The notes under the pieces: model-generated
What the model saw: the letters and a program-made list of their open reading frames with translations, nothing else
Told to the model about the DNA's origin: nothing
Databases searched by the model: none
Part shown: piece after piece, positions 1 through 64,000 of the stretch
Position numbering within the stretch: the stretch's first letter is position 1
Layout: each line of letters starts with the position of its first letter
Program-made: the position numbers and the translations under genes
Source: a virus
Lineage: Duplodnaviria > Heunggongvirae > Uroviricota > Caudoviricetes
IMG/VR virus record: IMGVR_UViG_3300045988_149282
Location: 32,001-96,000 of that record
Reading direction: 5' to 3' (one strand)
DNA length: 64,000 nucleotides

Positions 1-3000
1 CTGGCCTGATCTATCAGGAGAAAAATGCTCGTATCACCGCCGATGCTGCGGAAGCGAGTGCGCGTGAATCCCTGCAGACTGAATTCAACAGAAACAAAGC
101 CTCTGTTGCAGAAGAGCTGCATACGCTGTCCACTGAACAAGCTTCCCAGGCAAGCAAGATTACCGGGTTGCAAACAAGCCTTGGCCAGAAGGCCGATGCC
201 AGTGCAGTACAGACAATTTCCCAGAAGGTTGAAGAGCAGGGCAACACCCTTAAATCACAAGGTGCGGCATTGTCTACGCTGGATAATCGCGTAGGAAGTG
301 TTGAGTCTGGTGTATCTGCGAATAGCAAGGCGATCACGGGTCTGCAGTCGACCGTAACCCAGCAGGATAAAACCCTTAGCAGCCAGAGTGAAAGCATCAC
401 CACCCTGAATAACTCGCTGAGCGATATCCAGAGCGATACCGATACTGCCAAAAGCAACCCGAGTAATTTGCTGGTTAACGCCTCCTTTGAGCGTGACCTG
501 GCAGGGTGGTCTGCAGGGAACAGCGTATCCAATGTTATCAAAGCGAGCGCGCCCCATTCTGGTAGCAAAATTCTTGTTTGCGCCGCTGGCACGGTGCAAA
601 TCACGCAATCTGTAAGCGTCGTCGAAGGGCGGACATACAAGCTGTCCTCTTTTGTGCGGTGCACCACTGATGCGGTGATCAGCAGCCCTGGCAACAACAA
701 ACTGCGTATTGGCGCGGCTACGTTGCTCAAAGAGATTCCGATCCGTCCGGAGAATCTGCCCAAAGATGAAACATGGAAGGAGGTCTCTGATACCTGGAAG
801 GCGACGCTGACCGGTAAAGTTGACGTATCGATCATGTCTTCTCTCAAAACCGGTTCTCAGTACTTCGATGATGTTGGTTTTGTTGACGTCACTGATGCTC
901 TGGCGATTGAGGCGAACGCCAGTGCCACCAATGCTTTGACCTCTCGGGTATCGTCTGTTGAGGGCACCATCACAAGTCAGGGGCAACAGATCACTTCGAT
1001 GCAGAACAGTATCAAGAACAAAGCTGACGCCTCAGCTGTGACTAATCTGGCAAACCGCGTAACTGCTGCCGAAAATCAGATCTCCAGCCAGTCCCAGAGC
1101 ATCACCAGCCTGTCAAATTCGCTGGATAACGCCAATGCTGATGCGGATGCCTCGAAAGCGATCATCGGCAACATGCTCAAAAACAACTCTTTTGAACGTG
1201 GTTTCGAAGGTTGGGAGTATGTTGGTTGGACTCTGCTGGAGGCCCAAAACCCCAAATCGGGGAAATACATCATCCAGGCGGGCAAACTGGCCTCTGGCGG
1301 TGACTCGGGCTGCAACCAAACGATCGAGCTGCAGGCTGGCAAGACTTATCGTATCGGCGCATGGGTTCGCAAATCCGCTGACTTCGCGATTAATAATGCC
1401 GGCAACAACAAAATTAGCCTTCGAAACGCAGATCTTACGCCAATAAAGGATATCCCGATCACTGGCGCCGGGCTGTCGACGAACTGGGCGCTTATTAGCG
1501 GCGAGTATACGCCAGCCAAAACCGCGAGCGTGGTTGTGTCTCTGCGCGCAAGTGTCGCTTCAGGCTATATGTATCTCGATGACGTCTTCTGCGTTGACGT
1601 GAGCAATGAGAAAGCGATTGATGCGACGTCCAATGCGTTATCAACCCTCAACAGCACCGTGACCCAGCAGGGAAAAGACATTACGTCTAACTCCAACAGC
1701 ATCACTTCGCTGTCAAACCAGATGGTTAACGGCCGCCAGAACATGTGGGTGCGTAGCGTATACAACGTACAACTGGCGAACAATACCACTGAGCCGACCT
1801 TTAGCGATATCAACGGTAAGGCGCCAATCTCGATCGATGAGGTTCCTGACGCGGCAAAACTGGACTTTGCGAGCGCCGGCAGTTACGTGATCGCGCATTA
1901 CAAAGCCTTCGTGAAAGTCAATGCTGATACCACCATCACTATGGCACCAGGGTCTCGTGTTTTTGATGATACGGGCGCCGTGTACGTGAACGGTGTTAGG
2001 GTTGCCTTTGGTAATGCGAGCTGGAATACGGTTAGCTTTGATCTGAAAGCTGGCTGGAGCACGGTTGAGTTCTTGGTGAACCAATGGACTGGTCAGGCTT
2101 ACATTAACCTCGGCTTTAAACTGTCCGAGAAGGTAGCCCAGCTGAATTCTGCTCTTGGGATGAACGCGCTTTCGAATGCCATTAGCGCCGTCACCTCAAA
2201 CGTCAGCACCGTAGGTGATCGCGTCACGAGCACCTCGCAGAGCGTTACTGATCTGCGAAACAGCCTCGAACAGACCAACGCTAATCTGGCGAATAAGGCA
2301 GATGCACAGGCGCTGTCTACGCTGCAAAATACGGTCTCCAAGCAGGGGGATACGATTTCCAGCCAGGGTAACAGCATCACGAACCTGAATAACACCCTGA
2401 CCGCTGCCAGAAACTCCGGTGACAACCTGATCCCGAACTACGATTTCCTGCAGGGTGCAACTGCGTGGGATATCCAGTATCCGGCGGGCGTCGCTTTCGG
2501 CAACTTCGGTGATGGTAAGGCTGGGGTTAAACTGAACCGGACGACCACTACCAGCCCAGGCATCTTCTCCAACAACAACAAGCCGCTGCCGCTTAATGGT
2601 CAGCGCAAATATCGTGTTGTGGTTAAAGCCAAGGGCGTGTCCGGGGCGATGAACATGTTGATCCGGCGCCAGAACAAAATCGGCCAGACCGACAGCAATT
2701 ATGAAGATAAAAACGTCACACTCACCAGTGAGTGGCAGACCATTACCTGGGAAACTGGGCTTACTGCCTCTAACGCTGATGGTCAGAACTTTAAGCTTTA
2801 TGCGCACCCGGCTAATGCCGAAATCTGGGTTGATACCTTTAAGGTCTTTGATATCACGGATGAGGTGAAGATCAAGGCTAATAGCGATGCGCTGTCTACG
2901 TTGTCGAGCACGGTGACACAGCAGGGTGACAAGATCACCAGCCAGGGCAACAGCATCACTAAGTTGACCAATGACCTCGAGGCCGCTGACGCAAACATCG

Positions 3001-6000
3001 CGAAAAAGGCCGATCAGTCGGCAGTCACTACGCTGACAGGTCGGGTAGAGAAGACGGAGTCCGGTCTGACGGCGGCGAACAGCAACATTACGTCGCTTAG
3101 CAGCTCTCTGAGCCAGCAATCCAAACGCGGCGCTAATCTGCTTCCTGATGGCACTTTTGAAAGCTACGCGGTTGGCCATAATCTATCAAATAATCGCGTT
3201 ATCGTTACCACTGATGACTCTCACGGTGGAAATAAGTGCATCCGTGTGACGCGTCCGAACGACTACAACGCCAACGCAACAGATAACAGCGATAACCATA
3301 TTTTTAGCGGATTTCAGGTTCGCGATAACGCAGTGTTCTACATGGAGTGCTGGGTTAAGCTGGATGCCAATAGCACAGCCATGGCCGAGAACACGCAGAT
3401 CTCTATCGGTTTGTCGCTCCAGTATCAGGATAACTCGTGGCAGTGGCCGGCAGTAACTAAAGCTGCGAAAGATCTGTCTACAGCTCAATGGACGAAGGTT
3501 TCTGGTTACCTGAAATCAACGAAGAGCGGTATTAAGCAGGCAATGGTGAGGATTTCTATTCCTAACGTTAGCAGCGTTAAGGCGGGAAACTCATTCCTTA
3601 TTGATGACCTGGTCATTACCGAAGTAACTGATGCCTACAATGCGCAAAGTACAGCAGATGCTAACGCCAATGCGATTTCGACACTGGACTCGACCGTTTC
3701 CCAACAGGGCGACCAGATCACCAGTCAGGGTAACAGCATCACCAAACTGACAAATGACCTGGCAACGACCAATAACAACGTCAGTAAAAAAGCGGATCAG
3801 AGCGCTTTAAGCGTGTTGTCCGGGCGCGTCGATCAAACAGAATCGGGCTTATCCTCTGCGAATAGCAGTATCACTGCGCTTAATTCATCTGTACGCGCAG
3901 GGAATGCGACAAGTGGCGATTTGATTAGCAACCCGACATTTGACCCAGAGTTTAGTCAGATGGGCTTCACTGTGGTTCCCAGCTCGTCTGAGGGCGTGCC
4001 AGCCAATTGCCCATACGCTTATGTTGCACGCATTGCGGCTCGCGACCATCACCCAAATTTTGCTGCTATTCCGGCGACATTGGGGGATGTCTATGAAATG
4101 TCTGCTCTCGTCGCGTGTGGCACTGGCTCCGCTGATTTCAACCTGTATCTCGGAACCGCAACACGGCCAAGCGGCAGCGTGGGCGCGCCTCTGTCATCTG
4201 GCGGCAACCGCAAGGCGTCGGCCACATGGCAGCGAGTAACCTGGCGTTTCAAAATTACTCAGGGGATTGTCGATCGCGGCTTCTTCCGTCCATTCCTGCA
4301 AATCAACCAGTCCAGCCCGTTCGGCACCGTCTGGTATGTGACCGACTGGCATCTGCGGAACGTAACCGACTCCTCCAAAGTTCAGGATTCTCTCGATGCT
4401 ACGGCGAAAGCGGTTGATTCGCTGACCTCTACGGTAAATCAGCAGGGGGAGAATATCTCCAGCATTGGTACACGTACTACCAATCTTGAGAATAATTTGA
4501 GAACAACAAATGCAAACGTTGCTCAAAAAGCGGACGCCAATGCTCTGACGGCACTGACCAACCGTGTTACCCAGACCGAAAAAGACATTAACTCAACGAG
4601 TTCTTCTGTCACGAATCTGAACAACAAGGTTGATGCAATTTCTGTCGGCGGTACAAACCTGATCAAGAACTCCGGCGATATGACCGGCTGGTCGAACGTT
4701 GTCAGCGATACGTATCGTGGTAACGCGGTAATTGGCGCAACTGTAAAAGCCGGCTCCGGTTACAGGGATTTGCGGGAAATCACGCTTGAGTCGCCGGTCG
4801 ATGCAGGTGAGTACGTTTACAGCTTCTATGCGAAAGGCGGTGTTGCTGGCCAGATTATGACGGCGTTCTTCTACAATCCGAACACTACAACGTCTATCGA
4901 GACCAGCCAGGGTGCGAAGGGTAACAACAGTGATGGCCGTGCGCAGTTCACGCTGACCACTTCATGGGCCCGCTATTGGGTTAAGTGGAAACAGACACCT
5001 ACCACGAGTACCAAGCGCCTGATTCTGTGTCGTATCGAGAGCAATACCTCCAAAGACCAGACGGTGTACATCAACAGTCCGAAGTTTGAGGTAGGTAACG
5101 TTGTTTCCGACTGGAACGAGTCTCCGTCTGATAGTGCCAGTGCGTCGGCTGTGGACTCGCTGACAACGAAAGTGAATCAGCAGGGCACTTCCATTAGCTC
5201 TATCGGAAATCGCACCACATCGTTGGAAAACGGGTTATCGACAGCTCAAAACAACATTGCCAAGAAGGCTGATGCTTCTGCATTGCAGGATCTCCGGAAC
5301 ACGGTGACATCTCAGGGTGATGATTTAACCGCGGCGAACAGCAGCATTACCAGCCTGCATGCCTCGATGAACCGTCGCACTGTGTTTACTGTCACTGCAC
5401 GGGGTAATGGCAACAGCGTTACCCATGGGGTGTTTGATGAAAGCGGCAAGAATCTGTTTACCCCTGGTCGCAGCTGGGCGCTGGTCACTTTTGCAAAACA
5501 CAGCGACGGATCAACGGTGATTGCGACCTCCAAAACATACGATGTCTTTGGCAGCGCGAATAATGGCGCCACGATGTCGGCTGATATCGAGGCACTGGCC
5601 AGTGGGACTTACGTTTGCGTCCTGACATTCGATGAGCCAACTGGCAACCGAGGTAAGGTGTTGTCTGCCCTGGAATCTCTTGGTGGCACTTCCGAAGTCG
5701 TTAACTCTCTGCCGTATCGTGGCGCCTACATTCTCCTTGGCCGCAAAGGTATGAAGCCGGGCGATGGTCTGGAACTGCGTGCGCCAACCGGTGGCGACGG
5801 CACCGCCCACATTTCGACCTCAGTCGAGTTTGTGAACGGGGTAATGATGGGGCTGGGCGCCGCTGGTGGTGTGATGATGAAGGCTGATGCGAACGCATCT
5901 GCAATTACCACGCTCCAGAATACAGTGAAGACCCAAGGGGATAATATTGACTCCCTGAGCTCCTCGACAACAGCGCTGGAAAACAGCCTTGCGTCCAGTA

Positions 6001-8456
6001 ACGCCAGCGTGGATGCAGCAAGCCAGATCCCCGGTAACCTGATCGTAAACCCGTCTTTTGAGCGTGGTACGGAGGGCTACACTGGTTGGAGCGGTATTGC
6101 CACGGTGGCAACGCTGCAGGTTCCACATCTTGGCACCAAAGCCGCCAAACTAGCGGCGGGTGGTTCTGCAGGCGTGGGCCAGAAGATCTCCTTCAAAAAG
6201 GATCGGTCGTACAAAATTGGTATTTGGGCAAAGCAGGACCCTAATACCACCATTCAGTCGACCGACAACACAAAATTCCGTGTGGCTGACGGTACTGGCC
6301 TGATTGCAAGTAAGGTTTATGGTCCGTTCACCTCGAACTGGCAGGAGGTGTCATGGACATGGAAGGCGACAAAGGATGTCCTTGCTGACGTTCAGTTCAC
6401 TGCTTTCTTGTCAGCCGGCGCGATGTACTTTGATGATTTTTACGTCGTCGATGTGACCGACTCAGTTGAAACTCAGGCGAACTCGAGTGCGATCACGAAG
6501 CTCGATAGTCGTGTGACCAAGACAGAGAATGACATCACCAGCCAGGGCAGCCAGGTTACGCAACTTAAGAATGACCTTGCTACCACAAACACAAATGTTT
6601 CGAAGAAAGCGGATGCAGCTGCGTTAACGGCATTAACGAACCGCGTCACGCAGAATGAGAAAGAAATTGGAACCCAGAGCAGCCAGACAACTTCGCTCAA
6701 AAACTCTTTGAGCACTGTTCAGGCAATGGGAAGCAACCCGTGGTTTGATGGTTCTCTGGAGACGTACTCCGAAAACCAGCAGATCAGCGGCTCGCGCGCG
6801 GTCGTCGTCAGCTCTCAGAAACGAAGCGGAACGAAGTCGTTGCGTGTTTCCCGCGGCGCCGGTGAGGGCGGAAACAGCGATAAAACCATCGGTAAGTGGA
6901 TTGCTCTGCGTGAAAATGCGGTATTCCGCATTGAACTCTGGGCGATGATGCCGGCAGATCAGTCGCCATCATCCGGGTGGTCAACGCTCGTTGGTTTGCA
7001 GACCCAAAACGCTGCCAACAACAATAACTGGCCGACGGCAATCACTATCAATGAAGCCGCATTGGGTGCAAGAGGCGCATGGAAGAAATTCACCGGTACG
7101 CTCCGTGTAGCCGCTGGCCACACTCGCGGCGCATTTTGGGTATCTACCCGCGGCACAACTGGCACTGGTACACCGGGGTATGATCTGTATATCGATGACG
7201 TTGTTGTCACCGATATCACCGACGCAAAAGAGGCTCAAGATTCGGCTAATTCGAACGCATCCGCGCTCACCAGCCTTACCTCACGTGTTACCAATGTAGA
7301 AGGGCAGGTGACATCCCAGGCGTCTCAGCTGTCCTCTTTGACGTCCCAGGTGAATGATGCGTCTTCGAAGGTTGATCAGATGGCGCAAACCATCACCAAC
7401 AACGAGAAAACGCAGTCGTCGCTGAATACCAGCTTGCAGTCGCAAATTGATGCGCAGGCATCGGCAAACATCAAGAACCAGACGGAGTTGAATAACGCCA
7501 CCACTTCGATGGCGGCAATTAAATCAACTCAGCAGACTCAGGCCACAACGATTAGTGCACTGTCTCAGCAGCAAACGAATTTAACGGCCCAGGTAGGAGG
7601 CCAGTCAGCCGAGCTGCAGGAGCTGAAGAAAACGGTTGTTGAAAACGGCAACGTTAACAGCACCTGGATGGTCAAAATGGAAACCAACAGCAACGGTAAA
7701 AAGTATGCTGCTGGTATAGCTTTAGGTATCGATGGCAAAAATTTGCAGAGCCAGTTTCTGGTTCAGACTGATCGCTTCGGCTTAATCAACACCTCTAACG
7801 GGAATACGACTACACCTTTCGTTATCGAAAATGGCGTTGCGTATATTAATGCCGCTGTCATTAAAGATGGCTCGATCACCAATGCGAAAATTGGAGGCGA
7901 AATCCGTTCTGACAATTTCGTTAATGGTTCAAATGGCTGGAGAATTGGAAAAGACGGTAGTTCACAGTTCAACAATGCGATATTCAGAGGTCATATTGAA
8001 GCGCGCAGTGGTACGTTCAAAGGAACCCTGGAAGCTCAAAACTTTATTGGTGATATCGCTGTAGCTCGGCGTTATGCGGGTTTATCGTTCCGTCGTAACA
8101 ACACCGTACAGCGTGATGGTCGTTACCAGAACCGCGGATACGGTATGACTATTGTGCTAAGTTGCACCCTGATATATCAGGTTACTGGGGGGAATGAGGA
8201 TCGTAACGGTTATATTGTTGAAATGACATTTAACGTTGGCGGTCAGGAGGCAACTCGCAGTTTCCCGATCAACCCGCGAATGAATATGGGCTCCTACTCG
8301 ATGGAGTTTCGTTTTGCAGCGGATATTCCAGGCAACTATGACAACGTCCCGTTCTTTGTAAGAGCACGTGGTCGGGATGCTACTTGGAACTACCAGTGTT
8401 ATGTAGAAAACATCACTGCCACTGCTTTCCGTACAAACAGCAACTCATTCAGCTAA
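1..8456 (+). CDS. Giant tail fiber protein, 5' end probably outside the window; coiled-coil segments alternating with carbohydrate-binding-module-like domains
   Basis: Single reading frame ending at TAA 8454-8456 and still open back to nt 3 with the same repeat pattern. About 8 recurrences of heptad-like A/S/T/Q-rich stretches followed by an N-x-S-F-E-R-G-x-E-G-W type signature. C-terminal fiber-tip-like region. Confidence 0.8.
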   Translation, partial: GLIYQEKNARITADAAEASARESLQTEFNRNKASVAEELHTLSTEQASQASKITGLQTSLGQKADASAVQTISQKVEEQGNTLKSQGAALSTLDNRVGSVESGVSANSKAITGLQSTVTQQDKTLSSQSESITTLNNSLSDIQSDTDTAKSNPSNLLVNASFERDLAGWSAGNSVSNVIKASAPHSGSKILVCAAGTVQITQSVSVVEGRTYKLSSFVRCTTDAVISSPGNNKLRIGAATLLKEIPIRPENLPKDETWKEVSDTWKATLTGKVDVSIMSSLKTGSQYFDDVGFVDVTDALAIEANASATNALTSRVSSVEGTITSQGQQITSMQNSIKNKADASAVTNLANRVTAAENQISSQSQSITSLSNSLDNANADADASKAIIGNMLKNNSFERGFEGWEYVGWTLLEAQNPKSGKYIIQAGKLASGGDSGCNQTIELQAGKTYRIGAWVRKSADFAINNAGNNKISLRNADLTPIKDIPITGAGLSTNWALISGEYTPAKTASVVVSLRASVASGYMYLDDVFCVDVSNEKAIDATSNALSTLNSTVTQQGKDITSNSNSITSLSNQMVNGRQNMWVRSVYNVQLANNTTEPTFSDINGKAPISIDEVPDAAKLDFASAGSYVIAHYKAFVKVNADTTITMAPGSRVFDDTGAVYVNGVRVAFGNASWNTVSFDLKAGWSTVEFLVNQWTGQAYINLGFKLSEKVAQLNSALGMNALSNAISAVTSNVSTVGDRVTSTSQSVTDLRNSLEQTNANLANKADAQALSTLQNTVSKQGDTISSQGNSITNLNNTLTAARNSGDNLIPNYDFLQGATAWDIQYPAGVAFGNFGDGKAGVKLNRTTTTSPGIFSNNNKPLPLNGQRKYRVVVKAKGVSGAMNMLIRRQNKIGQTDSNYEDKNVTLTSEWQTITWETGLTASNADGQNFKLYAHPANAEIWVDTFKVFDITDEVKIKANSDALSTLSSTVTQQGDKITSQGNSITKLTNDLEAADANIAKKADQSAVTTLTGRVEKTESGLTAANSNITSLSSSLSQQSKRGANLLPDGTFESYAVGHNLSNNRVIVTTDDSHGGNKCIRVTRPNDYNANATDNSDNHIFSGFQVRDNAVFYMECWVKLDANSTAMAENTQISIGLSLQYQDNSWQWPAVTKAAKDLSTAQWTKVSGYLKSTKSGIKQAMVRISIPNVSSVKAGNSFLIDDLVITEVTDAYNAQSTADANANAISTLDSTVSQQGDQITSQGNSITKLTNDLATTNNNVSKKADQSALSVLSGRVDQTESGLSSANSSITALNSSVRAGNATSGDLISNPTFDPEFSQMGFTVVPSSSEGVPANCPYAYVARIAARDHHPNFAAIPATLGDVYEMSALVACGTGSADFNLYLGTATRPSGSVGAPLSSGGNRKASATWQRVTWRFKITQGIVDRGFFRPFLQINQSSPFGTVWYVTDWHLRNVTDSSKVQDSLDATAKAVDSLTSTVNQQGENISSIGTRTTNLENNLRTTNANVAQKADANALTALTNRVTQTEKDINSTSSSVTNLNNKVDAISVGGTNLIKNSGDMTGWSNVVSDTYRGNAVIGATVKAGSGYRDLREITLESPVDAGEYVYSFYAKGGVAGQIMTAFFYNPNTTTSIETSQGAKGNNSDGRAQFTLTTSWARYWVKWKQTPTTSTKRLILCRIESNTSKDQTVYINSPKFEVGNVVSDWNESPSDSASASAVDSLTTKVNQQGTSISSIGNRTTSLENGLSTAQNNIAKKADASALQDLRNTVTSQGDDLTAANSSITSLHASMNRRTVFTVTARGNGNSVTHGVFDESGKNLFTPGRSWALVTFAKHSDGSTVIATSKTYDVFGSANNGATMSADIEALASGTYVCVLTFDEPTGNRGKVLSALESLGGTSEVVNSLPYRGAYILLGRKGMKPGDGLELRAPTGGDGTAHISTSVEFVNGVMMGLGAAGGVMMKADANASAITTLQNTVKTQGDNIDSLSSSTTALENSLASSNASVDAASQIPGNLIVNPSFERGTEGYTGWSGIATVATLQVPHLGTKAAKLAAGGSAGVGQKISFKKDRSYKIGIWAKQDPNTTIQSTDNTKFRVADGTGLIASKVYGPFTSNWQEVSWTWKATKDVLADVQFTAFLSAGAMYFDDFYVVDVTDSVETQANSSAITKLDSRVTKTENDITSQGSQVTQLKNDLATTNTNVSKKADAAALTALTNRVTQNEKEIGTQSSQTTSLKNSLSTVQAMGSNPWFDGSLETYSENQQISGSRAVVVSSQKRSGTKSLRVSRGAGEGGNSDKTIGKWIALRENAVFRIELWAMMPADQSPSSGWSTLVGLQTQNAANNNNWPTAITINEAALGARGAWKKFTGTLRVAAGHTRGAFWVSTRGTTGTGTPGYDLYIDDVVVTDITDAKEAQDSANSNASALTSLTSRVTNVEGQVTSQASQLSSLTSQVNDASSKVDQMAQTITNNEKTQSSLNTSLQSQIDAQASANIKNQTELNNATTSMAAIKSTQQTQATTISALSQQQTNLTAQVGGQSAELQELKKTVVENGNVNSTWMVKMETNSNGKKYAAGIALGIDGKNLQSQFLVQTDRFGLINTSNGNTTTPFVIENGVAYINAAVIKDGSITNAKIGGEIRSDNFVNGSNGWRIGKDGSSQFNNAIFRGHIEARSGTFKGTLEAQNFIGDIAVARRYAGLSFRRNNTVQRDGRYQNRGYGMTIVLSCTLIYQVTGGNEDRNGYIVEMTFNVGGQEATRSFPINPRMNMGSYSMEFRFAADIPGNYDNVPFFVRARGRDATWNYQCYVENITATAFRTNSNSFS

Positions 8457-8512
8457 CATGGCGCCCCTTTGGGGCGCCCACTAAACCGTATTAACTCAAG
8501 GAAGAGTAAATT

Positions 8513-9952
8513 ATGGCAATGTATGAAGTTGGCACCATAACGGGTGCTGCAAACCAGGCAAAGGTTACAGGTATTTCCACTAAGTGGTCGGAGACCGCCC
8601 TGGGTATTCAAGAGGGTTCGATTCTTGTCATTTATCGCAATGGAAGTGCCGATCTGTATGCCATCAAATCCGTTAATAACGACACTCAACTGACCCTGAC
8701 GAGAAACATTACAACAGCTTTTTCTGGTGCGAAATATGGAATTATCACATCAGAAACAGCCAGCACATCGTCTTTTGCTAATCAACTCGCCAGTGCATTC
8801 ACTCTGTGGCGTAATGTTGTCCAGGGGTGGTCTACAGCACTAACAGGTAGTGGCAATATTACAATAACAGACCCTTTAACGGGTGTATCTGTGACTGTTC
8901 CAGCAATTTCAGGAATGGCGAAAGCGTCCGATCTCACAGCACTTAGCAACTCGCTGAAAGATGTAGCGAAGACTACAACGGCAAACACATGGACGCAGGC
9001 GCAGACGTGGAACGCAGCATCTACGTTTAAAAATAACCTTACGGTGAACGGCACTTTTACAGTAAATGGGAATTTCTACGGCAAGCAGCTTGCTGGAGGC
9101 CACATAGAGTTAACAGGGGCGACCCCTTATATCGACTTTCACCACGGCAACACCACAACAGACTACACACATCGAATTATTACTGAGAATGGGGCATTGG
9201 CTGTTTATCCGGGCTTACGCGTCCGTGGTGGATTGGGGATTTATGGTGTAGCTACGCAATACGGAGATCAGTACGGGCAGGGATTTATCACCCGTCTTAA
9301 CACAGATCCAGGTAACGTAGCTAACGGCACAATCATTGCCTCTCCACGCGTCACAACTAGGTTCAACACTCGCGGCAGTGACACAAATGTTGACGGCGGA
9401 CAGGGGGCCATGTGGTTTGAGGAGCAGGTGGGGACGAACCATAGGCTGGTATTCATGCTTGGTGGTTTCAGTCAGCCTGTCCAATATTGGCACCACTTGC
9501 CTGATGGGCGGATCTATAGTAGTTCTCGCGGCGATGTTGCATTTAACGGGACGTCCGACGAACGGTTGAAACATAGTATAGAACCGACTGACGGCCATTT
9601 GTCAGTCGATCGCATTCGTCAGCTTGAGCTGGTGACGTTCGTCTATAACGATGACGAGCAGGAACGAGTACGCCGCGGGATTATTGCGCAGCAGGCTCAG
9701 CTGGTCGACAAACAGTATGTTAAGCAGATTAACACATCGTATATTCTCAACGGTGAGAAAGTGGACGATGACCGTCTGCAACTCGATAATAACGTTATTC
9801 TAATGGATACATTGGCGGCGGTTAAAGTACTGATTCAGCGAGTTGAAGAACTTGAGAATAAACTTAACTCATCAGAAGGGAGCGACGCCATAAATACAAA
9901 CCAGAATACCTTCGATACAGGCGTGGCCATGAGAAGTGAGCAATCAAATTAA
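8513..9952 (+). CDS. Tail fiber/tailspike protein with C-terminal intramolecular chaperone (peptidase S74-like) domain
   Basis: ATG 8513 with AGGAAG ribosome-binding site. C-terminal SDERLKHSIEP...coiled-coil signature typical of self-cleaving chaperone domains of phage fibers; HxH-containing fiber region. Confidence 0.75.
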   Translation: MAMYEVGTITGAANQAKVTGISTKWSETALGIQEGSILVIYRNGSADLYAIKSVNNDTQLTLTRNITTAFSGAKYGIITSETASTSSFANQLASAFTLWRNVVQGWSTALTGSGNITITDPLTGVSVTVPAISGMAKASDLTALSNSLKDVAKTTTANTWTQAQTWNAASTFKNNLTVNGTFTVNGNFYGKQLAGGHIELTGATPYIDFHHGNTTTDYTHRIITENGALAVYPGLRVRGGLGIYGVATQYGDQYGQGFITRLNTDPGNVANGTIIASPRVTTRFNTRGSDTNVDGGQGAMWFEEQVGTNHRLVFMLGGFSQPVQYWHHLPDGRIYSSSRGDVAFNGTSDERLKHSIEPTDGHLSVDRIRQLELVTFVYNDDEQERVRRGIIAQQAQLVDKQYVKQINTSYILNGEKVDDDRLQLDNNVILMDTLAAVKVLIQRVEELENKLNSSEGSDAINTNQNTFDTGVAMRSEQSN

Positions 9953-10042
9953 TTCAATTCGTATGTAAGTGCTTACCTACAATTAGTTTCTAATTTATGA
10001 TATAAATCTGCCATCCGATTTGACTTATTCATGGAGGAAGAC

Positions 10043-10366
10043 ATGTCAAACGAGATGGCAGGCGTGACGCCAGAGCAGGTGGAGCGCATTGCCGCAATTG
10101 TTGCGCGAGAAGTCGTAGGAAAATTAAGTAAGGAGCTTCGCGATGATATTGGCCAGGAGGTCAACGATCAGCTGCGAACCTACTTTGGCGATATGACTCC
10201 GGCGCAACATAGCATTCAGCATTCCAACCTGGACAAACTTCTTAATCGGCTCGACACGATTTCAAGCGGGTTCTTTGGAGGCATTATTTCCAAGATTACC
10301 TCGTTCCTGATCACCGTGCTGCTTTTGGGTTTGGCCGCTTATGGCGTGAAAAATGGACTGCAATAA
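10043..10366 (+). CDS. Holin-like small membrane protein
   Basis: GGAGGA ribosome-binding site before ATG 10043; about 107 aa with one C-terminal transmembrane helix; first gene of the lysis cassette. Function inferred from position. Confidence 0.4.
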   Translation: MSNEMAGVTPEQVERIAAIVAREVVGKLSKELRDDIGQEVNDQLRTYFGDMTPAQHSIQHSNLDKLLNRLDTISSGFFGGIISKITSFLITVLLLGLAAYGVKNGLQ

Positions 10367-10379
10367 CAGGAGAACAAGG

Positions 10380-11072
10380 ATGAGTACTCCAAGAGGCATT
10401 CGTAACAACAACCCTGGCAACCTGGATAAAGGGTCGCCGTGGCAAGGGTTAGTAAACAACCCGTCGGAACCGCGGTTCTGTACTTTTAAAGACCCCGTAT
10501 GGGGGATTCGAGCACTGACAGTAACGCTCATCACCTACCATGATAAGCGCCGTGCAAAAGATGGCTCCAGCATCGATACGATCCGCGAAGTCATCGAGCG
10601 TTGGGCGCCGCCACACGAAAACAACACCGCCGCCTATATCAATGAGGTTTCTAAAGCCGTTGGCGTGACGCCGGACATGATCATCGATCTGCATGACTAC
10701 AATACTATGCGGCCGCTGGTGGAGGCGATTATTCGTCATGAGAACGGTCGTGGCCCTTTGAAAACACTCAACAGCTGGTATTCGGCCGAAGTTATTGACG
10801 AAGGTATGCGTCGCGCCGGCGTCGTTAAACCGGTAACTGCAGTGAAAGCCGTACCTGTCACGAAAGAAACTGCAGGCGCAACGGTGACTGCAGGTATCGG
10901 TATTGCGCAGCTGGCGGACGTAATGCCGCAGATCTCCGTTGCGATGGATAAGGCCCAGGGACATATTACCAGCGGGGATACCGTTCGCATTATCTTCGGT
11001 ATTGCGACCATTGTTGTCGCCGGCTTTATTGCCTGGTCGCAAGTTCGTAAGCATCAGGCAGGAGTGGTGTAA
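10380..11072 (+). CDS. Putative endolysin/cell-wall hydrolase with C-terminal membrane anchor
   Basis: AGGAGA ribosome-binding site then ATG 10380; N-terminal RNNNPGN motif region; hydrophobic C-terminal tail; sits between the holin-like gene and the spanin pair. Catalytic family not recognised. Confidence 0.4.
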   Translation: MSTPRGIRNNNPGNLDKGSPWQGLVNNPSEPRFCTFKDPVWGIRALTVTLITYHDKRRAKDGSSIDTIREVIERWAPPHENNTAAYINEVSKAVGVTPDMIIDLHDYNTMRPLVEAIIRHENGRGPLKTLNSWYSAEVIDEGMRRAGVVKPVTAVKAVPVTKETAGATVTAGIGIAQLADVMPQISVAMDKAQGHITSGDTVRIIFGIATIVVAGFIAWSQVRKHQAGVV

Positions 11073-11074
11073 CC

Positions 11075-11326
11075 ATGAACGGCAGCCTGCTTTCAAAGGT
11101 CAAATCGACCATCATGACTTTGGCTGCCGTCTTCTCTGTGCTCGTTGGGGCGTACACCTGGGGTGGACGTGCTGCCCGGCGGGCCATGGAAGAAAAGGCG
11201 CAGAGAGAAACCAACAAACGGCTTCAAGGCACAGTGGATGTGAAAAATGAGACGATTAATGAAGTCAGGACTAAGGATGCTTCTGCCGTTCATCGCGAGC
11301 TTCGCGATAAGTGGATGCGTGATTAA
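11075..11326 (+). CDS. i-spanin-like (Rz-like) protein
   Basis: ATG 2 nt after upstream stop; N-terminal transmembrane helix followed by a charged coiled-coil-like segment. Confidence 0.5.
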   Translation: MNGSLLSKVKSTIMTLAAVFSVLVGAYTWGGRAARRAMEEKAQRETNKRLQGTVDVKNETINEVRTKDASAVHRELRDKWMRD

Positions 11327-11474
11327 ACCCCAGACCGTGGGCGTACAATTCTGCGATGGGGCTAACCCTATCTACATCAGCAAGGACGACGCCCTGACAG
11401 AAGAAACTGAGAGGGAAATCCTGATCCACAACACGCTGGGTGAGCGAATCTGTGATTGGGGGAAAGGTACATAA
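11247..11474 (+). CDS. o-spanin-like (Rz1-like) lipoprotein, overlapping the i-spanin gene in another frame
   Basis: Signal peptide with lipobox AISGC; starts inside and extends beyond the i-spanin frame (overlapped spanin architecture). Confidence 0.5.
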   Translation: MRRLMKSGLRMLLPFIASFAISGCVIKPQTVGVQFCDGANPIYISKDDALTEETEREILIHNTLGERICDWGKGT

Positions 11475-11486
11475 GGAACTGACGTA

Positions 11487-11525
11487 AGATGCGCTTGCGT
11501 TGATGTGAGGCGCATCTGTTTCTTC
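11487..11525 (+). terminator. Hairpin plus T-rich tract after lysis cassette
   Basis: AGATGCGC ... GCGCATCT stem followed by GTTTCTTCT. Confidence 0.45.
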
Positions 11526-11715
11526 TATCTGTAATCGAGTAAATGCCGTCATCCAAGTTCACCGAACTTGATTATTCTTCACCGAACTTCACTCAAGGTA
11601 ATCTTGAATCATCCTGCTTAATGATGTAGATTTAACCAACAGCTGACGATGTCGTCAGCCGTTAGACCTGAAAAGGTGCCGCAATGACACTTGTGTTAAC
11701 GGCTAAGGTGGATAT

Positions 11716-12135
11716 ATGCTAAATTATCATGACAATACGCGTTCTATGCAGACGATCCGCACCAATACTGCGGTTATCGACAGCTTTCCTATGCGTATTC
11801 ACAACAGTGAAGACGCAGTAGAAGTGCGACGTATGTTGTGCCGTGAATCAGCTAACCGCCAGCACTTCATCGTCACTTTTAAGAGCGATGTGGCGCGTGC
11901 CGAAAAGATCTCTAATTCTACGTCACTGGTTAAACCGTTGGCCGAGGTTGTCACTAACGGTAAACGAACCTCTTTTGTTTTAGATGTTGCTGAACAATAT
12001 CCTGACTTGAAGTGTTTAGATCGTGATATTTCTTCACGAATCAAACAAGTTGTAGAGTCTTTTATGAAGAAATTCTGTAAAATCGATGATATGGAACCAT
12101 CAACGGCACAGAATACTTCATGGCACCATCTCTAA
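11716..12135 (+). CDS. Hypothetical protein (139 aa)
   Basis: GGTGGA ribosome-binding site 6 nt before ATG; no recognisable motif. Confidence 0.6.
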   Translation: MLNYHDNTRSMQTIRTNTAVIDSFPMRIHNSEDAVEVRRMLCRESANRQHFIVTFKSDVARAEKISNSTSLVKPLAEVVTNGKRTSFVLDVAEQYPDLKCLDRDISSRIKQVVESFMKKFCKIDDMEPSTAQNTSWHHL

Positions 12136-12893
12136 TTGGTCAGGCGAACAGATTAATCCCTGAAATAGAAGACTACAGCAAGGTCTTGTCTGAAATGCCG
12201 AGAGCGACGAGAATTATCGCTCTCGGTGAGTTCTATTTTATCTCCCGAGGTTTCGATCTAATTCGATTTACCGAATACGAGCTTGTTGATTCGGCCTATG
12301 AACGCTGTATTGTTGGCGAGTGTCTTGAGTCATGTGATCCTGATTACCAAGAGCAGGAAGTTAAGCGACTCAAACGTGCTGGTTACACACCTCTTGAGAT
12401 AGGAGCAGAAATTGAATCCTACAAGTTGCATGTGGGGCAGCCAGTCCAAACAGTCTTCCGCGTGGCCTACTGCGAGTTTCCAATCAAGGATAAATCTGGA
12501 GTAAAAGTCAGCGCCAAGCAGATTAGAGGGGTTTTTACTCATGCTGATTATATGGGATTAGGCATCGCAAGTTTTGCTTACCTTTATCTCGTAGATAAGT
12601 ATCAGTACTTGGTTTGCGATACGTTACAGACGGTAAAAGGCGCAACTCTTTGGGCTGTGAGTATGCGCAAACATGGACTGGTCGAAATTTACGATACGAA
12701 GAACGAAAATTTTATAGAGGAATTGGGTGAGGATGCCTGTGGCGTAAGTGGTTTTATTCCGTGGGATATCGGTAAGTCTGACGGAGGCCAGATGCGAAGA
12801 CGTGAAGAGTGGGGGACTAATAAAATCAATCTCACCCCAGGTGCTTGTACTCATATAGTGAACATTCTGAGTAAACGATCTATGAATCAATAA
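12120..12893 (+). CDS. Hypothetical protein, possible GNAT-like acetyltransferase fold in C-terminal half
   Basis: Overlaps upstream gene by 16 nt (operon-like). Segment DYMGLGIASFAYLYLV...ATLWAVSMRKHG resembles GNAT motif A/B by eye only. Start uncertain (alternative ATG 12195). Confidence 0.5.
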   Translation: MAPSLIGQANRLIPEIEDYSKVLSEMPRATRIIALGEFYFISRGFDLIRFTEYELVDSAYERCIVGECLESCDPDYQEQEVKRLKRAGYTPLEIGAEIESYKLHVGQPVQTVFRVAYCEFPIKDKSGVKVSAKQIRGVFTHADYMGLGIASFAYLYLVDKYQYLVCDTLQTVKGATLWAVSMRKHGLVEIYDTKNENFIEELGEDACGVSGFIPWDIGKSDGGQMRRREEWGTNKINLTPGACTHIVNILSKRSMNQ

Positions 12894-12915
12894 ACCCGCT
12901 ACGGCGGGTTTTTTG
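12893..12915 (+). terminator. Rho-independent terminator
   Basis: CCCGC-tacg-GCGGG hairpin followed by TTTTTT. Confidence 0.7.
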
Positions 12916-12993
12916 TTATTAAGCCCACCTATGTACCTATCATTAAACCTTTACACCGCAGCCGTAGGCATTTAGGCTATATCACATATAAGA

Positions 12994-13006
12994 AAACAAG
13001 TTGTTT
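12994..13006. promoter_or_regulatory. AAACAA-N-TTGTTT palindromic site upstream of parA-like gene
   Basis: Perfect 6+1+6 palindrome; same motif recurs upstream of at least five other genes. Confidence 0.45.
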
Positions 13007-13041
13007 CAGACGATAATTATATACGCAAAGGGAACTCTCCA

Positions 13042-13710
13042 ATGACCAAGATCTTTGTGGTTGGCGGCACAAAGGGCGGGCCTGGCAAATCCACCGTTGC
13101 CCAGCAAATTGCCGTTTGCCTGAAAGTCAAAAAGAAGAAGAAGGTTTATATTACCGATATAGATATTCAGCGCACGACAACGAGCTGGTGTGAAGACCGT
13201 CGACAGAACGAAGACCTTGAGCTGATTCCTTTTGCATACGTTCAGGATGACATCATTAAGCACCTAAAATCGCTTCAGGGTAGAGCTGAGTTTGTAGTGG
13301 TAGATGCTGGTGGCTTCGACTCCGAAATTCAGCGACAAGCGATGCTGATGGCTGACGTTATCATTATCCCGCTGCGTCCTAAGCGTCGTGATTTGAAATC
13401 TTTACGTGACATCGATCCTATTATCGACAATGTTCGCAATGTAAACGATAAAGTGAAGGTCCGCGCGGTCATGAACCAGTGCCCGGCTTTGCCATCACAA
13501 GTGTCTCGCATTCTGGCGGCTAAAGAGATTGTTGAGACGTTTGGCATCGAGTCTGCGCCAGTCAATCTATATAACCGCAACGTCTATGATGATGCGGAAG
13601 AGTCTGGTCGCTCTATCTTTGAAATGACCGGTAGCGAGCGCGACAAAAAGGCGGAAGCCGAGTTTGAAGAATTTGTAGATTATCTGTTGAGTCTGGAGGA
13701 AGAAGAATAA
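13042..13710 (+). CDS. parA: ParA/ParF-type partition ATPase
   Basis: Deviant Walker A GGTKGGPGKST at N-terminus; 222 aa, small ParA class without N-terminal helix-turn-helix. Confidence 0.85.
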   Translation: MTKIFVVGGTKGGPGKSTVAQQIAVCLKVKKKKKVYITDIDIQRTTTSWCEDRRQNEDLELIPFAYVQDDIIKHLKSLQGRAEFVVVDAGGFDSEIQRQAMLMADVIIIPLRPKRRDLKSLRDIDPIIDNVRNVNDKVKVRAVMNQCPALPSQVSRILAAKEIVETFGIESAPVNLYNRNVYDDAEESGRSIFEMTGSERDKKAEAEFEEFVDYLLSLEEEE

Positions 13711-14069
13711 TGTCCATGAAAATGGGTGACCTAGCAAAGCGCAAAGAGCCTGATGCACCGGCTAAGAACACAACTCCTTTGCGCCAACCAGTCAGACCAC
13801 AGGGACGCCCGACTCGTGGCAAAGAGAAAATTAAAAGCCGCACAATGTCACTGGAGGACGAATACTTCGAACTGCTGGAGATGATGAAGTTCATCCCTCG
13901 CTTCGAGAAGTTCACTCGTTCTGACGTGATTCGAGCAGCCATTTTCCATCTGGCAGAGAAGTCACCGCAGGAAATCGAGGACATCGTGAAATTGAATGAG
14001 GCGATCACCGCTGCCGATGTCACGATGCGTACCGATGAAATCAAACGAGAGTTGATGAAGAAAGGTTAA
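13710..14069 (+). CDS. Partition centromere-binding protein, ribbon-helix-helix (ParG-like)
   Basis: Start overlaps parA stop (TAATG); basic disordered N-terminus followed by a ribbon-helix-helix-like segment. Confidence 0.55.
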   Translation: MSMKMGDLAKRKEPDAPAKNTTPLRQPVRPQGRPTRGKEKIKSRTMSLEDEYFELLEMMKFIPRFEKFTRSDVIRAAIFHLAEKSPQEIEDIVKLNEAITAADVTMRTDEIKRELMKKG

Positions 14070-14074
14070 AAATC

Positions 14075-14105
14075 ATGCATTGGCGCGTACATTGCGCCAA
14101 TGCAT
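14075..14105. repeat. Perfect 12-bp inverted repeat ATGCATTGGCGC-N7-GCGCCAATGCAT between convergent genes
   Basis: Read directly; either a bidirectional terminator or a protein-binding site such as a partition centromere. Confidence 0.5.
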
Positions 14106-14121
14106 AACTACAGTGTCAGCT

Positions 14122-14889
14122 TTATGCCGCGCTAACACTATGTTCAGTCCTAACCACCCCAACCTTCACAAAAGGGCTACCGTAGCTTGGTGGCTTCTTG
14201 ATTAATTTGCCTACATACAGTTTTCTAATATGCTCATCGGCTATTCTGCCAACAAATTCATAACGTTTTGTGTCGGGGCCAAGAGCTATATCCCTTGTAA
14301 AGTACTGCTGAGAACCGGCTTTGACCCAGCATTCAATCTGATAAACTTCCATTATCAGCCCACCATATGTAGCGTAGGCATATTTGAGATTCTCGTCTCT
14401 TGGAACCTTTGCCCATACGCCACGCGTAGCTTCATATAATGCCAGAGCGGACATTCCTGACTTGTAGGTGCTGTTTAGCAGGAAGGCAAGACCGGCGTGC
14501 TCAGGAGCAATTTCAGTTTCCTCTTGCAGCACTAAGTGATGGTAGGCGTCCAGTGATATTCTGCCCATCATGGAACCACTTCCTCGTACCTTATTCGTAA
14601 GCTCTCCGACCCCCATAAGGTCGATGCATGTCGCCTCAACAAGTTTGGCTGTGGTTTCATCCATACCATGACGAAGTATATCTATGCCTAATTTTTTATT
14701 AGCCAAAAGTTCTTTGATCCGCATGGATTTGGGAGAGTCATCGGGATACTTGATGTGATCGAGACAACGAGTCGATTTGCCTTTTCCTATGTAAAACGGT
14801 CTTTTCATCTTGTCTTCTGTATCATAGAGACAGTAAACATAGTATTTAGCCTTATCCAATGATCTCGCGTATACCGATAAATCGTCCAT
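14122..14889 (-). CDS. GIY-YIG-like nuclease domain protein (homing-endonuclease-like or defence-type nuclease)
   Basis: N-terminal YVYCLYD...PFYIGKGKSTR matches the GIY-(10)-YIG-R signature; about 160 aa C-terminal domain of unknown type; antisense to flanking operons. Confidence 0.55.
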   Translation of the reverse strand: MDDLSVYARSLDKAKYYVYCLYDTEDKMKRPFYIGKGKSTRCLDHIKYPDDSPKSMRIKELLANKKLGIDILRHGMDETTAKLVEATCIDLMGVGELTNKVRGSGSMMGRISLDAYHHLVLQEETEIAPEHAGLAFLLNSTYKSGMSALALYEATRGVWAKVPRDENLKYAYATYGGLIMEVYQIECWVKAGSQQYFTRDIALGPDTKRYEFVGRIADEHIRKLYVGKLIKKPPSYGSPFVKVGVVRTEHSVSAA

Positions 14890-15000
14890 TATTGCATCTC
14901 TTTGCTACTGACTAATGCGTTCTATTTTACACATAAGTTTTTAATCAATTTAACAGGCTCAAAGTGTAGAGCTTCTGGGCGTCTAAGACGACAAGTTATG

Positions 15001-15055
15001 CCTGCTTCTGTATATATAAATAATAAGTAACTTATTAAATATATACGGAAGCAGG
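15001..15055. repeat. 55-bp composite palindromic element, copy 1 (CCTGCTTCTGTATATAT ... ATATATACGGAAGCAGG)
   Basis: About 17-bp arms around an AT-rich centre containing ATAAGTAACTTAT; a near-identical copy lies at about 60132-60188. Confidence 0.6.
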
Positions 15056-15171
15056 TCTTTTAAAAGACACCACCAGAACAACTCCCTTCCGTTTCCACTT
15101 CCAAAAACTGCCACCAGTCGCTATCATCCGCTCATTGTGATAAGTAAGTAACTACCTACCAGGTGAGCCAC

Positions 15172-15912
15172 ATGAGCCAAATCTTTTTCGATACCATCGA
15201 CAACGACCAGTACGACTTCATGACAGAGTGGAATACCGCTGTTATGGACAAGTGGGTCGCTGAAAACATTGGTTTGTCGCGCTGTAAAGACGAGGCTGAA
15301 CTCTTCGAGACGAAGTGGTTTGATTACCGCGACATGCATCCTCTCATGGCCACCTGTCTTTTTACGGAGGCATACAAACGTCAGTACTCAAATATCATGC
15401 TGACGCACGGTCGCGAACACTTTGAAACAGCTCCGTTCACCACCGGGTTAAAACGCCTGCCTTATCAGGAGTTGTCGACTGCCAATAAAACGTCGCTATG
15501 GAAAGCACGCCAGTTTGCGGATCGCTATTGCTGCTCATACGACTACTTTATCTCCACCGTTCTTTCCGCAGCTGCACGACGGCTGTGGGACAAGCTGCCG
15601 CGCCCACAGCATTTATGGCAGCCAGAACTGATTGAGATATTTGAAGAGAAATTAGCCAGACGCGCAACAACCCGTCTGGATGACTCTCTGGTTAGCTTTA
15701 AGCATATGGGAGACATGCAGTTCAACCCGATTCAGGAAAGCTATTTTGAGTGGATTCTGGAGCGTTTGCGCACCATCCCTCGCAGCAAGCGCATACGCGC
15801 AATTTTCTCCGCTATCTGGCTAATGGAAATCGTTCCAGAGCGCCTTATTTCCGCCCACTTTCCAGAAGAACTGGAAGAAGCACGGCGGTTTATTGATCCC
15901 CTATCTAATTAA
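15172..15912 (+). CDS. Hypothetical protein
   Basis: AGGTGA ribosome-binding site then ATG 15172 (ORF track opens at GTG 15163); no motif recognised; upstream of helicase. Confidence 0.55.
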   Translation: MSQIFFDTIDNDQYDFMTEWNTAVMDKWVAENIGLSRCKDEAELFETKWFDYRDMHPLMATCLFTEAYKRQYSNIMLTHGREHFETAPFTTGLKRLPYQELSTANKTSLWKARQFADRYCCSYDYFISTVLSAAARRLWDKLPRPQHLWQPELIEIFEEKLARRATTRLDDSLVSFKHMGDMQFNPIQESYFEWILERLRTIPRSKRIRAIFSAIWLMEIVPERLISAHFPEELEEARRFIDPLSN

Positions 15913-15923
15913 CTAATACTAGA

Positions 15924-15936
15924 AAACAATTTGTTT
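15924..15936. promoter_or_regulatory. AAACAA-T-TTGTTT palindromic site upstream of helicase gene
   Basis: Perfect palindrome 20 nt upstream of the conserved AAAGGAAAGCAC-ATG leader. Confidence 0.45.
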
Positions 15937-15955
15937 AAAAAACAAAGGAAAGCAC

Positions 15956-17296
15956 ATGACCGAACTTTGCCATACAGGACGCGGGCTGTCCGAAGAGTTT
16001 GATGAAGATTTCCAGAACAGACTGACGGCATATTTTTGTCGTGATCACGAGTTTCTTACTCGTGCGGGAGATCTGGTTGTGCCTAGCCAGTTTGCCAATG
16101 CGGCCAATGCCATATTGGTTAATATGGTTTCGGGCTATTACCGTATGTACAAGAGCGCGCCCTCTTCATCTGCAATTCTGGATATGCTTAAGCGTGCGAA
16201 ACGCGATAAGACTATCCGTGAGGAACTATTCGCCGATGTTGTTGCTGCGTTTAAGCGCATTCTTGCAGAAAAATTGTCCGATACCTCGTACATGGTTGAC
16301 CAGGTATCAACCTTCGCAAAAAGTGTAGCGTTTGATGATGCTCTGATTAAGGCTGCTGAACTGAAAGAGAAAGGCGACTTTCAGGGGGCGATGGCAATCA
16401 TGGCCAAGGTTCAGCAGATTGGATCGAACGAAGCGACCGGAATCTATGACTACTACACCTCCGCAAGTGAGCGATTGAAAGCGCGTGAATATGAGGCTTC
16501 AGAGGAGTATGTACCAAACAGTATTACAACTGGACTCCCTCTTCTCGATAGGTTGCTGTACCAAAAAGGCTGGGCAAAGCGCGAAATGGTGCTCTTCATG
16601 GGGTTCGCTAAATCCGGTAAATCGACCGCAATGGGTGAGTTTTCCATAAACGCAACGCTTGCTGGCTACAATGTTCTGTATCTCTCGCTGGAGGTTCACA
16701 CCACCATTTTATCCGACCGTTTTGATGCAAGATTGTCGGAGACAGAAATGTCCAAGCTGGTGGAACGGCGCGATGAGGTTCATCGTAAGTTGGCAGAGTT
16801 GGGAGCCACGAAGGGGATTGGTAGTTTGTGGGTGGTTGAGCGTCCGTCAGGAAGTATGTCACCGGCAGATCTGGACCGTATGCTTAACAGCATGAAAGCC
16901 AACGGCATGGTGCCTGACATGGTTGTTGTCGACTACGCAGATTTGATGCGTGCCAGTTATGACCTTCGTGATGATCGCGCCAACATTCGTAGCATCTACA
17001 CCGATTTACGTGCTCTTTATGACAAGCATAACGTTGCTGGGATCACGGCATCGCAGACAAACCGTGAAGGTGGCGCGTCAGAAGTTGCCACAATGATGCA
17101 CGCTGCCGACAACATCGAAAAAGTACGTATTGCTGACCTGGTAATAACGATCAACAAAACCGAAGAAGAAGAAGCGAAAGGAGAGGCTCGTCTCTACTTT
17201 GCCGGTTCACGTAACCAGCAGGGAGGGATCAGCATTCGCGTTAAACAAAACCTCGAACAAATGCGCTTCATTGAGCGAATCTTAGACGTTACCTAA
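15956..17296 (+). CDS. DnaB-like replicative DNA helicase
   Basis: Walker A GFAKSGKST and Walker B-like VVVDYADL in a RecA-fold C-terminal domain. Confidence 0.8.
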   Translation: MTELCHTGRGLSEEFDEDFQNRLTAYFCRDHEFLTRAGDLVVPSQFANAANAILVNMVSGYYRMYKSAPSSSAILDMLKRAKRDKTIREELFADVVAAFKRILAEKLSDTSYMVDQVSTFAKSVAFDDALIKAAELKEKGDFQGAMAIMAKVQQIGSNEATGIYDYYTSASERLKAREYEASEEYVPNSITTGLPLLDRLLYQKGWAKREMVLFMGFAKSGKSTAMGEFSINATLAGYNVLYLSLEVHTTILSDRFDARLSETEMSKLVERRDEVHRKLAELGATKGIGSLWVVERPSGSMSPADLDRMLNSMKANGMVPDMVVVDYADLMRASYDLRDDRANIRSIYTDLRALYDKHNVAGITASQTNREGGASEVATMMHAADNIEKVRIADLVITINKTEEEEAKGEARLYFAGSRNQQGGISIRVKQNLEQMRFIERILDVT

Positions 17297-17302
17297 AAAA
17301 TA

Positions 17303-17325
17303 AGCGTGGAGAACACCTCCACGCT
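17303..17325 (+). terminator. Hairpin after helicase gene
   Basis: AGCGTGGAG-aacac-CTCCACGCT; weak U-tract. Confidence 0.4.
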
Positions 17326-17443
17326 TGATTCATTGGTGAAACAACTTTTCTTTTGCCAAACCACAAAAGAAAAACACATGAACCTTTATATTATATCAAC
17401 ATTTAGGTTGGTCACAATATTGCCTGTTAAAAGTGGAATTATC

Positions 17444-18559
17444 GTGAGCGAGCTGAAAGAGCTAATTACCGAATTAGATTTTGAACAATGGTTGGATACT
17501 GAAGGTATCGTTTATCGACGTGGAGGCGTGAGTACTCGCGGTCGTGAAGTGAATATCAAGGAGTGTCCGGTATGCGGCAGCTCCAACTGGAAGGTATATT
17601 TCAATCTGACCAGTGGCGTCGGTAAATGCTTCGCTGGTGATCATCCCGAAGAGATTCAGTTCAATAAGCTGGTCTTCCTCAAGCACTACAGCGGCAAATC
17701 ACGACGACAGTTCGAGGAATATGTGCAGAACGCCCTTCTTTCCCAGGGGTGGGCACCAAAGAAAGAAGAGCTAGTGCTTGCAAGCACAGTCGAGTTAGAG
17801 GAGCCAGTTGCACTCCCTCGTCATTACGAGCTTCCTATAGATGGCCGTCTTCCAGACTATCTGGTTGAACGAAACATATCGCCTGAAATGGCAAAGTATT
17901 TTGACCTACGATACTGCGTCGAAGGCAAGCACGCCTATGTAGATCCGTATACAGATCAGGTTAAAGGACAGATATTCGATATGCGAATACTGATACCGGT
18001 TTACGATCTGGATGGGGTAATGAAGACATTTCAGGGACGAGACATTACCGGTACAGCAGAACGCCGCTACCTCTTTCCTATGCAACTTCCAGCTTCAGGT
18101 AAGTTTCTCTACAACGGCCATAATGCAGTCGGCAAACAGACTGTAGTTGTCTGTGAGGGGGCGTTCGATGTTATGGGGGTTAAACGAGCTATTTTTGACG
18201 AAGAAACATTACGTGATTACGTGGAACCAATAGGAACGTTCGGGATGCATCTATCTGGTAACACCACTCAGGATGCAGAAGATCAGTTAGGCGCGTTCCT
18301 GACGCTCAAGGCGCGTGGGTTACGTAATGTGATCATGATGTGGGATAGTGAAAAGCAAGCTATACGCAACACGATGGCCGCAGCCAGGCGACTGACCAGT
18401 ATTGGTCTTAATGTCAAAGTGGCGTGTTTGGGCGAGGAAGGACTCGACCCGGGCGATGCAACGCCAGAGCAAATCATCAAAGCCTATTATCGGGCAAAAC
18501 CGTATACCAAACAGTTGGAGTTGCAAAGCAAGGTTTTGGGCATTAAGGCTCTATCATAA
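17444..18559 (+). CDS. DNA primase (zinc-ribbon plus TOPRIM-like)
   Basis: CPVCGSS...KCFAGDH zinc-binding motif and VVVCEGAFDVMG acidic core. Start uncertain: GTG 17444 with GTGGA ribosome-binding site is preferred; ATG 17378 possible; ORF-track start 17306 lies inside the upstream hairpin. Confidence 0.7.
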   Translation: MSELKELITELDFEQWLDTEGIVYRRGGVSTRGREVNIKECPVCGSSNWKVYFNLTSGVGKCFAGDHPEEIQFNKLVFLKHYSGKSRRQFEEYVQNALLSQGWAPKKEELVLASTVELEEPVALPRHYELPIDGRLPDYLVERNISPEMAKYFDLRYCVEGKHAYVDPYTDQVKGQIFDMRILIPVYDLDGVMKTFQGRDITGTAERRYLFPMQLPASGKFLYNGHNAVGKQTVVVCEGAFDVMGVKRAIFDEETLRDYVEPIGTFGMHLSGNTTQDAEDQLGAFLTLKARGLRNVIMMWDSEKQAIRNTMAAARRLTSIGLNVKVACLGEEGLDPGDATPEQIIKAYYRAKPYTKQLELQSKVLGIKALS

Positions 18560-18634
18560 CAATCACCTTTAAAATAAGTAGATGATTACTTATCTTTCTG
18601 TGAGAATACTTTCATCTGTTAGCTAGGAGTTGGT

Positions 18635-19417
18635 ATGAAAGACGAAATTCAGAAATTAGCCTGCGACATCATTGATAAAACTGGTTTAGAAATCAGCGAG
18701 AGCAATCGGCTAGACATCATTGAAAAAGCCGTAAAAACAGCAATGGATCATATCGCCACTCGTTTGGTCGAGATCCCGCTACCGGGGCTACCTTATCTGA
18801 AGGTTAAGTTACACGTATGGGGTGAACCTTCTTGTGCACGGCGTTCTGCATTAGTTGTTTTTATTAGCAAAGAAAACCCGATCAGTCTTAAAGTGCAGGT
18901 TGGGGCATGGATGGATGGCAAAGTGATCTACACAAATACCGTTTTTTGTGCGTCAAATGACAGTATTATTGAAGAGGCTATTCAAGAATCACTTCTAACT
19001 ATGCATAGCTTATTTTTGCTGGAAGACAAGCAAAACTACGAAGAGTACTTACGGTCGATAAAAGGTGAGAGAACATTGTCACTTAAAGCCGATTTCGTTA
19101 CCCCGACAAACCTGTTGGAAGTCTTGCTTAATAAAGGGGCTAATGATGCCGTAAATGTAATCAGAGAGAGTGAGTATGCGTCTCTTTGCGACATGTGCAA
19201 AAGCCAGTTGGATCTGGTGCATATCGTTATTGATGCTGGGAAGGCATGTGATGGCGTAATGGCGGAGTTTGCTGGGAAGATGGTCAGGATTGCTAACGAA
19301 TTACCGATGATAGAGCAAGAGGCTAAATCATACGCCACCAATCATGTCACAGAGCTTCTTGTCCCCTATCGCTTAGAAAGCGATCAGCGCAAGATGATTA
19401 GCTGGGGAAGTTGGTAA
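18635..19417 (+). CDS. Hypothetical protein (260 aa)
   Basis: AGGAG ribosome-binding site; no motif recognised. Confidence 0.6.
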   Translation: MKDEIQKLACDIIDKTGLEISESNRLDIIEKAVKTAMDHIATRLVEIPLPGLPYLKVKLHVWGEPSCARRSALVVFISKENPISLKVQVGAWMDGKVIYTNTVFCASNDSIIEEAIQESLLTMHSLFLLEDKQNYEEYLRSIKGERTLSLKADFVTPTNLLEVLLNKGANDAVNVIRESEYASLCDMCKSQLDLVHIVIDAGKACDGVMAEFAGKMVRIANELPMIEQEAKSYATNHVTELLVPYRLESDQRKMISWGSW

Positions 19418-19472
19418 TCTCTCCGCGCGTCGTTTTTTACGCAAATAACGATAGGTAAGTACAAGATTATTT

Positions 19473-19955
19473 ATGGCGGTAGTTGTGAAAGCTGATTTGT
19501 CAAAAATCCCCTCTATTTCAGGAAATAATGGTTATTCACTTCGTTGTGAGGAAGTAAAGATAAACGGTGAGTCGGCATATTGCAGCTACTCCGTTTGCCA
19601 GCACACCATTCTTGCCTTCAAAGAAAACCGTCTTCCTCGAACTTCATTCCAGTCGTGCGCAACCGCTATCAAAGCAGGCAAATGCAAGGCGTTAAAAATG
19701 ATGGTTGAAGAGATTCGTAAAGGAGAATCTCTGTATTTCGAAGATATGACCGCGCTCATTAAGGAGGTTGAAGAACGGAATAAACAAGCCAGAACTTTAA
19801 AACGAAAACGTGACAGTGTAACGATTAATAGCATGGTTAAGAAGAGCGCCACATCACAAACAGCGATCACTGACGTGTATGCGGCGTTGCTTGAAGAAAC
19901 AACAAAAGAAACACATGAGCAAATCGATCAACATATGGAGGCAAAACAACAATGA
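19473..19955 (+). CDS. Hypothetical Cys-rich protein (160 aa)
   Basis: ORF with weak ribosome-binding site; several Cys residues; basic C-terminal half. Confidence 0.45.
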   Translation: MAVVVKADLSKIPSISGNNGYSLRCEEVKINGESAYCSYSVCQHTILAFKENRLPRTSFQSCATAIKAGKCKALKMMVEEIRKGESLYFEDMTALIKEVEERNKQARTLKRKRDSVTINSMVKKSATSQTAITDVYAALLEETTKETHEQIDQHMEAKQQ

Positions 19956-21274
19956 AAAAGTTGATCGCACTTAAGCATAAGCTGGACGAAATGAAAGCTA
20001 TGGGAACCAATGCAAAAAAAGAGGCATTGGCCAACATGGATGACTTTGAACAAAGCATGGTTTCATTGATGCTCAACCCTTTCATCCGTTTTGGGGTAAA
20101 GAAATACAAAGTGGCAAAGCCGCTTAGTGAGTCCGTCCCAAGTGACGAAAAAGCCATTGATGTACTGAATAAGCTGGCCTCTCGCGAGCTGACGGGGAAC
20201 GCAGCAATAGCAGCTGTTGAGTCTATCGTGGCGTCAATGTGCGCCGATGGGCAGGACGTGTTCCGTCGTTTCCTCTTAAAAGACCCGAAAGCAGGTGTTG
20301 GGATTAGCCTATGCAACAAGGTTTTTGAAAATCCCATTCCGAAATTCGAGGTGCAGCTGGCGTCACCGTATAAAGAAAAAGGCGACAAATACCCCTTCAA
20401 GCCAAATCCTAAAGCAAAATGGCCGATGATTGGCAGTCTTAAGCTCGATGGTTTGCTAGTAATTTGCGAGGTTATTGTTGACGAGGAAGAGGTTAACTTC
20501 CTTTCTCGTACTGGTAATCCAATCACGTCTCTCGATCACCTAAAGCCAGCAATGCTCGAATTAGGCAAACTTTCAGGCCACAAACACATCTTCTTCGATG
20601 GTGAAGGAACAGCCGGTTCATTTAACCAGTCCGTATCTGCATTGCGCAAAAAGAACGTGCAGGCAATTGGCGCTATTTATCATGTTTTCGACTTCTTCCT
20701 ACCGGAATGGCGAGCACAGGCTAAATCCAAAGAGTATGCAAAGACAGGTATGAAGCTGAAAGAGCGCCTGGCTATTCTCGTGGCGTTGTTCAAAAACGAT
20801 CGCAGTGAAGGCTACACACAAGACATTCACCTGCATCCGTTCTATATCATCCATAGCCACGAAGACCTCATCGAACGCTTCATGAAACGCCTGGACGATA
20901 ACGAAGAAGGGGAGATGGGTAAAGATCCGAACTCTGTTTACGAGTTTAAACGCACCCGCAGCTGGTGGAAGTTAAAAGACGAAGATTCAGAAGATGGTGA
21001 AATTATCGATTTTGAGCCGGGCGATCCGGACTCTGGTTTTGCCAACACGCTTGGAAAAATTGTTATTCGTCTTGAAAACGGCGTCATCGTGCGTGCGAGC
21101 GGCATTAAGCATAAATATCTGGACGAGATCTGGAACAACAAAGAGAAGTACCGTGGTCGTATTGTTGAGGTTCATTGTCACGAGAAAACACCGGATGGCA
21201 GCTTACGCCACCCACGACTGAAATGGCCGCGTTGCTTACGCGATACAGAAGATCGAATCGGAGATAAAGAATGA
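19952..21274 (+). CDS. ATP-dependent DNA ligase
   Basis: Adenylation motif I KLDGL (K-x-D-G); start overlaps upstream stop. Confidence 0.75.
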   Translation: MKKLIALKHKLDEMKAMGTNAKKEALANMDDFEQSMVSLMLNPFIRFGVKKYKVAKPLSESVPSDEKAIDVLNKLASRELTGNAAIAAVESIVASMCADGQDVFRRFLLKDPKAGVGISLCNKVFENPIPKFEVQLASPYKEKGDKYPFKPNPKAKWPMIGSLKLDGLLVICEVIVDEEEVNFLSRTGNPITSLDHLKPAMLELGKLSGHKHIFFDGEGTAGSFNQSVSALRKKNVQAIGAIYHVFDFFLPEWRAQAKSKEYAKTGMKLKERLAILVALFKNDRSEGYTQDIHLHPFYIIHSHEDLIERFMKRLDDNEEGEMGKDPNSVYEFKRTRSWWKLKDEDSEDGEIIDFEPGDPDSGFANTLGKIVIRLENGVIVRASGIKHKYLDEIWNNKEKYRGRIVEVHCHEKTPDGSLRHPRLKWPRCLRDTEDRIGDKE

Positions 21275-21450
21275 TGCTCGGCTGGATGATTGCATTTTTA
21301 GCAGTTGGTTTTTTCATCGGTATTGTGGTGATGTCCAGTTGCATTAATGACTACATTAAAAACGGTGTTATAGAAAGACGCGGTCGTATTTATCGCATTG
21401 TAGAAATAACCAACACCCTGAAGGAGATTAAGGATGATCGTATTAAGTAA
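21271..21450 (+). CDS. Small membrane protein (59 aa)
   Basis: ATGATG overlapping ligase stop; one hydrophobic helix; below the ORF-track length cutoff, so manually read. Confidence 0.35.
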   Translation: MMLGWMIAFLAVGFFIGIVVMSSCINDYIKNGVIERRGRIYRIVEITNTLKEIKDDRIK

Positions 21451-21649
21451 ACGGGAGAAGGAAACGCTTCATGAAATCAGTAAGTGGCCGGAGTTCCCTG
21501 AGTACTGGAAGCCTAAAACGCGAGCTAAGTTAGAGCGTTTAGGGTTGGTTGCAAACGTTTCTGAAACGAAGTGTTCGGCCAACTACCAGTTAACTGATAA
21601 AGGGAAAGTATTGCTACAGCAATTAGTAGAATCAGGAGTGTTAAAATGA
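21434..21649 (+). CDS. Hypothetical small protein (71 aa)
   Basis: Strong AAGGAG ribosome-binding site 7 nt upstream of ATG. Confidence 0.55.
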   Translation: MIVLSKREKETLHEISKWPEFPEYWKPKTRAKLERLGLVANVSETKCSANYQLTDKGKVLLQQLVESGVLK

Positions 21650-21798
21650 TTCCATACATCTCATTAGCTTTTATGGGTGGCTTCCTTATCGGCTTCGGCA
21701 TCTGTCGTGATTTAATTAAGCAGGAACTTAAAACCAAAACACTGTGCATCGGAAAGCGTGTGTATCGGGTAGTTCATGAAACAAAGGTTAAAAAATGA
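21646..21798 (+). CDS. Small membrane protein (50 aa)
   Basis: CAGGAG ribosome-binding site; start and stop overlap neighbours; hydrophobic helix; manually read. Confidence 0.35.
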   Translation: MIPYISLAFMGGFLIGFGICRDLIKQELKTKTLCIGKRVYRVVHETKVKK

Positions 21799-22085
21799 GC
21801 AATTTAACTTCTTGGGACTGGTGGTTGGCCACCTATTTCTTAGCGGCCGGAGTCGCATTCGCCTTTTACGTAGGTCAGTTAGTCGTAAAACTGTTGCTGA
21901 TTAAATTTGCTAGTCATAAACGTATCGATGATGGTCTGTGGCGTCTTGGCACCCTGGTGGAAACTCGCTACGGGCAACTTAAGGAGAACGAAACCATTAC
22001 TATCCAGGCGAAACGATTCACTGCCACCATCACAAGAACACCTAGTCGTAGAGTGGCCTTGATCAAAAAAGTCACAACCGAATAA
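21795..22085 (+). CDS. Small membrane protein (96 aa)
   Basis: N-terminal transmembrane segment WWLATYFLAAGVAFAFYVGQLVV. Confidence 0.5.
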   Translation: MSNLTSWDWWLATYFLAAGVAFAFYVGQLVVKLLLIKFASHKRIDDGLWRLGTLVETRYGQLKENETITIQAKRFTATITRTPSRRVALIKKVTTE

Positions 22086-22863
22086 AAACATCATGATAAG
22101 TATTTACTTACTTATCTTTTATGTATAAGATGACTTTGTTTTCGTTGAGACGCGACTGTTTGAACTTAAATACAAGTGCAAACGAAGAAGTCTATCTGGC
22201 AGTAGCCTAATAAGCCAAACACCAGCGAGGTCAGTTTCCAGCCTCGTTACCGAAATGGGACACACTGAGCGAGTGTGATTGCAGAACGCAGGAGGGAACA
22301 TTCATGTTCCCTCCGATGAAGTAACAGAATGGGCGGTTGGTATATTTTCAACTCCATATGACTCCCGGATTCTTAGCCTCTGACCGCCCATCCTGTTACG
22401 TCATTTTGTTCAATTATGTCGTTTATACTGGGTTAAAAAGCGGCGACGTAGCCCGGCTGGTATGGTTAGCCAGCACACAACGTTGAGGCCATTACATTTT
22501 TATCAATTCTAAGGTTCTATTCACAGAGATACCGGCGAGCGTTGATATGTAACATGTTGGGCAAACATTCAATCGGAGTAGTGGCCTCAACGTTGTGAAG
22601 ACAGGATTGTTGTGTAGGTTTAACCACTGTTGCCATTGGTGCCTGTTTTCACAACAAATGATTCCATACATCACATTGTATAAATTACAAAGTAGGTGCT
22701 GTCCTCAGAAACATCATCTACTTAAAGATTTTGCCTTCTACTATTGAGCGAAGTCGAAAGCGTCTGGCACTAACGAAAAGTGCAAGTAGCGGTGCGTTTC
22801 CTGGCAGAAACTAAACCGTCGCGATTGGCACTGTTGAGTAATAAATACTGGCAGTGCTGAATT

Positions 22864-22938
22864 GATGGTGTAGCTCAGCGGTAGAGCAGTTGGCTGTTAA
22901 CCAACTGGTCGGTGGTTCGAATCCACCCACCATCGCCA
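22864..22938 (+). tRNA. tRNA-Asn (anticodon GTT)
   Basis: Manual cloverleaf: acceptor GATGGTG/CACCATC, D-arm GCTC-AGCGGTA-GAGC, anticodon loop CTGTTAA, T-arm GGTGG-TTCGAAT-CCACC, encoded CCA. Confidence 0.85.
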
Positions 22939-22943
22939 ATTTA

Positions 22944-23030
22944 GGGGAGTTAGTCCGTAGAGGTAGCGGTGTAGACTGTAAATCTACTGTCATGGCGACT
23001 CGGGTGGTTCGACTCCATCACTCCCCACCA
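22944..23030 (+). tRNA. tRNA-Tyr (anticodon GTA), long variable arm
   Basis: Acceptor GGGGAGT/ACTCCCC, anticodon stem-loop GTAGA-CTGTAAA-TCTAC, long variable arm, T-loop TTCGACT, encoded CCA. Confidence 0.8.
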
Positions 23031-23034
23031 AATT

Positions 23035-23110
23035 GCCGGTTTAGCTCAGTTGGTAGAGCGCCTGCCTTGTAAGCAGGATGTCAGCGGTTCGAGTCCGTTA
23101 ACCGGCACCA
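23035..23110 (+). tRNA. tRNA-Thr (anticodon TGT)
   Basis: Acceptor GCCGGTT/AACCGGC, D-arm GCTC-AGTTGGTA-GAGC, anticodon loop CTTGTAA, T-loop TTCGAGT, encoded CCA. Confidence 0.8.
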
Positions 23111-23404
23111 ACATAATATTGAGAACATTGGCGTAACGGGTTCATATCCCAATTTATGAATATAATGTTGCGTTGCAGCGTGACAACCAGTGTTCTCAAC
23201 ATTGTGGTGAATGCACAGGCTGATGTGCGACGTAGAAGCAAGCGGATGAACTGCCTGAAGGCCGCTAACGTAGGCAATGCCGGAGATCAGCACCGGCCAT
23301 CACAATTTGGCTCTCTTGCAACAGCATAACGCTGAAATACGTCCAACCTGGTGCGGTCTGATCACCCGCCGTTAGCTCCACGAAACGGAGCACACAACAC
23401 AATT

Positions 23405-23491
23405 GGAGAGTAGGGAGCATGGTGCTCAAGCGGTCTTGAAAACCGTCCCATTGTGCAAACGATGATGGTTCGATTCCATTACTCTCCGCCA
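23405..23491 (+). tRNA. tRNA-Ser (anticodon TGA), long variable arm
   Basis: Acceptor GGAGAGT/ACTCTCC, anticodon stem-loop GCGGT-CTTGAAA-ACCGT, long variable arm, T-arm GATGG-TTCGATT-CCATT, encoded CCA. Confidence 0.7.
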
Positions 23492-23494
23492 GAC

Positions 23495-23570
23495 ACAGCG
23501 TTGAGCGGTTTGGCCTTTTAATCAACCAGATTAAGACTCCGCTAACATAAACCAGACCGCTCAACGCTGT
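23495..23570 (+). other. Long hairpin (19-bp stem, about 38-nt loop) immediately after tRNA-Ser
   Basis: ACAGCGTTGAGCGGTTTGG pairs with CCAGACCGCTCAACGCTGT with one wobble position. Confidence 0.5.
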
Positions 23571-23645
23571 GATAGACAATTACGGCAGACGTTCTTAACC
23601 ATAGCTTGCTAACATCCTAGCAACACTTTTTTCAGCGCAAAATTC

Positions 23646-23668
23646 AAAGGGGCTTCGGCCCCTTTTTT
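23646..23668 (+). terminator. Rho-independent terminator
   Basis: AAAGGGGC-ttcg-GCCCCTTT followed by a T-run; its 5' half is duplicated at about 24553-24581. Confidence 0.8.
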
Positions 23669-23784
23669 GATTTGTTGACACTTAGTTATATTCACGTATC
23701 GTTTTATCGCTTTGATCCGAGGCAGCGTTAGACTGCCTTCATGTTCCTGATTAGATCGCAGCAGTTAAACATGGAGACAAATTA

Positions 23785-24339
23785 ATGAAGAAGTGCCATC
23801 TCAATATTTTCGCATCTCTAATAATTGCGTTAACACTAACAGGGTGTAACGAATCTGAAATAGATGAATTAACGTTAATAGGCAAAGATAAAAGTGAACT
23901 TGAACAAAATTATAAAGCCCAATTCAAGAAGCTAACACAAAATGTTGAAGTGTTTATTCTTCAAGATAAAAATAGTCCGACTGAAAAAGAACCGCATACG
24001 AATGGCAACCTGATCGACGGAAAAGTCGAAATGTCATTAACCAGTAATGTTGGTAAGTATACATTCATCCAGATAAGTGAAATGCTGACAAAGGAGTACG
24101 GAAAACCCGTTGCTACAAAAGATCGTGTTTTTAACAGAGAAGCAGTATCTGGCATGGACTGTATTGAAACTAAAACTTGTGGAGCTGGTAAATATTATGA
24201 AATCTTTCGAGGGAAGGATAGATTGATTATGGTGTCAAACGGTGCCGGTCTTTTACACGAAAAGGAAGGTGTAACACTACTCACCATCACCGATAAACAA
24301 TTTAAATTTTCTCGTTTAGAAGAAGATAAAATAAAATAA
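23785..24339 (+). CDS. Lipoprotein (184 aa) in AT-rich islet; candidate superinfection-exclusion/lysogenic-conversion factor
   Basis: Signal peptide with lipobox LTGC; GGAG ribosome-binding site; coding DNA looks AT-rich by eye; flanked by about 29-bp direct repeats. Confidence 0.6.
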   Translation: MKKCHLNIFASLIIALTLTGCNESEIDELTLIGKDKSELEQNYKAQFKKLTQNVEVFILQDKNSPTEKEPHTNGNLIDGKVEMSLTSNVGKYTFIQISEMLTKEYGKPVATKDRVFNREAVSGMDCIETKTCGAGKYYEIFRGKDRLIMVSNGAGLLHEKEGVTLLTITDKQFKFSRLEEDKIK

Positions 24340-24344
24340 TGACA

Positions 24345-24372
24345 GGGGCGTATACGCCCCTATCTAAAATTT
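24345..24372 (+). terminator. Hairpin after lipoprotein gene
   Basis: GGGGCG-tata-CGCCCC followed by an A/T-rich tract. Confidence 0.45.
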
Positions 24373-24590
24373 GACATTAAACATATATTGCATCTGGTAT
24401 CAGCAATTTTTGTGCGCTATGTAAGTCCTTACCTGCAATCAGTCTCATAAATATCGGATTTTACGTAGCGTACCATCGTTACAGCAAGCATCAAATTATT
24501 CACTGACATTTATGCGCTGAAAACAGCGTTACTTACCGTAAAATAACAATTTTCAGCGCAAAATTTAAAGAGGCTTCGAATCTGCACAAC

Positions 24591-25886
24591 CTATTGTGCG
24601 TACTCGCCCAATTTTAATGTTTCACGCTTATATTCATCAACTATCTCACATGATTTAATATAGATATGGCACAATAGGTTATCACTATCATCATTATCGT
24701 TTATTGCCATAAGTGCCAACTTTTTCTCATATTCATCGATCGCATCACTCAACTGATCACCTGTAATTACATCTGACTCACTCGAGAAATATAACTGCCC
24801 AAGATTTACCGCATTTTTTCCAGTTTTTCTTTGCTCTATGTAATTTTTAATCATATCCTTCACATCCTTTTCACTACTCAGTATTTCACTTTCGAAATGG
24901 ACATGCTCTGAAATCGACGCGACTCTGCAACCGATCAAACGATGAATATAGTCATCAATAGACGTAACACTATCATTAGCTTTTTTTAGTGCTTCATCAA
25001 AAATGCTCTTTACCTCATTTGGCAAATTTTTAAAATAATCATCAATTAAACCAGATAATGGTGTTTGGTAGTTCATTAATACCGATGAAGCAACTTGCGG
25101 ACGACGAGCCACCCAGATTTCTTTGACTTCAACTTGAGAATAATATTCCTTAATCACGTTCCAAAAGTATTTTAACATCTTGGTTTTAAATATTTTATCA
25201 AATCTATCCTTTATAAATAGCTCTACTTCAGGCATGCTTGAATAAGCATCATCAAAGAATATTTCATCTTTGAAAAAATCATATTTATTTAATAAAGCAT
25301 ACAGTTTTTTTGAATCCAGCGGTTCACGAGAATCGATGTCCAATCCAAAAACTGCAATAACCAACTTCATTTGCGGTGGTATTTTTCCACTCAATTGAAT
25401 AATATATTCCATTTTTTCATCAAAACAATTTCCATCTATGTAAAATCGGTTATCTACATAGACTAATATATTGGTAATATGTTTTATGTACTGAATAACC
25501 TCATGCTTTCTTACCAATGGATAAAAAAACGAATGCATTTCATTTTTATTAAATTGTTTTTTTGTCTGTTCAATGATTGGTATGACATTATTGTACAACT
25601 CATCATGCTGATTTAATAAAGTGTCAAACCATTCTTTGAAAGAATTTTTTCTCATCTCAATCAATGAATCGGTAGTTATCCTAACGGCCTCCAGTGCTGC
25701 CTTTGCACTTTTTCTTGCTTCATAGGCGTTCCACGCTGTTGCACAAAAAGCCGCTGTCGTTATAAAACTACTCAATACAGCAATTTGGTCTGTAACCTTC
25801 CAATCTTGAAATGGCTCAAGTAGTAAACCTAAAAACAAAATTATTATGGAAAACATTAGAATTGCAACAGAAATAAAAACAGGCAT
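24591..25886 (-). CDS. Membrane-anchored protein (about 431 aa, two N-terminal transmembrane helices plus large cytoplasmic domain) of unknown function; candidate abortive-infection/exclusion protein
   Basis: Antisense ORF in AT-rich DNA; GAGAG ribosome-binding site supports start at M12 of the ORF-track product (25886); two hydrophobic helices within the first 60 aa; no catalytic motif recognised. Confidence 0.55.
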   Translation of the reverse strand: MPVFISVAILMFSIIILFLGLLLEPFQDWKVTDQIAVLSSFITTAAFCATAWNAYEARKSAKAALEAVRITTDSLIEMRKNSFKEWFDTLLNQHDELYNNVIPIIEQTKKQFNKNEMHSFFYPLVRKHEVIQYIKHITNILVYVDNRFYIDGNCFDEKMEYIIQLSGKIPPQMKLVIAVFGLDIDSREPLDSKKLYALLNKYDFFKDEIFFDDAYSSMPEVELFIKDRFDKIFKTKMLKYFWNVIKEYYSQVEVKEIWVARRPQVASSVLMNYQTPLSGLIDDYFKNLPNEVKSIFDEALKKANDSVTSIDDYIHRLIGCRVASISEHVHFESEILSSEKDVKDMIKNYIEQRKTGKNAVNLGQLYFSSESDVITGDQLSDAIDEYEKKLALMAINDNDDSDNLLCHIYIKSCEIVDEYKRETLKLGEYAQ

Positions 25887-25981
25887 GTATGCTCTCGTAC
25901 TTACCATTGTTAGTTGCATTAAATATTAACTAAATTAAGTTGTGATTAACAGGCAAGTTTACGATGTATTGCAGACATTAA

Positions 25982-26002
25982 ATAGGTTTTTACTTACCTA
26001 TC
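25982..26002. promoter_or_regulatory. ATAGGT-N-TACTTACCTAT palindromic motif (class-2 dispersed family)
   Basis: Upstream region shared by the divergent 431-aa gene and the glutaredoxin gene. Confidence 0.4.
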
Positions 26003-26058
26003 TTTTATAGTAATATTTATTTTCTGGTTAAGTAACACATAATTATTATGAGGTAAAC

Positions 26059-26304
26059 ATGACTATCGTTATCTACGGACGAGATAACTGCTCATATTGC
26101 AAACGTGCGGTCGAGCTGGCGAAACAACTAAAGGGACACGGCTATGGTGATTATGAGTACATCGACATCACCACTGCCGGTATCGATAAGGAAAAACTTA
26201 GCGAAATTGTTGGCAAACCGGTAGAGACTATCCCCCAGGTACTGATCGATGGCCAACCGATTGGCGGATACACAGAACTGGCTGCATACGTCACCACTCT
26301 CTAA
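26059..26304 (+). CDS. Glutaredoxin/NrdH-like redoxin
   Basis: CSYC active-site motif near N-terminus; 81 aa thioredoxin-fold length. Confidence 0.75.
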   Translation: MTIVIYGRDNCSYCKRAVELAKQLKGHGYGDYEYIDITTAGIDKEKLSEIVGKPVETIPQVLIDGQPIGGYTELAAYVTTL

Positions 26305-26309
26305 TTTTA

Positions 26310-26332
26310 ACGGCTCACAGGAGCCGTTTTTG
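26310..26332 (+). terminator. Rho-independent terminator
   Basis: ACGGCTC-acag-GAGCCGT followed by TTTTT. Confidence 0.8.
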
Positions 26333-26514
26333 TTCCCACCAAACTCACGCTTGGTTCCCTTAAAATTCAAAAAACAACGGCTAAATGATTCCATACCTAC
26401 TATGTATGGAATCATTACTGAAAATGAGTTACTTTTACTCTTGATCCTATAAGAATCTATGCCTAATATACTGTTTACTTATACAGTGAATCGGCGTAAC
26501 TCGGTGATTGTCAT

Positions 26515-27618
26515 ATGAAAAATAGCTTTGACAGAGCACGCGCTGCGGAGAACACCTCAAAAGAGGCGATTGAGTATCTCGAAAGAGCATCTCAAATGCA
26601 GGCCGTTATGATCTCGCAGGTCAGCAATGACATGAGATTCTCGGACGCATTCATGTTATTCACTCGCTTATCTCTGCTGATAACAAGACGTCGGCCAGAG
26701 ATCGCTGTTCATTGTATTTTGATACATGTTTTGCCGCACATTGCCGATGTAAAAGTAAGTGACATTAATAGGTTCATGGTGAACCAACTGGTCAACCCAC
26801 TAATACTGGATGGCAAAATTGTTATGGGCCGCCGCGTTTTCTCTCTGATGAAGCAGTTCCTTAGCTGGTGCGCCTTCCAGGGGATGATAGACGTGTCACC
26901 GTTAAACGATATGTCACTAAACAAAGTTGCCGGTGGCGCAAAGCCTACACCTCGCGAGCGGAAGCTGACCGACGCAGAGGTATGGGTGTTCTGGAATATA
27001 TGGGACTACTTCAATGTGTGCGCTGGTACAAAATGGGCGGCCAGGCTGTGTCTTGTATCCGCAAGACGACCTGACGAAGTACTGCGGGCTAAAAAAAGTG
27101 AGTTCAATCTTAAGCGTGGGGTTTGGAATCAAGGCAAGAGGAACAAATCTGCCCGTGAGCATTCTCTGCCTTTAAGCTCATTAATGCGCACTTGTATTGA
27201 AGAGTTGTTCGAATATGGTAAAGACAGCCAGTGGCTCGTGCCTTCGAATAAAAAAATCGGGAAAGACCTTCCTATGTCTAAAGTGGCAATAGCCCAGGCA
27301 TTACGTCGTATTCTGGAACGACCAGAACTGATGGAGCTTGAGCCATTTACACCCCGAGATTTGCGCCGTACTGCGCGTAGTTACTTCCCAGCATTAGGCA
27401 TAAGCCAGGAGGTATCACGTAAAATCATGAACCACAGTCTTGAGGGGATAGATCGGGTCTACGACCGGCACGATTATATGGACGAGATGCGAGACGCCTT
27501 AGAAAGTTTCTCGACGTACATCGCATCAATCGTAGAGCAACCGGATTTAGACGAAATTGACCACAAATTTAAGGGAGATCGTCTATCAACAGAGCTTATT
27601 CGTGTAAATTTTTCATAG
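26515..27618 (+). CDS. Tyrosine site-specific recombinase (integrase/resolvase family)
   Basis: C-terminal catalytic signatures in order: ARRPDEVL (Arg), HSLP, RDLRRT, HSLEGIDRVYDRHDY (His and Tyr nucleophile). Start uncertain; weak ribosome-binding site at 26515. Confidence 0.75.
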   Translation: MKNSFDRARAAENTSKEAIEYLERASQMQAVMISQVSNDMRFSDAFMLFTRLSLLITRRRPEIAVHCILIHVLPHIADVKVSDINRFMVNQLVNPLILDGKIVMGRRVFSLMKQFLSWCAFQGMIDVSPLNDMSLNKVAGGAKPTPRERKLTDAEVWVFWNIWDYFNVCAGTKWAARLCLVSARRPDEVLRAKKSEFNLKRGVWNQGKRNKSAREHSLPLSSLMRTCIEELFEYGKDSQWLVPSNKKIGKDLPMSKVAIAQALRRILERPELMELEPFTPRDLRRTARSYFPALGISQEVSRKIMNHSLEGIDRVYDRHDYMDEMRDALESFSTYIASIVEQPDLDEIDHKFKGDRLSTELIRVNFS

Positions 27619-27999
27619 AGACTTTATGGCCTCAACAACCTTTTGTGATGCGCCTTTCTCTTTACCGAATCGCTCGTTATATGCAGCAAGAACCTGTTTT
27701 TCGTCCTCGTTAAGAGGAGCAGTGCCTTCTTTGTATAAAAATGCTGCGAGTTCGGGTTGGCGTTCTTCCAGCACCATCATCATAAGACGACTTGGCTCAA
27801 TGCCCAGTGCCAGCGCCAGCGGACGAACCTTATCGATAGGCAAAGGAATTTTGCCGCTTTTAATTAAAGAAAGGTTGTTGGCGTTTTTATACCCAATTGT
27901 TTTGGCTATCTGGGCCTGGCTCATAGGTGAGGATTCAATCAACCCTGCGATAAAAGCAGCATAGCGACTTTCTATAAATTCAATCTTGTTGTCAGACAT
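27613..27999 (-). CDS. XRE-family helix-turn-helix transcriptional regulator (repressor-like)
   Basis: Helix-turn-helix segment SQAQIAKTIGY...NLSLIKSG; 128 aa; convergent with recombinase, overlapping by 6 nt. Confidence 0.7.
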   Translation of the reverse strand: MSDNKIEFIESRYAAFIAGLIESSPMSQAQIAKTIGYKNANNLSLIKSGKIPLPIDKVRPLALALGIEPSRLMMMVLEERQPELAAFLYKEGTAPLNEDEKQVLAAYNERFGKEKGASQKVVEAIKSL

Positions 28000-28030
28000 T
28001 GTTACAACCTTTGCGCGTTCAATTCTCTCT

Positions 28031-28044
28031 GGTAAGTGCTTACC
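28031..28044. promoter_or_regulatory. GGTAAGTGCTTACC palindrome upstream of the XRE regulator gene (candidate operator)
   Basis: Perfect 14-bp palindrome about 35 bp upstream of the regulator start; near-identical cores at 9965-9976 and 49932-49952. Confidence 0.45.
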
Positions 28045-28249
28045 GATATTACATCAAAGGTTAGGGTTGTAAAGCTATTATCATTTTTTCGATAGGCACT
28101 TAAAAGACCGGTTAAAGGCCATTGCACGGAGAAAAATTGGCCCAAAACAGGTAAGAAAATTAACTTGCATATGATATGAATGTATTCAGTATTGATATAA
28201 ATTTTAGTAGTATTCCTTACCATAGTATAAGTTAGAATGGATTGATTGA

Positions 28250-28462
28250 ATGAACACCACTATTTCCAGCCTAATCGCTCTTGAGATCGGACACGTACAG
28301 AAATTAGCTGATGAGTGTGTAGCTGACATCCTCACCGATCTACCGAATGAGCAGATTCAGGTTGGTGTGAATGACACAACTGGCTTTATATTCGAACTTA
28401 ACAACAAACGCTTCACGCTTCTCAATATCGGCTCCGGGTCTTTAGCCGTCAGAATCTGTTAA
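28250..28462 (+). CDS. Hypothetical small protein (70 aa), divergent from the XRE regulator
   Basis: ORF only; position resembles a cro-like partner but no helix-turn-helix recognised. Confidence 0.3.
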   Translation: MNTTISSLIALEIGHVQKLADECVADILTDLPNEQIQVGVNDTTGFIFELNNKRFTLLNIGSGSLAVRIC

Positions 28463-28560
28463 CCCCTCTTCTCCCTGCGCGAATGGCTTAGTTCCCTGTT
28501 CGCGCAGTGCTACATTAAACACACTAGTAAATAATTTGTTTTCATAACAAAGGATTAGCC

Positions 28561-30669
28561 ATGTCTAAAAAACGTTCCATCAAAGAGGTTCAGGACTTCC
28601 GTGACAGTGTAAAACGAGTAGTCGCTCTCCTTTCAGGTAAAAACATCCCTGTTGCAGAACGAGGGGACGACGCTTATGTACGCTATAACGATGATGGAGA
28701 GCCAATTCTCGTAAACATCCCATCAATCCCGGATAACGCAACACCGGCATTGATGAATGCTGTGCGCGGATTTCTCGATCATGAGGTTGCTCACATTTTG
28801 TTTACCGATATTCGTGTGTCCAACAAAATGAGAGAAAAAGGACGCGTTCCTTCCTGGTCGCTATGGAATGCCTTAGAAGACGTGTTCATCGAGCGAAAAA
28901 TGGGTCAGGTCTTTAACGGAACAAGACGTAATCTGATGGCAACTCAGCGCCTTATAATCGAAAAAGTCTTTAAACCAAAGGCTTCAGAGGCTATTGCTTA
29001 TTGTGGCAAAGATCAGCGCGCGCTTTTTCTAAACTTCTTTCTCTGTCCGGTTGTAAGAGCCTGGGATGGCCAAGCACCGTTCGTAGATTTCATGGATGAA
29101 TACTGGCCTGTCATTGAGAAACCAATTTCATTATTAAAAGAACATGGTATCGATGTGGCCGTGCGTAACATGTCTTGCACCGAGGATTGTGTAAAGGTGG
29201 CTGCGACCATAGCTAAGATCCTCAAAGACACTGAAAGTGAAAGCAAAGGTAAGGAGTCAGCTCCGGGAAAAACTTCCGATCCTTCAGACGCTGACCAGAC
29301 GGATGCCTCTGGAGAAAACAATGAAGACAACGAAGATCATGAGACACCCTCATCGTTAGATAATCACAAATCTATCGAATCAGAATCACATAGTAAGCAC
29401 AAACATGATAATAACGACAGCGATGATTCAGATAATTCTGAATCATCAGAAACAATATTCGATGATACAGAAAATGATAAAGAGGTATCAGATTCTGATG
29501 CTTCTGATAACGCGGCGTCAGAATCATTAACCGCTGACCACGAAAAAAGAAAAACGACAGAAGACGGCTCTTCAGATATCCCAACTCCGTCAAAAATGAG
29601 TCTGGAAGAGGCTTTAGAGGAGCTGGATAGCATAGAAGATGAAGTCGGAGGCATGACAGAAGATGCTCTATCCGAAACGATTAAAAGCGAGTTAACAGAA
29701 AGCTCGAAAAGCGAATACAGGCCATACAATCGCTCATACGACTTCATCGGCTCGATTGATCAGGCAGAAGCCCATATCAAACGGCTTATTAAAACATTCT
29801 CCGATATTGATTTGGGAGGATATCCAATCAGCCGCTATCGCATCGTTCCTGAAGGCAACCAGCTCTTCGACAAATATATTGAAAAGCATCTTTCGTCAGG
29901 TGTTTCGTCGACGCTGGCAAAAGACCTGGAGCGAGCAATAGCAAGCAGAAACAGAGTTCAGTTTATACCGGGCCAGCGTCGGGGGCGCATTCATGGTTCT
30001 AGTATCTACAGATTAGCAATGAATGATGCTCGCGTGTTTCGTAAAAAAGAAGAATCTAAAGCCGTTAACGCCTGTGTTCAACAAGTGATTGATTTATCAG
30101 GTTCAATGAGTGGTATAACGATTAAACTGGCTCTTGCAAGTGCATATACCATCGCCGATGCCCTTGATCGAATAAATGTTCCCAACATTATCACCGGCTT
30201 CACTACATTTGGTAGTCATATGGCGGCAGGAGAACTTAAGGCTGTCAAGTATGAGTTCTCTCGCTTTGAATCTTTAATGCTACCTATCATCAAAAATTGG
30301 AATGAAAAGGTAAATTCTCGCGAAGTTCGCTCACGTATGGGGTGCGTAGGCTACACATTCCCACTTCTTAATAACGTGGATGGTGAAAGCATAGCCAGCC
30401 TTGCATCGTTATTTTCCGGTCGCTTGGAGGACAGGAAGATCATGCTTGTTCTGAGTGATGGCGCGCCGTGGGCTGTTGGGAGAGGTTTTGACGCTCATTT
30501 GCGTTCAGTTGCGAAGCAAATTGAAACGCAGACTGATATTGATTTGATGGCAATTGGCATCATGACTGACGCACCGGAGAGATTTTACTCAAATCATGCC
30601 CTGGTAACGAGCGTTGATAGTCTTGGTTCATCTGTAGTTACTGAACTATCTCGTATCATTTTAAAGTGA
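28561..30669 (+). CDS. CobT-like protein with C-terminal von Willebrand factor A domain and a long acidic low-complexity insert
   Basis: MIDAS-like DLSGSMSG motif near C-terminus; about 120 aa D/E/S-rich tract; AAA+ ATPase gene immediately downstream. Confidence 0.65.
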   Translation: MSKKRSIKEVQDFRDSVKRVVALLSGKNIPVAERGDDAYVRYNDDGEPILVNIPSIPDNATPALMNAVRGFLDHEVAHILFTDIRVSNKMREKGRVPSWSLWNALEDVFIERKMGQVFNGTRRNLMATQRLIIEKVFKPKASEAIAYCGKDQRALFLNFFLCPVVRAWDGQAPFVDFMDEYWPVIEKPISLLKEHGIDVAVRNMSCTEDCVKVAATIAKILKDTESESKGKESAPGKTSDPSDADQTDASGENNEDNEDHETPSSLDNHKSIESESHSKHKHDNNDSDDSDNSESSETIFDDTENDKEVSDSDASDNAASESLTADHEKRKTTEDGSSDIPTPSKMSLEEALEELDSIEDEVGGMTEDALSETIKSELTESSKSEYRPYNRSYDFIGSIDQAEAHIKRLIKTFSDIDLGGYPISRYRIVPEGNQLFDKYIEKHLSSGVSSTLAKDLERAIASRNRVQFIPGQRRGRIHGSSIYRLAMNDARVFRKKEESKAVNACVQQVIDLSGSMSGITIKLALASAYTIADALDRINVPNIITGFTTFGSHMAAGELKAVKYEFSRFESLMLPIIKNWNEKVNSREVRSRMGCVGYTFPLLNNVDGESIASLASLFSGRLEDRKIMLVLSDGAPWAVGRGFDAHLRSVAKQIETQTDIDLMAIGIMTDAPERFYSNHALVTSVDSLGSSVVTELSRIILK

Positions 30670-30764
30670 ACAAAACAGCCTTAATGATAAGTTACTACTT
30701 ACGATAGATGATGATATATTTATATAAGAAGTTGAACGCTCATTAGAGAACAAAGGAAAAACGC

Positions 30765-32000
30765 ATGACGACTACTGCACTGCAAAATGAAAAAAATCCT
30801 TCTGATTACCTTGTTTGCAAGTGGTGCGGCAAATCATTTCACTATTTTAAGTCCCATGTAGCCAATGGTAATTGCGAGGGCATTCCTGAGTCAGTAAAAG
30901 ATGCCGATCCTGACACCGTACTGAAAATGTACACAACGCAGTTTCCAGATGAACCAACGCTATCGAAAAAGGCACTTGATGCAATTCAAGCTAAACGTGC
31001 CGAGCAAAAAAGCGAAATGGCCAAATCTTCTGGCTTGACCAGTAGCCCTGGCTACACAGGCACAGTTGAGTACAAGATGGATCTGGTCGCAGCTCACGAA
31101 CTGCTAAACGTAACGGTGGAAGAACTCGGAACAAAACGTGGGACGCCGCTCATGGTTAGCGTCAACGTCAATACGCCGTATCCAGAGTTCGTTCCCGAAG
31201 TGAAGAAAGGCTACGTATATGGCGACTTCGAACTGATCAAAGATATTTTCATGATGCTTGAACTTGGCATACCTGGCTATTTGTGGGGTCATGCAGGAAC
31301 AGGCAAATCGTCATTGCCTACACAGCTATGTGCTTTGCTCAATCGTCCGTTGATCCGTGCCCAACATACAGCATCAATGGAAGAGGCACATGTTACGGGG
31401 CAAATTCTGGCGCGTGATGGCTCTACGTATTTCGAACCTGGCTTGCTTGCGCTCGCAATGAAGCATGGCTGGGTTTACCTCGCGGATGAATACGACTTTG
31501 CGTTTCCACAAATTCTTGGCGTGTATCAGCCAGTGCTGGAAGGTGAAGCGTTGGTCATCAAAGAGGCAACTCCAGAATGGCGTCGCATTACTCCGCATGA
31601 ACGGTTTGCTTTCATTGGCACTGGCAACACGAACGGATCTGGTGATGAAACCGGCTTGTACCAGGGTACAAACATCCAGAACGCCGCGAACTTTTCGCGT
31701 TTTGGCATCGTTTCGAATGTGAAATACATGAGCAAAGACGCAGAGATCAACATGTTGACAAATGCAGGCATCGTGGATGAATACGCTGAAAAGATGGTTA
31801 AGTTTGCCGGTATCGTTCGCGATGGATACGAAGAACACCTTATTAGTCAGCCAATTGGCCCTCGTGAACTTTTGTTGTCGGCCAAGATTGGAATGATGCG
31901 AGGCGACTTTGTGACAGGTATTGAGCGTTCTTTCATTAACAAACTCCCTTCAGCTTCTGCACAAGCGGCTCGTGAAGTTGTTCAAAAAATATTTGGTTAA
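30765..32000 (+). CDS. AAA+ ATPase, MoxR/CobS-like, with N-terminal Cys-rich region
   Basis: Walker A GHAGTGKSS, Walker B YLADEYDFA; N-terminal C-x2-C ... H ... C cluster. Confidence 0.75.
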   Translation: MTTTALQNEKNPSDYLVCKWCGKSFHYFKSHVANGNCEGIPESVKDADPDTVLKMYTTQFPDEPTLSKKALDAIQAKRAEQKSEMAKSSGLTSSPGYTGTVEYKMDLVAAHELLNVTVEELGTKRGTPLMVSVNVNTPYPEFVPEVKKGYVYGDFELIKDIFMMLELGIPGYLWGHAGTGKSSLPTQLCALLNRPLIRAQHTASMEEAHVTGQILARDGSTYFEPGLLALAMKHGWVYLADEYDFAFPQILGVYQPVLEGEALVIKEATPEWRRITPHERFAFIGTGNTNGSGDETGLYQGTNIQNAANFSRFGIVSNVKYMSKDAEINMLTNAGIVDEYAEKMVKFAGIVRDGYEEHLISQPIGPRELLLSAKIGMMRGDFVTGIERSFINKLPSASAQAAREVVQKIFG

Positions 32001-32002
32001 TC

Positions 32003-32206
32003 GTGCGTAAAGGATGTTTCGGCTCTCTTATCGCTGCTTCTGAAACTGGTAAGGCTTGTCTGGTGTGTCCAGACAAGCCCGATTGTCACCAATCAGCAAA
32101 AGAAGTTGCGATTTCGATGCATGGGAAGTTCGTAGGCTTCCCCAATGACAAAATCAAAAAAACCAGAAAGGTAAAAACACATGAAGGCACTGATGGTTCG
32201 AACTGA
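32003..32206 (+). CDS. Hypothetical small Cys-rich protein (67 aa)
   Basis: GTG start right after upstream stop; CLVCPDKPDCH cluster; overlaps the polymerase start; low support. Confidence 0.3.
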   Translation: MRKGCFGSLIAASETGKACLVCPDKPDCHQSAKEVAISMHGKFVGFPNDKIKKTRKVKTHEGTDGSN

Positions 32207-35200
32207 CTTCTCACTTGGGGAGTCGGCTTTAAAAGCAGAAAACGCGGTGAAGATTGCCAGAGAAGCTGGCTACACCGCTGTAATTTCAGCAGATAGCATG
32301 AATATTGCGAGCGTTATTCCACTACAACGTGCCGCTGGTGACGACATGGCGGTTATTTGTGGTGTGAAACTAAACATTGTTGATGATCCCACATACGAGC
32401 ACCGGGTTAAACTTGCTAAAGAATCTATGAGATGTATGGAATCATTAGAGCGGGGACGTAACTACTCGTTTACCGCTCTAATTAAAAATGAGCAAGGATA
32501 TCGCGACATCTGCGAACTAATGACGGTGGCCAACACACGAGAACAGTTCTACTTTGTACCGCGTCTCTCGCTCGAACAGTTGGTTTCTACATATGCCAAA
32601 GGCAACATCATCCTGCTCACTTCCGACATCGATAGCGTGTTCCAACGCAACGATTTTGCAAAAATCACAAGCTCACTGATTACAGCGGGCGGGAAAGACA
32701 ACTTCTATAGCGTGGTTTATCCGCACCCTACCCCATTCTACGACCAGATTAACGTCCGGGCGATGAAAGTCGCCAGCGCATTGAAAATAGAGCCAGTGGC
32801 GTTCTATCCCGCTTATTACGAATCGATCGACGATGCAGACATTAAAGACATTGCGCACATGGTTACGAACAACATAAAAATCGACCAGCCGCATCGTCTG
32901 CGTATCCCCCACCAGCGAGATAACGCCATCAATGGTCGTCGCCATCTCCTTGAGGCGCTTAAAGCCTTCTCCATTCGCATGGATGTGCCGGTAACAGCTG
33001 CAATGGCCTCAACAACGCAGGATACCATTATCGATGCCTGCACATGGCGCTGGCATGAATTGCCACCAGCACTGCCCAAGATGGCAGACGACGAACCTGC
33101 AACGCTGATGAAACTGGCTGTTGCAGGGCTGCGTAAACGTCTTACCACAAAAGAGTTTGGATACACACCACCTGCTTCTGAGAACAGGGTTTATGTTGAG
33201 CGGCTAAAGTACGAAATGGACACGCTGACTCGCCTGGGATTCTGTGGTTACTTCCTGATGGTGCGCGATCTGATGAATCATAGTCGTGAAACTGGCATTC
33301 CCGTTGGGCCTGGTCGTGGTTCCTCTGCCGGTTCTCTGGTGGCGTGGTGCATAGGCATAACCAACGTCGACCCAATCCGTCACGGTCTTCTGTTTGAGCG
33401 TTTCATCAACCCTGAGCGTCTCGACTTGCCGGATGCGGACTTGGACTTCAGCCAGGCACGTCGCCATGAGGTGATCGAGTATCTGAATGAACGCTACGGC
33501 GAAGATTACGTTGCAGGCATTCCGAACTTCACCTACCTGGGCGCAGCCTCTGCACTACGTGACACCGCTCGTATTTATGGTGTGGAGTCCGCAGATATGG
33601 CGGTATCAAAAGAACTGAAGAACGTCGAGGATGATAGCCTTCCATTGGAAGAGCTGCGCGAACAACTGGCAAGTCTCGACAAATACGCAACAAAATATCC
33701 TGATGCATTCAATGCAGCCTGCAAGTTACAAAGCCTTATGCGTGGCTTTGGTAGACATGCGGCAGGGATGATCGTAGCAGGTGTTCCTCTGACAGAACGT
33801 ACACCGGTTGAGCGCCGTGGTGACGCGCGTTGTATCGCATTTGACAAGCGTTACTGCGAGGCTATGGGCCTAATTAAGCTGGACGTACTTGGTCTGGCAA
33901 CTCTCGATTTGCTCGATAGTGCAAAACGCTACATAAAAGAGAACACAGGTGAAGATATCAATCTTGATGCCATTTCTCTTGAAGATCGCAAGGTGCTGGA
34001 TGGTTTTGCTGCTGGGTACACTCAAGGTGTTTTCCAGCTTGAATCAGGCCCAATGCGCAAGCTGCTTAAAGATTTAGGTGGTGGAATTGAGCCAATGAGC
34101 TTTAAAACGGTTGTTGCTACGACTGCGCTCTTCCGGCCGGGGCCAATTCAGTCAGGCATGTTGGATGACTATGTTTCTGTAGCCAAAGGCTTTATGACGC
34201 CGGAATCATTACACCCCGTTCTTGATGAACTTACCGCAGAAACAAATGGCGTGATTCTCTATCAGGAACAGACGATGAACGCGACTCGATTGCTTGCTGG
34301 CTTCACAATGGCTGAAGCTGACGGCGTTCGTAAAGCGATCGGCAAAAAAGACATGGAAAAAATGAAGAGCATGGGCGAGAAGTTCATCGTTCAGGCTCAA
34401 GCTGGCTGGATAGACGTTGAGCTGGAAGATGGCACTACACAGCGCATTCACCGTGCGGAACATTTTAAATGCGAAGACGGAACTCTGAAAACTGTCGAAG
34501 AGGCACTTGAGTACGGCGCAAAACTACCTATAAACGCAGTACGCGTTACAGCGTCACATCCAGGGCTATCAGAGATGAAAGCGAAGGAGATCTGGACCGC
34601 ATTCGAAAAGAATGGTGCCTACCAGTTCAACAAATCACACTCTGTTGCTTACTCCTTAATCAGTTATCAATCTATGTGGTTGAAAATTCATTATCCCGCG
34701 GAGTTCTTCGCTGCTGCTCTCACTATTCTTGGCGAAGATAAACACCAGGGGCTGGTTAAAGATGCGCTGACCTATGGTATTCGCGTATTGCCACCAGACG
34801 TTAACGTGTCATCTAACCGAATCGAGATCCGCACGCTTGAAGATGGCAGCCAGGTGCTGTATGCGCCCTTCTCTGCTGTGAAAGGGTGTTCTGAGAATGG
34901 CTGCCAAGCCATCATGAGAGCGCGAGAAAAAGTTGGCGGCAAATTCGAGTCACTGGCGCAATTCGAAGAAGCTGTCGAGAAACGTGCCTGTAATAGTCGA
35001 GTGCGCGAATCGCTGCAAAAAGTAGGGGCGTTTGCATCCATCGAGCCAGGCAGTCTGCCAGCAACTGATCCAGAGCGCCTACGCGACCAGGCTGAATTGA
35101 TGGGAAACCTTGTCATAGACGCAGTTAAAGCCTCACGTCCGTTTGAGATGAACCCCAAACGTTCGGCTGAAATTAACGTACTCATGACGCGGATGGCGGC

Positions 35201-35699
35201 TGAAATGGGCTTAGGTGATGAACTAATCCGCCCCAGCATTGGTATTAAGCCGAAAATCATGATCATTCTGGACAATGCGAACGGCAATGATGCTCGAACC
35301 GGTTACTTTATGGAGAACGGATACGACGACTTTAAGGCCAAGCTATTGACGGCTGGAGATTTACGCATGGGCGATCTCTATGTCACAGGTGTTTGCAAGA
35401 AGGTTAAAGACAAAGAAAAAGACTACACCAAAGACGAGATCGGCCAGTTCACCGACTTTATGCGTGAAGAGATCAATCTGGTGCGTCCGACCTATGTGCT
35501 GACGTGTGGCAGCCGGGCAACTTCATTGTTTAACAACAAAAACAAGCCATCCGATTTGGTCGGCAGGAAGGAGTATCTTCCAGACCTTGACGTTACTGTC
35601 TTTTACGGGTTTAACCCCAACATTCTTTACTTCAGACCTGAAGAGGGAGAACGACTAGAAGCGATATTAACCGACGTAGCAGAAACTATTAAGTCGTGA
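32181..35699 (+). CDS. dnaE: DNA polymerase III alpha subunit (DnaE family, PHP domain plus polymerase core)
   Basis: 1172 aa; core motif GPGRGSSAGSLVAWCIGITNVDP...FERFINPER..LPDADLDF; leader AAAGGTAAAAACAC-ATG. Confidence 0.85.
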   Translation: MKALMVRTDFSLGESALKAENAVKIAREAGYTAVISADSMNIASVIPLQRAAGDDMAVICGVKLNIVDDPTYEHRVKLAKESMRCMESLERGRNYSFTALIKNEQGYRDICELMTVANTREQFYFVPRLSLEQLVSTYAKGNIILLTSDIDSVFQRNDFAKITSSLITAGGKDNFYSVVYPHPTPFYDQINVRAMKVASALKIEPVAFYPAYYESIDDADIKDIAHMVTNNIKIDQPHRLRIPHQRDNAINGRRHLLEALKAFSIRMDVPVTAAMASTTQDTIIDACTWRWHELPPALPKMADDEPATLMKLAVAGLRKRLTTKEFGYTPPASENRVYVERLKYEMDTLTRLGFCGYFLMVRDLMNHSRETGIPVGPGRGSSAGSLVAWCIGITNVDPIRHGLLFERFINPERLDLPDADLDFSQARRHEVIEYLNERYGEDYVAGIPNFTYLGAASALRDTARIYGVESADMAVSKELKNVEDDSLPLEELREQLASLDKYATKYPDAFNAACKLQSLMRGFGRHAAGMIVAGVPLTERTPVERRGDARCIAFDKRYCEAMGLIKLDVLGLATLDLLDSAKRYIKENTGEDINLDAISLEDRKVLDGFAAGYTQGVFQLESGPMRKLLKDLGGGIEPMSFKTVVATTALFRPGPIQSGMLDDYVSVAKGFMTPESLHPVLDELTAETNGVILYQEQTMNATRLLAGFTMAEADGVRKAIGKKDMEKMKSMGEKFIVQAQAGWIDVELEDGTTQRIHRAEHFKCEDGTLKTVEEALEYGAKLPINAVRVTASHPGLSEMKAKEIWTAFEKNGAYQFNKSHSVAYSLISYQSMWLKIHYPAEFFAAALTILGEDKHQGLVKDALTYGIRVLPPDVNVSSNRIEIRTLEDGSQVLYAPFSAVKGCSENGCQAIMRAREKVGGKFESLAQFEEAVEKRACNSRVRESLQKVGAFASIEPGSLPATDPERLRDQAELMGNLVIDAVKASRPFEMNPKRSAEINVLMTRMAAEMGLGDELIRPSIGIKPKIMIILDNANGNDARTGYFMENGYDDFKAKLLTAGDLRMGDLYVTGVCKKVKDKEKDYTKDEIGQFTDFMREEINLVRPTYVLTCGSRATSLFNNKNKPSDLVGRKEYLPDLDVTVFYGFNPNILYFRPEEGERLEAILTDVAETIKS

Positions 35700-35705
35700 T
35701 CCAAT

Positions 35706-35735
35706 AAACATGGCCTCTATGGCCATGTTTTCTCT
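35706..35735 (+). terminator. Rho-independent terminator
   Basis: AACATGGCC-tctat-GGCCATGTT followed by a T-rich tract. Confidence 0.75.
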
Positions 35736-35824
35736 TATCCCCTCATATCCCCTATCCTCGAACTCCTTGCCTTATCATCACAATGATATAATCAATATAA
35801 GATGATAAGTCAAAAGGAAAGCAC

Positions 35825-36256
35825 ATGATCACCGATATTTACGAGAAAATAATGTCTGATCTCGAGTTTGACCGAGACAATCTGGAGGAAGTCTGGCGTA
35901 GACAACCCCGCCTTTTAATGGAGTATGGCTCAAAACTCGCTCATGCAGAAAGAAGTGTCGCAGAGGCAAAACTTAACCTTGAAGCTGTTGAAGCAAAGCT
36001 ATACGACACAGAGCGTAAGAACTTGAGTATGAACGGTATTAAGTTCAACGAGTCTGTACTGGACGCTAAGGTTAAAACAAACCCACAGTATCTGTCTAAA
36101 CGGCAGAAGTTGGATGAAGCACGGCACATCGCAGACATATACAAACATGCTGTCGCCGCCTTTTCGCATCGCCGAGACATGATCGTTCAGGCGTCAAAGA
36201 TGGCCATCGTTGAATTAGAGCGATTAGGCTCTGAACGCTTTATTACTCCCCGTTGA
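35825..36256 (+). CDS. Hypothetical coiled-coil protein (143 aa); possibly a recombination/replication mediator
   Basis: Conserved leader AAAGGAAAGCAC-ATG; sits between the polymerase and SSB genes; role is a guess from position. Confidence 0.55.
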   Translation: MITDIYEKIMSDLEFDRDNLEEVWRRQPRLLMEYGSKLAHAERSVAEAKLNLEAVEAKLYDTERKNLSMNGIKFNESVLDAKVKTNPQYLSKRQKLDEARHIADIYKHAVAAFSHRRDMIVQASKMAIVELERLGSERFITPR

Positions 36257-36261
36257 TTTTT

Positions 36262-36290
36262 GATAGATAATAAGTAAGTACTGATCTATC
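36262..36290. promoter_or_regulatory. GATAGATAATAAGTAAGTACTGATCTATC palindromic motif (class-2 family)
   Basis: Outer GATAGAT/ATCTATC arms around a TAAGTAAGTAC core. Confidence 0.4.
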
Positions 36291-36373
36291 ATTTAACAGC
36301 TCGAAAGAGCCACGAATGAACGAAAGCCCAACGCGCATAGCGCCATCGGCCAAATCACAACAAGGAGAAACAC

Positions 36374-37402
36374 ATGTCTAAGACATTACTTGATTTGCTT
36401 AACAAAACTCGTGAAGACATTGCCGCCAAACGTGGTAACAACGTTGATCTGACTCGCTTAAAAGACGGCGTCAACTATATCCGCATCTTCCCGAATAAAG
36501 ACGACCCAAACGGTAAGTTCTTCCAGACTTTCGGTATGCACTACGTTAAGTATCAGAACGAGGAAGGTAAAGAAGCAACCAACGCTTATATTTGTGAGCA
36601 ACATACTCACGGTCGCGCTTGTCAGCTATGCGAAATGGTGATGGAAGGTCGCGCTCGTCACAAGGGTAACAAAGCAATGGAAGAACGCATCGGTCAAATG
36701 CGTGCCACTCCTCGCTACCTGGTCAACGGCATTCTTTCTGCTCGTGAGGATTTCGCAGATGCTGAGAAATGCCAGTTAATCGAGCTGCCGTCTACTGTAT
36801 TCGATGATATCTGCAAAGCAATCACCGAAGACATCGCTGATGATATCGGCAATCCACTGAGCAAAGAGGAAGGCTACGCATTCCTGATTAAACGTACTGG
36901 CTCTGGTCGCGATACCAAATATGACGTCTCGCCTAAGCGTAAAGTCTACAAAGGCGATATCGAAGATAAATTCTGGAATACCCAGCATGATCTGATCGCA
37001 TACGCAAATCAGGCTGATGAAACTCGTCTTCTGTCGACAGTTCGCACTATGGGTCGTCTGATTGGCATCGCTGCACCAACTGCCGCAGCATCTGCACCAG
37101 CAATTTCCTCAACCGCGAAAACATCGGCTGCGGCACTACCTGGATTTGGCTCTGTCACTGGTCATACGGAGGGTGCGACTGCTGTAGCTACCGCTCATAC
37201 CCCAGCTTCTGAACCAACCAGTCTGGTTGATGAAGAAATCCTCCGTGCCGTTGAAACTGAATTTAAACCAGAAGCAAGTCCCGCTGCCGTTGCAGTATCA
37301 GTCAAAGAGTCTGAAGCAGTCGCAGCGACATCTGTAGCAGCCGCATCTGCGACGGAAGATGAAGGTCTGGATGACCTACTGAGAGAGCTGGACTCTCTGT
37401 AA
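36374..37402 (+). CDS. Single-stranded DNA-binding protein, gp32-like (zinc-binding, acidic C-terminal tail)
   Basis: C-x-H ... C-x2-C cluster (YICEQHTHGRACQLCE) and acidic C-terminus EDEGLDDLLRELDSL. Confidence 0.6.
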   Translation: MSKTLLDLLNKTREDIAAKRGNNVDLTRLKDGVNYIRIFPNKDDPNGKFFQTFGMHYVKYQNEEGKEATNAYICEQHTHGRACQLCEMVMEGRARHKGNKAMEERIGQMRATPRYLVNGILSAREDFADAEKCQLIELPSTVFDDICKAITEDIADDIGNPLSKEEGYAFLIKRTGSGRDTKYDVSPKRKVYKGDIEDKFWNTQHDLIAYANQADETRLLSTVRTMGRLIGIAAPTAAASAPAISSTAKTSAAALPGFGSVTGHTEGATAVATAHTPASEPTSLVDEEILRAVETEFKPEASPAAVAVSVKESEAVAATSVAAASATEDEGLDDLLRELDSL

Positions 37403-37420
37403 TCCCATTACGTGACCAGT

Positions 37421-37447
37421 AAGGCGTCTACGGACGCCTTACTTTTT
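37421..37447 (+). terminator. Rho-independent terminator
   Basis: AAGGCGTC-tacg-GACGCCTT followed by ACTTTTT; the stem sequence recurs at about 39754 and 40892. Confidence 0.8.
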
Positions 37448-37462
37448 GGAAGGAATGTACCG

Positions 37463-38407
37463 GTGAATTATCTCTTCGTAGATGGCAATAGCCTGGGTTA
37501 TTACCACCAACAATCTGACAAATTGCACAACGGCGAAATGGAAGTACAGGCTGCTTTCGGCTTTGTTAAGAACGTCCGTCGTTATGCCTCCATCCTCCAT
37601 GCCCGACCTATGATTCTTTGGGATGGATTTAGTGACAAGCGTCGCGACTTTTACCCGGACTACAAAGCAAATCGCGACGACGATCCTGATATGAAAAAGA
37701 TGAAGGAAGGCTTTGCTATCCAGAAGCCATACATCCTCAAAATGATGACCGCGCTTGGAGTTACCCAACTCATTGCAAAAGATGCAGAAGCGGATGATCT
37801 GGCCGGGCTGCTGGTAGCCAGCATTGCACCGCAGCCAATCGTTGAACACATCTATCTGTTAACAGGCGATAGCGACTGGCTTCAGTTAGTTCGCGAAAAC
37901 GTAAGCTGGGTAAGCCTGCGCGAAGACGCCAAAAACAAGCAGGTTAATTTTGAGCAATTTGCGGAGCTGACAGGATTCGCTACTCCTCGCGCATTTTTGG
38001 AAGCAAAAGCATTACAAGGCGATAAATCGGACAACATTAGCGGTGTTGGTGGCATTGGTGCTGGCGGTGCGAAAGAGCTGCTGCATGAATGGGGAAGTGT
38101 CGCAACGATGGTACGCGGCATCAACGACGGCTCAATCGTGGTTGACAAAGGACGCCATAAGACCGCCTTCAACAAACTAGCGAAGAATGCCTTCAACGAG
38201 AAAACAGGCTGTCGAATGCTCGAAGCGTTCAAGAGAAACATCACGCTAATGAACCTGATTGAGACGAAGTTTCCGCCTACCGAAATCGAAACAATCAAAG
38301 GCAATCGTGACGTGAAAGCATTCGAGCAACTGTGCTACGAGCTGAATTTCCGTTCGTTCCTTGAAGACCTTGAAGTGTTTGTTCTTCCATTCGAAAGGTA
38401 TTGCTAA
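37463..38407 (+). CDS. 5'-3' exonuclease/flap endonuclease (FEN family)
   Basis: GGAAGGA ribosome-binding site then GTG 37463; N-terminal YLFVDGNSLGYY and acidic metal-binding motifs (DGFSDKRRDFYPDYKANRD, LTGDSDWLQL). Confidence 0.75.
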   Translation: MNYLFVDGNSLGYYHQQSDKLHNGEMEVQAAFGFVKNVRRYASILHARPMILWDGFSDKRRDFYPDYKANRDDDPDMKKMKEGFAIQKPYILKMMTALGVTQLIAKDAEADDLAGLLVASIAPQPIVEHIYLLTGDSDWLQLVRENVSWVSLREDAKNKQVNFEQFAELTGFATPRAFLEAKALQGDKSDNISGVGGIGAGGAKELLHEWGSVATMVRGINDGSIVVDKGRHKTAFNKLAKNAFNEKTGCRMLEAFKRNITLMNLIETKFPPTEIETIKGNRDVKAFEQLCYELNFRSFLEDLEVFVLPFERYC

Positions 38408-38673
38408 TGCTTAAATCGATTATCAATGGCGCTACAACCACCCCTGCCCAACTGGCAAAAGAGATTGTCTTTTATCACGGTGAGTACGCTGTCATCGCAC
38501 TGCCGTCAATTCTAGGCGCTGCCGGAATGAAAGCGACAGATCGCGAGTTTGGATTAGTCAGCGAGCAGGTCGTAAAAATCCTCGCTCGTGTATCCAGACT
38601 CCTTAACCACGATGCGATTATATTCGACGAATCCGCCGCTTTAAAACGAATCAACGAAACAAAAGGAGCCTGA
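38407..38673 (+). CDS. Hypothetical small protein (88 aa)
   Basis: ATG 38407 overlapping the nuclease stop. Confidence 0.45.
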   Translation: MLKSIINGATTTPAQLAKEIVFYHGEYAVIALPSILGAAGMKATDREFGLVSEQVVKILARVSRLLNHDAIIFDESAALKRINETKGA

Positions 38674-38675
38674 TC

Positions 38676-39749
38676 ATGGCAAAAGGAAAATCCGCACTGG
38701 CACTTGCTCTGAAAAAGAAAATCGGTAGCAACGACGAAATTCAGAAAGTAACTCATTGGATTGATACAGGCTTTCCACCGTTAAACAAAGCTATTTCTGG
38801 TCGTTACGATGGCGGCTTCCCATGTGGTCGTATCGTCGAAGTATTCGGTCCTCCAAGTGCAGGGAAAACGTTCCTTGCAACAGCAGCGATGATCTCCGCT
38901 CAAAAACAAGATGGTCTGGCGGTATTCCTCGATCATGAAAACAGTTTTGACGTTGGCCTGGCTGTAGCCAATGGCCTGAACGCAGATGAGGATGACGGTC
39001 AGTGGGTATACAAGCAGCCTGATACCTTCGAAGACTCTGTAGAGTTGATCGGCACAATTCTTAAATTGGTACGTGATGAAGAGCTTATTCCTGAATCAGC
39101 ACCTATCTGTATCGTGGCTGACTCACTTGCGTCTATGGTTCCGAACTCCAAAGCCGAGAAGTTCGAAAAGATGGCTGAAGGCACTGCCAAAGACAAAGAT
39201 CAGCTAAACATGAACGACAATACGGCACTGGCTCGTGCGACAAGTGCGAACTTCCCTACTCTGGCTTTGTGGGCACGCAAATACAACGCCTGCATCATCT
39301 TCTTGAATCAGGTTCGCACAAAAATCGGTGTAATGTTTGGCGACCCTACTACGTCTCCAGGTGGAGATTCACCGAAGTTCTACGCTTCTGTACGTATCCG
39401 TCTTGGTGCATCGGTGATGAAGGATGGTAAAGAGAAGATCGGCCAGGACGTAGGCGCAGAATGCATCAAAAACAAAGTTGCACCACCGTATGGCAAATGC
39501 ACCTGGAAATTCTACTTCGATCCTACTCGTGGCCTCGACGTTATCGAATCGCTCGTCGAGTACATGCTGGAAGAAGGATACCTGCCAAAGAACGCCAGCG
39601 GGCGAGTTGAAATTGGTGACAAGAAATACACCAAATCGCAGATCGTCGAGATGTATCGGGAGAAGCCACTGGCTGAAATCATTGCGGCTTTGCAGGCAAT
39701 CGACGACCGAAGAGCAAAAGACAACCCAACCGAGTCAGTAGAAGAGTAA
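38676..39749 (+). CDS. RecA/UvsX-like recombinase
   Basis: Walker A GPPSAGKTFLA, Walker B-like ICIVADSLAS; AAAGGAG ribosome-binding site. Confidence 0.7.
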   Translation: MAKGKSALALALKKKIGSNDEIQKVTHWIDTGFPPLNKAISGRYDGGFPCGRIVEVFGPPSAGKTFLATAAMISAQKQDGLAVFLDHENSFDVGLAVANGLNADEDDGQWVYKQPDTFEDSVELIGTILKLVRDEELIPESAPICIVADSLASMVPNSKAEKFEKMAEGTAKDKDQLNMNDNTALARATSANFPTLALWARKYNACIIFLNQVRTKIGVMFGDPTTSPGGDSPKFYASVRIRLGASVMKDGKEKIGQDVGAECIKNKVAPPYGKCTWKFYFDPTRGLDVIESLVEYMLEEGYLPKNASGRVEIGDKKYTKSQIVEMYREKPLAEIIAALQAIDDRRAKDNPTESVEE

Positions 39750-39753
39750 ACAC

Positions 39754-39779
39754 AAGGCGTCCACAGGACGCCTTTTTTA
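39754..39779 (+). terminator. Rho-independent terminator
   Basis: AAGGCGTCC-aca-GGACGCCTT followed by TTTTTAT. Confidence 0.85.
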
Positions 39780-39792
39780 TCTCTTGAAAATA

Positions 39793-39809
39793 TATAAGTA
39801 CTTACTTAT
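39793..39809. promoter_or_regulatory. TATAAGTACTTACTTAT palindromic motif (class-2 family)
   Basis: About 35 bp upstream of the small membrane protein gene. Confidence 0.4.
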
Positions 39810-39841
39810 TATTTTCGCATAACAACCACATAGGAAAACAC

Positions 39842-40042
39842 ATGATCAAAATCTATCTATTGGCAGTAGCCACAGGCGTTTCAGTGGCTCTCATCTACGG
39901 TTTACTGGTTCCGTCGCTGATTTCTACCAAGAGTGATTTAGCCGTCATGTTTGGAGTTATCGTTGGTTTTGGTGCTCCTGTAATCGGTCTTATTGCTGGT
40001 CGTAAGTTTATCAACTCATTAATCAAAGCAAAGGGGAAATAA
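39842..40042 (+). CDS. Small membrane protein (66 aa, two transmembrane helices)
   Basis: Conserved leader AGGAAAACAC-ATG; two hydrophobic helices; 3 nt upstream of the SPFH gene. Confidence 0.5.
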   Translation: MIKIYLLAVATGVSVALIYGLLVPSLISTKSDLAVMFGVIVGFGAPVIGLIAGRKFINSLIKAKGK

Positions 40043-40045
40043 GTA

Positions 40046-40876
40046 ATGAAGAAAGGTTTACTTGCAGTTGCTCTGGCGGCTATTTGCACAATGGGTCTTA
40101 CTGGCTGTGATCGCGTGGAGCCTGGATACGTTGGCATCAAAGTAAACAAATTAGGTGAAGACAAAGGGATCGGTGAAGTGGTTGGCGTTGGTCGCCAATG
40201 GACAGGTCTTAACACCGAACTTTACGTATTCCCGACCTTCAAACAAATGAAGACCTACGACGAACCGTTCACATTCCAGATGAGTGACGGTACTGCTATT
40301 GGTCACAAAATTGGCGTTGCGTATCTGGTTAATCGTGACAAGGTAACGACGGTGTTCCAGACCTATCGCAAAGGCGTAGACGATATCACCGAATCAGATC
40401 TGCGTCAGAAAATTGCCGACTCTCTAAACCGTTTGGCCAGCCGTATGACCACTGACTCATTTATCGACGGTGGTAAGGCGCAATTGCTGGACAACGCACT
40501 GAAAGACATTCAGAAAGAGATGTCTCCGGTTGGTATTGAGGTACTGAGCCTGTCATGGGTTGGAAAGCCTGATTACCCAAAAACCGTCATTGAATCTATC
40601 AACGCCAAAGTAACGGCTAACCAGCGTACTCTGCAACGTCAGCAGGAAGTTGAACAACGTAAAGCTGAGGCGAATATGCTACGTGAACAGGCTAATGGTG
40701 AAGCTGATGCTATCCGTGCTCGTGCTCAAGCAGAAGCAGACGCCATTCGTCTGCGCGGTGAAGCTCTGCGTCAAAACCCGAACGTTATGGAACTGGAAGC
40801 CATCAATAAATGGAATGGCCAGTTACCGCAGTACATGACTCAAGGGGCTAACACTCCTTTCATTACAGTGAAATAA
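40046..40876 (+). CDS. SPFH/band-7 (stomatin/prohibitin/HflKC-like) lipoprotein
   Basis: Lipobox LTGC at residue 21; SPFH-like core followed by an Ala/Glu/Arg-rich coiled-coil (EVEQRKAEANMLREQANGEADAIRARAQAEADAIR). Confidence 0.6.
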   Translation: MKKGLLAVALAAICTMGLTGCDRVEPGYVGIKVNKLGEDKGIGEVVGVGRQWTGLNTELYVFPTFKQMKTYDEPFTFQMSDGTAIGHKIGVAYLVNRDKVTTVFQTYRKGVDDITESDLRQKIADSLNRLASRMTTDSFIDGGKAQLLDNALKDIQKEMSPVGIEVLSLSWVGKPDYPKTVIESINAKVTANQRTLQRQQEVEQRKAEANMLREQANGEADAIRARAQAEADAIRLRGEALRQNPNVMELEAINKWNGQLPQYMTQGANTPFITVK

Positions 40877-40891
40877 CTCCCCTAAAAAGTT

Positions 40892-40918
40892 CAGGCGTCC
40901 AGTTGGACGCCTTTTTTA
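40892..40918 (+). terminator. Rho-independent terminator
   Basis: AGGCGTCCA-gtt-GGACGCCT followed by TTTTTTATC. Confidence 0.85.
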
Positions 40919-40938
40919 TCGCAATTATCTTATTAAGA

Positions 40939-40951
40939 AAACAATTTGTTT
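40939..40951. promoter_or_regulatory. AAACAA-T-TTGTTT palindromic site
   Basis: Perfect palindrome 17 nt upstream of ATG 40968. Confidence 0.45.
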
Positions 40952-40967
40952 AAAAGGATAAGAAAAC

Positions 40968-41393
40968 ATGACAGTTATTAAGAAACTCTACGATGCCGCA
41001 AACGTGGCTCTGGATGTTATTGATGATGAAGTAGCAAAAGGCTTTCCTGAACCTGATTGGGCGCATCAGCTACGAAACGCTATCGCAGAAATGACCCCAC
41101 CAGATCCAACCCCCGACGAGACAGACTGGCAGCGATTCATCCGTATGTACGCTCAGGAAATAGGTCCAACGCCAACGGCAGAGCAGGCAATGCTGCTGAA
41201 ATACTTCAAAGAGGCGGGAGAGGATTTACCAATTGATGACTCAGCATATTGGTTCCACTGCGCATGGCGTAAGTATGACGTGATATACACACAAGGCATG
41301 GGAAGCAAAGATATGGTTGTGTGGCATCTACTCCATATAGACACAGCCGTTGACAGAGTTATTGAACAGTTTTTCCCTAACCAAGAAGATTGA
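40968..41393 (+). CDS. Hypothetical protein (141 aa)
   Basis: ORF with palindromic site upstream; no motif recognised. Confidence 0.55.
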   Translation: MTVIKKLYDAANVALDVIDDEVAKGFPEPDWAHQLRNAIAEMTPPDPTPDETDWQRFIRMYAQEIGPTPTAEQAMLLKYFKEAGEDLPIDDSAYWFHCAWRKYDVIYTQGMGSKDMVVWHLLHIDTAVDRVIEQFFPNQED

Positions 41394-41448
41394 TCGCCTA
41401 TTCATAACTAACAAAATAAGTAAACACTAACCACAAAAGGAAAAACAC

Positions 41449-41724
41449 ATGAGAGTTTTAGTTCGAATCGTTACCAGCACTGTCTATGACGTGTTTCCGC
41501 TTTTTATGGTCAAAGTCGATGGCCTTAACGATGAAGAAACTGACGCGCTGATCCAGCGTACTCTTGTTGAATATACAGGTCATGACGCTGATTCAGTGAT
41601 GGTTGATGATGATGGTGTTTGTTGGCATAACGGCAACTGTTGGTACGTAGAAGAGACTCAACAAATCAGTAATGAAGATGCTGAACATCTTGAGCGTATT
41701 TTAAGCATCAGCACTTTTGAGTGA
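41449..41724 (+). CDS. Hypothetical small acidic protein (91 aa)
   Basis: Conserved leader AAAGGAAAAACAC-ATG. Confidence 0.5.
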   Translation: MRVLVRIVTSTVYDVFPLFMVKVDGLNDEETDALIQRTLVEYTGHDADSVMVDDDGVCWHNGNCWYVEETQQISNEDAEHLERILSISTFE

Positions 41725-41763
41725 GTTTACAGTAAAGTTTATATAAGTTAGTATCTACCTATC

Positions 41764-41943
41764 ATGAAGATTTTTATTGAATACTTGTTACTCATCGTTT
41801 CAATAGCTTTTGTCATCGACTGCATTTTCACTGGTGTCATTCGTAAAGTCTTTTCCCCGGTGCACGACGTAGTCATAAACGCTTTGGCTATCGTGCTCGT
41901 ATTTAATTCAGCATTTGATGTAATCAAAGAGGTGGCAGCATGA
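41764..41943 (+). CDS. Small membrane protein (59 aa)
   Basis: Manually read; two hydrophobic helices; stop overlaps the start of the next gene. Confidence 0.35.
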   Translation: MKIFIEYLLLIVSIAFVIDCIFTGVIRKVFSPVHDVVINALAIVLVFNSAFDVIKEVAA

Positions 41944-42275
41944 AGACCATCCCATTCGCGCTGTTGTTTCTTTCTTCGATCGTTGTGGCCGACACCACTG
42001 TTTATCAGTGTGAAATGTCTGTAGCCGACGTTAAGAATGGCGCTCTTACCGACGTCATAAAAGCACCATATGGAGCGATGGTCGTAGACAGCGGCGACCA
42101 GTTCTATGTTGTGCGTGACGATCGAGTGTTGTCATCCCCATATCTCACAAATCGTAATGGCAAATTAACCGGCGTCGGAGAAGACCACTTCGTATACAAC
42201 AAATACAAGGGCTTCTATGGCGTTCACGCTTCTCAGCAAAGCTACCTTTTCGATGACTGCAAGGAGGTTGGGTAA
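41940..42275 (+). CDS. Secreted/periplasmic protein with signal peptide (111 aa)
   Basis: N-terminal MKTIPFALLFLSSIVVA signal-like segment; GAGGTGG ribosome-binding site. Confidence 0.5.
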   Translation: MKTIPFALLFLSSIVVADTTVYQCEMSVADVKNGALTDVIKAPYGAMVVDSGDQFYVVRDDRVLSSPYLTNRNGKLTGVGEDHFVYNKYKGFYGVHASQQSYLFDDCKEVG

Positions 42276-42487
42276 TGGCATTAACACTGGCAGGTCTGGA
42301 AATCGAGAAAACAAGCGGCTACTGGCGTGCTAAGGGTTTCAAGCAGCATGGCATTCTTGAGCGTCTGGAACGTGAAGATGGGTATATCGTCCACCAGCGG
42401 CGTGAATGGCGTATGTACGATCCAGAAACAGGAAAACTGACTACAAAAGCCGGAACACTTTGGGGTCTGTTAAAGAAAATACACTAA
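42275..42487 (+). CDS. Hypothetical small protein (70 aa)
   Basis: Start overlaps upstream stop (TAATG). Confidence 0.45.
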   Translation: MALTLAGLEIEKTSGYWRAKGFKQHGILERLEREDGYIVHQRREWRMYDPETGKLTTKAGTLWGLLKKIH

Positions 42488-42534
42488 ATGCAAACTGACT
42501 GCGGCACGTTCCGCAGTCATATTTCATAGTCGTC

Positions 42535-43067
42535 ACCGCTGACAGCATACACAATCAACTACCGCTGATAGCATATCGAGAGTCTATCTCACCGCTCACA
42601 GCATACTTTACTCGATTTTTTACCGCTGACAGCATACTTAAGAAATTGCATGAATAATGTGTCCCGGTATGGGTATAACCAGAACAAAATTACCGCTGGC
42701 AGCATACGAATGTCTGACATATACCATTAATTACCGCTGATAGCATATCCAAACAAAAATTCCTCAATAAAACACCGCTGACAGCATACGTTCTATCAGG
42801 GAGTAGCAGGCAATAAATGCCTTTCACTACAAGCAATCAGCGCAATAGCAATAGAATGTTAGTGAGCGCAAACCTATATGGAATGCACTCTTCGAGGTTA
42901 GTAACCACTGGGGAGGTATGACAGAGCATTGAGTGGTGATAGATGATTTACCGCTCACAGCATACGTTCATCTCACTATACCGCTGGTAGCATATCTTTA
43001 ACCGTTCACAGCATACTTTTCAGAAAAATAGCCGCTGATAGCATACATTTCACCGCTGACAGCATAT
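42535..43067. repeat. Iteron array, about 12 copies of ACCGCTGACAGCATAC (control locus downstream of repA)
   Basis: Copies start at about 42535, 42561, 42591, 42622, 42692, 42733, 42774, 42950, 42980, 43001, 43030, 43052, with point variants (GATAGCATAT, CTCACAGC, CTGGCAGC). Confidence 0.8.
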
Positions 43068-44161
43068 CAAAGCAGTTTGAGACTATTGGAAAGGATCTCA
43101 ATCATCTTGATATTTTCAGGCGTCAAATTCTGCGAAAGTTCGGTTATCTTGTTGATAATGTTCTGTTTGGCATCAATTTCCCCAGCTTTCTCATCTGGTT
43201 TTTTGGGTTCGATGTCTTCAGGTTTTGGCGGTGCGACTTTGAGTTTTGGATTGCGGCTGTGAATCTGGATATAGATCGACCGCCCACGCTTAATCTCGCT
43301 GTATTCGAGATAGCCCAAATCTTGGAGAGCTTTTAAGCCGTTACGTATAGTCTGATTCTGCGAGCTGACATTCCTGCTACTCAAATTGAGTCGCGCACGC
43401 AATCGAGCAAGCGATACCGGCGCAGGCTTGGTAGGAAGACTTTCGATGAAGGTGTACAGAGCCTGTGCTGTTTCTTTGCGTGGTAGCTTATTGATAACCT
43501 TTAACTGCAAAAGAACCTTATGGTCAAAGCGATATAGTTCGGCCAGCTTCGGTTCTGCATAGAACACCACCGTATCTTTCTGCTCGTTGTAGTCCACGCT
43601 ATTGATGAGGTGCACCATCAGAAGCGAGATCTTGTTAGAGCCGTCGACGTTCTTTTCTTCATACGTTCTCTGGAAAGACAGAGTTGTACGCATGATCTTC
43701 AAAAGACTGTTTGTAAGCCGGTCGCGGAGTGTTTTGCGGATCTGTGACGATGGATAGCCACAAAACTTAGCAAATTTCGTGATGCTTAACTCGACACGAC
43801 CGTTAGGTTCGCCGTATTCTGCCAGCGAACGCACAACGCCCACCCACGTTTTGAAATCATGATCCATGTCGAGACGAGGACCGGTTATCTTGATATCGGA
43901 ATAGCCTTCAGAACGGGCTACTTCGAGCTGGACAAGCTCCTTTGAAGCATCAATCTCATTTGGCTTGTTACGTTTACTGTATTTTGTTCCCTTAAGCGTG
44001 GGGACGAACAACCCCAGTCGCATCAACGCAATTGGTTGGACTGTATTGTTGCTATTAGGGACAAGTTCCCCTGTGTACAATTCAAGGGAACCTTCTTCAA
44101 AGTTGTCGATGTTATCTTCTACTTCTTTGTTATTTTTACCTTTTTTATTTTTTGTGGACAT
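43067..44161 (-). CDS. repA: Plasmid-type replication initiator RepA (iteron-binding)
   Basis: Antisense ORF flanked on both sides by the same iteron; start set at M41 of the ORF-track product (AAAGGTG ribosome-binding site); basic N-terminus and winged-helix-like segments. Family assignment rests on context. Confidence 0.65.
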   Translation of the reverse strand: MSTKNKKGKNNKEVEDNIDNFEEGSLELYTGELVPNSNNTVQPIALMRLGLFVPTLKGTKYSKRNKPNEIDASKELVQLEVARSEGYSDIKITGPRLDMDHDFKTWVGVVRSLAEYGEPNGRVELSITKFAKFCGYPSSQIRKTLRDRLTNSLLKIMRTTLSFQRTYEEKNVDGSNKISLLMVHLINSVDYNEQKDTVVFYAEPKLAELYRFDHKVLLQLKVINKLPRKETAQALYTFIESLPTKPAPVSLARLRARLNLSSRNVSSQNQTIRNGLKALQDLGYLEYSEIKRGRSIYIQIHSRNPKLKVAPPKPEDIEPKKPDEKAGEIDAKQNIINKITELSQNLTPENIKMIEILSNSLKLL

Positions 44162-44181
44162 GTGGACACCTTTGTCATTCA

Positions 44182-44283
44182 ACCGCTGACAGCATACTTG
44201 ATTTGCCGCTGACAGAATACCAAAAACAGTTGGCAGCATACGGTGAACCGCTGACAGACTATCAATTACCGCTGACAGCATAC
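44182..44283. repeat. Origin iterons (5 copies at about 21-bp phasing) upstream of repA
   Basis: Copies start at about 44182, 44205, 44231 (partial), 44247, 44268; spacing near two helical turns. Confidence 0.75.
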
Positions 44284-44330
44284 ATGAACATGGCTTCAGA
44301 CCAGTCGTGGCGCGGCTTACAGCGATCGGG

Positions 44331-44396
44331 GATCTTATTTGATCTATACAAGGATCTATCTATGGATCTCTTTATTAGGATCTATCCTGTGGATAT
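44331..44396. promoter_or_regulatory. GATC-rich AT-rich block with DnaA-box-like TGTGGATAT, putative origin unwinding region
   Basis: Five GATC within about 55 bp (44331, 44341, 44353, 44365, 44381); TGTGGATA at 44388-44395 matches the DnaA-box complement 8/9. Confidence 0.55.
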
Positions 44397-44482
44397 GTGA
44401 ATAATTAAAACAGGCATTTACTACCTTCGGCGCACCTGGTGGGTTATCGTTGCCTCGGCTAACAATCACAGAAAAATGACAT

Positions 44483-45127
44483 ATGGATCTAAAACGCACG
44501 CGCTGGGTTCGTCGTCTTGAAGACGGCTCCTACACTATCGAATCAAATTCCAACCTGAATAAGCAGAAGTTGCTTTGTGACATCTGCGGTATAGCGGCGA
44601 AGTGCCCGATCTACGAAACCAGAATTAAACTTGATAAGGCTGGTGTGAATTTTCATTTAAACAGTTGCATCAGGTACGTTCCATTACTCGCATTTCGTAA
44701 ACCGATCATCGGATTGGATGCTCCCTACTTCAACACACTCCGTTCAGGTGTGACGTGGCGAGATCGTTTATCACCAGACAAGCTGATTTGCCTCGTATCC
44801 GCAGACACAGGGAAAATCATCCGTTTTGGGAAAGTAGACAAGGTTTACTCAGGCCCAGTAGACGAAATGTTGCGGAAACACAGCCGGTTTAATCATCTCT
44901 GTATGGGTGGTGAGAAAATCGAGAAGGTAGAAGAAGTGATCCGCAAATCCTACGGACACTTTCTGACCAAAGATAGCCTGCTCACCGCAATCTACATCAG
45001 ACATGTAAAACGTGAGTTCGACCTCGAATACCACAGCGAAGAAGAGCTTAACCTTGTTGACCCACGTCCAAAAGCTGGCGTCATAAGCATAAACGCAGCG
45101 CGTAAAAAGCCCACTGACGCGCTGTAA
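44483..45127 (+). CDS. Hypothetical protein (214 aa)
   Basis: ORF next to the origin; no motif recognised. Confidence 0.5.
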   Translation: MDLKRTRWVRRLEDGSYTIESNSNLNKQKLLCDICGIAAKCPIYETRIKLDKAGVNFHLNSCIRYVPLLAFRKPIIGLDAPYFNTLRSGVTWRDRLSPDKLICLVSADTGKIIRFGKVDKVYSGPVDEMLRKHSRFNHLCMGGEKIEKVEEVIRKSYGHFLTKDSLLTAIYIRHVKREFDLEYHSEEELNLVDPRPKAGVISINAARKKPTDAL

Positions 45128-45249
45128 CCCTCCAGATCGTATATTGGCGTAGATAGAATCTACGCCTCCTCAAAATAGCTCTCATAGCGTTCTACAGTGA
45201 TCCTGTCTTATTTTTAGTCATACAGACAAGCAAAGTTGCTCCACAATAA

Positions 45250-45269
45250 ATAGGTATATACTTACTTAT
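45250..45269. promoter_or_regulatory. ATAGGTATATACTTACTTAT palindromic motif (class-2 family)
   Basis: Upstream of the SbcD-like gene. Confidence 0.4.
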
Positions 45270-45381
45270 AAATTTTGTATATTAAGACGCTCGTTTCATT
45301 CCTAACATACCGTTATGCATAGTTGTTTACCTTCTCATTGCTCTTAAAATTTGTATCAAAATAACCACAAAGGAAAAACAC

Positions 45382-46467
45382 ATGACTTTGCCATACGGCG
45401 TCATTTCTGACTGCCACTACCACAAATGGGATGCGTTCTCCACGACGAACGCAGAGGGGCTTAACTCCAGACTTGAAATACAGTTGGAAGCAACGAAAGA
45501 AGCAGCCATCGCCATGAAGAAGGCCGGTTGTAAGTACATGTTGGTTGCCGGTGATACATTTCACGTCCGAGGAACTGTGTCCCCTTCTGTTTTGCATTAC
45601 GTAACTGAAACGTACAAGTGGATTATCAACGAGCTTGATCTGACAGTAGTAATGCTGGCCGGTAATCACGATCTTGAAACCAACGATTCAGTATATAGCG
45701 CCAACGCAGCAGCATCGCTGAGTTCTATCGGCGTGGTAATCGTATGTGGCAAACGCCCACACTCAATAAAAATTGGTGATGTGACTGTCCACCTGATTAG
45801 CTGGCGTAACAATCATGCGGAGCTTATCAGCGATCTGAAAGCATTACGTAAGAGCGTAGAAGGTGATAATCATGACGTTGTTATCCATACATCCATTAAC
45901 AAAGCCATTCCAACAATGCCTGACGTCGGTATCGATGCGCAGGAGTTAAAGGATATCGGCTTTCGTCTCGTGCTTAGTGGGCATTACCACAACCACAAAG
46001 AGGTCATTCCTGGAGTTATCAGTGTCGGTGCGCTGACCCATCAAAATTGGGGAGATGTTGGATCTCTGGCTGGTTACATGATCGTAAACCCGGACGGCAG
46101 TTTCAGTCACTACGAAACCAGTGCGCCTAAATTCATTAACCTGGAAGATTATGTTGCCGATGACCAAATTCGCGGCAACTACGTGCGTTTCCGCGCCGTA
46201 ATTGAGAACGATGAAGAAGGCATTAAGTACCAGAACATCCTCAAAACAATGGGTGCAAAAGGTGTCGTGTGCAACTTCATCCGTAAGTCATCAATGATGG
46301 AAGGGACAGCAAGCACAACGGAAACCAGCAAAATCGATAGCCTGGGAGAGTCGGTATCTGCTTATTGCAAGATTGTCCACGATACTGACGGCGGATTTGA
46401 TCTGAGCAAGTTGGATATTTTGTGTCAGGAAATCCTCACCGAAGCGGAGAGTTCGGAGGCTGTGTGA
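45382..46467 (+). CDS. SbcD/Mre11-like nuclease (calcineurin-like phosphoesterase)
   Basis: Phosphoesterase motifs VISDCHYH, GDTFHVRG, LAGNHD, SGHYHN; conserved leader. Confidence 0.75.
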   Translation: MTLPYGVISDCHYHKWDAFSTTNAEGLNSRLEIQLEATKEAAIAMKKAGCKYMLVAGDTFHVRGTVSPSVLHYVTETYKWIINELDLTVVMLAGNHDLETNDSVYSANAAASLSSIGVVIVCGKRPHSIKIGDVTVHLISWRNNHAELISDLKALRKSVEGDNHDVVIHTSINKAIPTMPDVGIDAQELKDIGFRLVLSGHYHNHKEVIPGVISVGALTHQNWGDVGSLAGYMIVNPDGSFSHYETSAPKFINLEDYVADDQIRGNYVRFRAVIENDEEGIKYQNILKTMGAKGVVCNFIRKSSMMEGTASTTETSKIDSLGESVSAYCKIVHDTDGGFDLSKLDILCQEILTEAESSEAV

Positions 46468-46508
46468 GGCAAAGTCGTTATGGGAGCTTTCGAGACTTTG
46501 CCATCACG

Positions 46509-46700
46509 ATGAAAAGACTTGAACGAGGCCAGACGGTGATGTTTCACAAGCCCTACCCGCCACAAGGAAATCCCGTAGCGTTTTATCTTGGAAGGTTAAC
46601 CAGAAAAGGCGTATTGAGGCGCAGATCCTTCCCGGCGCATACGGAGTTCAGATTGAAAGAAGGTCAAAAGCTAACACACGGTATCAAAGGTGTTATATGA
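46509..46700 (+). CDS. Hypothetical small basic protein (63 aa)
   Basis: Sits between the SbcD-like and SbcC-like genes; weak ribosome-binding site; low support. Confidence 0.3.
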   Translation: MKRLERGQTVMFHKPYPPQGNPVAFYLGRLTRKGVLRRRSFPAHTEFRLKEGQKLTHGIKGVI

Positions 46701-48613
46701 AGTTTTTAAAGCTCCAGGTTGAGAATTTTATGGCTATCGCCAGCGCGGAGGTCGAGTTAGATCAGCGTGGTTTAGTGCTCATTCAGGGTGTTAATAGTGA
46801 TGATAGTTCCGCATCAAGTAATGGCTCTGGAAAGTCAACGCTAATGAATAGCCTGATGTGGTGTCTTTATGGCGAAACAGCTCATGGTGTGAAGGGTGAC
46901 GATGTGTTGTCTACCGACCATGAAAAGAACTGTCGTGTTGCAGTAACCATCGAGGATGAAGGCAAGAGATATGCGATCATTCGTCACCGTAAACACAAAG
47001 AGTTCAAAAATCGGCTTATCGTTCGTGGTGAAGACGGCGATATGACGAAAGGCAAAGATGCGCTGACGCAAGAGTTCGTCGAGCGTCTGATCGGTGCATC
47101 TAAAGAGGTTTTCATGGCTTCCATCTATGCGAGCCAAGAAGCTATGCCAGATTTACCTGGAATGTCCGACAAAAACCTCAAAACCATCGTAGAAGAAGCC
47201 GCTGGCGTTGACAGACTGACACGCGCCTACGCTATTGCTCGTGAGCGAGCTAATGCAGCTGCCGCACGTATGGATGTGGTTAAAACCAAATTGGAGTCGA
47301 CAATCTCGACCATTGAGGCAACACAGTCAGAAATTGAGTCAGCGAAAGCCTCCTCTGAATCATGGGAGCAAGAGCGTTCTAAACGTTATGACGATGCCCT
47401 GGCTGGGCTGGCCAGTGCCGAAGTTGAGTTAACGGAAGTTGAACTTGAGATCCGCACTCTTCCCGAACAGATCCGTGATACCGAGAAGGCAATCGAAAGT
47501 GAGCGCAAAAAGTTAGCCTCAAAAGAAGAACATGACGCCAAGTTGCTCAAAGTTCGTGGTGCGATAACTGATATTCGGGCAAGCATCAAAGCTACAGAAA
47601 ATAGTCAGGCTGATGCAATGAACCGCGCGCGTAATTTTAAGACTAAAGCAGAAGAGGTTGGTACTAAAGTGGGATCACCATGCCCTACTTGTGGCAAAGC
47701 CTACTGCGAAGAAGATCTATCAACGGTGAAGGAGAATTTCATTGAACAAGCACGTCAGGAAATTGGTCAGGCGAAGACACTTGCAGAGGCAATGGCTAAA
47801 CACAAAACGAATCTTGAGAAAGCGTTAAGCATTGAGTCTGCCCTTGTTAAAACGACACCTGATGTAACGGCTATCATTGCCCGGATTGAAGAGCTTACGA
47901 AACAACTCTCATCTTTGCGTCATCGTGAGAAGGAGGTTGTTGCTATTGAGTCTCTTGTGACTCGTGCTCGTACTGAGGTCGATCGTATATCAAAAGAGAT
48001 TAATCCGTTTATTGCTCTTATCGCCAGACACGAAGATAACCTGGTATCCAGTAAGTCTACCTTCAAGTCCTTAAAAGATGAGTTGAAGGCTATTCAGGAA
48101 CAAACGTTGCTATTGGAAAAAGCTCGTCAGGTCTACTCTCCTGCCGGGGTGCGTTCTCATATTTTGACGTCTGTTACGCCTTTCCTGAATACACGCACTG
48201 CCGAGTATCTCAATACGTTGTCTGACGGGAATATTACTGCTGAGTGGTCGACGATGGATGTCACTAAAAAAGGTGAGTATCGCGACAAATTCAACATTAG
48301 TGTGCAGAAGAAAGGTTCAAGTAAGTCGTTCCAGACCCTCTCTGGTGGTGAGAAGCGGAAGGTTCGCATTGCGTGTTCTTTGGCATTGCAGGATCTGGTT
48401 AGTAACCGGGCGAGTAAAAACATCGATTTGTTTATCGGCGACGAAATTGACGATGCACTCGATACAGCCGGTCTTGAACGCCTCATGGGTATTCTGGAGT
48501 CCAAAGCTCGCGAGCGAGGTACTGTGCTGATTATCTCCCATAAAGAGATGAAGTCATGGTTCCGGGAAACTATTACGCTGGAAGTTAAAGAGGGGCGCAG
48601 CTATGTCGTTTAA
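46697..48613 (+). CDS. SbcC/Rad50-like ATPase
   Basis: N-terminal Walker A GVNSDDSSASSNGSGKST, long coiled-coil with central C-P-T-C-G zinc-hook-like motif, C-terminal signature LSGGEKRKV and Walker B LFIGDEIDD. Confidence 0.75.
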   Translation: MKFLKLQVENFMAIASAEVELDQRGLVLIQGVNSDDSSASSNGSGKSTLMNSLMWCLYGETAHGVKGDDVLSTDHEKNCRVAVTIEDEGKRYAIIRHRKHKEFKNRLIVRGEDGDMTKGKDALTQEFVERLIGASKEVFMASIYASQEAMPDLPGMSDKNLKTIVEEAAGVDRLTRAYAIARERANAAAARMDVVKTKLESTISTIEATQSEIESAKASSESWEQERSKRYDDALAGLASAEVELTEVELEIRTLPEQIRDTEKAIESERKKLASKEEHDAKLLKVRGAITDIRASIKATENSQADAMNRARNFKTKAEEVGTKVGSPCPTCGKAYCEEDLSTVKENFIEQARQEIGQAKTLAEAMAKHKTNLEKALSIESALVKTTPDVTAIIARIEELTKQLSSLRHREKEVVAIESLVTRARTEVDRISKEINPFIALIARHEDNLVSSKSTFKSLKDELKAIQEQTLLLEKARQVYSPAGVRSHILTSVTPFLNTRTAEYLNTLSDGNITAEWSTMDVTKKGEYRDKFNISVQKKGSSKSFQTLSGGEKRKVRIACSLALQDLVSNRASKNIDLFIGDEIDDALDTAGLERLMGILESKARERGTVLIISHKEMKSWFRETITLEVKEGRSYVV

Positions 48614-49346
48614 ATTAAGCCGCTCGCAGTTTTTGCAGGTATTTGCAGTGATGCAGTCGATAAAACTGATCAATGGGCATACTTCCAATGGTGCGGCTCC
48701 ACGTATTCTGTGGAGCAGCAACAATATTGACGGAGTACAATTCGCCGCGTTGCTTGGTCTAATATCCGAGACACCATTGATGCAAAGTTTGAAATCACTA
48801 CCACCTGGATGTATTGCGCCGATCCTGATTAATCCTTTTGTTGAGGGGGGATATCTTCCCAACGTCGGGCCTGGGTTTATTGCATCCCATGAAACTGAAG
48901 ATCTTAACATTAATAGCGAAGGGTTCTTTGGGGGAATGGGTGCGCATCACTGTATGGCTTTCACGAACCTTATTCGACTTGCCAATAAGCGGGTGGATAG
49001 TTTGGCATCGCCAGGTGATGCTTTTACTGGTTTCCTTATCCAAAGGAGGGATAAAAAGTACAGTACGGACAAACTACAGTTTGTTGGTAAGTATGGAGAA
49101 ATGGTAGAAATCGAACTTCAGCTCCCTCATGTTTTAGCAAACGATAGTGCAGACAGTCGGAGGCTGTTGGGCATCATGCGTCATTTCATAGCAAGTGGTG
49201 TTAAACATGCCGCAGATAAACGTGTCACGCAGGAAAATGAGTATTCAGACTTTGCAAACTATCCCCAACCAACGTTGCAAACGGCAATAGTAGCCAATTC
49301 GTTGGAGGCGAGATTATTGGAAAACCCTATATGGGGAACATGGTAA
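48603..49346 (+). CDS. Hypothetical protein (247 aa)
   Basis: Start overlaps the SbcC-like stop. Confidence 0.55.
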   Translation: MSFKLSRSQFLQVFAVMQSIKLINGHTSNGAAPRILWSSNNIDGVQFAALLGLISETPLMQSLKSLPPGCIAPILINPFVEGGYLPNVGPGFIASHETEDLNINSEGFFGGMGAHHCMAFTNLIRLANKRVDSLASPGDAFTGFLIQRRDKKYSTDKLQFVGKYGEMVEIELQLPHVLANDSADSRRLLGIMRHFIASGVKHAADKRVTQENEYSDFANYPQPTLQTAIVANSLEARLLENPIWGTW

Positions 49347-49355
49347 GGAGACTAT

Positions 49356-49925
49356 ATGAGTAAAAAAATCAGCGTAGTTGGTGTTGATCCCTCAATGAGC
49401 AACTTTGGGCTTGCTGTGGGCACTTTAGACCTTGAGACGGACGAACTTGAGATTCACGGCCTTACTCTTGTTGAGACTAAAGCGGGGAGTAACAAAAAGA
49501 CCGTTCGTGTGAACAGTGACGATCTGCGCCGAGCCAGTGAAATATGGCGTGTTGCGAAGCCAATCATTGATAAGGCAAATATGGTTTTTTGTGAGCTACC
49601 GGTTGGGAGCCAAAACTCTCGTTCGCAGACGTCTTACGGTATTTGTATCGGTGTACTTGCGTGTGTGGATAAGCCATTGATCCAGGTTACTCCAAACGAA
49701 ATCAAGCATTTTGTCGGCAATAAACTTACTACATCGAAAGAAGAGATTATCCAGTGGGCTACGAAAAAACACCCTAAAGCACCGTGGCTGCGTCGTAAGC
49801 AATCTGGACAGGATGTTCTCGTGAACAAAAACGAACATTTGGCTGATGCGGTGGCTGCCATCCATACCGGTATGCAAACAGATCAGTTCCGCCAGGTGCG
49901 CGATGTTCTTAAGTCTCTCATTTGA
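49356..49925 (+). CDS. Putative RuvC-like Holliday-junction resolvase
   Basis: N-terminal VVGVDPSMSNFGLAV and later EHLADA acidic motifs resembling the RuvC/YqgF fold; AAGGAG ribosome-binding site. Assignment tentative. Confidence 0.5.
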   Translation: MSKKISVVGVDPSMSNFGLAVGTLDLETDELEIHGLTLVETKAGSNKKTVRVNSDDLRRASEIWRVAKPIIDKANMVFCELPVGSQNSRSQTSYGICIGVLACVDKPLIQVTPNEIKHFVGNKLTTSKEEIIQWATKKHPKAPWLRRKQSGQDVLVNKNEHLADAVAAIHTGMQTDQFRQVRDVLKSLI

Positions 49926-49931
49926 TTTCAT

Positions 49932-49952
49932 TGATAGGTAAGTGCTTATCTA
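49932..49952. promoter_or_regulatory. GATAGGTAAGTGCTTATCTAT palindromic motif upstream of nrdA (candidate operator)
   Basis: Shares the GGTAAGTGCTTA core with the sites at 28031 and 9965. Confidence 0.45.
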
Positions 49953-49998
49953 TTAACATGGGCCACTATATTTAGTGGCCCTCTTTATTTGGTGATAC

Positions 49999-52314
49999 AT
50001 GATAAGCATCGTAAAACGTAACGGCCAAACAGAGCCGTTATCCGAAGAAAAATACAACCGCGTCGTAATGTATGGCGTAGAAGGCATTCGTGGTGTAAGC
50101 GCATCCGCTGTAGCAATGGGAGCTGCGGCCAGCATTTTTGATGGGATGACCACCAGCCAGTTGCATGAGGCTTTGGTTAAATCTGCCGCTGATTTGATCT
50201 CACCAGAAGCACCAAATTACTCACAGGTGGCTGCCCGCCTGAACATTTTTAAAATCCGCAAAGATGCCTTCGGTCGTTACGACTATCCGAACTTCTACCA
50301 ACACATTGTCAAGAACGTTAACAAGGGCGTTTATGACAAGGATTTGCTGACACATTATTCGTTTGAAGAGATCGAAGAACTCGGCAATTACATTAAGCCG
50401 AAACGTGACGATCTTTTTGGCTATGCAGCTACGGTGCAGTTGCAAAGCAAATACCTCGTTCAAAACCGTGTTACTGGTGAGATTCATGAGGGGCCCCAAC
50501 ATATCTATATGCTGGTAGGCATGTGTCTGTTCCAGAATTGGGAAGACGACTGCGCTGGCAAAACACGTATGGAGATGGTCAAAGGTTTCTATGACGTTAC
50601 AAGTACGTTCAAACTGTCTCTGCCCACACCAATCATGGCCGGCGTCCGTACTCCAACCCGTCAGTTCTCCAGTTGTGTGCTGATTGAGTCTGGCGATAGT
50701 CTGAAAGGGATTAGTGCAGCTTCAGCCGCAATTATCGACTACGTTTCACGTCGTGCTGGAATTGGTATTGGTTTTGGCCGTATCCGTGCGTTGGGCAGCG
50801 AGATCCGCAATGGTGAAGCCACCCATACCGGAGTTATTCCATTCCTGAAGCATTTCCAGACGGCTGTTAAATCTTGTTCGCAAGGTGGTGTTCGTGGTGG
50901 CGCAGCAACAGCGTTTTACCCGATCTGGCATCTTGAAGTTGAAAGTCTGCTGGTGGTGAAAAATAACCGTGGTATTGATGAAAACCGCGTTCGCCATCTT
51001 GATTACGGCGTCATGAGTAACCGTCTAATGTACCGTCGACTCGTCAGAAGCGAGAACATCACTCTGTTCAGCCCGCATGATGTGCCTGATATGTACGAAG
51101 CCTTCTTCACAGACCAGGAGCTGTTTGAAAAGCTGTACCATAAATACGAAGCCGATGATTCAATTCGCAAGAAGTCAGTACCTGCCATTGAGCTGTTCTC
51201 ATCTCTGATGCAGGAACGAGCGTCCACGGGCCGAATTTATATTGCGAACGTCGATCATATTAATGAGCATGGCGCTTTCATTCCTGCTCTTGCACCTGTC
51301 CGCCAGTCAAACCTGTGTATGGAGATCACCCTACCCACCCGTCCACTGGCATTTACCGACGACCCGAACGGTGAGATCGCGCTATGCACTTTATCCGCTT
51401 TTAACCTCGGAGCCATCCGTTCACTGGAGTCTCTTAAAGAGGTGGCGTTCTATGCCGTTGCTGCACTGGATTCGTTACTGGATTATCAAGACTATCCGAT
51501 GGAGGCAGCCGAAGTGCCTGCCAAAGCTCGTCGTAGCTTGGGAATTGGTGTAACCAACTTTGCTTATTACCTGGCAAAGAATGGCGTTCGTTATTCTGAT
51601 ACCGCTGGCAATAAACTGGTGCATGAAACATTCGAAGCTATCCAGTATTACCTTCTTGATGCCAGCTGCCGACTTGCTGAAGCAAAAGGTGAGTGTGACT
51701 GGTTTGAGCAGACCAAGTACGCAATTGGTCAGTTGCCGATCGACCATTACCGTTCTTCATTAGACGAAAGTGGCGAAACCAACTTTGAGTTAAAGATGCC
51801 GTGGGAAGAACTGCGTGAACGTATTGCAAAATACGGCCTTCGCAACTCCACACTGACGGCACAAATGCCATGCGAGACTTCCAGCCAGATCACTAATTCC
51901 ACCAACGGCATCGAACCGCCTCGTGGCCCGGTGTCGGTGAAATCTTCTAAGGACGGCATCGTTAAGATGGTCGTGCCTGAGTTTGAAAAACTGAAGGAAC
52001 AGTATGAATACCTGTGGGATATGCCGGACAACCGCGGCTATCTGACAAAGGTGGCGATCATCCAGAAGTTCTTTGACCAGGCTATTTCAGCCAATACCAA
52101 CTATGACCCTTCTCGCTTTGAAGGCGATAAAGTCCCAATGATGACGCTACTGTCAGATTTGCTTCTCGCCTACAAGATGGGAGTTAAAACGCTTTACTAC
52201 CACAACACCAGAGATGGGGCAGGAAAGCGTGATGACGACGAACCGCAAAATCCACTGACGCAAGCTGTAGCCGTCGAGCCAGAAGATGAGTGCGACGGAG
52301 CCTGCAAAATCTGA
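49999..52314 (+). CDS. nrdA: Ribonucleoside-diphosphate reductase, large subunit (class Ia)
   Basis: 771 aa; N-terminal ATP-cone-like region, active-site Cys context (SNLCMEI) and C-terminal redox Cys pair (EDECDGACKI). Confidence 0.9.
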   Translation: MISIVKRNGQTEPLSEEKYNRVVMYGVEGIRGVSASAVAMGAAASIFDGMTTSQLHEALVKSAADLISPEAPNYSQVAARLNIFKIRKDAFGRYDYPNFYQHIVKNVNKGVYDKDLLTHYSFEEIEELGNYIKPKRDDLFGYAATVQLQSKYLVQNRVTGEIHEGPQHIYMLVGMCLFQNWEDDCAGKTRMEMVKGFYDVTSTFKLSLPTPIMAGVRTPTRQFSSCVLIESGDSLKGISAASAAIIDYVSRRAGIGIGFGRIRALGSEIRNGEATHTGVIPFLKHFQTAVKSCSQGGVRGGAATAFYPIWHLEVESLLVVKNNRGIDENRVRHLDYGVMSNRLMYRRLVRSENITLFSPHDVPDMYEAFFTDQELFEKLYHKYEADDSIRKKSVPAIELFSSLMQERASTGRIYIANVDHINEHGAFIPALAPVRQSNLCMEITLPTRPLAFTDDPNGEIALCTLSAFNLGAIRSLESLKEVAFYAVAALDSLLDYQDYPMEAAEVPAKARRSLGIGVTNFAYYLAKNGVRYSDTAGNKLVHETFEAIQYYLLDASCRLAEAKGECDWFEQTKYAIGQLPIDHYRSSLDESGETNFELKMPWEELRERIAKYGLRNSTLTAQMPCETSSQITNSTNGIEPPRGPVSVKSSKDGIVKMVVPEFEKLKEQYEYLWDMPDNRGYLTKVAIIQKFFDQAISANTNYDPSRFEGDKVPMMTLLSDLLLAYKMGVKTLYYHNTRDGAGKRDDDEPQNPLTQAVAVEPEDECDGACKI

Positions 52315-52320
52315 CATATG

Positions 52321-52348
52321 GTGGGGTGTATCCCCACCTTCTCTTTGA
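52321..52348 (+). terminator. Hairpin plus T-rich tract after nrdA
   Basis: GTGGGG-tgtat-CCCCAC followed by CTTCTCTTT. Confidence 0.6.
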
Positions 52349-52358
52349 TTTGTAAGCC

Positions 52359-52394
52359 TTGTTTAAACAAATAAGATAACAACTTGTTTAAACA
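52359..52394. promoter_or_regulatory. Tandem palindromic sites TTGTTTAAACAA and AACAACTTGTTTAAACA upstream of nrdB
   Basis: Two overlapping copies of the AAACAA/TTGTTT palindrome family. Confidence 0.5.
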
Positions 52395-52419
52395 CATCAA
52401 AAAGCAAAAGGAAAAACAC

Positions 52420-53562
52420 ATGTCATATTCAACGTTCCGTTTGGGTGCTAATGATGCAACCAAAGAGCCTATGTTCCTCGGACAATCTGTCAACGTGGCA
52501 CGTTACGATCAGCAAAAATACCGTGATTTTGAAAAGTTGATTGAACGTCAATTGTCTTTCTTCTGGCGGCCGGAAGAAGTTGATATTTCGAGCGATCGTA
52601 TCGACTTCAACACGAAGCTGCGGGACCACGAACGTCACATTTTTCTGAGCAATCTCCGTTATCAAACGTTACTCGATTCAGTTCAGGGACGTAGCCCAAA
52701 TGCAACGCTGCTGCCGCTTATCTCTATTCCTGAACTGGAAACGTGGGTTGAAACATGGTCTTTCTCTGAGACTATCCATAGCCGCAGCTACACCCACATT
52801 ATTCGTGGCATGGTGGACGATCCGAGCATTGTTTTTGACGGTATTGTTACGGATGAAGAAATCATCAACCGAGCGATCAGTATCTCTGCTGAATATGACA
52901 GGCTTTATGGGATGACCTGCGAGCGCCAGTCGTTAGGTGAGAAAGAGTTTGAACGTCTGTACGTAAATGAATATGGCTGGGAGCCATACCCTTTGCATCG
53001 TCAGCTTTTCCGCACGTTGGTGTCCATTAATGCGCTTGAGGCGATCCGTTTCTACGTAAGTTTTGCATGTACGTTTGCCTTTGGTGAACGGAAGTTGCTT
53101 GAGGGTAACACCAAAATTATGCGCTTTATTGCCCGTGATGAAGCTCTGCATTGCGAAGGAACTGAACGCATGATCCGCTTCATGCGTACCGGTCGCGAAG
53201 GTTTATTGTGGAAAGAGATTGCTGCTGATGAAGAAAACGTCATTTACGACACCATGAAATCAGTCGCCGAACAAGAAATGAACTGGGCAGACTATCTCTT
53301 CAAAGACGGTTCGATGATTGGTTTAAACGCGGATATTCTCAAAACCTATGTAAAATACCGCACCAATCTGGCTATGAATCGTCTTGGCCTGAAGGCTTTA
53401 TTTCCAGAAGTTACCACTGATCCGCTGGTCTGGATGAACAAGTGGTTGTTAACCGACACACTGCAAATTGCACCACAAGAGGCAGAGCAAAGCACATATC
53501 TGGTAGGTCAGATAGATTCTACCGTGGATAAGGCTTCTCTAAGCCAGTTTGCAGACCTGTAA
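52420..53562 (+). CDS. nrdB: Ribonucleoside-diphosphate reductase, small subunit
   Basis: Conserved leader AAAGGAAAAACAC-ATG; di-iron ligand context (E..H motifs) and tyrosyl-radical region; ORF-track start 52384 is an upstream in-frame TTG. Confidence 0.85.
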
Positions 53563-53639
53563 ACCGATACAAAGCATTATGTGGCCTGGCAACGCTGGGC
53601 CACAATGGATCACAAGAATTAAGAAGGAACAAAACTAGC

Positions 53640-54509
53640 ATGAACTTTACCAAACTGACTGACCACCTGAAACTTGCCACCGATCGACTCATTGGATTTA
53701 AGCCAGAACCATATGAGTTGCATGAAGGCCATGGTGTAGCCACTGAAAGTATTTACAAGATGGTCGATCAGTTTCATGAACTCTTCCAGCATCCGAGACG
53801 CGTTATGCCGACACCAGCGCTGCTTCGTCTCCGTGCAAGCCTGATTCATGAAGAAGCTGTAGTGGAAGGTATTCCAGCCGCAATGAATGGGGATATTGAG
53901 CAACTGCTGGATGCAATGGCCGACTTTTTATACGTTGGTGTTGGTACGATGGTCGCCATCAAAGGTGGTATTTCTACCGGCATGACCTATTACACGCAGG
54001 AACAGAGCATTGATCGCTTTATGCAGACAATTTTTGTGCCTGGTAACACTGTTTTCGATGATATGGCAATGCCATTTCAGGAAGCTCGTGAGGCGTCATG
54101 TATGCTCGAAGAGCTGGCAGATAAACTTGAGAACAAGACTGTTAAGGATTCTGAGCTGATTCAGGAACTGCGCCGTGTAATGAACAAAATCTATGTGGCG
54201 TGCATGATGACCTATCGACTGGCTGATTTCCTCGGTATCAATGTTGTCGAGCTGGTTGGCGAAATTCATCGGTCCAACATGACAAAATTATGGCCTGCAG
54301 ATGCCGAAGAGCGTCGCCATGCTGTGGCCAACTGCAAATACGACTCTTCTGACCTGGGATTTCGCCATGCTGATGGCACCGATAAGATGATCGGTTTTCG
54401 AATTTCCGATGGAAAGATTCTGAAGTCTCCAACCTATAGTGATGTCGATTTATCCTCCTTTGTTGAGCAAGCTAAAGCCTCAGCAATGTACGGAATGATC
54501 AAAAAATAA
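53640..54509 (+). CDS. Putative nucleotide pyrophosphohydrolase (MazG/HisE-like all-alpha domain) protein
   Basis: EE-x-E ... D ... E-x(2)-D-x(3)-DFLYV pattern (LIHEEAVVEGIP...DIEQLLDAMADFLYV) by eye; 289 aa with extra domains. Confidence 0.4.
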   Translation: MNFTKLTDHLKLATDRLIGFKPEPYELHEGHGVATESIYKMVDQFHELFQHPRRVMPTPALLRLRASLIHEEAVVEGIPAAMNGDIEQLLDAMADFLYVGVGTMVAIKGGISTGMTYYTQEQSIDRFMQTIFVPGNTVFDDMAMPFQEAREASCMLEELADKLENKTVKDSELIQELRRVMNKIYVACMMTYRLADFLGINVVELVGEIHRSNMTKLWPADAEERRHAVANCKYDSSDLGFRHADGTDKMIGFRISDGKILKSPTYSDVDLSSFVEQAKASAMYGMIKK

Positions 54510-54578
54510 TTGTAGGTAGTTATCTATCTGTGTATATTGCATTTGCGCGTTAAATTTCTGAAACAACTATTCGTTTTT

Positions 54579-54604
54579 GGTGGCCTATGGCCACCATTTT
54601 TTTA
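54579..54604 (+). terminator. Rho-independent terminator
   Basis: GGTGGCC-tat-GGCCACC followed by ATTTTTTTTAT. Confidence 0.85.
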
Positions 54605-54649
54605 TCTATCTGGTCTTGTTCTCTCAATAAATGTAAACTCACACAATGA

Positions 54650-54666
54650 ATAAGTGGTTACTTATC
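54650..54666. promoter_or_regulatory. ATAAGT-GGTT-ACTTAT palindromic motif just upstream of thyA
   Basis: Class-2 family site overlapping the ORF-track 5' extension of thyA. Confidence 0.4.
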
Positions 54667-54680
54667 TTTGTGAGGTTTTT

Positions 54681-55784
54681 GTGTCACTCCTTTTGAATCG
54701 TGAGCATACGAACGGTCAGGTAACAAACGCATCGTATGCAAAAGTTATTGAGACGGTGCTTAAAAGCGGCGTGCAGGCTGATGATCGCACAGGCACTGGT
54801 ACTTTAAGCACCTGCTACGTTCCCTCTTACTACATGCTTACTGGTGGGACTGTGCCGCTTATTTCTGGAAAGGCGGTAAATCTTAAGCCACTACTTGTCG
54901 AACTTGAGTGGTATCTGAAAGGCACGGGCAACATCCAATTTCTCAAGGATAACGGCGTTAAGATTTGGGATGCATGGGCCGATGAGAATGGCGATTTGGG
55001 GCCGGTTTACGGTAAGCAGTGGCGTCGATGGGAAGATACCCGCATCGTGAGCCATAGTGAATATCTGAGCAAGATCGATACTTTCCGTGAACGCGGGTAC
55101 AAAGTCGAGGGATACCTGGGTATCAGTGAAGATCGCGTAGTGCTGTCCCGTGAAATCGATCAGCTACAGCGTATTGTCGATACACTGCGCACGAATCCTA
55201 CCGATCGTCGCATCATGCTTAACGCATGGAACGTAGGCGAGCTTGAGGATATGAAACTGCCACCTTGCCACTTTGTCTTCTCTTTGTGGAGTCGTGAGCT
55301 TGATTTTGAAACCCGTTTAACGATGGCAACTGACATTGGTCTTCAACACAGTCGCCTCGGTTATGAGTCTATCTACACCAAGATGCTATACGATCTGGAG
55401 ATGGACGGCAGTGTTACTGAAACTGAACTGGATGAACTTGGAATCCCCAAACGCATCCTCAACTCCTGCCTCGTACAGCGTAGCGTAGACACTTTTGTTG
55501 GTATGCCATTCAATATTGCTGGCTATGGCATTCTCACTCATTTTCTCGCGAAGATTACGGGTCACATGGCCGGTGCATTTGTACATTTTGGCTTTGACGT
55601 GCATTTGTACAACAACCACATGGAAGGTGTGTGTGAGCTAATGAAACGACAGGCTCCAGAGCATTCAGATCCGGTCGTTATTTTCCCTCATGAATGGTCT
55701 GAGCTGGATGATTTCAAATGGGACGATATTCTGATTCTTGGCTATGACCCTCTACCGTGGATCAAGGTTCCAGTGGCGGTGTGA
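54681..55784 (+). CDS. thyA: Thymidylate synthase (ThyA type)
   Basis: DRTGTGTLS and active-site PPCH motifs; GAGG ribosome-binding site 5 nt before GTG 54681 (ORF track opens at GTG 54654). Confidence 0.85.
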   Translation: MSLLLNREHTNGQVTNASYAKVIETVLKSGVQADDRTGTGTLSTCYVPSYYMLTGGTVPLISGKAVNLKPLLVELEWYLKGTGNIQFLKDNGVKIWDAWADENGDLGPVYGKQWRRWEDTRIVSHSEYLSKIDTFRERGYKVEGYLGISEDRVVLSREIDQLQRIVDTLRTNPTDRRIMLNAWNVGELEDMKLPPCHFVFSLWSRELDFETRLTMATDIGLQHSRLGYESIYTKMLYDLEMDGSVTETELDELGIPKRILNSCLVQRSVDTFVGMPFNIAGYGILTHFLAKITGHMAGAFVHFGFDVHLYNNHMEGVCELMKRQAPEHSDPVVIFPHEWSELDDFKWDDILILGYDPLPWIKVPVAV

Positions 55785-55785
55785 T

Positions 55786-56199
55786 ATGGCAAGAGGTATG
55801 TATGTCTTATGCGAAATTGAAGGTGTGCTGGCAAATACCAGCCATCGTAAATCTGTATCTGACGCGGATGCAGGCCAGCTCATTGCCGGTGATGAACTCA
55901 TTTTCCCCACCAGCCGTATGTTGCGTGGTTTTGCTCGCTCAGGGGCTGAAGTGGTGCTTATCAGTAGCCGCTCTGAAACTCTTGAAGCGCCCACTAAACG
56001 ATGGCTGAAAGATTTTGGCGTTGATTACGACTGGCTTCATCTCGTACCGAATGGCACCAGTTATGAGAAGCATATTAAGCGCACATTAGCGGAGCATAAA
56101 GGCGATCTGCTTATCGCTGCGCTGGTGCACGATCCTCGACTCCGTGCCGCTTTAGCTGACTCTCATCATAGACCGGTCATCTATGAGGTGAGCAAATGA
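55786..56199 (+). CDS. Hypothetical protein, possibly a degenerate HAD-like nucleotidase fold
   Basis: ATG 1 nt after thyA stop; N-terminal VLCEIEGVLAN resembles a HAD motif I position but lacks the catalytic Asp pair. Confidence 0.35.
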   Translation: MARGMYVLCEIEGVLANTSHRKSVSDADAGQLIAGDELIFPTSRMLRGFARSGAEVVLISSRSETLEAPTKRWLKDFGVDYDWLHLVPNGTSYEKHIKRTLAEHKGDLLIAALVHDPRLRAALADSHHRPVIYEVSK

Positions 56200-56672
56200 A
56201 GATGATAGCTGCTGTTGGCCGTAACTATGAGATCGGCATAGCGAACGAACTGCCCTGGCGTTGTTCTACCGATCTGAAGCTATTTAAGAGACTCACCAAA
56301 AACGCTACTGTCGTTATGGGGCGTAAAACGATGGAAAGTCTCAAACGCCCTCTTCCAGAGCGTCATAACCTCGTTTTGACGCGCTCTCATGGCTTTGTAC
56401 CAAATGGATTCTACCCTGCTGGTGTGGATGATGTGTTGCGATTACCAGAGCCTGTGTGGGTGATTGGCGGGGAACAAATTTACTCGCTATTCATGCCGCA
56501 TGTTGAAGAGATTTGGCTCTCCCACATCGGCGTTGATGTACCAAACGCCGATGCATTCTTCCCGGCAAGCATGATGCGTAACTTAGGCTTTGTGCCTGTT
56601 GAAACAGCTTATACCCAACGAGCCAGCGAGGAAGAGCCTGGCTTTTCGCAGATCGTATACAGAAGGTCGTAA
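56196..56672 (+). CDS. Dihydrofolate reductase
   Basis: MIAAVGRNYEIG...LPW...VVMGRKT motifs; start overlaps upstream stop. Confidence 0.85.
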   Translation: MKMIAAVGRNYEIGIANELPWRCSTDLKLFKRLTKNATVVMGRKTMESLKRPLPERHNLVLTRSHGFVPNGFYPAGVDDVLRLPEPVWVIGGEQIYSLFMPHVEEIWLSHIGVDVPNADAFFPASMMRNLGFVPVETAYTQRASEEEPGFSQIVYRRS

Positions 56673-57316
56673 TGGATTACCGGATTGGGATCACTGGTGC
56701 TCAGGGCAGTGGGAAAACAACCCTGGCTAAATATATCGACAAACATTACGGAATCCCTTACGTGGATGCTGGTGTCGGAAGTTTGATGAGCCGCCTCGGT
56801 GTTCGAGTAGGTGAGTCTATGCCTCTATATGAGCGGCTTCAGATTCAAATGGAAATAGCAAAGCATATAGAGCTACTTACACGTGGTGTTGAAGGCTTTG
56901 TTATCGATCGCACACCTGCTGATGTTATGGCCTACACGTTGGATTTGGTCGGCCATACCAATGAAGATCGGTGTATTGAGTTAGCCCTCGATATCGAAAA
57001 GTTTTGCCACAAAACTGCTATTTCAAACTTTAACGCCATTGCTGGCTTACGCCCGGGAGTCGCTCTCTCAGAGCGAGATTACTTGCGATCACAACGAGCA
57101 TCATTAGACCGTCTGTATGTCGCTCGTATTGATGCGTTGATGTGCGGGGAACTGACAAAAATTCACCTGCATCCGCAAAGGGGAGATCTGCAAACCTTCG
57201 TCGTTTCCAACCGGTATCGCACAGTTGAAGCAAGAGCCAGATCAGTGATGAGAATGCTAGATAACGCTGTAGAAAAGATAGAAAACCGGTTCTGTGGCCG
57301 AGTGACCGTTCATTAG
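56672..57316 (+). CDS. P-loop nucleotide/nucleoside kinase-like protein
   Basis: Walker A GAQGSGKTTLA at N-terminus; 214 aa; sits in the nucleotide-metabolism cluster. Confidence 0.5.
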   Translation: MDYRIGITGAQGSGKTTLAKYIDKHYGIPYVDAGVGSLMSRLGVRVGESMPLYERLQIQMEIAKHIELLTRGVEGFVIDRTPADVMAYTLDLVGHTNEDRCIELALDIEKFCHKTAISNFNAIAGLRPGVALSERDYLRSQRASLDRLYVARIDALMCGELTKIHLHPQRGDLQTFVVSNRYRTVEARARSVMRMLDNAVEKIENRFCGRVTVH

Positions 57317-57377
57317 AAATTGTTCGCCTCTTCGACATTGCGACAATAAAACTCTCAAAATGGGTTAAGGATAAAAA

Positions 57378-57797
57378 ATGTTTAGTGAAATGTTGCTTGA
57401 AGATGAACTGGATCGGAAAACAACAGAGGCTTTGATTCGTGTAGCGGACGAACATTCCCGGTCGCTTATGAGCGATCGAGAGGCTCGTCTGGCTATTCGT
57501 GCCATATTCGAAACTGCGCAGGGGCTTGTTGGTACACAAGTGGGTGAAGCCATTAACATCGCCATGTCTCAGTTCAGTGAAGGCAGTAAAAAGCCTCTGT
57601 TTCCTATGCATTTGATGCTGGCTGGTGGCACAGTGCTTTATATCTCTGTTTGTCTGGATAGCAACCAAATCAATATTCTCAACACTGTGTCAGGTAAGTG
57701 GAAAGATCCGATTGTCTGTGAAACCAGTGAAGAAACTTTGAAAAAAGCGGCTCAATTTGTACGTAGCGCACTACTTAAGGGCGCTAAGAAGTTGTAA
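57378..57797 (+). CDS. Hypothetical protein (139 aa)
   Basis: ORF; no motif recognised. Confidence 0.5.
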   Translation: MFSEMLLEDELDRKTTEALIRVADEHSRSLMSDREARLAIRAIFETAQGLVGTQVGEAINIAMSQFSEGSKKPLFPMHLMLAGGTVLYISVCLDSNQINILNTVSGKWKDPIVCETSEETLKKAAQFVRSALLKGAKKL

Positions 57798-57806
57798 GGA
57801 GTTCTG

Positions 57807-58364
57807 ATGACAACGATTGTTGCAGGCATCGATATCGAGTCTACGGGACTGGATTTCCTTGCTGGTCATAAAATTATTGAAATCGCAATTACCCGCTATG
57901 AACTGGAGACACAGAGACATATTGATAGTCTGGAGATGCGTTTTAACCCTCGCAGAAACATAGATCCGAAAGCTCAAGCCGTTCATGGCATTTCATTGGA
58001 ACAGCTCGCAGCTGAACCTTTGTTGTCAAATCATGCCAGCGAAATTGGCGCTTATATGGGGGCATGTAGTGTGTGGGTTGCTCATAACGGCGAAGCATTT
58101 GATATACCATTTATTCGACACGAGTTTTCAGGGTATGGAGTAAGACTGCCAGAAGTTCCTGTTATAGATACTATGTTATCGGGATTTTGGGCCACAGAAG
58201 ACGGAAAACGTCCCCGCCTTGAAGAGTTGGCCTTCTCTCTTGGCTTTATATACGATCATGCCAAAGCACATAGTGCCTTATATGACACAAACTTAATGAT
58301 GCAATGCTTCTTTAAGGCACGTAATAAGTACGGATTTTTTAAATTACCCTCTGAAATTGTGTAA
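57807..58364 (+). CDS. DnaQ-like 3'-5' exonuclease (DEDDh), probable proofreading partner of DnaE
   Basis: Exo motifs GIDIESTG (I), AHNGEAFDIPF (II), HSALYDT (III). Confidence 0.75.
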   Translation: MTTIVAGIDIESTGLDFLAGHKIIEIAITRYELETQRHIDSLEMRFNPRRNIDPKAQAVHGISLEQLAAEPLLSNHASEIGAYMGACSVWVAHNGEAFDIPFIRHEFSGYGVRLPEVPVIDTMLSGFWATEDGKRPRLEELAFSLGFIYDHAKAHSALYDTNLMMQCFFKARNKYGFFKLPSEIV

Positions 58365-58377
58365 AACAAAAGCCTAC

Positions 58378-58412
58378 TTTAAAAAGTTTAAAGTAGGCTT
58401 TCTTTTAAAGAA
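58378..58412 (+). terminator. Rho-independent terminator (15-bp stem)
   Basis: AAAGCCTACTTTAAA-aag-TTTAAAGTAGGCTTT followed by CTTTT. Confidence 0.8.
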
Positions 58413-58522
58413 CAGTCGCCTTTCAATCATTTCCTGCCTGTATTTAATACTTTTCCGCCTGATAGGTTTAGTCAAAATGCAGCTATCGAAATGCAAATGT
58501 AACCAAACAGAAGGAGACTTAC

Positions 58523-59332
58523 ATGAGTTCGGTTGAAAATGTAATGACAAATGATGATCTGGACGAGCTGACAGCCATGTTGCAATCACTTGATGAACCA
58601 GTAAAAAAAGCTGCACAGGTTGAAAATACTGATGATATTGACGATCTGTTGCTCGGCCTAGATGCTGGCGTAGCCATGAGTTCTGATGATGTTGCCGAAG
58701 AACTGTTCAATGAAGAAAAAGCAGGTGATTTCAGCTCTGCTTTAAATGAGTTGGAGTTAGCGCATGAGCCTATAAACGTAATTAACGCTGAAAGTGTTGA
58801 AGCTGCCGAAAACGAGCCAGAACAATTGGGATTTATTGAAGTTGAAGAGTGTGTTGAGGTTAATGATGAATTAAAAGTTCAACAGTCAAATGATAGCAAT
58901 ACAAATAAAAAAGCTCGTACTGCAAGAGGTCCTCGTTTTACTTTAAGTGATAAAGATGATTCGTTTTTCAATAAAGCGGGCTTAGAAAAAGATATTTTCT
59001 TAGACGCTTACGATAACGCGCCTGTCAAAGCAAAGGATAAGATATTAAACCTTCTTAATTGGTTTAGCGGAGGTCCAGATATTAGTGTTTACACGGTAAT
59101 TTCCATGAGACACCTTCTCACAGAAAAGAAGGCAACAAGTAATAGTATTAAGATTGCTTTAATGAGCAATCCAGAAAAACCGTATCCGCTTAATACTGCG
59201 TCAACTCAGGCTGGGCAAATGATGGCTGTATTTCCAGCGACAGGAATTGCCGTTAGAGACGGTGGAAATCTAACATTGAACGAAGAATCACCGATCGTTA
59301 AGAAGTTTGTCGCGGAGTACACTATTGGATGA
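58523..59332 (+). CDS. Hypothetical protein with strongly acidic N-terminal half and basic C-terminal half; candidate DNA-mimic/anti-restriction protein
   Basis: AAGGAG ribosome-binding site; first ~120 aa rich in D/E; directly upstream of the Dam-like methyltransferase. Confidence 0.55.
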   Translation: MSSVENVMTNDDLDELTAMLQSLDEPVKKAAQVENTDDIDDLLLGLDAGVAMSSDDVAEELFNEEKAGDFSSALNELELAHEPINVINAESVEAAENEPEQLGFIEVEECVEVNDELKVQQSNDSNTNKKARTARGPRFTLSDKDDSFFNKAGLEKDIFLDAYDNAPVKAKDKILNLLNWFSGGPDISVYTVISMRHLLTEKKATSNSIKIALMSNPEKPYPLNTASTQAGQMMAVFPATGIAVRDGGNLTLNEESPIVKKFVAEYTIG

Positions 59333-59484
59333 CGTTCCCCTACTTAAAATAAAGCCCATAGAGAGCTTTATAGTACTGGGTAAGCCAATCACATACCCAG
59401 CACCACAAAAACGCGCCAGAGAGCTTCTCGTTTGCATTTCTGGCGTGTTTTATTTGATTGCCAGACATAAAATCAAATGCAAAA

Positions 59485-59504
59485 ATAGGTATATACTTAC
59501 CTAT
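59485..59504. promoter_or_regulatory. ATAGGTATATACTTACCTAT palindromic motif upstream of the methyltransferase gene
   Basis: Perfect 7-bp arms ATAGGTA/TACCTAT; class-2 family. Confidence 0.45.
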
Positions 59505-59515
59505 CGAGAAAGAAG

Positions 59516-60109
59516 ATGATTGCAGCCGAAAAAATCAAACAGCGAAAGCGCGACAACTCTCTTCGTGACCTCTGGAGAACACCTGACTGGCTGTTTTCTG
59601 CCATTCAACGTTATCTTGGAGTGACATTTGATGTTGACGTTGCCTGCAACAAGGACAATGCAAAGCTGCCTAATTTCATAGGCGTTGAGCGTGATGCTTT
59701 GAAATCTGAATGGGGACAGCCAGGTACAATTGCCTTCCTCAATCCACCCTACTCCAAAATCTACCCCTGGATTGATGCGGCTATACGTGAGCAGGCTCGC
59801 GGAGTTACAACAGTGATGCTAATTCCTCAATCCCTCGATACAAAGTGGTATGAGCGTGCAACAGAGTGTGCGAATGAGACGATTATTCTGTCTGGTGGCC
59901 GCGTAGCGTTTGTCGAGCCTGACGTAAATCTGGGTCAGGTAGAAGTAAACATCAACCCAGGTGGCAGTATGCTCGTTGTTTTTCGAGGATTCTGTCAGGA
60001 CGCTGGGCACTCTATAAGCAAGATCCCTTTGGACGTCATGAAAAGTCTGGGAGGGTATGATCCTGCGAATGTGATCAGGAAAAAAAGACCATCAAAGAAG
60101 GCTGCTTAG
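59516..60109 (+). CDS. DNA N6-adenine methyltransferase (phage Dam-like)
   Basis: Catalytic NPPY motif (AFLNPPYS); N-terminal RTPDWLFSAI segment; 197 aa. Confidence 0.75.
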   Translation: MIAAEKIKQRKRDNSLRDLWRTPDWLFSAIQRYLGVTFDVDVACNKDNAKLPNFIGVERDALKSEWGQPGTIAFLNPPYSKIYPWIDAAIREQARGVTTVMLIPQSLDTKWYERATECANETIILSGGRVAFVEPDVNLGQVEVNINPGGSMLVVFRGFCQDAGHSISKIPLDVMKSLGGYDPANVIRKKRPSKKAA

Positions 60110-60131
60110 TTTGTTCTGGTGTCTGTAATTA

Positions 60132-60188
60132 GCCTGCTTCTGTATATATAAATAACTACATATTAATTATTAATATACGGAAGAAGGC
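60132..60188. repeat. 55-bp composite palindromic element, copy 2 (GCCTGCTTCTGTATATAT ... ATATACGGAAGAAGGC)
   Basis: Near-identical to the copy at 15001-15055; downstream of the methyltransferase gene. Confidence 0.6.
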
Positions 60189-60294
60189 TGTTTTGTATCA
60201 GAGACTCCAGACCTGAACATCACTACAGAATCCACTAGAACCCCTTCCCAGACGCTTTAAAATCGATTTTATGAACCACTTTAAGGAAACCAAC

Positions 60295-60525
60295 ATGTCA
60301 TACCCGACTAATGTCGTTGCGCTCGTAGAGAGCGATTTTCTGGCCCAGGCTCGTGAAATGATGAAAGATCGTGAGCAGGCTTTCAACTTGTACGAATGGG
60401 CAATTAAGTGCTTGCATCTTGGCGAGCATCGCGAACTTGTTGAACAGCTTTTAGGTGAGTTGATCAATGAGGTGTTTGCCTTGAATGTTCAACTACATGG
60501 TAGAGAAAATAATCAATCACAATGA
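60295..60525 (+). CDS. Hypothetical small protein (76 aa)
   Basis: AAGGAAACC ribosome-binding site then ATG 60295 (ORF-track start 60271 lies upstream in frame). Confidence 0.45.
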   Translation: MSYPTNVVALVESDFLAQAREMMKDREQAFNLYEWAIKCLHLGEHRELVEQLLGELINEVFALNVQLHGRENNQSQ

Positions 60526-60539
60526 TAGATAAGTACAAA

Positions 60540-61045
60540 CTATTCATAAAGTGAATTGTAAGTGCTAAGATCTGATAGTTTCCAGTCGTAGACTGGAGAC
60601 TCGACCTGATGGGTGGGGGTAAGCGTCACTGGCGTCAGGTTTAAAAAAGCTCACTACCAGCGTAGAACTGGTGCCGTTTAGGTGTCGGGGAAGGGGGAAC
60701 CAAAGTGAGCAGAGACAAGGGTCACTTTATGATTGTCGAGTCTGGGGTGTTTCGAGAGGTTGAATCCAGTACTCCCCTTCATAAAGTGTGGGAAGATCTC
60801 GGTTCTGGGGTGCTGTCATCCATAACTTCCCAAGTCTAAGCTGGCAGTAGACTTAGACCATAACTTTTCAGGTTATGAAACGACCAGGTTGGTGAGAGAT
60901 TTTTATACTCACCTCCCTGGGAGAGTATTACCTGAAAAGACAACCTCTCACTTCGTTCGAGGTGAACTTCACTCACTTCGTTCGTTCAGTTCAGGTTTAT
61001 AAAAACCTGTTCTGGGAAGTAATTTGTTTATTTTAATAATTATTA
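60540..61045. other. About 500-bp non-coding region with multiple hairpins and direct repeats; candidate structured RNA, packaging site or lytic origin
   Basis: No credible ORF; hairpins CCAGTC-gtaga-GACTGG and CAGGTTT-ataaa-AACCTG; direct repeat CTCACTTCGTTCG twice; inverted GTCTAAG/CTTAGAC. Confidence 0.4.
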
Positions 61046-61070
61046 ACACGCACGCGTGTGCGCACGCGCG
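61046..61070. repeat. 25-nt perfect alternating purine-pyrimidine tract (ACACGCACGCGTGTGCGCACGCGCG)
   Basis: Read directly; contains the CACGCGTG palindrome; GC-rich in an otherwise AT-rich promoter region before the RNase H gene. Confidence 0.7.
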
Positions 61071-61108
61071 AGGAAAAAATCGGCGCGGCGCTTGATTCAG
61101 GAGTTTAT

Positions 61109-61699
61109 ATGACGACGAAGACACCAGCCCGATCGCAAGCAAAAACTCGCAAAAAAGCCAAAAACAAAAATTCTCCCCGCACCAATCCCACAACGCCTGT
61201 CGTAGAGTTCAATCCCCAGCTCAAAACCGTGAAAATCTTTAGTGATGGCTCTTGCCTTAAAAATCCGGGTGGCCCGGGCGGTTACGGTATCGTTCTCCAG
61301 TATCGTGGTGAGGAACGCGAATTCTCAGATGGTTTTCATAGCACCACCAATAACCGCATGGAGATGATGGGGGCACTTATCGGGCTGGAGCGTTTGAAAT
61401 ATCCATGCAACGTTATTTTGCACTCTGATAGCCAGTATCTGAAAAACGGCATGACACAGTGGATGAAATGGTGGAAACGCAATGGATGGATGACTTCTGA
61501 CAAAAAACCGGTAAAGAATGTTGATCTGTGGAAGCGTCTGGATGAGGCCGCAAGTCGACATAATGTTCGCTGGAAGTGGGTTAAAGGTCACGCCGGGCAT
61601 CGTGAAAATGAAATATGTGATCGACTCGCGAAGATCGCAGCTTTTTCAGCAGCAGATATGCCTCACAAGAAAGATATTGGTTTTGTTTATAACAAATAG
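61109..61699 (+). CDS. rnhA: Ribonuclease HI with basic N-terminal extension
   Basis: CAGGAG ribosome-binding site then ATG 61109; motifs [39 protein letters not shown]. Confidence 0.8.
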
Positions 61700-61718
61700 T
61701 AAGTAAGTGTTTACCTAT
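61696..61718. promoter_or_regulatory. ATAGTAAGTAAGTGTTTACCTAT palindromic motif (class-2 family)
   Basis: Immediately after the RNase H stop. Confidence 0.4.
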
Positions 61719-61847
61719 CATTTCAAATCATGTATCTTATCGGCGTCAGGATGACAATGTGTTGGTAAGACACAGTTCCAGGATGGAACGAGAAAGGCGG
61801 CTGGCAATCGCCAGCCGCAACTCTTTCTGACACTGGATGGAGTCCAC

Positions 61848-62342
61848 ATGGCACGTCAAACCTATTTCACTTCTGTAACTAAACGTCCTCGTTCTTTACG
61901 TCAAATTTTGGCCGAATTATTTAGCGGTCGTGTTATGTCACGTCTTGATGAACTAGAGACTACCGTTCGGTTGCTGAATGAACGTTTAGATAATCAAGCG
62001 TCAGTTGTTGCGAACGTGGGGGCGATTGTTGCCTCTGGTTCTTCACGCGAAGCGAAAAATGCACGGCCTTTAGTGAAGGAGAAAAACAACAAGGACAGTT
62101 CGAATGGAAAATTTTCAAAGAAAGAGGCTGAAACCAATGGCCTACGTTCTCATTATAGTTTCACTGGCGACGGTAGCCGTTCCAGCCGGTCAGAGCCTTT
62201 TGATGCCGGATTCATCCATCACCACACCTTCGTCGACGACAATTACCACCACTCCAGTGGAGCGTCCTGTCACTCTGGATGGGATGGCGGTGGATGCGAT
62301 ACCTCAACTTCATCCAGTTACTCAGGATCATGCTGTGACTAA
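61848..62342 (+). CDS. Hypothetical protein; 3' part may be a non-genic frame extension
   Basis: TGGAG ribosome-binding site then ATG 61848; C-terminal third is low-complexity and overlaps a membrane-protein frame. Confidence 0.4.
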   Translation: MARQTYFTSVTKRPRSLRQILAELFSGRVMSRLDELETTVRLLNERLDNQASVVANVGAIVASGSSREAKNARPLVKEKNNKDSSNGKFSKKEAETNGLRSHYSFTGDGSRSSRSEPFDAGFIHHHTFVDDNYHHSSGASCHSGWDGGGCDTSTSSSYSGSCCD

Positions 62343-62355
62343 GGCGGTTGTATGA
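62137..62355 (+). CDS. Small membrane protein (about 72 aa)
   Basis: AGAGG ribosome-binding site then ATG 62137; N-terminal transmembrane helix; alternative frame to the 3' part of the previous ORF. Confidence 0.4.
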   Translation: MAYVLIIVSLATVAVPAGQSLLMPDSSITTPSSTTITTTPVERPVTLDGMAVDAIPQLHPVTQDHAVTKAVV

Positions 62356-62540
62356 ACTGGTTTTCAAATCACTTTGGAAAAATTTGGCTGGCAATTCTTG
62401 CCCTCATGGCCGCCGGTTGGGTATCGAACATTATAAAACTTGTTTGCTCTGGCGATCTCCAGTTTCAGGCTGGCATGACCTTGGCTCGTGTAGTTGGGAT
62501 TTTTATTTTTCCAGTCGGTTCGGTACTTGGTTATTTCTGA
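62352..62540 (+). CDS. Small membrane protein (62 aa, two transmembrane helices)
   Basis: ATG overlaps upstream stop; two hydrophobic helices. Confidence 0.5.
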   Translation: MNWFSNHFGKIWLAILALMAAGWVSNIIKLVCSGDLQFQAGMTLARVVGIFIFPVGSVLGYF

Positions 62541-62596
62541 CGGTTGTTAGTGCATATGCATTGACCGTCTTTGCGTAAGCAATTTATTTAACTAGA

Positions 62597-62609
62597 AAAC
62601 AACTTGTTT
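62597..62609. promoter_or_regulatory. AAACAA-C-TTGTTT palindromic site
   Basis: 25 nt upstream of the TerB-like gene start. Confidence 0.45.
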
Positions 62610-62633
62610 TGACAAATAACAAAAGGAAAACAC

Positions 62634-63059
62634 ATGTTAGGTTTCTTCAAAAAGAAAACTCGTAAAGCAGTTATCGAAGTCAAAAAAATGGAGAACCGTG
62701 ATGCGGTTGAGGCCACCGTGTGGGGCGCGTACATGATCTCCTATGCCGACGGCACATGTGACGCAAAAGAAATTGCCATTCTTGAGAAGACAATTGCAGC
62801 TCTGCCTGCGTTTTCTCCGTTTGCTGGTGAAATTGCCCAAATGAGCGCCAATATCCGTGCTCGTTACGAAGCGTCCCCTCGTTCTGCTAATGCACAGGCT
62901 ATTCGTGAGCTGTCTGATATTGCGGGTACTCCAGAGGCGGTCGATGTTCTGTGTCTGTGCCTTGATATTGCCGATCAGGATGGCATTGGTGAACAAGAAG
63001 AGCAGGCACTGAAAAAGATCGCCCAGGCGCTTCAGTTGTCACTGGATGCTTATCTCTAA
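62634..63059 (+). CDS. TerB-like protein (tellurite-resistance TerB fold family)
   Basis: Two A-x-A-D-G/Q-D-G ... E ... L repeats (MISYADGTCDAKEIAILE and LDIADQDGIGEQEEQALKKI); 141 aa; conserved leader. Confidence 0.5.
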   Translation: MLGFFKKKTRKAVIEVKKMENRDAVEATVWGAYMISYADGTCDAKEIAILEKTIAALPAFSPFAGEIAQMSANIRARYEASPRSANAQAIRELSDIAGTPEAVDVLCLCLDIADQDGIGEQEEQALKKIAQALQLSLDAYL

Positions 63060-63217
63060 TGCTTGAGAGATTCCGGCTTGTGACCGTCATTGCTCTTCTG
63101 GTGATGGCGGTGTTGGTGGATTTTACGGGAAAGATGATGTCTGTCATTTCTGATGGCCTCCTCATTGGTTTGGCGATCTACTTCGCTTATCCGCTAGTCC
63201 GTAAAGCAACGTGTTAA
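63059..63217 (+). CDS. Small membrane protein (52 aa)
   Basis: Manually read; ATG overlaps the TerB-like stop; two hydrophobic helices; terminator follows. Confidence 0.35.
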   Translation: MLERFRLVTVIALLVMAVLVDFTGKMMSVISDGLLIGLAIYFAYPLVRKATC

Positions 63218-63220
63218 TGA

Positions 63221-63245
63221 CAAGGGCCAAATGGCCCTTGTGTTT
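63221..63245 (+). terminator. Rho-independent terminator
   Basis: CAAGGGCC-aaat-GGCCCTTG followed by TGTTTCGTT. Confidence 0.7.
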
Positions 63246-63325
63246 CGTTGACCGAAATAGAGAGTTTGCACCTTTACGTTTAGCTTGCTCCCCTTTTATG
63301 CCACATCACAATAAAGCCAATAAGA

Positions 63326-63338
63326 AAACAACTTGTTT
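63326..63338. promoter_or_regulatory. AAACAA-C-TTGTTT palindromic site
   Basis: 19 nt upstream of ATG 63357. Confidence 0.45.
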
Positions 63339-63356
63339 AAGCATTAGGAAAAACAC

Positions 63357-63926
63357 ATGTGCAAGAAATGCAAAGCGATAGCTGATGAACAAAACGCCTT
63401 ATTCGAAGAAATGGATGCTAATGAACTGGTCAAAATGTTAGCCATTCTTCGAGGAATAGAAGACGTTTCCATATTTGAGAGAGTGGTTACAGCACTTAAT
63501 TTTGAGTCCACCTTTGAAGAGCCAACTCAGGTTGTAGCTTTAGCACATCATTTCGGTGTTCATTATCTTGCTGAAAAAGAGCGCGCTGATAAGTTGCAGG
63601 CGACTTTGGATATGGTGAGCGAGACTCAACGAACTGATGACACTAACAAGAGTGAGGCGATTATTGCCAGCAAAGATCGTGAAATTGCTGGGCTTAAATC
63701 CTCTCTAACGATGTTGATGTCTGCGTTCAATCTTATGTCTTCTCAGGCGGGTTATAAAATGCCATCACTAAACAGCGATGATCCGATGGCCGTTCGTCAG
63801 CTTTTGGGAGCAATGGCCGACCAACTCGACGACACAAAGAGTCGCCTTGAAGACATGATGCGTGAGTTAAGCCATCGACATAACCTCGCAACACAACCAC
63901 ACAAAGTCTTTCAAAGCTCTAATTGA
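63357..63926 (+). CDS. Hypothetical coiled-coil protein (189 aa)
   Basis: Conserved leader AGGAAAAACAC-ATG; no motif recognised. Confidence 0.55.
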   Translation: MCKKCKAIADEQNALFEEMDANELVKMLAILRGIEDVSIFERVVTALNFESTFEEPTQVVALAHHFGVHYLAEKERADKLQATLDMVSETQRTDDTNKSEAIIASKDREIAGLKSSLTMLMSAFNLMSSQAGYKMPSLNSDDPMAVRQLLGAMADQLDDTKSRLEDMMRELSHRHNLATQPHKVFQSSN

Positions 63927-64000
63927 TCTGATATGGCCGCATGATCGGCCATATTGTGTTGATAAAAACAAGGGTGAAAAATGGCATACGGTACAGGGAT

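What the first reader, a model, noticed from the sequence alone, without database searches (positions are those of the whole stretch)
14122..14889. Antisense GIY-YIG-like nuclease gene wedged between the partition operon and the replication genes
The N-terminus carries a GIY-(10)-YIG-R signature. The gene runs opposite to both flanking operons and is bounded by strong palindromes at 14075-14105 and 15001-15055. Free-standing GIY-YIG genes in phages are usually homing endonucleases, but GIY-YIG nucleases also serve as defence effectors. The 160-aa C-terminal domain is unassigned.
Basis: partly seen in the sequence, partly recalled or inferred. Interest (0 to 1): 0.5.

Follow-up and report, generated by a model that had tools for sequence, protein, structure and literature searches.

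The report
Phage-plasmid-borne CMoRE-type restriction nuclease
The gene is a divergent member of the known PD-T4-3/CMoRE family of single-gene restriction enzymes that cut phage DNA carrying modified cytosines, and it sits as a swappable cassette in a defence-gene slot of an SSU5-like E. coli phage-plasmid, so it is a useful but largely ordinary find.

Summary
The ORF at 14122-14889 (-), 255 aa, is real. [quoted passage not shown]

- **Sequence evidence:** PADLOC PD-T4-3 profile 1.3e-23 over nearly the full length. The solved CMoRE chains 9U7U and 9U75 match at 2e-15, 32% identity.
- **Catalytic residues:** Y17, Y19, Y33, R41, E85 and N99 are invariant in 61 homologues.
- **Difference from CMoRE:** the acidic autoinhibitory loop is 5 residues shorter and keeps only "DD".

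The window is an SSU5-like E. coli phage-plasmid. The gene lies in a 933-bp cassette (14068-15000) that fills a multi-allelic slot between the stop codon of the small ParB-like gene and a conserved backbone palindrome (15001-15055). Relatives carry DUF2971/PDC-S31, a KAP NTPase/PDC-S49, or unknown genes there.

The left palindrome is the cassette's own terminator. The right palindrome belongs to the backbone.

A homing endonuclease is not supported. The inferred function is exclusion of T-even-like phages with hydroxymethylated or glucosylated cytosine. PD-T4-3 in SSU5 phage-plasmids has already been reported from DefenseFinder screening. Verdict: new member of a known kind, modest interest.

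The parts
14122..14889 (-). [quoted passage not shown] Identical to WP_000342417.1, annotated 'LEM-3-like GIY-YIG domain-containing protein'.
   Evidence: ORF. PADLOC PD-T4-3 1.3e-23, residues 11-231 against profile 11-238 of 256. PDB 9U7U/9U75 at 2e-15. 32% identity over 237 aa. Foldseek E about 5e-11, probability 1.0. RefSeq annotation.
14578..14853 (-). [quoted passage not shown] The alpha2-alpha3 loop (residues 46-60) is shortened and poorly acidic.
14155..14553 (-). C-terminal domain (about residues 113-245), homologous to the CMoRE modified-cytosine-sensing domain.
14075..14105 (-). Cassette-borne hairpin (12-bp stem, 7-nt loop) followed by UUUUU on the minus strand. Probably the intrinsic terminator of the nuclease gene, and possibly a bidirectional stop for the parA operon.
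   Evidence: Absent from relatives with other cassettes, each of which has a different hairpin at this position.
14890..15000 (-). 111-bp AT-rich leader that travels with the gene, presumed to hold its promoter and ribosome-binding site. No consensus sigma-70 site was found. The best candidate by eye is TTAAAT-18-TAAAAT, about 35 nt upstream of the ATG.
   Evidence: Inside the variable segment. Promoter scan found 0 sites. Sequence read.
14068..15000 (.). The exchangeable 933-bp cassette as a whole. The left break is at the stop codon of the small ParB-like gene and the right break is at the backbone palindrome.
   Evidence: BLAST breakpoints against Cyrano, CP054387 and SSU5. In pLAO18 the cassette is 98.1% identical (gene 99.2%) while the flanks are 80-84% identical. 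Found in 107 of 5426 complete E. coli genomes, always on plasmids.
15001..15055 (.). Conserved backbone palindrome (arms CCTGCTTCYGTATATA) that forms the right edge of the slot. It is not part of the nuclease cassette.
   Evidence: Conserved in all four relatives, including SSU5. Second copy at 60133-60187. Fold z -7.9.
13710..14069 (+). Small ParB-like gene downstream of parA (119 aa, phrog_5111). Its stop codon is the left edge of the slot (TAA here, TGA in relatives).

Best explanation

**Mechanism, inferred by homology with the characterised E. coli enzymes.** The C-terminal domain binds DNA containing 5-hydroxymethyl- or glucosyl-hydroxymethyl-cytosine, possibly also other bulky base modifications. 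The N-terminal GIYxY-YIG domain then cuts that DNA. Unmodified host and phage-plasmid DNA is spared. An incoming T-even-type phage genome is therefore destroyed without killing the cell, which protects both the host and the resident phage-plasmid.

**Shown here:**
- Family membership by sequence and by predicted fold for both domains.
- Conservation of the catalytic residues.
- A single-gene cassette with its own terminator.
- Location in a multi-allelic slot that in relatives holds other known or candidate defence genes.
- Transfer of the cassette between diverged backbones.

**Inferred, not shown:** nuclease activity, substrate specificity, oligomeric state, expression in the plasmid-prophage state and the protection phenotype.
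For: **Family membership.**
- PADLOC PD-T4-3 HMM 1.3e-23, covering 87-89% of both protein and profile.
- phmmer against the CMoRE crystal-structure chains 9U7U/9U75: 2e-15, residues 12-230. 32% identity.
- Foldseek top four hits are the PD-T4-3 structures, E about 5e-11, probability 1.0, about 260 aligned columns.
- Y17, Y19, Y33, R41, E85 and N99 are invariant in 61 homologues.

**Experimental basis for the family.** PMC12923530 gives the crystal structures, 5hmC/5ghmC-specific cleavage, and T2/T4/T6 protection without abortive infection. PMC12366544 shows a 48%-identical homologue that degrades T4 DNA but not T4-GT7 DNA, and also Mu DNA.

**Genomic context.**
- The slot is variable. Other alleles match DUF2971/PDC-S31 and KAP NTPase/PDC-S49.
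- 91 of 264 E. coli SSU5-like plasmids carry this cassette in place.
- In pLAO18 the gene is 99.2% identical while the flanks are 80-84% identical.
- DefenseFinder already reports PD-T4-3 in SSU5 clade J/K phage-plasmids of E. coli and Shigella.
Against: - Identity to the characterised enzymes is only about 32%, and no member of this sub-lineage has been tested.
- The acidic autoinhibitory lid, a named hallmark of CMoRE whose removal makes that enzyme toxic and less specific, is reduced. The H45-L61 segment is 15 residues against 20, and it has 'DD' instead of four consecutive acidic residues. Only 9 of 61 relatives have a 4-acid run.
- The sensing domain carries a subfamily-specific conserved insertion (N139-M146, 'NSTYKSGM') that is absent from CMoRE. 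Specificity may therefore differ.
- The global TM-score to the crystal structures is low (0.39). This is presumably due to domain orientation, but I could not superpose the N-terminal domain separately.
- No consensus promoter was found.
- Chromosomal homologues are not in obvious defence islands.
Confidence: 0.8

Rival explanations
1. It is in the same family but has a different substrate or control logic. Because the acidic lid is reduced and the sensing domain carries its own conserved insertion, this sub-lineage recognises a different modification. Candidates include Mu-type carbamoylmethyl-adenine, arabinosyl-hmC or other hypermodified bases. Alternatively it is kept safe by another means such as low expression or oligomerisation.
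For: The loop is 5 residues shorter with only 2 adjacent acidic residues, and this is typical of the subfamily. The conserved 'NSTYKSGM' insertion is absent from CMoRE. The 4A loop mutant of CMoRE gains activity on unmodified DNA and is toxic. PD-T4-3Capno already shows plasticity, acting on T4 and Mu.
Against: The core of the sensing domain is conserved: W159, Y183, W188, F212, G214, Y225 and G227 align with identical CMoRE residues. In CMoRE, 5hmC is read by a main-chain contact, so side-chain divergence says little. Liu et al. state that only 'most' family members have the loop.
Confidence: 0.25
2. It is a free-standing GIY-YIG homing endonuclease that has inserted itself between the small ParB-like gene and the replication genes, and spreads by cutting relatives that lack it.
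Against: The C-terminal domain is the CMoRE sensing domain, not a NUMOD, HTH or zinc-finger DNA-binding module. In none of the 52 listed rows that span both flanks and none of the 10 loci inspected is the slot empty. It holds unrelated cargo on either strand, which is cassette exchange and not homing. Close homologues (50-79% identity) are solitary chromosomal genes across Gammaproteobacteria.
Confidence: 0.03
3. It is a non-specific or abortive-infection nuclease or toxin, for example a plasmid-maintenance or suicide effector that degrades any DNA once activated.
For: The autoinhibitory acidic lid is missing. A toxin-antitoxin pair (KacT/DUF1778) occupies the neighbouring variable slot in relatives.
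Against: The cassette has no partner antitoxin or sensor gene. The characterised family members act by direct defence and not by abortive infection. The gene is stably carried in more than 100 complete E. coli genomes.
Confidence: 0.05
4. It is a housekeeping DNA-processing nuclease of the phage-plasmid's own replication or repair, in the manner of UvrC or Slx1.
For: It lies next to DnaB-like helicase, primase, ligase and DnaE genes. The GIY-YIG domain is closest to UvrC outside the CMoRE family.
Against: About two thirds of E. coli SSU5-like plasmids lack it and carry unrelated genes in its place. SSU5 itself lacks it. It is on the opposite strand with its own terminator.
Confidence: 0.02

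Closest known systems
CMoRE / PD-T4-3 (E. coli ECOR68, APEC O1, O157:H7; PDB 9U7U, 9U7Z, 9U75, 9U8D; Liu et al., Nat Commun 2026, PMC12923530; first found by Vassallo et al. 2022)
   Different: Only about 32% identity. The alpha2-alpha3 'acidic lid' is 5 residues shorter, with DD instead of DDDE/DDDD. A conserved 4-residue insertion (…STYKSGMS…) sits in the sensing domain. L96 of the dimer interface is an invariant Cys here. It is carried on a phage-plasmid and is untested experimentally.
PD-T4-3Capno (Capnocytophaga homologue; Rodriguez-Rodriguez et al. 2025, PMC12366544)
   Same: A divergent family member shown to be a modification-dependent nuclease. This illustrates that distant homologues keep the function in E. 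coli.
   Different: It is 48% identical to PD-T4-3. It also cuts Mu DNA.
Other type IV restriction enzymes that fuse a PUA-like reader (EVE, YTH, ASCH, SRA) to a nuclease, such as VcaM4I, McrB-N and the PvuRts1I/AbaSI class
   Different: The nuclease is GIY-YIG, not HNH, PD-(D/E)XK or Vsr-like.
Defence hotspots of temperate phages and satellites (P2/P4 hotspots; P1 accessory loci)
   Same: A fixed backbone position with sharp breakpoints, where unrelated single-gene or small defence cassettes replace each other and move between diverged backbones.
   Different: Here the slot lies between the partition operon and the phage-type replication genes of SSU5-like phage-plasmids. In the papers I searched I did not find this particular slot described.
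GIY-YIG homing endonucleases (I-TevI, SegA-G)
   Different: No DNA-binding C-terminal modules, no intron or target-site logic, and a different C-terminal domain.

Membership tests
PD-T4-3 / CMoRE type IV restriction endonuclease | Significant, near full-length match to the family profile | tested here: met
   PADLOC PDLC04031: 1.3e-23, 81.9 bits, residues 11-231 of 255 against profile 11-238 of 256.
PD-T4-3 / CMoRE type IV restriction endonuclease | Collinear homology to the solved CMoRE proteins across both domains | tested here: met
   phmmer 2e-15 to 9u7u_A and 3.5e-15 to 9u75_A, residues 12-230. BLASTP 32% over 237 aa. Foldseek E 4.5e-11, probability 1.0, 259 columns.
PD-T4-3 / CMoRE type IV restriction endonuclease | 'GIYxY-YIG' motif with three tyrosines (Y17, Y19, Y31 in CMoRE) | tested here: met
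   Y17, Y19 and Y33 align to them (PDB chain numbering is paper numbering + 5). All three are invariant in 61 homologues.
PD-T4-3 / CMoRE type IV restriction endonuclease | Catalytic Arg and Glu of the GIY-YIG fold (plus the metal-site Asn) | tested here: met
   R41, E85 and N99 are invariant. They align to GNR, VEA and LTN of CMoRE.
PD-T4-3 / CMoRE type IV restriction endonuclease | Inserted, negatively charged alpha2-alpha3 autoinhibitory loop with four consecutive acidic residues (present in 'most' members) | tested here: not met
   The segment between invariant H45 and L61 is 15 residues against 20 in CMoRE. The window has 'PDDSP'. Only 9 of 61 subfamily members have a 4-acid run. The authors describe this feature as frequent, not universal.
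PD-T4-3 / CMoRE type IV restriction endonuclease | C-terminal modification-sensing domain of the CMoRE fold | tested here: met
   [not shown]
PD-T4-3 / CMoRE type IV restriction endonuclease | Single-component system with no cognate methyltransferase or partner gene | tested here: met
   The 933-bp cassette holds one gene. Chromosomal homologues are solitary.
PD-T4-3 / CMoRE type IV restriction endonuclease | Tetramer (dimer of dimers) needed for function; interface residues V92/L96 and the beta1-beta2 loop | tested here: inconclusive
   V92 aligns to V84 (same residue). L96 aligns to C88, which is invariant in this subfamily. No multimer model could be made.
PD-T4-3 / CMoRE type IV restriction endonuclease | Cleavage of 5hmC/5ghmC DNA but not C/5mC DNA; protection against T-even phages without abortive infection | not testable with these tools
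   Requires plaque assays and in vitro digestion.
Pfam PF22945 LEM-3-like GIY-YIG domain | Score above the gathering threshold | tested here: met
   30.1 bits against a cut-off of 27, residues 32-104. This is a domain-level assignment only.
GIY-YIG homing endonucleases (I-TevI / Seg type) | C-terminal sequence-specific DNA-binding modules (NUMOD, HTH, Zn finger) joined by a linker | tested here: not met
   No such Pfam hit. The C-terminal domain is the CMoRE sensing domain.
GIY-YIG homing endonucleases (I-TevI / Seg type) | Insertion polymorphism with an empty, cleavable target allele in relatives | tested here: not met
   In none of the 52 listed rows that span both flanks and none of the 10 loci inspected is the slot empty. 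It holds unrelated genes of 0.8-1.9 kb.

The most novel reading that the evidence does not exclude
The phage-plasmid enzyme may represent a 'lid-less' CMoRE sub-lineage. It has a short, weakly acidic alpha2-alpha3 loop and its own conserved insertion in the reader domain. It would discriminate self from non-self differently from the published enzymes, or read a different set of DNA modifications.

The CMoRE reader domain was described as a new fold, but it may in fact be a very divergent PUA-like (EVE/YTH/ASCH) module.

In addition, the slot between the small ParB-like gene and the backbone palindrome of SSU5-like phage-plasmids may be a previously undescribed defence hotspot. Its three unannotated alleles would then be new defence genes: a 352-aa protein, a 225-aa protein, and a 246+136-aa pair.
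Probability: 0.3. Interest if true: 0.5.

Novelty: new member of a known kind. Interest (0 to 1): 0.3.

Why it matters
About 5% of complete E. coli genomes (264 of 5426) carry an SSU5-like phage-plasmid, and roughly a third of those carry this cassette. If the enzyme works like CMoRE, these elements give their hosts resistance to T-even-type phages. Such phages are common in phage-therapy cocktails, so the gene is a practical marker for predicting phage susceptibility.

The reduced autoinhibitory loop makes this natural variant a convenient test of the published 'safety-catch' model.

The multi-allelic slot offers a short list of unannotated genes that may be new defence systems, judged by their location.

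None of this changes the current picture. The family, its mechanism and its presence on SSU5-group phage-plasmids are already in the literature.

Tried and rejected
- **NCBIfam:** no match.
- **PHROGs:** only families of unknown function (phrog_5356).
- **Sigma-70 promoter scan, 13600-15400:** no site, fewer than in shuffles. The only terminator-like hit, at 15303, is unrelated. The tool missed the 14075-14105 hairpin because its U-run starts 3 nt after the stem on the minus strand.
- **Full-length Foldseek:** low global TM-score (0.39) and rmsd of 16 A. I attributed this to the flexible linker and re-ran the C-terminal domain alone, which gave rmsd 2.5 A.
- **Homing-endonuclease reading:** rejected on domain architecture and allele structure.
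- **The 15001-15055 palindrome as a cassette boundary or recombination site specific to this gene:** rejected. It is conserved in all relatives whatever their cargo, and it is duplicated at 60133.
- **Chromosomal contexts of three homologues (Providencia, Shewanella, Salmonella):** no defence-island signal either way.
- **NILS69 paper:** I looked for where its PD-T4-3 is located, to see whether the phage-plasmid type had been tested. No information was found.
- **Unannotated alleles of the slot:** no Pfam or PADLOC hits.

Full report
**1. What is there**

The window is part of an SSU5-like phage-plasmid of E. coli. Bases 13000-17500 are 99.8% identical to plasmid pSCMY1. They are 98.7-99.1% identical to the phages PhiR41_1 and CMS-2020a, and about 82% identical to Salmonella phage SSU5.

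The ORF named in the finding exists exactly as described: 14122-14889, minus strand, 255 aa. RefSeq annotates the same coordinates as 'LEM-3-like GIY-YIG domain-containing protein', WP_000342417.1.

It is convergent with parA (13042-13710) and a small ParB-like gene (13710-14069). It is divergent from a 249-aa ORF (15163-15912) that is followed by a DnaB-like helicase, primase, ligase and DnaE. The plasmid initiator RepB is about 28 kb away, at 43359-44573.

**2. The motif and the palindromes**

The conserved residues are Y17-V-Y19, Y33-I-G35, R41, E85 and N99, and all are invariant in an alignment of 61 homologues of 50-78% identity.

Both palindromes are present and fold far better than shuffled sequence. 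They play different roles.
- The 14075-14105 hairpin lies inside the variable cassette. On the minus strand it is followed by GAUUUUU, so it reads as the intrinsic terminator of the nuclease gene.
- The 15001-15055 palindrome is conserved in Cyrano, CP054387 and SSU5 whatever gene precedes it. It recurs at 60133-60187, again about 105 bp upstream of a plus-strand gene. It is a backbone element.

**3. Family assignment**

| Test | Result |
|---|---|
| Pfam PF22945 (LEM-3 GIY-YIG) | 30.1 bits, cut-off 27; N-terminal domain only |
| PADLOC PD-T4-3 profile | 1.3e-23; residues 11-231 against profile 11-238 of 256 |
| phmmer against PDB sequences | only 9U7U/9U7Z and 9U75/9U8D; 2e-15; residues 12-230 |
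| BLASTP against 9U7U sequence | 32% identity over 237 aa |
| AF2 model, full length | pLDDT 87.3, pTM 0.82 |
| Foldseek against PDB | top four hits are the PD-T4-3 structures; E about 5e-11; probability 1.0; about 260 columns |

The global TM-score in the Foldseek hit was only 0.39. The two domains are joined by a linker that is disordered in the crystals and of low confidence in the model. The separate model of the C-terminal domain resolves this.

The 'unassigned 160-aa C-terminal domain' is therefore the CMoRE modification-sensing domain.

**4. What the family does (literature)**

PD-T4-3 was recovered in a functional screen in E. coli. It has been renamed CMoRE.
- It is a single-protein type IV restriction enzyme. 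It binds and cuts DNA containing 5hmC or glucosyl-5hmC, but not C or 5mC.
- It protects against T2, T4 and T6 by about 5 logs without abortive infection.
- It cuts at CN11/N9G and works as a tetramer.
- It carries a 'GIYxY-YIG' motif (Y17, Y19, Y31) and an acidic alpha2-alpha3 loop. This loop acts as a safety catch: replacing its four acidic residues with alanine raises activity, allows cutting of ordinary DNA and is toxic (PMC12923530).
- A 48%-identical Capnocytophaga homologue degrades T4 DNA but not T4-GT7 DNA, and also cuts Mu DNA (PMC12366544).
- In a clinical E. coli isolate, the native PD-T4-3 restricts Tevenvirinae.

**5. Membership test**

Met:
- Near full-length profile match.
- Collinear homology to the solved proteins.
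- The three tyrosines.
- The catalytic Arg and Glu (plus Asn).
- The sensing-domain fold.
- Single-gene organisation.

Not met: the acidic lid. Between invariant H45 and L61 this protein and 59 of 61 relatives have 15 residues, where CMoRE has 20. The window protein has only 'DD', and just 9 of 61 relatives have four acidic residues in a row. Liu et al. say 'most', not all, members have the loop. I therefore treat this as a sub-lineage difference and not an exclusion.

Inconclusive: the tetramer interface. V92 corresponds to V84, and L96 corresponds to the invariant C88.

Other points:
- The sensing domain has a conserved insertion (N139-M146) with no counterpart in CMoRE.
- Activity and specificity cannot be tested here.
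- The family is large. 1781 clusters at 50% identity match at E <= 1e-3 and 632 match at E <= 1e-10. Most of the 150 listed are two-domain proteins of about 245-260 aa.

**6. Genomic setting**

Comparison with relatives gives sharp breakpoints. Homology ends at 14067, at the stop codon of the small ParB-like gene (TAA here, TGA elsewhere). It resumes at 14991-15001, at the backbone palindrome. The 933-bp segment between them is a cassette holding a terminator, one gene and a 111-bp leader.

The slot is multi-allelic:

| Allele | Example |
|---|---|
| DUF2971 protein matching PADLOC candidate PDC-S31 | Cyrano, SSU5 and many E. coli, Enterobacter and Citrobacter plasmids |
| 567-aa KAP P-loop NTPase matching PDC-S49 | CP054387, E. 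coli O104:H4 2009EL-2050 |
| 352-aa unknown protein, minus strand | p15ZF15-2-1 |
| 225-aa unknown protein, minus strand | pF404-2 |
| 246-aa + 136-aa unknown pair | p009_B |

The slot was not empty in any of the 52 listed BLAST rows that span both flanks or any of the 10 loci inspected.

Frequencies:
- 264 of 5426 complete E. coli genomes carry the parA-to-primase backbone, always on plasmids.
- 91 of those have this cassette in place.
- 107 genomes carry the cassette overall.
- The surplus includes IS-flanked fragments of the phage-plasmid embedded in large virulence or resistance plasmids, such as NZ_CP062843.

In pLAO18 the gene is 99.2% identical to the window while parA, the 249-aa ORF and the DnaB-like helicase gene are 80-84% identical. 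The cassette has therefore moved recently between diverged backbones, most simply by homologous recombination in the flanks.

A second variable slot lies just upstream of parA. It holds two unknown ORFs here and a KacT/DUF1778 toxin-antitoxin pair in Cyrano and p4_0.2.

**7. Interpretation**

The best explanation is a phage-plasmid-borne type IV restriction endonuclease that excludes phages with hydroxymethylated or glucosylated cytosine. This protects the host and the resident element.

The homing-endonuclease reading fails on three counts:
- Domain architecture.
- The absence of an empty target allele.
- The distribution of close homologues as solitary chromosomal genes.

A toxin role or a role in the element's own replication is unlikely. 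There is no partner gene, and two thirds of close relatives do without this gene.

The main open point is whether the lid-less sub-lineage has the same specificity and safety mechanism as CMoRE.

**8. Novelty**

The family, its structure and its mechanism are published. A 2025 preprint lists PD-T4-3 among DefenseFinder hits in SSU5 clade J/K phage-plasmids of E. coli and Shigella.

What this analysis adds:
- The explicit structural assignment of both domains for the phage-plasmid variant.
- The reduced acidic loop.
- The exact cassette boundaries.
- The multi-allelic nature of the slot.

I rate it a new member of a known kind, with interest 0.3.

Noticed in passing
window 15001-15055 and 60133-60187: The 55-bp AT-rich palindrome (arms CCTGCTTCYGTATATA) occurs twice in the window, each time about 105 bp upstream of a plus-strand gene start. 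None of 100 shuffles gave 4 arm matches. The arms are conserved in SSU5, Cyrano and CP054387 while the centre varies. It is probably a backbone operator, terminator or insulator. Its function is unknown.
   Followed up: partly
window 11560-12990 (ORFs 11716-12135 and 12120-12893): A second variable slot lies between the lysis genes and parA. Here it holds two overlapping ORFs of unknown function (phrog_2594, phrog_3307; no Pfam or PADLOC hit). Cyrano and p4_0.2 carry a KacT GNAT toxin plus a DUF1778 antitoxin at the same place. The two slots reassort independently.
   Followed up: partly
[not shown]
   Followed up: partly
L015:1331-2389 (-), L017:1109-1786 (-), L018:1104-2247 (+): Three alternative occupants of the same slot have no Pfam or PADLOC match: a 352-aa protein (phrog_22329), a 225-aa protein, and a 246+136-aa pair. 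By position they are candidate new defence genes.
   Followed up: partly
window 14070-14110; L002 2569-2600; L004 2569-2600: Each allele of the slot begins, right after the stop codon of the small ParB-like gene, with its own different hairpin of 11-12 bp stem. The hairpins share a GGCGY...RCGCC core: ATGCATTGGCGC, AAGAGAAGGCGT and ATATTGGGCGT. It is unclear whether this is only a terminator requirement or a recombination-related feature.
   Followed up: no
L005 (NZ_CP062843.1) 6649-8200; L006 (NZ_CP107722.1) 4691-5158: Fragments of the phage-plasmid are embedded between IS elements in large non-phage plasmids. One fragment holds the small ParB-like gene, the nuclease and the start of the 249-aa ORF, in a plasmid that carries CFA/III pilus genes. 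The other holds only the ParB-like gene plus the first 158 bp of the cassette, truncated by IS26.
   Followed up: partly
phage records MK994515 (Serratia phage Moabite) 6439-7125 and relatives: Jumbo phages of Serratia and Pectobacterium encode full-length, 28-30%-identical homologues that cover both domains. They are annotated as GIY-YIG or homing endonucleases. They may be CMoRE-like enzymes used by phages against competitors.
   Followed up: no
window 37702-40041 (+); 22862-23465 (+); 43359-44573 (-): From the annotation of the 99.8%-identical pSCMY1: a 779-aa ORF annotated as a LAGLIDADG homing endonuclease, a tRNA cluster (Asn, Thr, Ser), and the RepB plasmid initiator, which lies far from the phage-type replisome genes.
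   Followed up: no

What the first reader, a model, noticed from the sequence alone, without database searches (positions are those of the whole stretch)
15001..15055. Two near-identical 55-bp palindromic elements about 45 kb apart
CCTGCTTCTGTATATATAAATAA...ATATATACGGAAGCAGG at about 15001-15055 and a close copy at about 60132-60188 (arms about 17 bp, AT-rich centre). Each lies at the boundary of a candidate accessory gene: the GIY-YIG gene, and the acidic-protein/methyltransferase pair. They could be bidirectional terminators, protein-binding sites, or recombination sites that delimit exchangeable cassettes.
Basis: seen in the sequence. Interest (0 to 1): 0.45.

Follow-up and report, generated by a model that had tools for sequence, protein, structure and literature searches.

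The report
Three-copy boundary hairpin of SSU5-type phage-plasmids
The two palindromes are real and are two of three copies of an undescribed element that marks operon boundaries in SSU5/pHCM2-type phage-plasmids, most likely working as a transcription stop, though some conserved features go beyond what a simple terminator needs.

Summary
The 55-nt AT-rich palindromes lie at 15001-15055 and 60133-60187; their arms are identical and their centres differ. The window is an SSU5-like E. coli phage-plasmid. Each genome carries exactly three copies, all oriented with transcription; the third lies upstream of terS, outside the window. Each copy starts just after the last gene of a long rightward gene block and sits about 110 nt before the next operon. 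Each is a composite: an outer box (TCTGGGAG), the inner palindrome, then the inverted outer box. The element occurs in about 800 plasmids and 12 phage records of this family only. The best reading is a boundary terminator or insulator hairpin. Public RNA-seq of the 98%-identical Cyrano lysogen shows a 60- to 200-fold expression drop across site 1. Several features remain unexplained. Site 3 has no U-tract. Arms and outer boxes changed together at all sites in distant clades. Moellerella has solitary half-sites, and one Klebsiella clade keeps only one arm. These features leave room for an unknown binding factor. The cassette idea holds only for the left side of site 1, an accessory-gene hotspot with at least 12 variants. 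The acidic-protein/methyltransferase pair is core, not accessory.

The parts
15001..15055 (+). Inner 55-nt AT-rich palindrome, copy 1 (family site 1, between the par/accessory block and the replication operon).
   Evidence: nhmmer 87 bits forward against 60 bits reverse.
14973..14979 (+). Left outer box of copy 1 (TTCTGGG, a variant of the family motif (G/T)TCTGGGAG).
15056..15061 (+). T-tract TCTTTT directly after the hairpin of copy 1.
   Evidence: It is conserved at site 1 in SSU5, Cyrano, PhiR41 and Moellerella.
15071..15079 (+). Right outer box of copy 1 (CACCAGAAC, the inverted partner of the left box).
60133..60187 (+). Inner 55-nt palindrome, copy 2 (family site 2), starting 24 nt after the stop codon of the Dam-type methyltransferase gene.
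60114..60119 (+). Left outer box of copy 2 (TTCTGG), 5 nt after the methyltransferase stop codon.
60188..60195 (+). U-rich tail CTGTTTTG after copy 2.
   Evidence: SSU5 has CTTTTT and Klebsiella has CTTTTCC at the same place.
60205..60213 (+). Right outer box of copy 2 (CTCCAGACC).
13042..14069 (+). parA (13042-13710) and the 119-aa parB-like gene (13710-14069). In relatives with an empty slot, the site-1 element begins 31 nt after this operon's stop codon.
14122..14889 (-). LEM-3-like GIY-YIG gene, one of at least 9 alternative gene contents (at least 12 left-flank classes) of the variable slot between parB and the site-1 element.
15172..15912 (+). First gene of the replication operon (246 aa, followed by the DnaB-like helicase and primase). 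It starts 117 nt after copy 1 and is silent in the Cyrano lysogen.
59516..60109 (+). Dam-type N6-adenine methyltransferase, the last gene before copy 2. It is a core gene, not accessory.
60271..60525 (+). 84-aa ORF, the first gene after copy 2. It is conserved in all relatives examined.

Best explanation
The two palindromes are sites 1 and 2 of a three-site family of module-boundary elements specific to SSU5/pHCM2/pMT1-type phage-plasmids. Nearly all genes are transcribed rightward. Each element starts 0-10 nt after the stop codon of the last gene of a block: par plus accessory genes, replication and nucleotide metabolism ending in Dam, and the regulatory/ParB-like block ending in an 88-aa ORF. 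Each element ends about 110-120 nt before the first gene of the next, separately regulated operon: replication, orf84 to RNase H, and terS with the late genes. In the + strand RNA the inner palindrome folds into a roughly 25-bp hairpin with a GC-rich base. At sites 1 and 2 a U-tract follows, so RNA polymerase terminates. This insulates silent lytic operons from operons that are expressed in the plasmid state. Shown here: the anatomy, the copy number, the orientation, the conservation, and a near-complete loss of transcript across site 1 in a lysogen of a 98%-identical relative. Inferred: that the hairpin itself causes the stop; that sites 2 and 3 act in the same way; and that the extra conserved boxes only modulate this function, for example by extending the hairpin in read-through RNA or by binding a factor.
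For: Exactly three copies per genome in SSU5 and CMS-2020a, all in the direction of transcription, with forward scores consistently above reverse scores. The position just after a co-directional stop codon is conserved in E. coli, Salmonella, Klebsiella, Kluyvera, Yersinia and Moellerella. The hairpins are strong on the + strand. T-tracts are conserved across genera at site 1 and site 2. In LF82 lysogen RNA-seq (PMC9928086, supplementary file 2, sheet 'Cyrano prophage'), parA, the parB-like gene and CYRAN_30 give 50, 89 and 55 normalised counts, while CYRAN_31, just after site 1, gives 6.2, at or below the background median of 9.8. The log2 difference is 5.9-7.7 in four other conditions. In that 193-nt gap the element is the only strong hairpin, and the consensus scan finds no other terminator-like site. 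The central nucleotide takes all four bases, and the interior can be flipped without loss of the element (L149), as expected for a hairpin loop. Arms that diverged in Moellerella remain mutually complementary.
Against: Site 3 has a poor U-tract in most lineages, as do Moellerella sites 2 and 3 and hvKP859 site 1. A 25-bp AT-rich stem is atypical for an intrinsic terminator, the consensus scan does not call it, and other gene ends in the window carry ordinary, unique GC-rich hairpins. The arms are almost invariant, so there is little true covariation: one compensatory pair among 33 variants within the main clade. Outer boxes lie beyond the U-tract, where a terminated RNA would not reach. Arms and outer boxes changed together at all sites in Moellerella, which also has three solitary half-sites that cannot form the hairpin. 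The hvKP859 clade keeps the right arm at three sites while the left arm decays or is missing. In this window, copy 1 follows a minus-strand gene, so it has no co-directional gene to terminate. The RNA-seq evidence is at gene level, from a relative, and informative for one site only.
Confidence: 0.5

Rival explanations
1. The elements are DNA binding sites for a protein encoded by the phage-plasmid family. Each half-site is bipartite, with an outer box and an inner arm, and is usually paired in inverted orientation around an AT-rich spacer. The function would be a dispersed centromere or silencer, as in phage-plasmid N15, whose dispersed centromere palindromes lie in lytic-gene regions (own knowledge, not tested here), or another regulatory or roadblock role. 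Site 1 sits where P1 and F place their centromeres, directly after parB.
For: The arm and outer-box sequences are conserved rather than merely complementary. Lineage-specific versions are shared by all sites of a genome: Moellerella has CCTAGCTCCCATA with CCGCNG, and hvKP859 has GAGCCAGG. Moellerella has three solitary intergenic half-sites that keep the bipartite layout. The hvKP859 clade keeps one arm at all three sites without hairpin potential at site 2. The interior varies in length (23-125 nt) and can flip. In the empty-slot state, site 1 begins 31 nt after the parB-like stop codon. The parA and parB-like genes are expressed in the lysogen.
Against: No candidate binding protein was identified. 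The parB-like protein looks like a small ribbon-helix-helix type, which usually binds short tandem repeats upstream of parA (own knowledge). The larger ParB-family proteins CYRAN_119 and CYRAN_120 are silent in the lysogen. Gene conversion between sites is demonstrated (E. coli site 1 is 100% identical to site 3) and could alone explain changes shared between sites. This model does not explain the conserved orientation or the T-tracts.
Confidence: 0.22
2. The elements are lytic replication origins. An AT-rich unwinding region is clamped by inverted initiator-binding boxes, as in the palindromic oriS and oriL of herpes simplex virus, which also has three origins per genome (own knowledge). They would be used by the phage's own helicase, primase and Pol III alpha replisome.
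For: The architecture is an AT-rich centre of variable length between inverted conserved boxes. There are three dispersed copies in a 103-108-kb genome. Site 1 lies directly upstream of the replication operon. The arms changed together across sites, as expected for co-evolution with an initiator. The plasmid origin (RepA with iterons at 42546-44286) is separate.
Against: No initiator is known. Cumulative GC and AT skew show no inflection at the elements, although strand bias from transcription dominates the skew. An origin does not require the conserved orientation, the T-tracts or the position immediately after a stop codon.
Confidence: 0.1
3. The element is an RNA processing or retroregulation site, like lambda tI/sib (own knowledge). 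Transcripts that stop at the inner hairpin are stable. Read-through transcripts also contain the right outer box, which pairs with the left outer box to extend the duplex into an RNase III substrate. Cleavage would then separate the super-operons and control the stability of the upstream message.
For: The inner stem is about 25 bp, enough for RNase III. The outer boxes are inverted repeats placed so that only read-through RNA contains both. Many individual sequences fold into a 100-120-nt extended hairpin; in SSU5 site 2 the lower stem is 11 bp and perfect. Same-locus flanks pair somewhat better than shuffled flanks, -20.5 against -13.0 kcal/mol.
Against: Same-locus flank pairing is barely better than cross-locus pairing (-20.5 against -16.8, sd 5.3), so the signal comes from the shared motif and not from locus-specific covariation. 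Solitary half-sites and the one-armed copies in hvKP859 cannot form the structure.
Confidence: 0.08
4. The primary role of the elements is recombination: portable homology, or specific sites, that delimit exchangeable gene cassettes. This is the first reader's third option and resembles T4-type PeSL cassettes or integron attC sites.
For: The left side of site 1 has at least 12 unrelated flank classes, with genes on either strand. For most relatives, homology starts at window 15000/15001. Several unrelated cassettes bring their own TTCTGG-like box. There is gene conversion between sites and flipping of the interior. The genome encodes exonuclease and recombinase genes.
Against: Sites 2 and 3 have constant neighbours in every relative, and the right flank of site 1 is constant. 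The slot's left border is simply the parB stop codon, with no second element. There are only three copies, no promoter is detected in the element, and there is no integron-type integrase context. Junctions at terminators are expected from selection alone.
Confidence: 0.05
5. The elements are packaging (pac-like) sites recognised by the small terminase, with cleavage in the AT-rich centre.
For: Site 3 lies about 117 nt upstream of terS. The linear GenBank records of SSU5 and Cyrano are both cut inside the site-3 palindrome, 1 nt apart. TerL is of the T4-like family.
Against: The Cyrano record is a re-annotation of plasmid pLF82 and was probably oriented on SSU5. A hairpin or repeat is a natural assembly break. 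Two further copies lie far from terS. pMT1 keeps site 3 and the terminase genes, which is uninformative.
Confidence: 0.04

Closest known systems
Rho-independent (intrinsic) terminators, including lambda tI/sib
   Same: A hairpin with a GC-rich base is followed by a U-tract just after a stop codon, and transcript is lost across it. The outer inverted boxes could extend the stem only in read-through RNA, as at sib.
   Different: The stem is about 25 bp and mostly A/U. One sequence is reused three times per genome and conserved across genera. Outer boxes are conserved. One of the three sites lacks the U-tract. Half-sites exist in distant relatives.
PeSL (promoter-early stem-loop) cassette boundaries of T4-type phages (own knowledge: Arbiol et al. 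2010)
   Same: A repeated intergenic stem-loop sits at the border of a hypervariable gene slot, with signs of recombination at the repeat.
   Different: No promoter is detected in the element. There are only three copies. Only one side of one site is variable. The phage family is unrelated.
Dispersed centromere palindromes of phage-plasmid N15 (own knowledge: Ravin and Lane 1999; Grigoriev and Lobocka 2001)
   Same: A few palindromes are dispersed over a phage-plasmid genome and lie in regulatory regions of lytic genes. One SSU5-type site is next to the par operon.
   Different: N15 sites are short SopB-binding repeats similar to F sopC. Here the arms are separated by 23-125 nt of AT-rich DNA, the par system is a small-ParA type, and no binding was tested.
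REP/BIME elements of enterobacterial chromosomes
   Same: These are conserved imperfect palindromes in 3' untranslated intergenic regions that can stabilise or terminate transcripts.
   Different: REPs occur in hundreds of copies and are linked to RAYT transposases. This element has three fixed orthologous positions and no such gene.
Palindromic origins oriS/oriL of herpes simplex virus (own knowledge)
   Same: An AT-rich centre lies between inverted recognition boxes, with three copies per genome in intergenic positions.
   Different: There is no evidence of initiation or of an initiator here. The HSV origins have no terminator-like context.

Membership tests
Intrinsic terminator | Stable RNA hairpin with G+C-rich base on the transcribed strand | tested here: met
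   dG is -30.2 and -21.1 kcal/mol for the two copies, with z-scores of -8.95 and -4.3. The base of the stem is CCUGCUUC/GGAAGCAGG.
Intrinsic terminator | U-tract immediately 3' of the stem | tested here: inconclusive
   Site 1 has TCTTTT and site 2 has CTGTTTT or CTTTTT, both conserved. Site 3 has CTTCGT, CTCTCA or TTCTGA, which are poor.
Intrinsic terminator | Usual dimensions (stem 5-14 bp, loop 3-8 nt) | tested here: not met
   The stem is about 25 bp with internal loops, and the consensus scan does not call it.
Intrinsic terminator | Loss of transcript across the site | tested here: met
   Shown at site 1 only, at gene level, in the relative Cyrano: 55 normalised counts fall to 6.2, and log2 drops by 5.9-7.7. 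Site 2 is uninformative, and site 3 shows a 2- to 3.5-fold drop at low expression.
PeSL-type mobile regulatory cassette boundary | Sigma-70 early promoter embedded next to the stem-loop | tested here: not met
   No promoter-like site is found on the + strand at either copy.
PeSL-type mobile regulatory cassette boundary | Many copies flanking variable ORF cassettes on both sides | tested here: not met
   There are three copies, and only the left flank of site 1 varies.
Partition centromere (parS) | Specific binding by the cognate centromere-binding protein, and plasmid stabilisation in cis | not testable with these tools
   Only position is available: 31 nt after the parB-like stop codon in the empty state.
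Partition centromere (parS) | Co-occurrence with the par operon outside this phage family | tested here: inconclusive
   Nearly all of the 797 plasmids with a parB-like homologue appear to be SSU5-type (about 100-115 kb, non-mobilizable). The one outlier examined, a 262-kb Klebsiella plasmid, carries only an unannotated fragment beside an IS5 transposase. No independent context was found.
REP/BIME | High copy number and association with a RAYT transposase | tested here: not met
   There are three copies per genome at orthologous positions.
Integron attC | R''/L''-L'/R' boxes (GTTRRRY core) and an IntI integrase acting on promoterless cassettes | tested here: not met
   No GTTRRRY core is present at the ends. 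The cassettes include genes on either strand.
LexA (SOS) box | CTGT-N8-ACAG spacing | tested here: not met
   The arms contain CTGTATATAT and ATATACAG/ATATACGG, but about 33 nt apart. The motif is absent from the Moellerella arms.
RNase III processing site | At least 20 bp of double-stranded RNA | tested here: met
   This is a predicted structure only. Cleavage cannot be tested here.
Rfam families | Match to any curated RNA family | tested here: not met
   Only tRNAs reach the gathering score. At the element there are only chance hairpin hits with E of 0.14 or more.

The most novel reading that the evidence does not exclude
The three composite palindromes, and the solitary half-sites in distant relatives, are cis-sites for a still unidentified sequence-specific factor of SSU5-type phage-plasmids. 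That factor would couple the plasmid and lytic programmes. It could act through a dispersed centromere or silencer of the N15 kind, through a set of lytic origins, or through factor-controlled boundaries whose read-through is switched on at induction. The hairpin-terminator activity would be only one face of such a site.
Probability: 0.3. Interest if true: 0.7.

Novelty: new variant of a known kind. Interest (0 to 1): 0.42.

Why it matters
SSU5/pHCM2/pMT1-type phage-plasmids are common in clinical Klebsiella, E. coli, Salmonella, Enterobacter and Yersinia; about 800 PLSDB plasmids carry the element. Their regulation is almost unstudied. A fixed three-site boundary element gives a concrete handle on how the plasmid-state genes (par, toxin-antitoxin and accessory genes) are insulated from the replication and late operons. 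It also pinpoints the slot, between parB and site 1, where accessory genes are swapped. If the conserved boxes are bound by a factor, the sites would be an entry point to the plasmid-lytic switch, partition or lytic replication of this family.

Tried and rejected
- **Rfam** (gathering threshold on the window, E-value mode at the element): only tRNAs and chance miRNA-like hairpin hits.
- **Sigma-70 promoter inside the element**: none on the + strand. By-eye candidates for -35/-10 pairs were not consistent between sites.
- **T4 late-promoter motif TATAAATA and LexA half-boxes in the arms**: present in the main clade but absent from the Moellerella arms, and the LexA spacing is wrong. I treat both as coincidences of TA-rich sequence.
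- **Locus-specific pairing of the flanks** (cross-matrix of duplex energies): the diagonal is only slightly better than off-diagonal, so the signal is the shared box.
- **Strand asymmetry from G.U against C.A pairs**: weak, with mean dG of -21.5 against -20.9.
- **Cumulative GC/AT skew for origins**: monotonic and uninformative.
- **Similarity among the genes next to the three sites, PHROGs and Pfam for a candidate binding protein**: nothing found.
- **parB-like homologues outside the family**, to test co-occurrence with the element: no independent context found among the hits examined.
- **pMT1**: keeps only site 3, because the regions around sites 1 and 2 are missing. This is uninformative for the parS idea.
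- **Record ends of SSU5 and Cyrano inside site 3**: considered as evidence for cos/pac, but judged most likely an assembly or re-orientation effect.
- **Literature searches** for pHCM2, pMT1, SSU5 or Cyrano with palindrome, inverted repeat, terminator or hotspot: no description of the element. One preprint could not be opened.

Full report
**Observation.** The two palindromes exist. Copy 1 is at 15001-15055 and copy 2 at 60133-60187. The first 23 nt are identical, and this 23-mer has 2 matches in the window against 0.00 expected by chance. The right arms differ by one base. The AT-rich centres differ, so overall identity is about 87-89%. As + strand RNA the copies fold into long hairpins of -30.2 kcal/mol (z -8.95) and -21.1 kcal/mol (z -4.3). 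The minus-strand folds are somewhat weaker (-23.4 and -20.3), because arm position 9 is a T.G pair on the + strand. Neither relaxed pattern searches nor a profile search finds a further copy or a solitary arm in the window.

**What the window is.** The window is 99.3% identical to Escherichia phage CMS-2020a (CP053388.1, 107,648 bp, circular). It is related to Cyrano (pLF82), PhiR41_1, Salmonella phage SSU5 and Klebsiella phage-plasmids. Almost all genes are on the + strand.

**Copy number and position.**
- A profile built from 52 distinct instances finds exactly three copies in CMS-2020a and three in SSU5. All are in the same orientation, and the forward score always exceeds the reverse score.
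- The third copy lies outside the window, 22 nt after an 88-aa ORF and about 117 nt before terS. In the E. coli type it is 55/55 identical to copy 1, although the flanks are unrelated.
- Site 1 lies between the parA/parB-like operon (plus accessory genes) and the replication operon (246-aa ORF, DnaB-like helicase, primase).
- Site 2 lies between the Dam-type methyltransferase and an 84-aa ORF.
- Site 3 lies between the 88-aa ORF and terS.
- In the main clade each element ends about 108-119 nt before the next start codon.

**Anatomy.** Alignment of the instances shows a composite of about 100 nt. It reads, in order:
- the stop codon, then 0-10 nt;
- an outer box, (G/T)TCTGGGAG, then about 10-12 nt;
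- the inner palindrome, CCTGCTTCYGTATATA ... TAAGT-N-ACTTA ... TATATACRGAAGCAGG, then 12-28 nt;
- the inverted outer box, CTCCCAGAC.

Among 33 distinct inner sequences, arm positions 1-3, 7 and 10-12 are invariant. Position 9 is polymorphic (T.G 17, C-G 9, C.A 4, T-A 3), and only one pair shows a true compensatory change. The central nucleotide takes all four bases.

**Distribution.** The element occurs in 12 phage records, all SSU5-like. It occurs in 801 PLSDB plasmids of Klebsiella, Escherichia, Enterobacter, Yersinia, Salmonella, Citrobacter, Cronobacter and Shigella, almost all non-mobilizable and about 95-125 kb. It also occurs in Kluyvera, Buttiauxella and Yersinia pestis genome contigs; the other pattern hits there are chance palindromes. 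pMT1 keeps only site 3, because the regions around the other sites are absent. No Rfam family matches. I found no description in the literature I could search.

**Cassette question.**
- Homology of relatives to the site-1 region starts at window 15000/15001.
- In two relatives (L014, L051) the slot is empty and the inner palindrome begins 31 nt after the parB-like stop codon.
- Elsewhere the slot holds the LEM-3-like GIY-YIG gene (this window), DUF2971 genes on either strand, membrane-protein pairs, a 357-aa gene, a 193-aa plus 398-aa pair, or a lipoprotein-like gene. This gives at least 12 different left flanks.
- In SSU5 the insertion lies upstream of the retained outer box. In other cases the junction is at the edge of the inner palindrome, and the incoming DNA carries its own TTCTGG-like box.
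- Sites 2 and 3 always have the same neighbours. The acidic-protein/methyltransferase pair is core.
- So site 1 borders an accessory-gene hotspot, but the two window copies do not delimit a cassette.
- Recombination does act on the elements. E. coli site 1 has been converted to the site-3 sequence, and the interior of a Kluyvera copy is flipped (93% identity to the reverse complement against 84% forward).

**Function: evidence for a transcription stop.**
- Position, orientation, hairpin strength and the conserved T-tracts at site 1 (TCTTTT) and site 2 (CTGTTTT, CTTTTT) fit an intrinsic terminator.
- Independent support comes from published RNA-seq of the E. coli LF82 lysogen of Cyrano (PMC9928086, supplementary file 2).
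  - parA, the parB-like gene and the slot gene CYRAN_30 give 50, 89 and 55 normalised counts.
  - CYRAN_31, immediately after site 1, gives 6.2, against a background median of 9.8.
  - In four other conditions the log2 values fall by 5.9-7.7.
- In that 193-nt gap the element is the only strong hairpin, and no other terminator-like site is found.
- At site 2 both sides are silent in the lysogen. At site 3 there is only a 2- to 3.5-fold drop at low expression.

**Function: what a simple terminator does not explain.**
- Site 3 has no good U-tract.
- The stem is far longer than usual, and other gene ends in the window use ordinary, unique GC-rich hairpins.
- The outer boxes lie beyond the U-tract.
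- In Moellerella pW18-2-b all three sites have different arms (CCTAGCTCCCATA/TATGGGAGCTAGG), different outer boxes (CCGCNG/CNGCGG) and interiors of 60-125 nt.
- Moellerella also has three further intergenic solitary half-sites that keep the bipartite layout of box, spacer and arm.
- In the Klebsiella hvKP859 plasmid clade the right arm (ATATA[C/G][A/G]GAGCCAGG) is kept at all three sites. The left arm is degenerate at sites 1 and 3 and absent at site 2, and ordinary terminators sit beside sites 1 and 2.
- Flank-to-flank pairing is explained by the shared box, not by locus-specific covariation.
- These points fit recognition of the sequence by a trans-acting factor. Demonstrated gene conversion between sites could also account for much of the change shared between sites.

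**Verdict.** The best-supported mechanism is a family-specific boundary terminator or insulator hairpin that separates three super-operons (confidence about 0.5). The rivals are a protein-binding site (centromere, silencer or roadblock; 0.22), lytic origins (0.10), a sib-like RNase III site (0.08), a recombination site as the primary function (0.05) and a pac site (0.04). The element is not a member of the PeSL, REP/BIME, attC or LexA-box families, because defining features of each were tested and not met. I rate it a new variant of a known kind. It is moderately interesting, mainly because it is conserved at fixed positions in a large, clinically common and poorly understood plasmid-phage family, and because several of its features are not yet explained.

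Noticed in passing
window 18576, 22094, 25980, 36263, 39788, 41741, 45248, 54645, 59483 and 15139-15161: A second repeated motif of operator type, ATA(A/G)GTA-N6-TAC(C/T)TAT, lies 30-130 nt upstream of many + strand genes, including the methyltransferase and the first replication gene. It often overlaps -35/-10-like hexamers. It is a candidate operator of the prophage repressor. The centre of the site-1 element (AATAAGTAACTTATT) resembles its half-sites, but with different spacing.
   Followed up: partly
window 12982-13011, 15912-15941, 40927-40956, 52365-52394, 62585-62614, 63314-63343; also twice between site 3 and terS (L005 11440-11500): A third repeated palindrome, GAAAACAA-N-TTGTTT, is found upstream of parA, the DnaB-like gene and other operon starts, and in the terS leader in all clades. 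It is probably a regulator or promoter element.
   Followed up: no
L005 11415-11450 (minus strand), SSU5 record 90-125: A GC-rich hairpin (AGAGCGC-ATGGAC-GCGCTCT) followed by GTGTGTTTT lies about 15 nt before the terS ribosome-binding site and is conserved in SSU5. It looks like a leader terminator or attenuator of the late operon, which would suggest control by antitermination.
   Followed up: partly
window 42546-43070 and 44201-44286, flanking the minus-strand 404-aa gene at 43067-44281: Arrays of the iteron-like repeat ACCGCTGACAGCATA lie on both sides of the RepA-type gene. This is the presumed plasmid origin.
   Followed up: no
window 14071-14140: A strong GC-rich hairpin (ATGCATTGGCGCG...CGCGCCAATGCAT, -38 kcal/mol in a 70-nt window) lies between the convergent parB-like and GIY-YIG-like genes. 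In this genome it, rather than the site-1 element, ends the par operon.
   Followed up: partly
window 60526-61057 (ORF 60705-60839, hairpins 60576-60645): This stretch has no long ORF but has strong local structure. Its Cyrano counterpart, CYRAN_81, is among the most highly expressed loci of the lysogen (117 normalised counts against a background of 9.8). It may encode a small RNA or small protein expressed in the plasmid state.
   Followed up: partly
SSU5 NC_018843.1 positions 103299/1; Cyrano OV696614.1 positions 108379/1: Both linear GenBank records are cut inside the site-3 palindrome, 1 nt apart (…CTTATTA|AATATATACGG and …CTTATTAA|ATATATACGG). This is probably an assembly break at the hairpin, with Cyrano then oriented on SSU5. 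A real packaging terminus is not excluded.
   Followed up: partly
Moellerella pW18-2-b NZ_CP093251.1 positions 562, 26044, 51921 (and 83774 inside nrdA): The 13-mer arm CCTAGCTCCCATA occurs 8 times exactly and once with a single mismatch (at site 3) in 108 kb. Three of these copies are solitary intergenic half-sites, each with a CCGCNG box 21 nt upstream, and one copy lies inside the nrdA coding sequence.
   Followed up: partly
window 22864-23107: Three tandem tRNA genes (Rfam scores 75.5, 41.6 and 74.9 bits).
   Followed up: no
window 168-8456: A 2762-aa ORF with several internal direct-repeat families of about 100 nt (periods of about 580-780 nt). It is probably the tail or host-specificity protein.
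   Followed up: no
Cyrano RNA-seq table (PMC9928086, supplementary file 2): The two ParB-family genes upstream of site 3 (CYRAN_119 and CYRAN_120) are silent in the lysogen, whereas parA and the parB-like gene, two toxin-antitoxin pairs, RepA and CYRAN_43 are expressed. The ParB-family pair therefore belongs to the lytic programme, not to plasmid partition.
   Followed up: partly

Follow-up and report, generated by a model that had tools for sequence, protein, structure and literature searches.

A candidate AbiC/AbiP-type defence gene and a lipoprotein gene in a variable cargo slot of an SSU5-type Escherichia coli phage-plasmid

The abortive infection proteins AbiC and AbiP came to light in the 1990s, and to our knowledge they have neither a mechanism nor an assigned fold. 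Abi genes typically have a foreign base composition. A 2026 review groups AbiC, a protein with two transmembrane (TM) helices, with the membrane-anchored AbiP. Both act after phage DNA entry, AbiC on capsid protein production and AbiP on replication and early transcripts; AbiP arrests replication and the early-transcript switch and binds RNA and single-stranded DNA (PMC13064643). A recent screen included a lactococcal AbiC-like protein that is 38% identical to AbiC and saw no protection from it (PMC11381338); homology to this group is therefore no guarantee of activity. Our literature search found no experiment on the 431-aa protein family described here or on any Gram-negative protein with the putAbiC domain (PF16872). 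Papers on "Abi_C" that concern the HEPN proteins SadR and AbiJ deal with a different domain and were set aside.

We analysed a 64,000-nt stretch of a Caudoviricetes record (the window). The region of interest is 94-98% identical to Escherichia phages Cyrano and CMS-2020a and also matches non-mobilizable IncFIB plasmids of ~110 kb; from its sequence, we classify the element as an SSU5-type E. coli phage-plasmid. Four tRNA genes (Asn, Tyr, Thr and Ser, at 22864-23491 by ARAGORN) are followed by an islet of two convergent genes, one for a 184-aa lipoprotein (plus strand) and one for a 431-aa membrane protein (minus strand), and then by glutaredoxin and tyrosine recombinase genes (Table 1). The tRNAs were the sole Rfam matches in the islet region. 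A first-pass annotation of the same letters had described an AT-rich islet in this position, and the elements it listed lie where it placed them, exactly or within a few bases; ARAGORN and Pfam agree on the flanking genes. GC content in a sliding analysis was 0.336 at 23670-26047, the lowest in the window, compared with a window average of 0.464, and the minimum fell inside the 431-aa gene. That gene has a GC content of 0.326, and only 0.6% of 1296-nt segments of the window are equally low. GC at third codon positions was 0.30 in both islet genes and ~0.50 in the grx, int and ligase genes. The islet is foreign to the surrounding element in both measures. Of the 5426 complete E. coli genomes searched, five contain the exact islet. 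The integrase of this element is carried by 933 PLSDB plasmids.

Table 1. Features of the islet and its borders, in window coordinates.
Feature	Position	Strand	Evidence and remarks
tRNA-Ser (UGA)	23405..23491	+	Backbone gene closest to the hotspot on its left; ARAGORN, Rfam tRNA clan match
Left junction	23629..23669	+	Conserved intrinsic-terminator hairpin 23646-23665 and T-run; terminator scan, BLAST breakpoints
Sigma-70-like promoter candidate	23675..23702	+	TTGACA, 16 nt, TATCGT (10/12); best scan site, consensus match only
Lipoprotein gene, 184 aa	23785..24339	+	Lipobox LTG|C (Cys21), Asn at +2; PHROG 15156, unknown function
GC-rich hairpin between convergent genes	24341..24364		T-rich tail on minus strand
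Truncated second copy of left junction	24550..24578	+	27/29; breaks inside the terminator hairpin loop
AbiC-like gene, 431 aa and stop	24591..25886	-	ORFs, homologue alignment, PHROG 18168 (E 4.7e-204)
Variable C-terminal cytoplasmic domain, residues 216-431	24594..25241	-	Helical with a small beta-sheet (AF2)
Predicted putAbiC-type core, residues ~126-215	25242..25511	-	PF16872 matches of P0008/P0009 at homologous positions; hhalign
Membrane-proximal stalk helix, residues 54-108	25563..25727	-	AF2 single helix 31-108; column identity
Predicted N-terminal membrane hairpin, TM1 residues 2-23 and TM2 residues 34-53	25728..25883	-	Hydropathy, AF2, conservation
Divergent intergenic region between AbiC-like and grx start codons	25887..26058		GC 0.267; presumed site of the AbiC-like promoter
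Glutaredoxin gene, grxA-like	26059..26304	+	Right anchor; Pfam PF00462 (E 6.5e-11)
Tyrosine recombinase gene	26515-27618

The slot between tRNA-Ser and grxA was compared in 58 collinear relatives, where it is 1.9-6.4 kb long. Homology between the window and all relatives stops at ~23669, with a seven-way alignment diverging right after the T-run of the left junction, and picks up again at ~26048-26066 (BLAST breakpoints). Between these fixed points the cargo varies. Relatives of the 431-aa gene, called AbiC-like for the homology described below, are present in 18 of the 58 loci and the lipoprotein gene in 15, with both genes together in three (L017, L018 and L030). The lipoprotein gene is paired with an HNH gene in 11-12 loci. 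Alternative cargo includes AbiGi (PADLOC, 5e-47), AbiH (Pfam, 3e-62) and PDC-S67 (6e-36), proteins of 302, 329, 403 and 529 aa, and a fimbrial operon; some relatives have no cargo ORF. An ISEcp1-blaCTX-M-64 unit was found in the same SSU5 slot, and the antibiotic resistance gene insertions of SSU5-like elements all concentrate at this locus (PMC9600943). When 1377 SSU5-group elements were surveyed with DefenseFinder, the list included AbiH and other systems and no AbiC (bioRxiv 10.1101/2025.09.12.675607); our literature search found no catalogue of the defence content of this slot. Neither islet gene is conserved across the relatives at uniform GC, and the earlier description of the islet as accessory DNA was borne out by cargo differences that mark a variable hotspot. 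Fixed breakpoints, cargo that varies over 58 loci, foreign GC and a lipoprotein gene with its own expression signals together characterize the islet as hotspot cargo.

The AbiC-like gene was the sole cargo ORF in 15 of its 18 carriers, reaching from the junction to the next semi-conserved gene (grx or PhoH). Other members of the family are found in a P2-like prophage (P0013, between the Phage_base_V spike/baseplate-V gene and the Phage_tail_S gene, on the opposite strand) and within the transfer region of an integrative and conjugative element (ICE; P0091), and share no neighbour there. The AbiC-like family is thus carried as cargo by mobile elements, and it travels as a single gene that lacks a conserved partner, as expected for the AbiC/P group.

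The first-pass annotation had described the lipoprotein gene as repeat-flanked. The direct repeat is present (29 nt, 27 of 29 identical, at 23629-23657 and 24550-24578, with the lipoprotein gene between the copies), but it does not delimit a mobile lipoprotein unit. The second copy and the AbiC-like stop codon are 12 nt apart, and in relatives such as L007 the left junction directly abuts the AbiC-like gene; the copy is a remnant of that junction. Because the left junction thus occurs a second time in truncated form, we read the islet as two stacked cassettes. A chance match was ruled out, since the repeat copies a junction sequence common to all relatives, and so were transposon ends and att sites, since the repeat is the shared junction and terminator.

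The full antisense ORF (24591-25919) encodes 442 aa. We placed the start at Met12 (25886) because of the homologue alignment and a GAGAG Shine-Dalgarno sequence; the upstream in-frame ATG at 25919 has neither a Shine-Dalgarno sequence nor homologue support. The RefSeq protein WP_229436823.1 is likewise 431 aa long, in agreement with the length given at first pass. A scan for sigma-70-like sites did not identify a promoter for this gene: the site at 25867-25840 was rejected as being downstream of the start codon, and the number of sites equalled the expectation from shuffled sequence.

Two TM helices had been proposed for this protein. TM1 is strongly hydrophobic (Kyte-Doolittle 2.99) and stands as described, whereas TM2 is borderline (1.37), yet it is helical in the AF2 model (pLDDT 83.8; helices 2-22 and 31-108) and conserved in the family (column conservation 0.69), with a family-wide small-residue motif, T..A..ATAW.AYEA..SAKAA. 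Two TM helices are therefore likely. TM2 and the stalk are the best-conserved part of the protein (column identity 0.65-0.79), followed by the core (0.52) and the C-terminal half (0.30). The prediction puts about 370 of the 431 residues in the cytoplasm, and we propose that the C-terminal domain is a putative sensor or specificity domain. The only near-invariant polar residue across the wide family is His94, and the cytoplasmic part has a pI of 5.2, a charge maximum of +4 per 30 aa and no basic patch. The lone His94 and the lack of a basic patch argue against an enzyme and against AbiP-like non-specific binding of nucleic acids.

In direct searches the window protein had no significant Pfam, NCBIfam or PADLOC match and did not match PF16872 even at E<=1. 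Its PHROG, 18168, is annotated as unknown function. A profile built from 10 alleles nevertheless found the Enterobacter PF16872 protein P0091 at E 2.5e-32, and in an exhaustive search PF16872 was carried by 45 of 57 full-length distant homologues (best E 1.4e-11). Alleles P0008 and P0009, which share ~30% identity with the window protein (phmmer E 4e-53 and 7e-50), scored 22.0 and 22.7 bits on PF16872, for which the gathering cutoff is 22. Pectobacterium members are named "putative phage abortive infection protein" by NCBI. The allele profile and these intermediates place the protein with putAbiC, as a divergent branch of the putAbiC/lactococcal AbiC-P group. The first-pass annotation could assign it to no known family and saw a candidate for an undescribed defence function; neither statement holds for a protein that matches PHROG 18168 and belongs with this group.

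Links to characterised proteins are more distant. With hhalign, residues 131-186 aligned over 56 columns to the PF16872 region of the p275A AbiC-like protein (E 0.019, probability 2.4%), this lactococcal reference being one sequence and not the authentic pTN20 AbiC. The p275A protein has two hydrophobic N-terminal segments (1-31 and 40-74) followed by its PF16872 core, and in the window protein, too, two predicted N-terminal helices precede a helical domain that lies outside the membrane, the arrangement expected of the membrane-anchored AbiC/P proteins. As a query, the p275A protein found one partial relative in IMG/VR and none in GTDB genomes. The PADLOC AbiC model matched none of the 10 alleles, and its match to P0091 was limited to 60 residues at 1.4e-4. 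No solved fold was matched when the PDB was searched by sequence, either with single proteins or with profiles, and tblastn of both islet proteins against INPHARED phage records gave no match, their relatives being deposited as plasmids. The family is small, with 86 representatives among 1.84 billion proteins, and a scan with the A2 alignment found it in 2 of 185,579 species-representative genomes.

The lipoprotein ORF and its lipobox at Cys21 were as first described. The gene has a GGAG Shine-Dalgarno sequence 8 nt upstream, and the protein has a signal peptide, a conserved Cys126/Cys132 pair and all 69 family-invariant residues. Thirteen family members all have LTG|C with Asn directly after it, and Asn at +2 predicts sorting to the outer membrane. 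The promoter candidate upstream was the best site in a scan in which the overall number of sigma-70-like sites was not above that in shuffled sequence. The hairpin between the convergent genes probably terminates both. The lipoprotein gene has the promoter-gene-terminator layout of a moron and belongs to a narrow orphan family: we found no significant relative in Pfam, NCBIfam, PDB or PADLOC, and its AF2 model was poor (pLDDT 46.7). The PHROG Cor family matched at E 0.041 over residues 1-50, the signal peptide only, and no further Cor/Llp homology was found. An o-spanin was rejected because the protein is too large and far from lysis genes, and a homologue of P1 Plp, whose gene adjoins the P1 tRNAs, was rejected for want of a tblastn match.

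We consider it reasonably probable that the islet consists of two stacked cargo cassettes in the one plastic hotspot of the element, one a single-gene AbiC/P-type defence and the other a lipoprotein moron. Cassette 2 (24550-26058) would encode an AbiC/AbiP-type protein anchored in the inner membrane. Expressed from the plasmid-prophage that resides in the cell, this protein would shield the lysogen from other phages by abortive infection; homology and context make the gene a credible anti-phage candidate. The variable C-terminal domain would sense a phage-made trigger, and the TM2/stalk module would probably oligomerise through its small-residue helix face and execute the response at the membrane. 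By analogy with the effect of AbiC on capsid protein production, the outcome would be a block in late phage development. Cassette 1 (23670-24549) would be a moron for an outer-membrane-sorted periplasmic lipoprotein, most likely acting at the envelope, for example in receptor masking or superinfection exclusion, which is a guess. The exclusion or abortive-infection role suggested at first pass for both proteins thus keeps its footing for the 431-aa protein, and for the lipoprotein comes down to moron anatomy and envelope location. A bolder version is very doubtful. In it the enterobacterial AbiC-like clade is a new one-protein sensor-effector, in which the C-terminal domain reads the trigger and TM2/stalk oligomerises and depolarises the inner membrane, and the slot is a defence hotspot with further systems among the 302-, 329-, 403- and 529-aa proteins, possibly with the lipoprotein as an envelope-level partner.

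Other explanations of the 431-aa protein were weighed against abortive infection. P22 SieA, T4 Imm and HK97 gp15 are superinfection exclusion (Sie) proteins that block DNA entry. A similar protein acting at the inner membrane without killing the cell, with the lipoprotein as the outer-membrane layer of the same barrier, would fit membrane anchoring with a conserved membrane-proximal module, an accessory slot in a temperate element, the lack of a catalytic signature in the family and the three loci in which an envelope lipoprotein is co-resident. Most of the protein is predicted to be cytoplasmic, however, among its relatives only AbiC and AbiP have been characterised, both of which act once the DNA is inside (PMC13064643), and outside those three loci the two genes occur independently, which leaves exclusion quite improbable. 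It is also unlikely that the protein has no part in defence, whether as a passenger (selfish or neutral), as the product of a decayed gene or as a membrane protein serving the element's own biology (options for the latter are anchoring of replication or partition, lysis timing and plasmid addiction). The inactive lactococcal AbiC-like protein (PMC11381338), the absence of any known phenotype and the very small size of the family would be consistent with this. Frames are nonetheless full-length and intact in alleles down to ~25-30% identity, and this together with the conserved N-terminal module indicates purifying selection on the gene. A role in the element's own biology is opposed by the absence of the gene from ~70-85% of relatives, to which it is evidently not essential. 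The same slot interchangeably holds bona fide Abi genes, and a P2-like prophage, itself unrelated, and an ICE also carry members of the family as cargo.

For the lipoprotein, the alternative is that it is the orphaned first gene of a lipoprotein-HNH cassette and is non-functional or incomplete here. In 11-12 of its 15 carriers the gene is followed ~10 nt downstream, on the same strand, by an HNH gene (262-270 aa) that matches PADLOC PDC-M68A (8e-25) and CBASS/Shedu-type endonuclease models, and tblastn found no HNH homologue or remnant in the window. The window copy is intact, on the other hand, with its invariant residues, lipobox and cysteine pair, and it has its own promoter-like site, Shine-Dalgarno sequence and terminator. 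In a chromosomal islet of Kluyvera, a copy with 61% identity is found by itself. It is also not obvious how a lipoprotein of the periplasm and a nuclease of the cytoplasm could act together, and the lipoprotein matches no PADLOC model. We therefore regard an orphaned gene as possible but somewhat unlikely, and prefer a self-contained moron.

The enterobacterial AbiC-like branch was missed by PADLOC and apparently by DefenseFinder in the SSU5-group survey. Natural alleles at 100%, 55% (WP_001718056.1) and ~30% identity combine an invariant membrane module with a variable cytoplasmic domain in one slot, and an AbiC-type mechanism becomes testable in genetically tractable E. coli phage-plasmids. 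If true, the sensor-effector reading would, for the first time in its 30 years, give the AbiC/AbiP group a mechanism. The slot is also the site where SSU5-type elements pick up ESBL genes, and its cargo bears on the competition and persistence of clinically common phage-plasmids. Our expectations are moderate, since prophage hotspots normally carry defence genes and the role proposed here is predicted from sequence and context.

The P2 orf30, Z-fun and tin-old loci are moron slots. Like them and like the insertion locus for resistance genes in SSU5 elements (PMC9600943), the islet has fixed junctions and mutually exclusive cargo that is AT-rich and often antisense. The lipoprotein resembles Cor of phi80 and N15 and Llp of T5 in being phage-borne, with expression signals of its own, a lipobox, a residue other than Asp at +2 and a small periplasmic domain, and in being accessory and patchily distributed. 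In contrast to them, it has no sequence relationship to either, is ~2x larger and is usually linked to an HNH gene. The enterobacterial PF16872 proteins (P0091 from the Enterobacter cloacae complex and WP_104212255.1 from Pectobacterium) share with the window protein the LATALAF.ATAWAAYEAR.SAKAA hairpin, the same core, a length class of 420-490 aa and carriage as mobile-element cargo. They are 19-27% identical to it, with C-terminal halves that are essentially unalignable, and are carried by an ICE or the chromosome rather than by a phage-plasmid. Compared with the lactococcal AbiC and AbiP proteins (L. lactis AbiC is Prf, of pTN20), the window protein has the same predicted architecture of two TM helices and a helical domain, but it is longer (431 aa vs 338-344 aa), its predicted core is at ~126-215 rather than ~190-245, and it has an extra variable C-terminal domain of ~215 aa. 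The TM2/stalk motif (ATAW.AYEA..SAKAA) is conserved across the proteobacterial branch, and the lactococcal AbiC-like protein shows nothing that evidently corresponds to it.

The islet at 23670-26047 was compared with the rest of the window for GC content and GC3, and both are low in it, which confirms the AT-rich islet that the first-pass annotation had placed next to the tRNA cluster. GC is 0.336 in the islet versus 0.464 in the whole window; the two 1-kb bins over 24001-26000 have values of 0.363 and 0.313, with neighbors at ~0.45, and the GC of the 431-aa gene (0.326) is matched by just 0.6% of windows of the same length. GC3 stands at 0.30 for the two islet genes and at ~0.50 for the genes encoding glutaredoxin (grx), tyrosine recombinase (int) and ligase. 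Both genes, a lipoprotein gene with a lipobox and an antisense 431-aa gene, were found as described. Alignment of homologues and a GAGAG Shine-Dalgarno sequence place the antisense start at 25886, giving 431 aa, in agreement with RefSeq.

Features of the islet, its flanks, the 431-aa protein and related loci
Feature	Position	Strand	Remarks
tRNA cluster	22864-23491		Asn, Tyr, Thr, Ser; last of the four ends at 23491
Inverted repeat	23494-23571		20 nt, 95% complementary, 38-nt spacer; directly after tRNA-Ser, within conserved flank
Homology with relatives, end	23669		BLAST
Lipoprotein ORF	23785-24339	+	GGAG Shine-Dalgarno, signal peptide, lipobox LTG/C, Asn at +2
Second junction copy	24550-24578		27/29; 12 nt from AbiC-like stop codon, breaks off in hairpin loop
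Antisense ORF	24591-25919	-	start placed at 25886
Homology with relatives, return	26048-26066		BLAST
Palindrome	26384-26416		near-perfect, 16+16 nt (AATGATTCCATACCTA c TATGTATGGAATCATT); ~100 nt upstream of int
431-aa protein, TM1	helix 2-22		AlphaFold2; strongly hydrophobic
431-aa protein, TM2 and stalk	single continuous helix 31-108		AlphaFold2; TM2 hydrophobicity borderline
431-aa protein, helical domain	after helix 31-108		AlphaFold2
431-aa protein, small four-stranded sheet	321-375		AlphaFold2
SASA protein, loci L037/L038/L003	~5879-7792		637 aa; DUF1737, sialate-O-acetylesterase (SASA), DUF6645; grx replaced
Fimbrial cargo, loci L046 and L048	~2100-7250		AraC-family regulator, chaperone, 833-aa usher, 170-aa major subunit (by eye)
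ISEcp1-blaCTX-M-64, locus L004	8148-10538		NZ_MT773673.1 (pM-64-1161); between 55% AbiC-like allele and backbone p96 gene
P0013, locus L080	8001-9245	opposite	JGI 3300073499; 414 aa, 30% identity, alone

SSU5-type phage-plasmids have the gene order seen here: DNA ligase, small ORFs, tRNA cluster, glutaredoxin, tyrosine recombinase, HTH repressor, CobT-like protein. Identity to the region is 94-98% in the Escherichia phages Cyrano and CMS-2020a, limited to the flanks, and non-mobilizable IncFIB plasmids of ~110 kb match it as well. An exact (100%) copy of the islet occurs in three PLSDB plasmids (MF554642.1, NZ_AP025215.1 and NZ_CP083480.1) and in five of 5426 complete E. coli genomes, where all copies are plasmid-borne and annotated as two hypothetical proteins. 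The tyrosine recombinase is found in 933 PLSDB plasmids; among these, an AbiC-like gene is detectable in 139 and the lipoprotein gene in 108. The tRNA cluster is variable, lacking Tyr in phage Cyrano, and part of it shares ~84-90% identity with the corresponding tRNA DNA of P1, P7 and D6. P1 has its own lipoprotein gene, plp, adjoining the tRNAs and unrelated to that of the window. The palindrome, kept at 88-91% identity in 15 of 15 loci compared with the window by BLAST, bounds on the right a second variable slot, a small one that separates grx from int, and may be a target or resolution site of the recombinase.

Comparison of relatives bears out the claim that the islet is accessory cargo in a variable hotspot. 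We fetched 69 IMG/VR loci via the recombinase; the 58 loci with both anchors comprise 55 from IMG/VR and three phage records. Among these 58, the p96-to-int interval ranges from 1.9 to 6.4 kb and the cargo adjoining the junction is mutually exclusive: AbiC-like alleles (18 loci, by family HMM); a lipoprotein gene followed by an HNH gene that matches PADLOC PDC-M68A and CBASS/Shedu-type endonuclease models at 8e-25 (11-12 loci); a 302-aa protein with no family match and an R-x4-H motif seen by eye (seven); a SASA-esterase protein found with Pfam (three); AbiGi with an unannotated 403-aa partner (two; Pfam 4.8e-25, PADLOC 5e-47); an AraC-regulated chaperone-usher fimbrial operon, recognized by eye from translations (two); and AbiH (Pfam 3e-62), PDC-S67 (6e-36) and a 529-aa multi-TM protein without a family match (one each). 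About 14 loci have no cargo ORF beside the junction, just recurrent PhoH-like, p126, p141 and p182-type ORFs. Three loci (L017, L018 and L030) combine the lipoprotein and AbiC-like genes as the window does. The AbiGi cargo also includes a 329-aa protein, and a 242-aa slot protein in relatives has weak HEPN-type PADLOC matches. The slot proteins of L009/L014, L067, L063, L012 and other relatives are candidate unexplored defence genes. The 637-aa SASA protein may be a surface-glycan-modifying enzyme, and the fimbrial operons would mean that a phage-plasmid carries adhesins as cargo, in place of defence genes. In SSU5-like elements, every resistance-gene insertion was reported at a single locus that lies between PhoH and DNA ligase (PMC9600943); the ISEcp1-blaCTX-M-64 unit beside an AbiC-like gene in pM-64-1161 puts resistance and putative defence cargo in one slot. 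E. albertii 62-kb plasmids (CP043243.1) retain the hotspot, which there holds an AbiC-like allele (52%); the recombinase gene is unannotated and in four tblastn pieces, and the element has only about half its usual length. These plasmids resemble degraded phage-plasmids in which the AbiC-like gene persists.

The left junction is an intrinsic terminator after tRNA-Ser (TTTTCAGCGCAAAATTCAAAGGGGCTTCGGCCCCTTTTTTG), common to all relatives, and divergence starts right after its T-run. In L007 and other relatives with the AbiC-like gene only, this junction directly adjoins the 3' end of the gene. The second junction copy in the window lies beside the AbiC-like gene in the same way, which gives the order junction, lipoprotein cassette, truncated junction, AbiC-like cassette, grx. 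Read from the sequence, the islet is thus two stacked cassettes, which would most simply have arisen by recombination between two phage-plasmids with different cargo. The repeat that had been taken to flank the lipoprotein gene does exist; it is a duplicated hotspot junction rather than the mark of a mobile lipoprotein unit.

The lipoprotein gene, with an upstream terminator, a promoter-like site, a Shine-Dalgarno sequence and a downstream hairpin, has the promoter-gene-terminator anatomy of a moron. Its family comprises 16 clusters, at least 61% identical throughout and confined to Enterobacterales, with 69 invariant residues that include the lipobox and a Cys126/Cys132 pair. The gene nearly always lies upstream of an HNH gene in relatives; no HNH gene or trace of one was found in the window. 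A solitary copy, 61% identical, is found in a chromosomal islet of Kluyvera, where it adjoins what is left of a type I restriction system. No relatives were found in Pfam, NCBIfam, PADLOC or PDB, a PHROG match to Cor was confined to the signal peptide, and the AlphaFold2 model was too poor for use. The lipoprotein remains an orphan, for which an envelope-level exclusion role is plausible with no support from homology.

By eye, the 431-aa protein had not been assigned to a known family. By itself it has no match in Pfam, NCBIfam or PADLOC, and its PHROG match (18168) is a family with no assigned function; just 10 clusters among 5.8 billion proteins resemble it, at 100%, ~55% and ~30% identity. 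Its alleles place it nonetheless. Scanned individually, three contain PF16872 (putAbiC), two of them at gathering score (22.0 and 22.7 bits, cutoff 22, residues 132-207). A profile of the alleles recovered 91 proteins, the last being an Enterobacter 'putative phage abortive infection protein' with PF16872 (E 2.5e-32), and Pectobacterium members carry the same NCBI name. Searching 1.84 billion representatives exhaustively with HMMER gave only 86 matches, and 45 of 57 full-length homologues among them contain PF16872. In the lactococcal AbiC-like protein of p275A (identified from PMC6458302), PF16872 spans 190-245 and two hydrophobic helices lie at the N-terminus; hhalign aligned the core alone (131-186 with 193-248, E 0.019). 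By transitive homology, the 431-aa protein very probably belongs to the putAbiC superfamily; that it is the same system as lactococcal AbiC is not established. The proposal of an undescribed defence function accordingly loses novelty: the protein is a divergent branch, from enterobacteria, of an Abi family that is already known though mechanistically unsolved, and this branch goes unseen by current defence annotators.

The family is rare (two matches in 185,579 species-representative genomes). In a P2-like prophage, P0013 occupies the interval from the spike gene (Phage_base_V) to the Phage_tail_S gene, which we take to be the P2 V-S gap, where the AT-rich accessory gene orf30 resides. P0091 is located inside an ICE transfer region and P0062 adjoins an IS110 element, so the family is cargo of temperate and conjugative Enterobacterales elements.

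The AlphaFold2 model, built with 41 homologues, has a pLDDT of 83.8 and a pTM of 0.71. The loop is acidic and a K/R-rich stretch follows TM2, which fits a predicted membrane hairpin with a cytoplasmic C-terminal domain. Conservation falls from 0.65-0.79 in TM2 and stalk to 0.52 in the core and 0.30 in the C-terminal half, and the small-residue-rich TM2 motif LAT.LAF.ATAW.AYEAR.SAKAA recurs in distant PF16872 proteins.

Hotspot context and putAbiC homology uphold the gist of the earlier proposal, that the islet is accessory cargo probably serving defence, and we somewhat favor an anti-phage function for the 431-aa protein. The conservation gradient suggests a split between sensor and effector: the variable C-terminal domain would set which phage factor is recognized, and the invariant TM2/stalk could be the executing membrane module, probably oligomeric. 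Late phage development would then be blocked, and abortive infection would protect the lysogen population. We hold this membrane-effector mechanism only tentatively, as one that is rather unlikely to be correct as drawn. In a recent screen, no activity was seen for a lactococcal AbiC-like protein (PMC11381338). AbiC leaves phage DNA replication unaffected and lowers production of major capsid protein, and AbiP, which needs its membrane anchor and prefers RNA to ssDNA as a ligand, halts replication and keeps early transcripts from being switched off (reviewed in PMC13064643). The cytoplasmic domain of the 431-aa protein is acidic and motif-less, which argues against an enzyme and against non-specific nucleic-acid binding in the style of AbiP.
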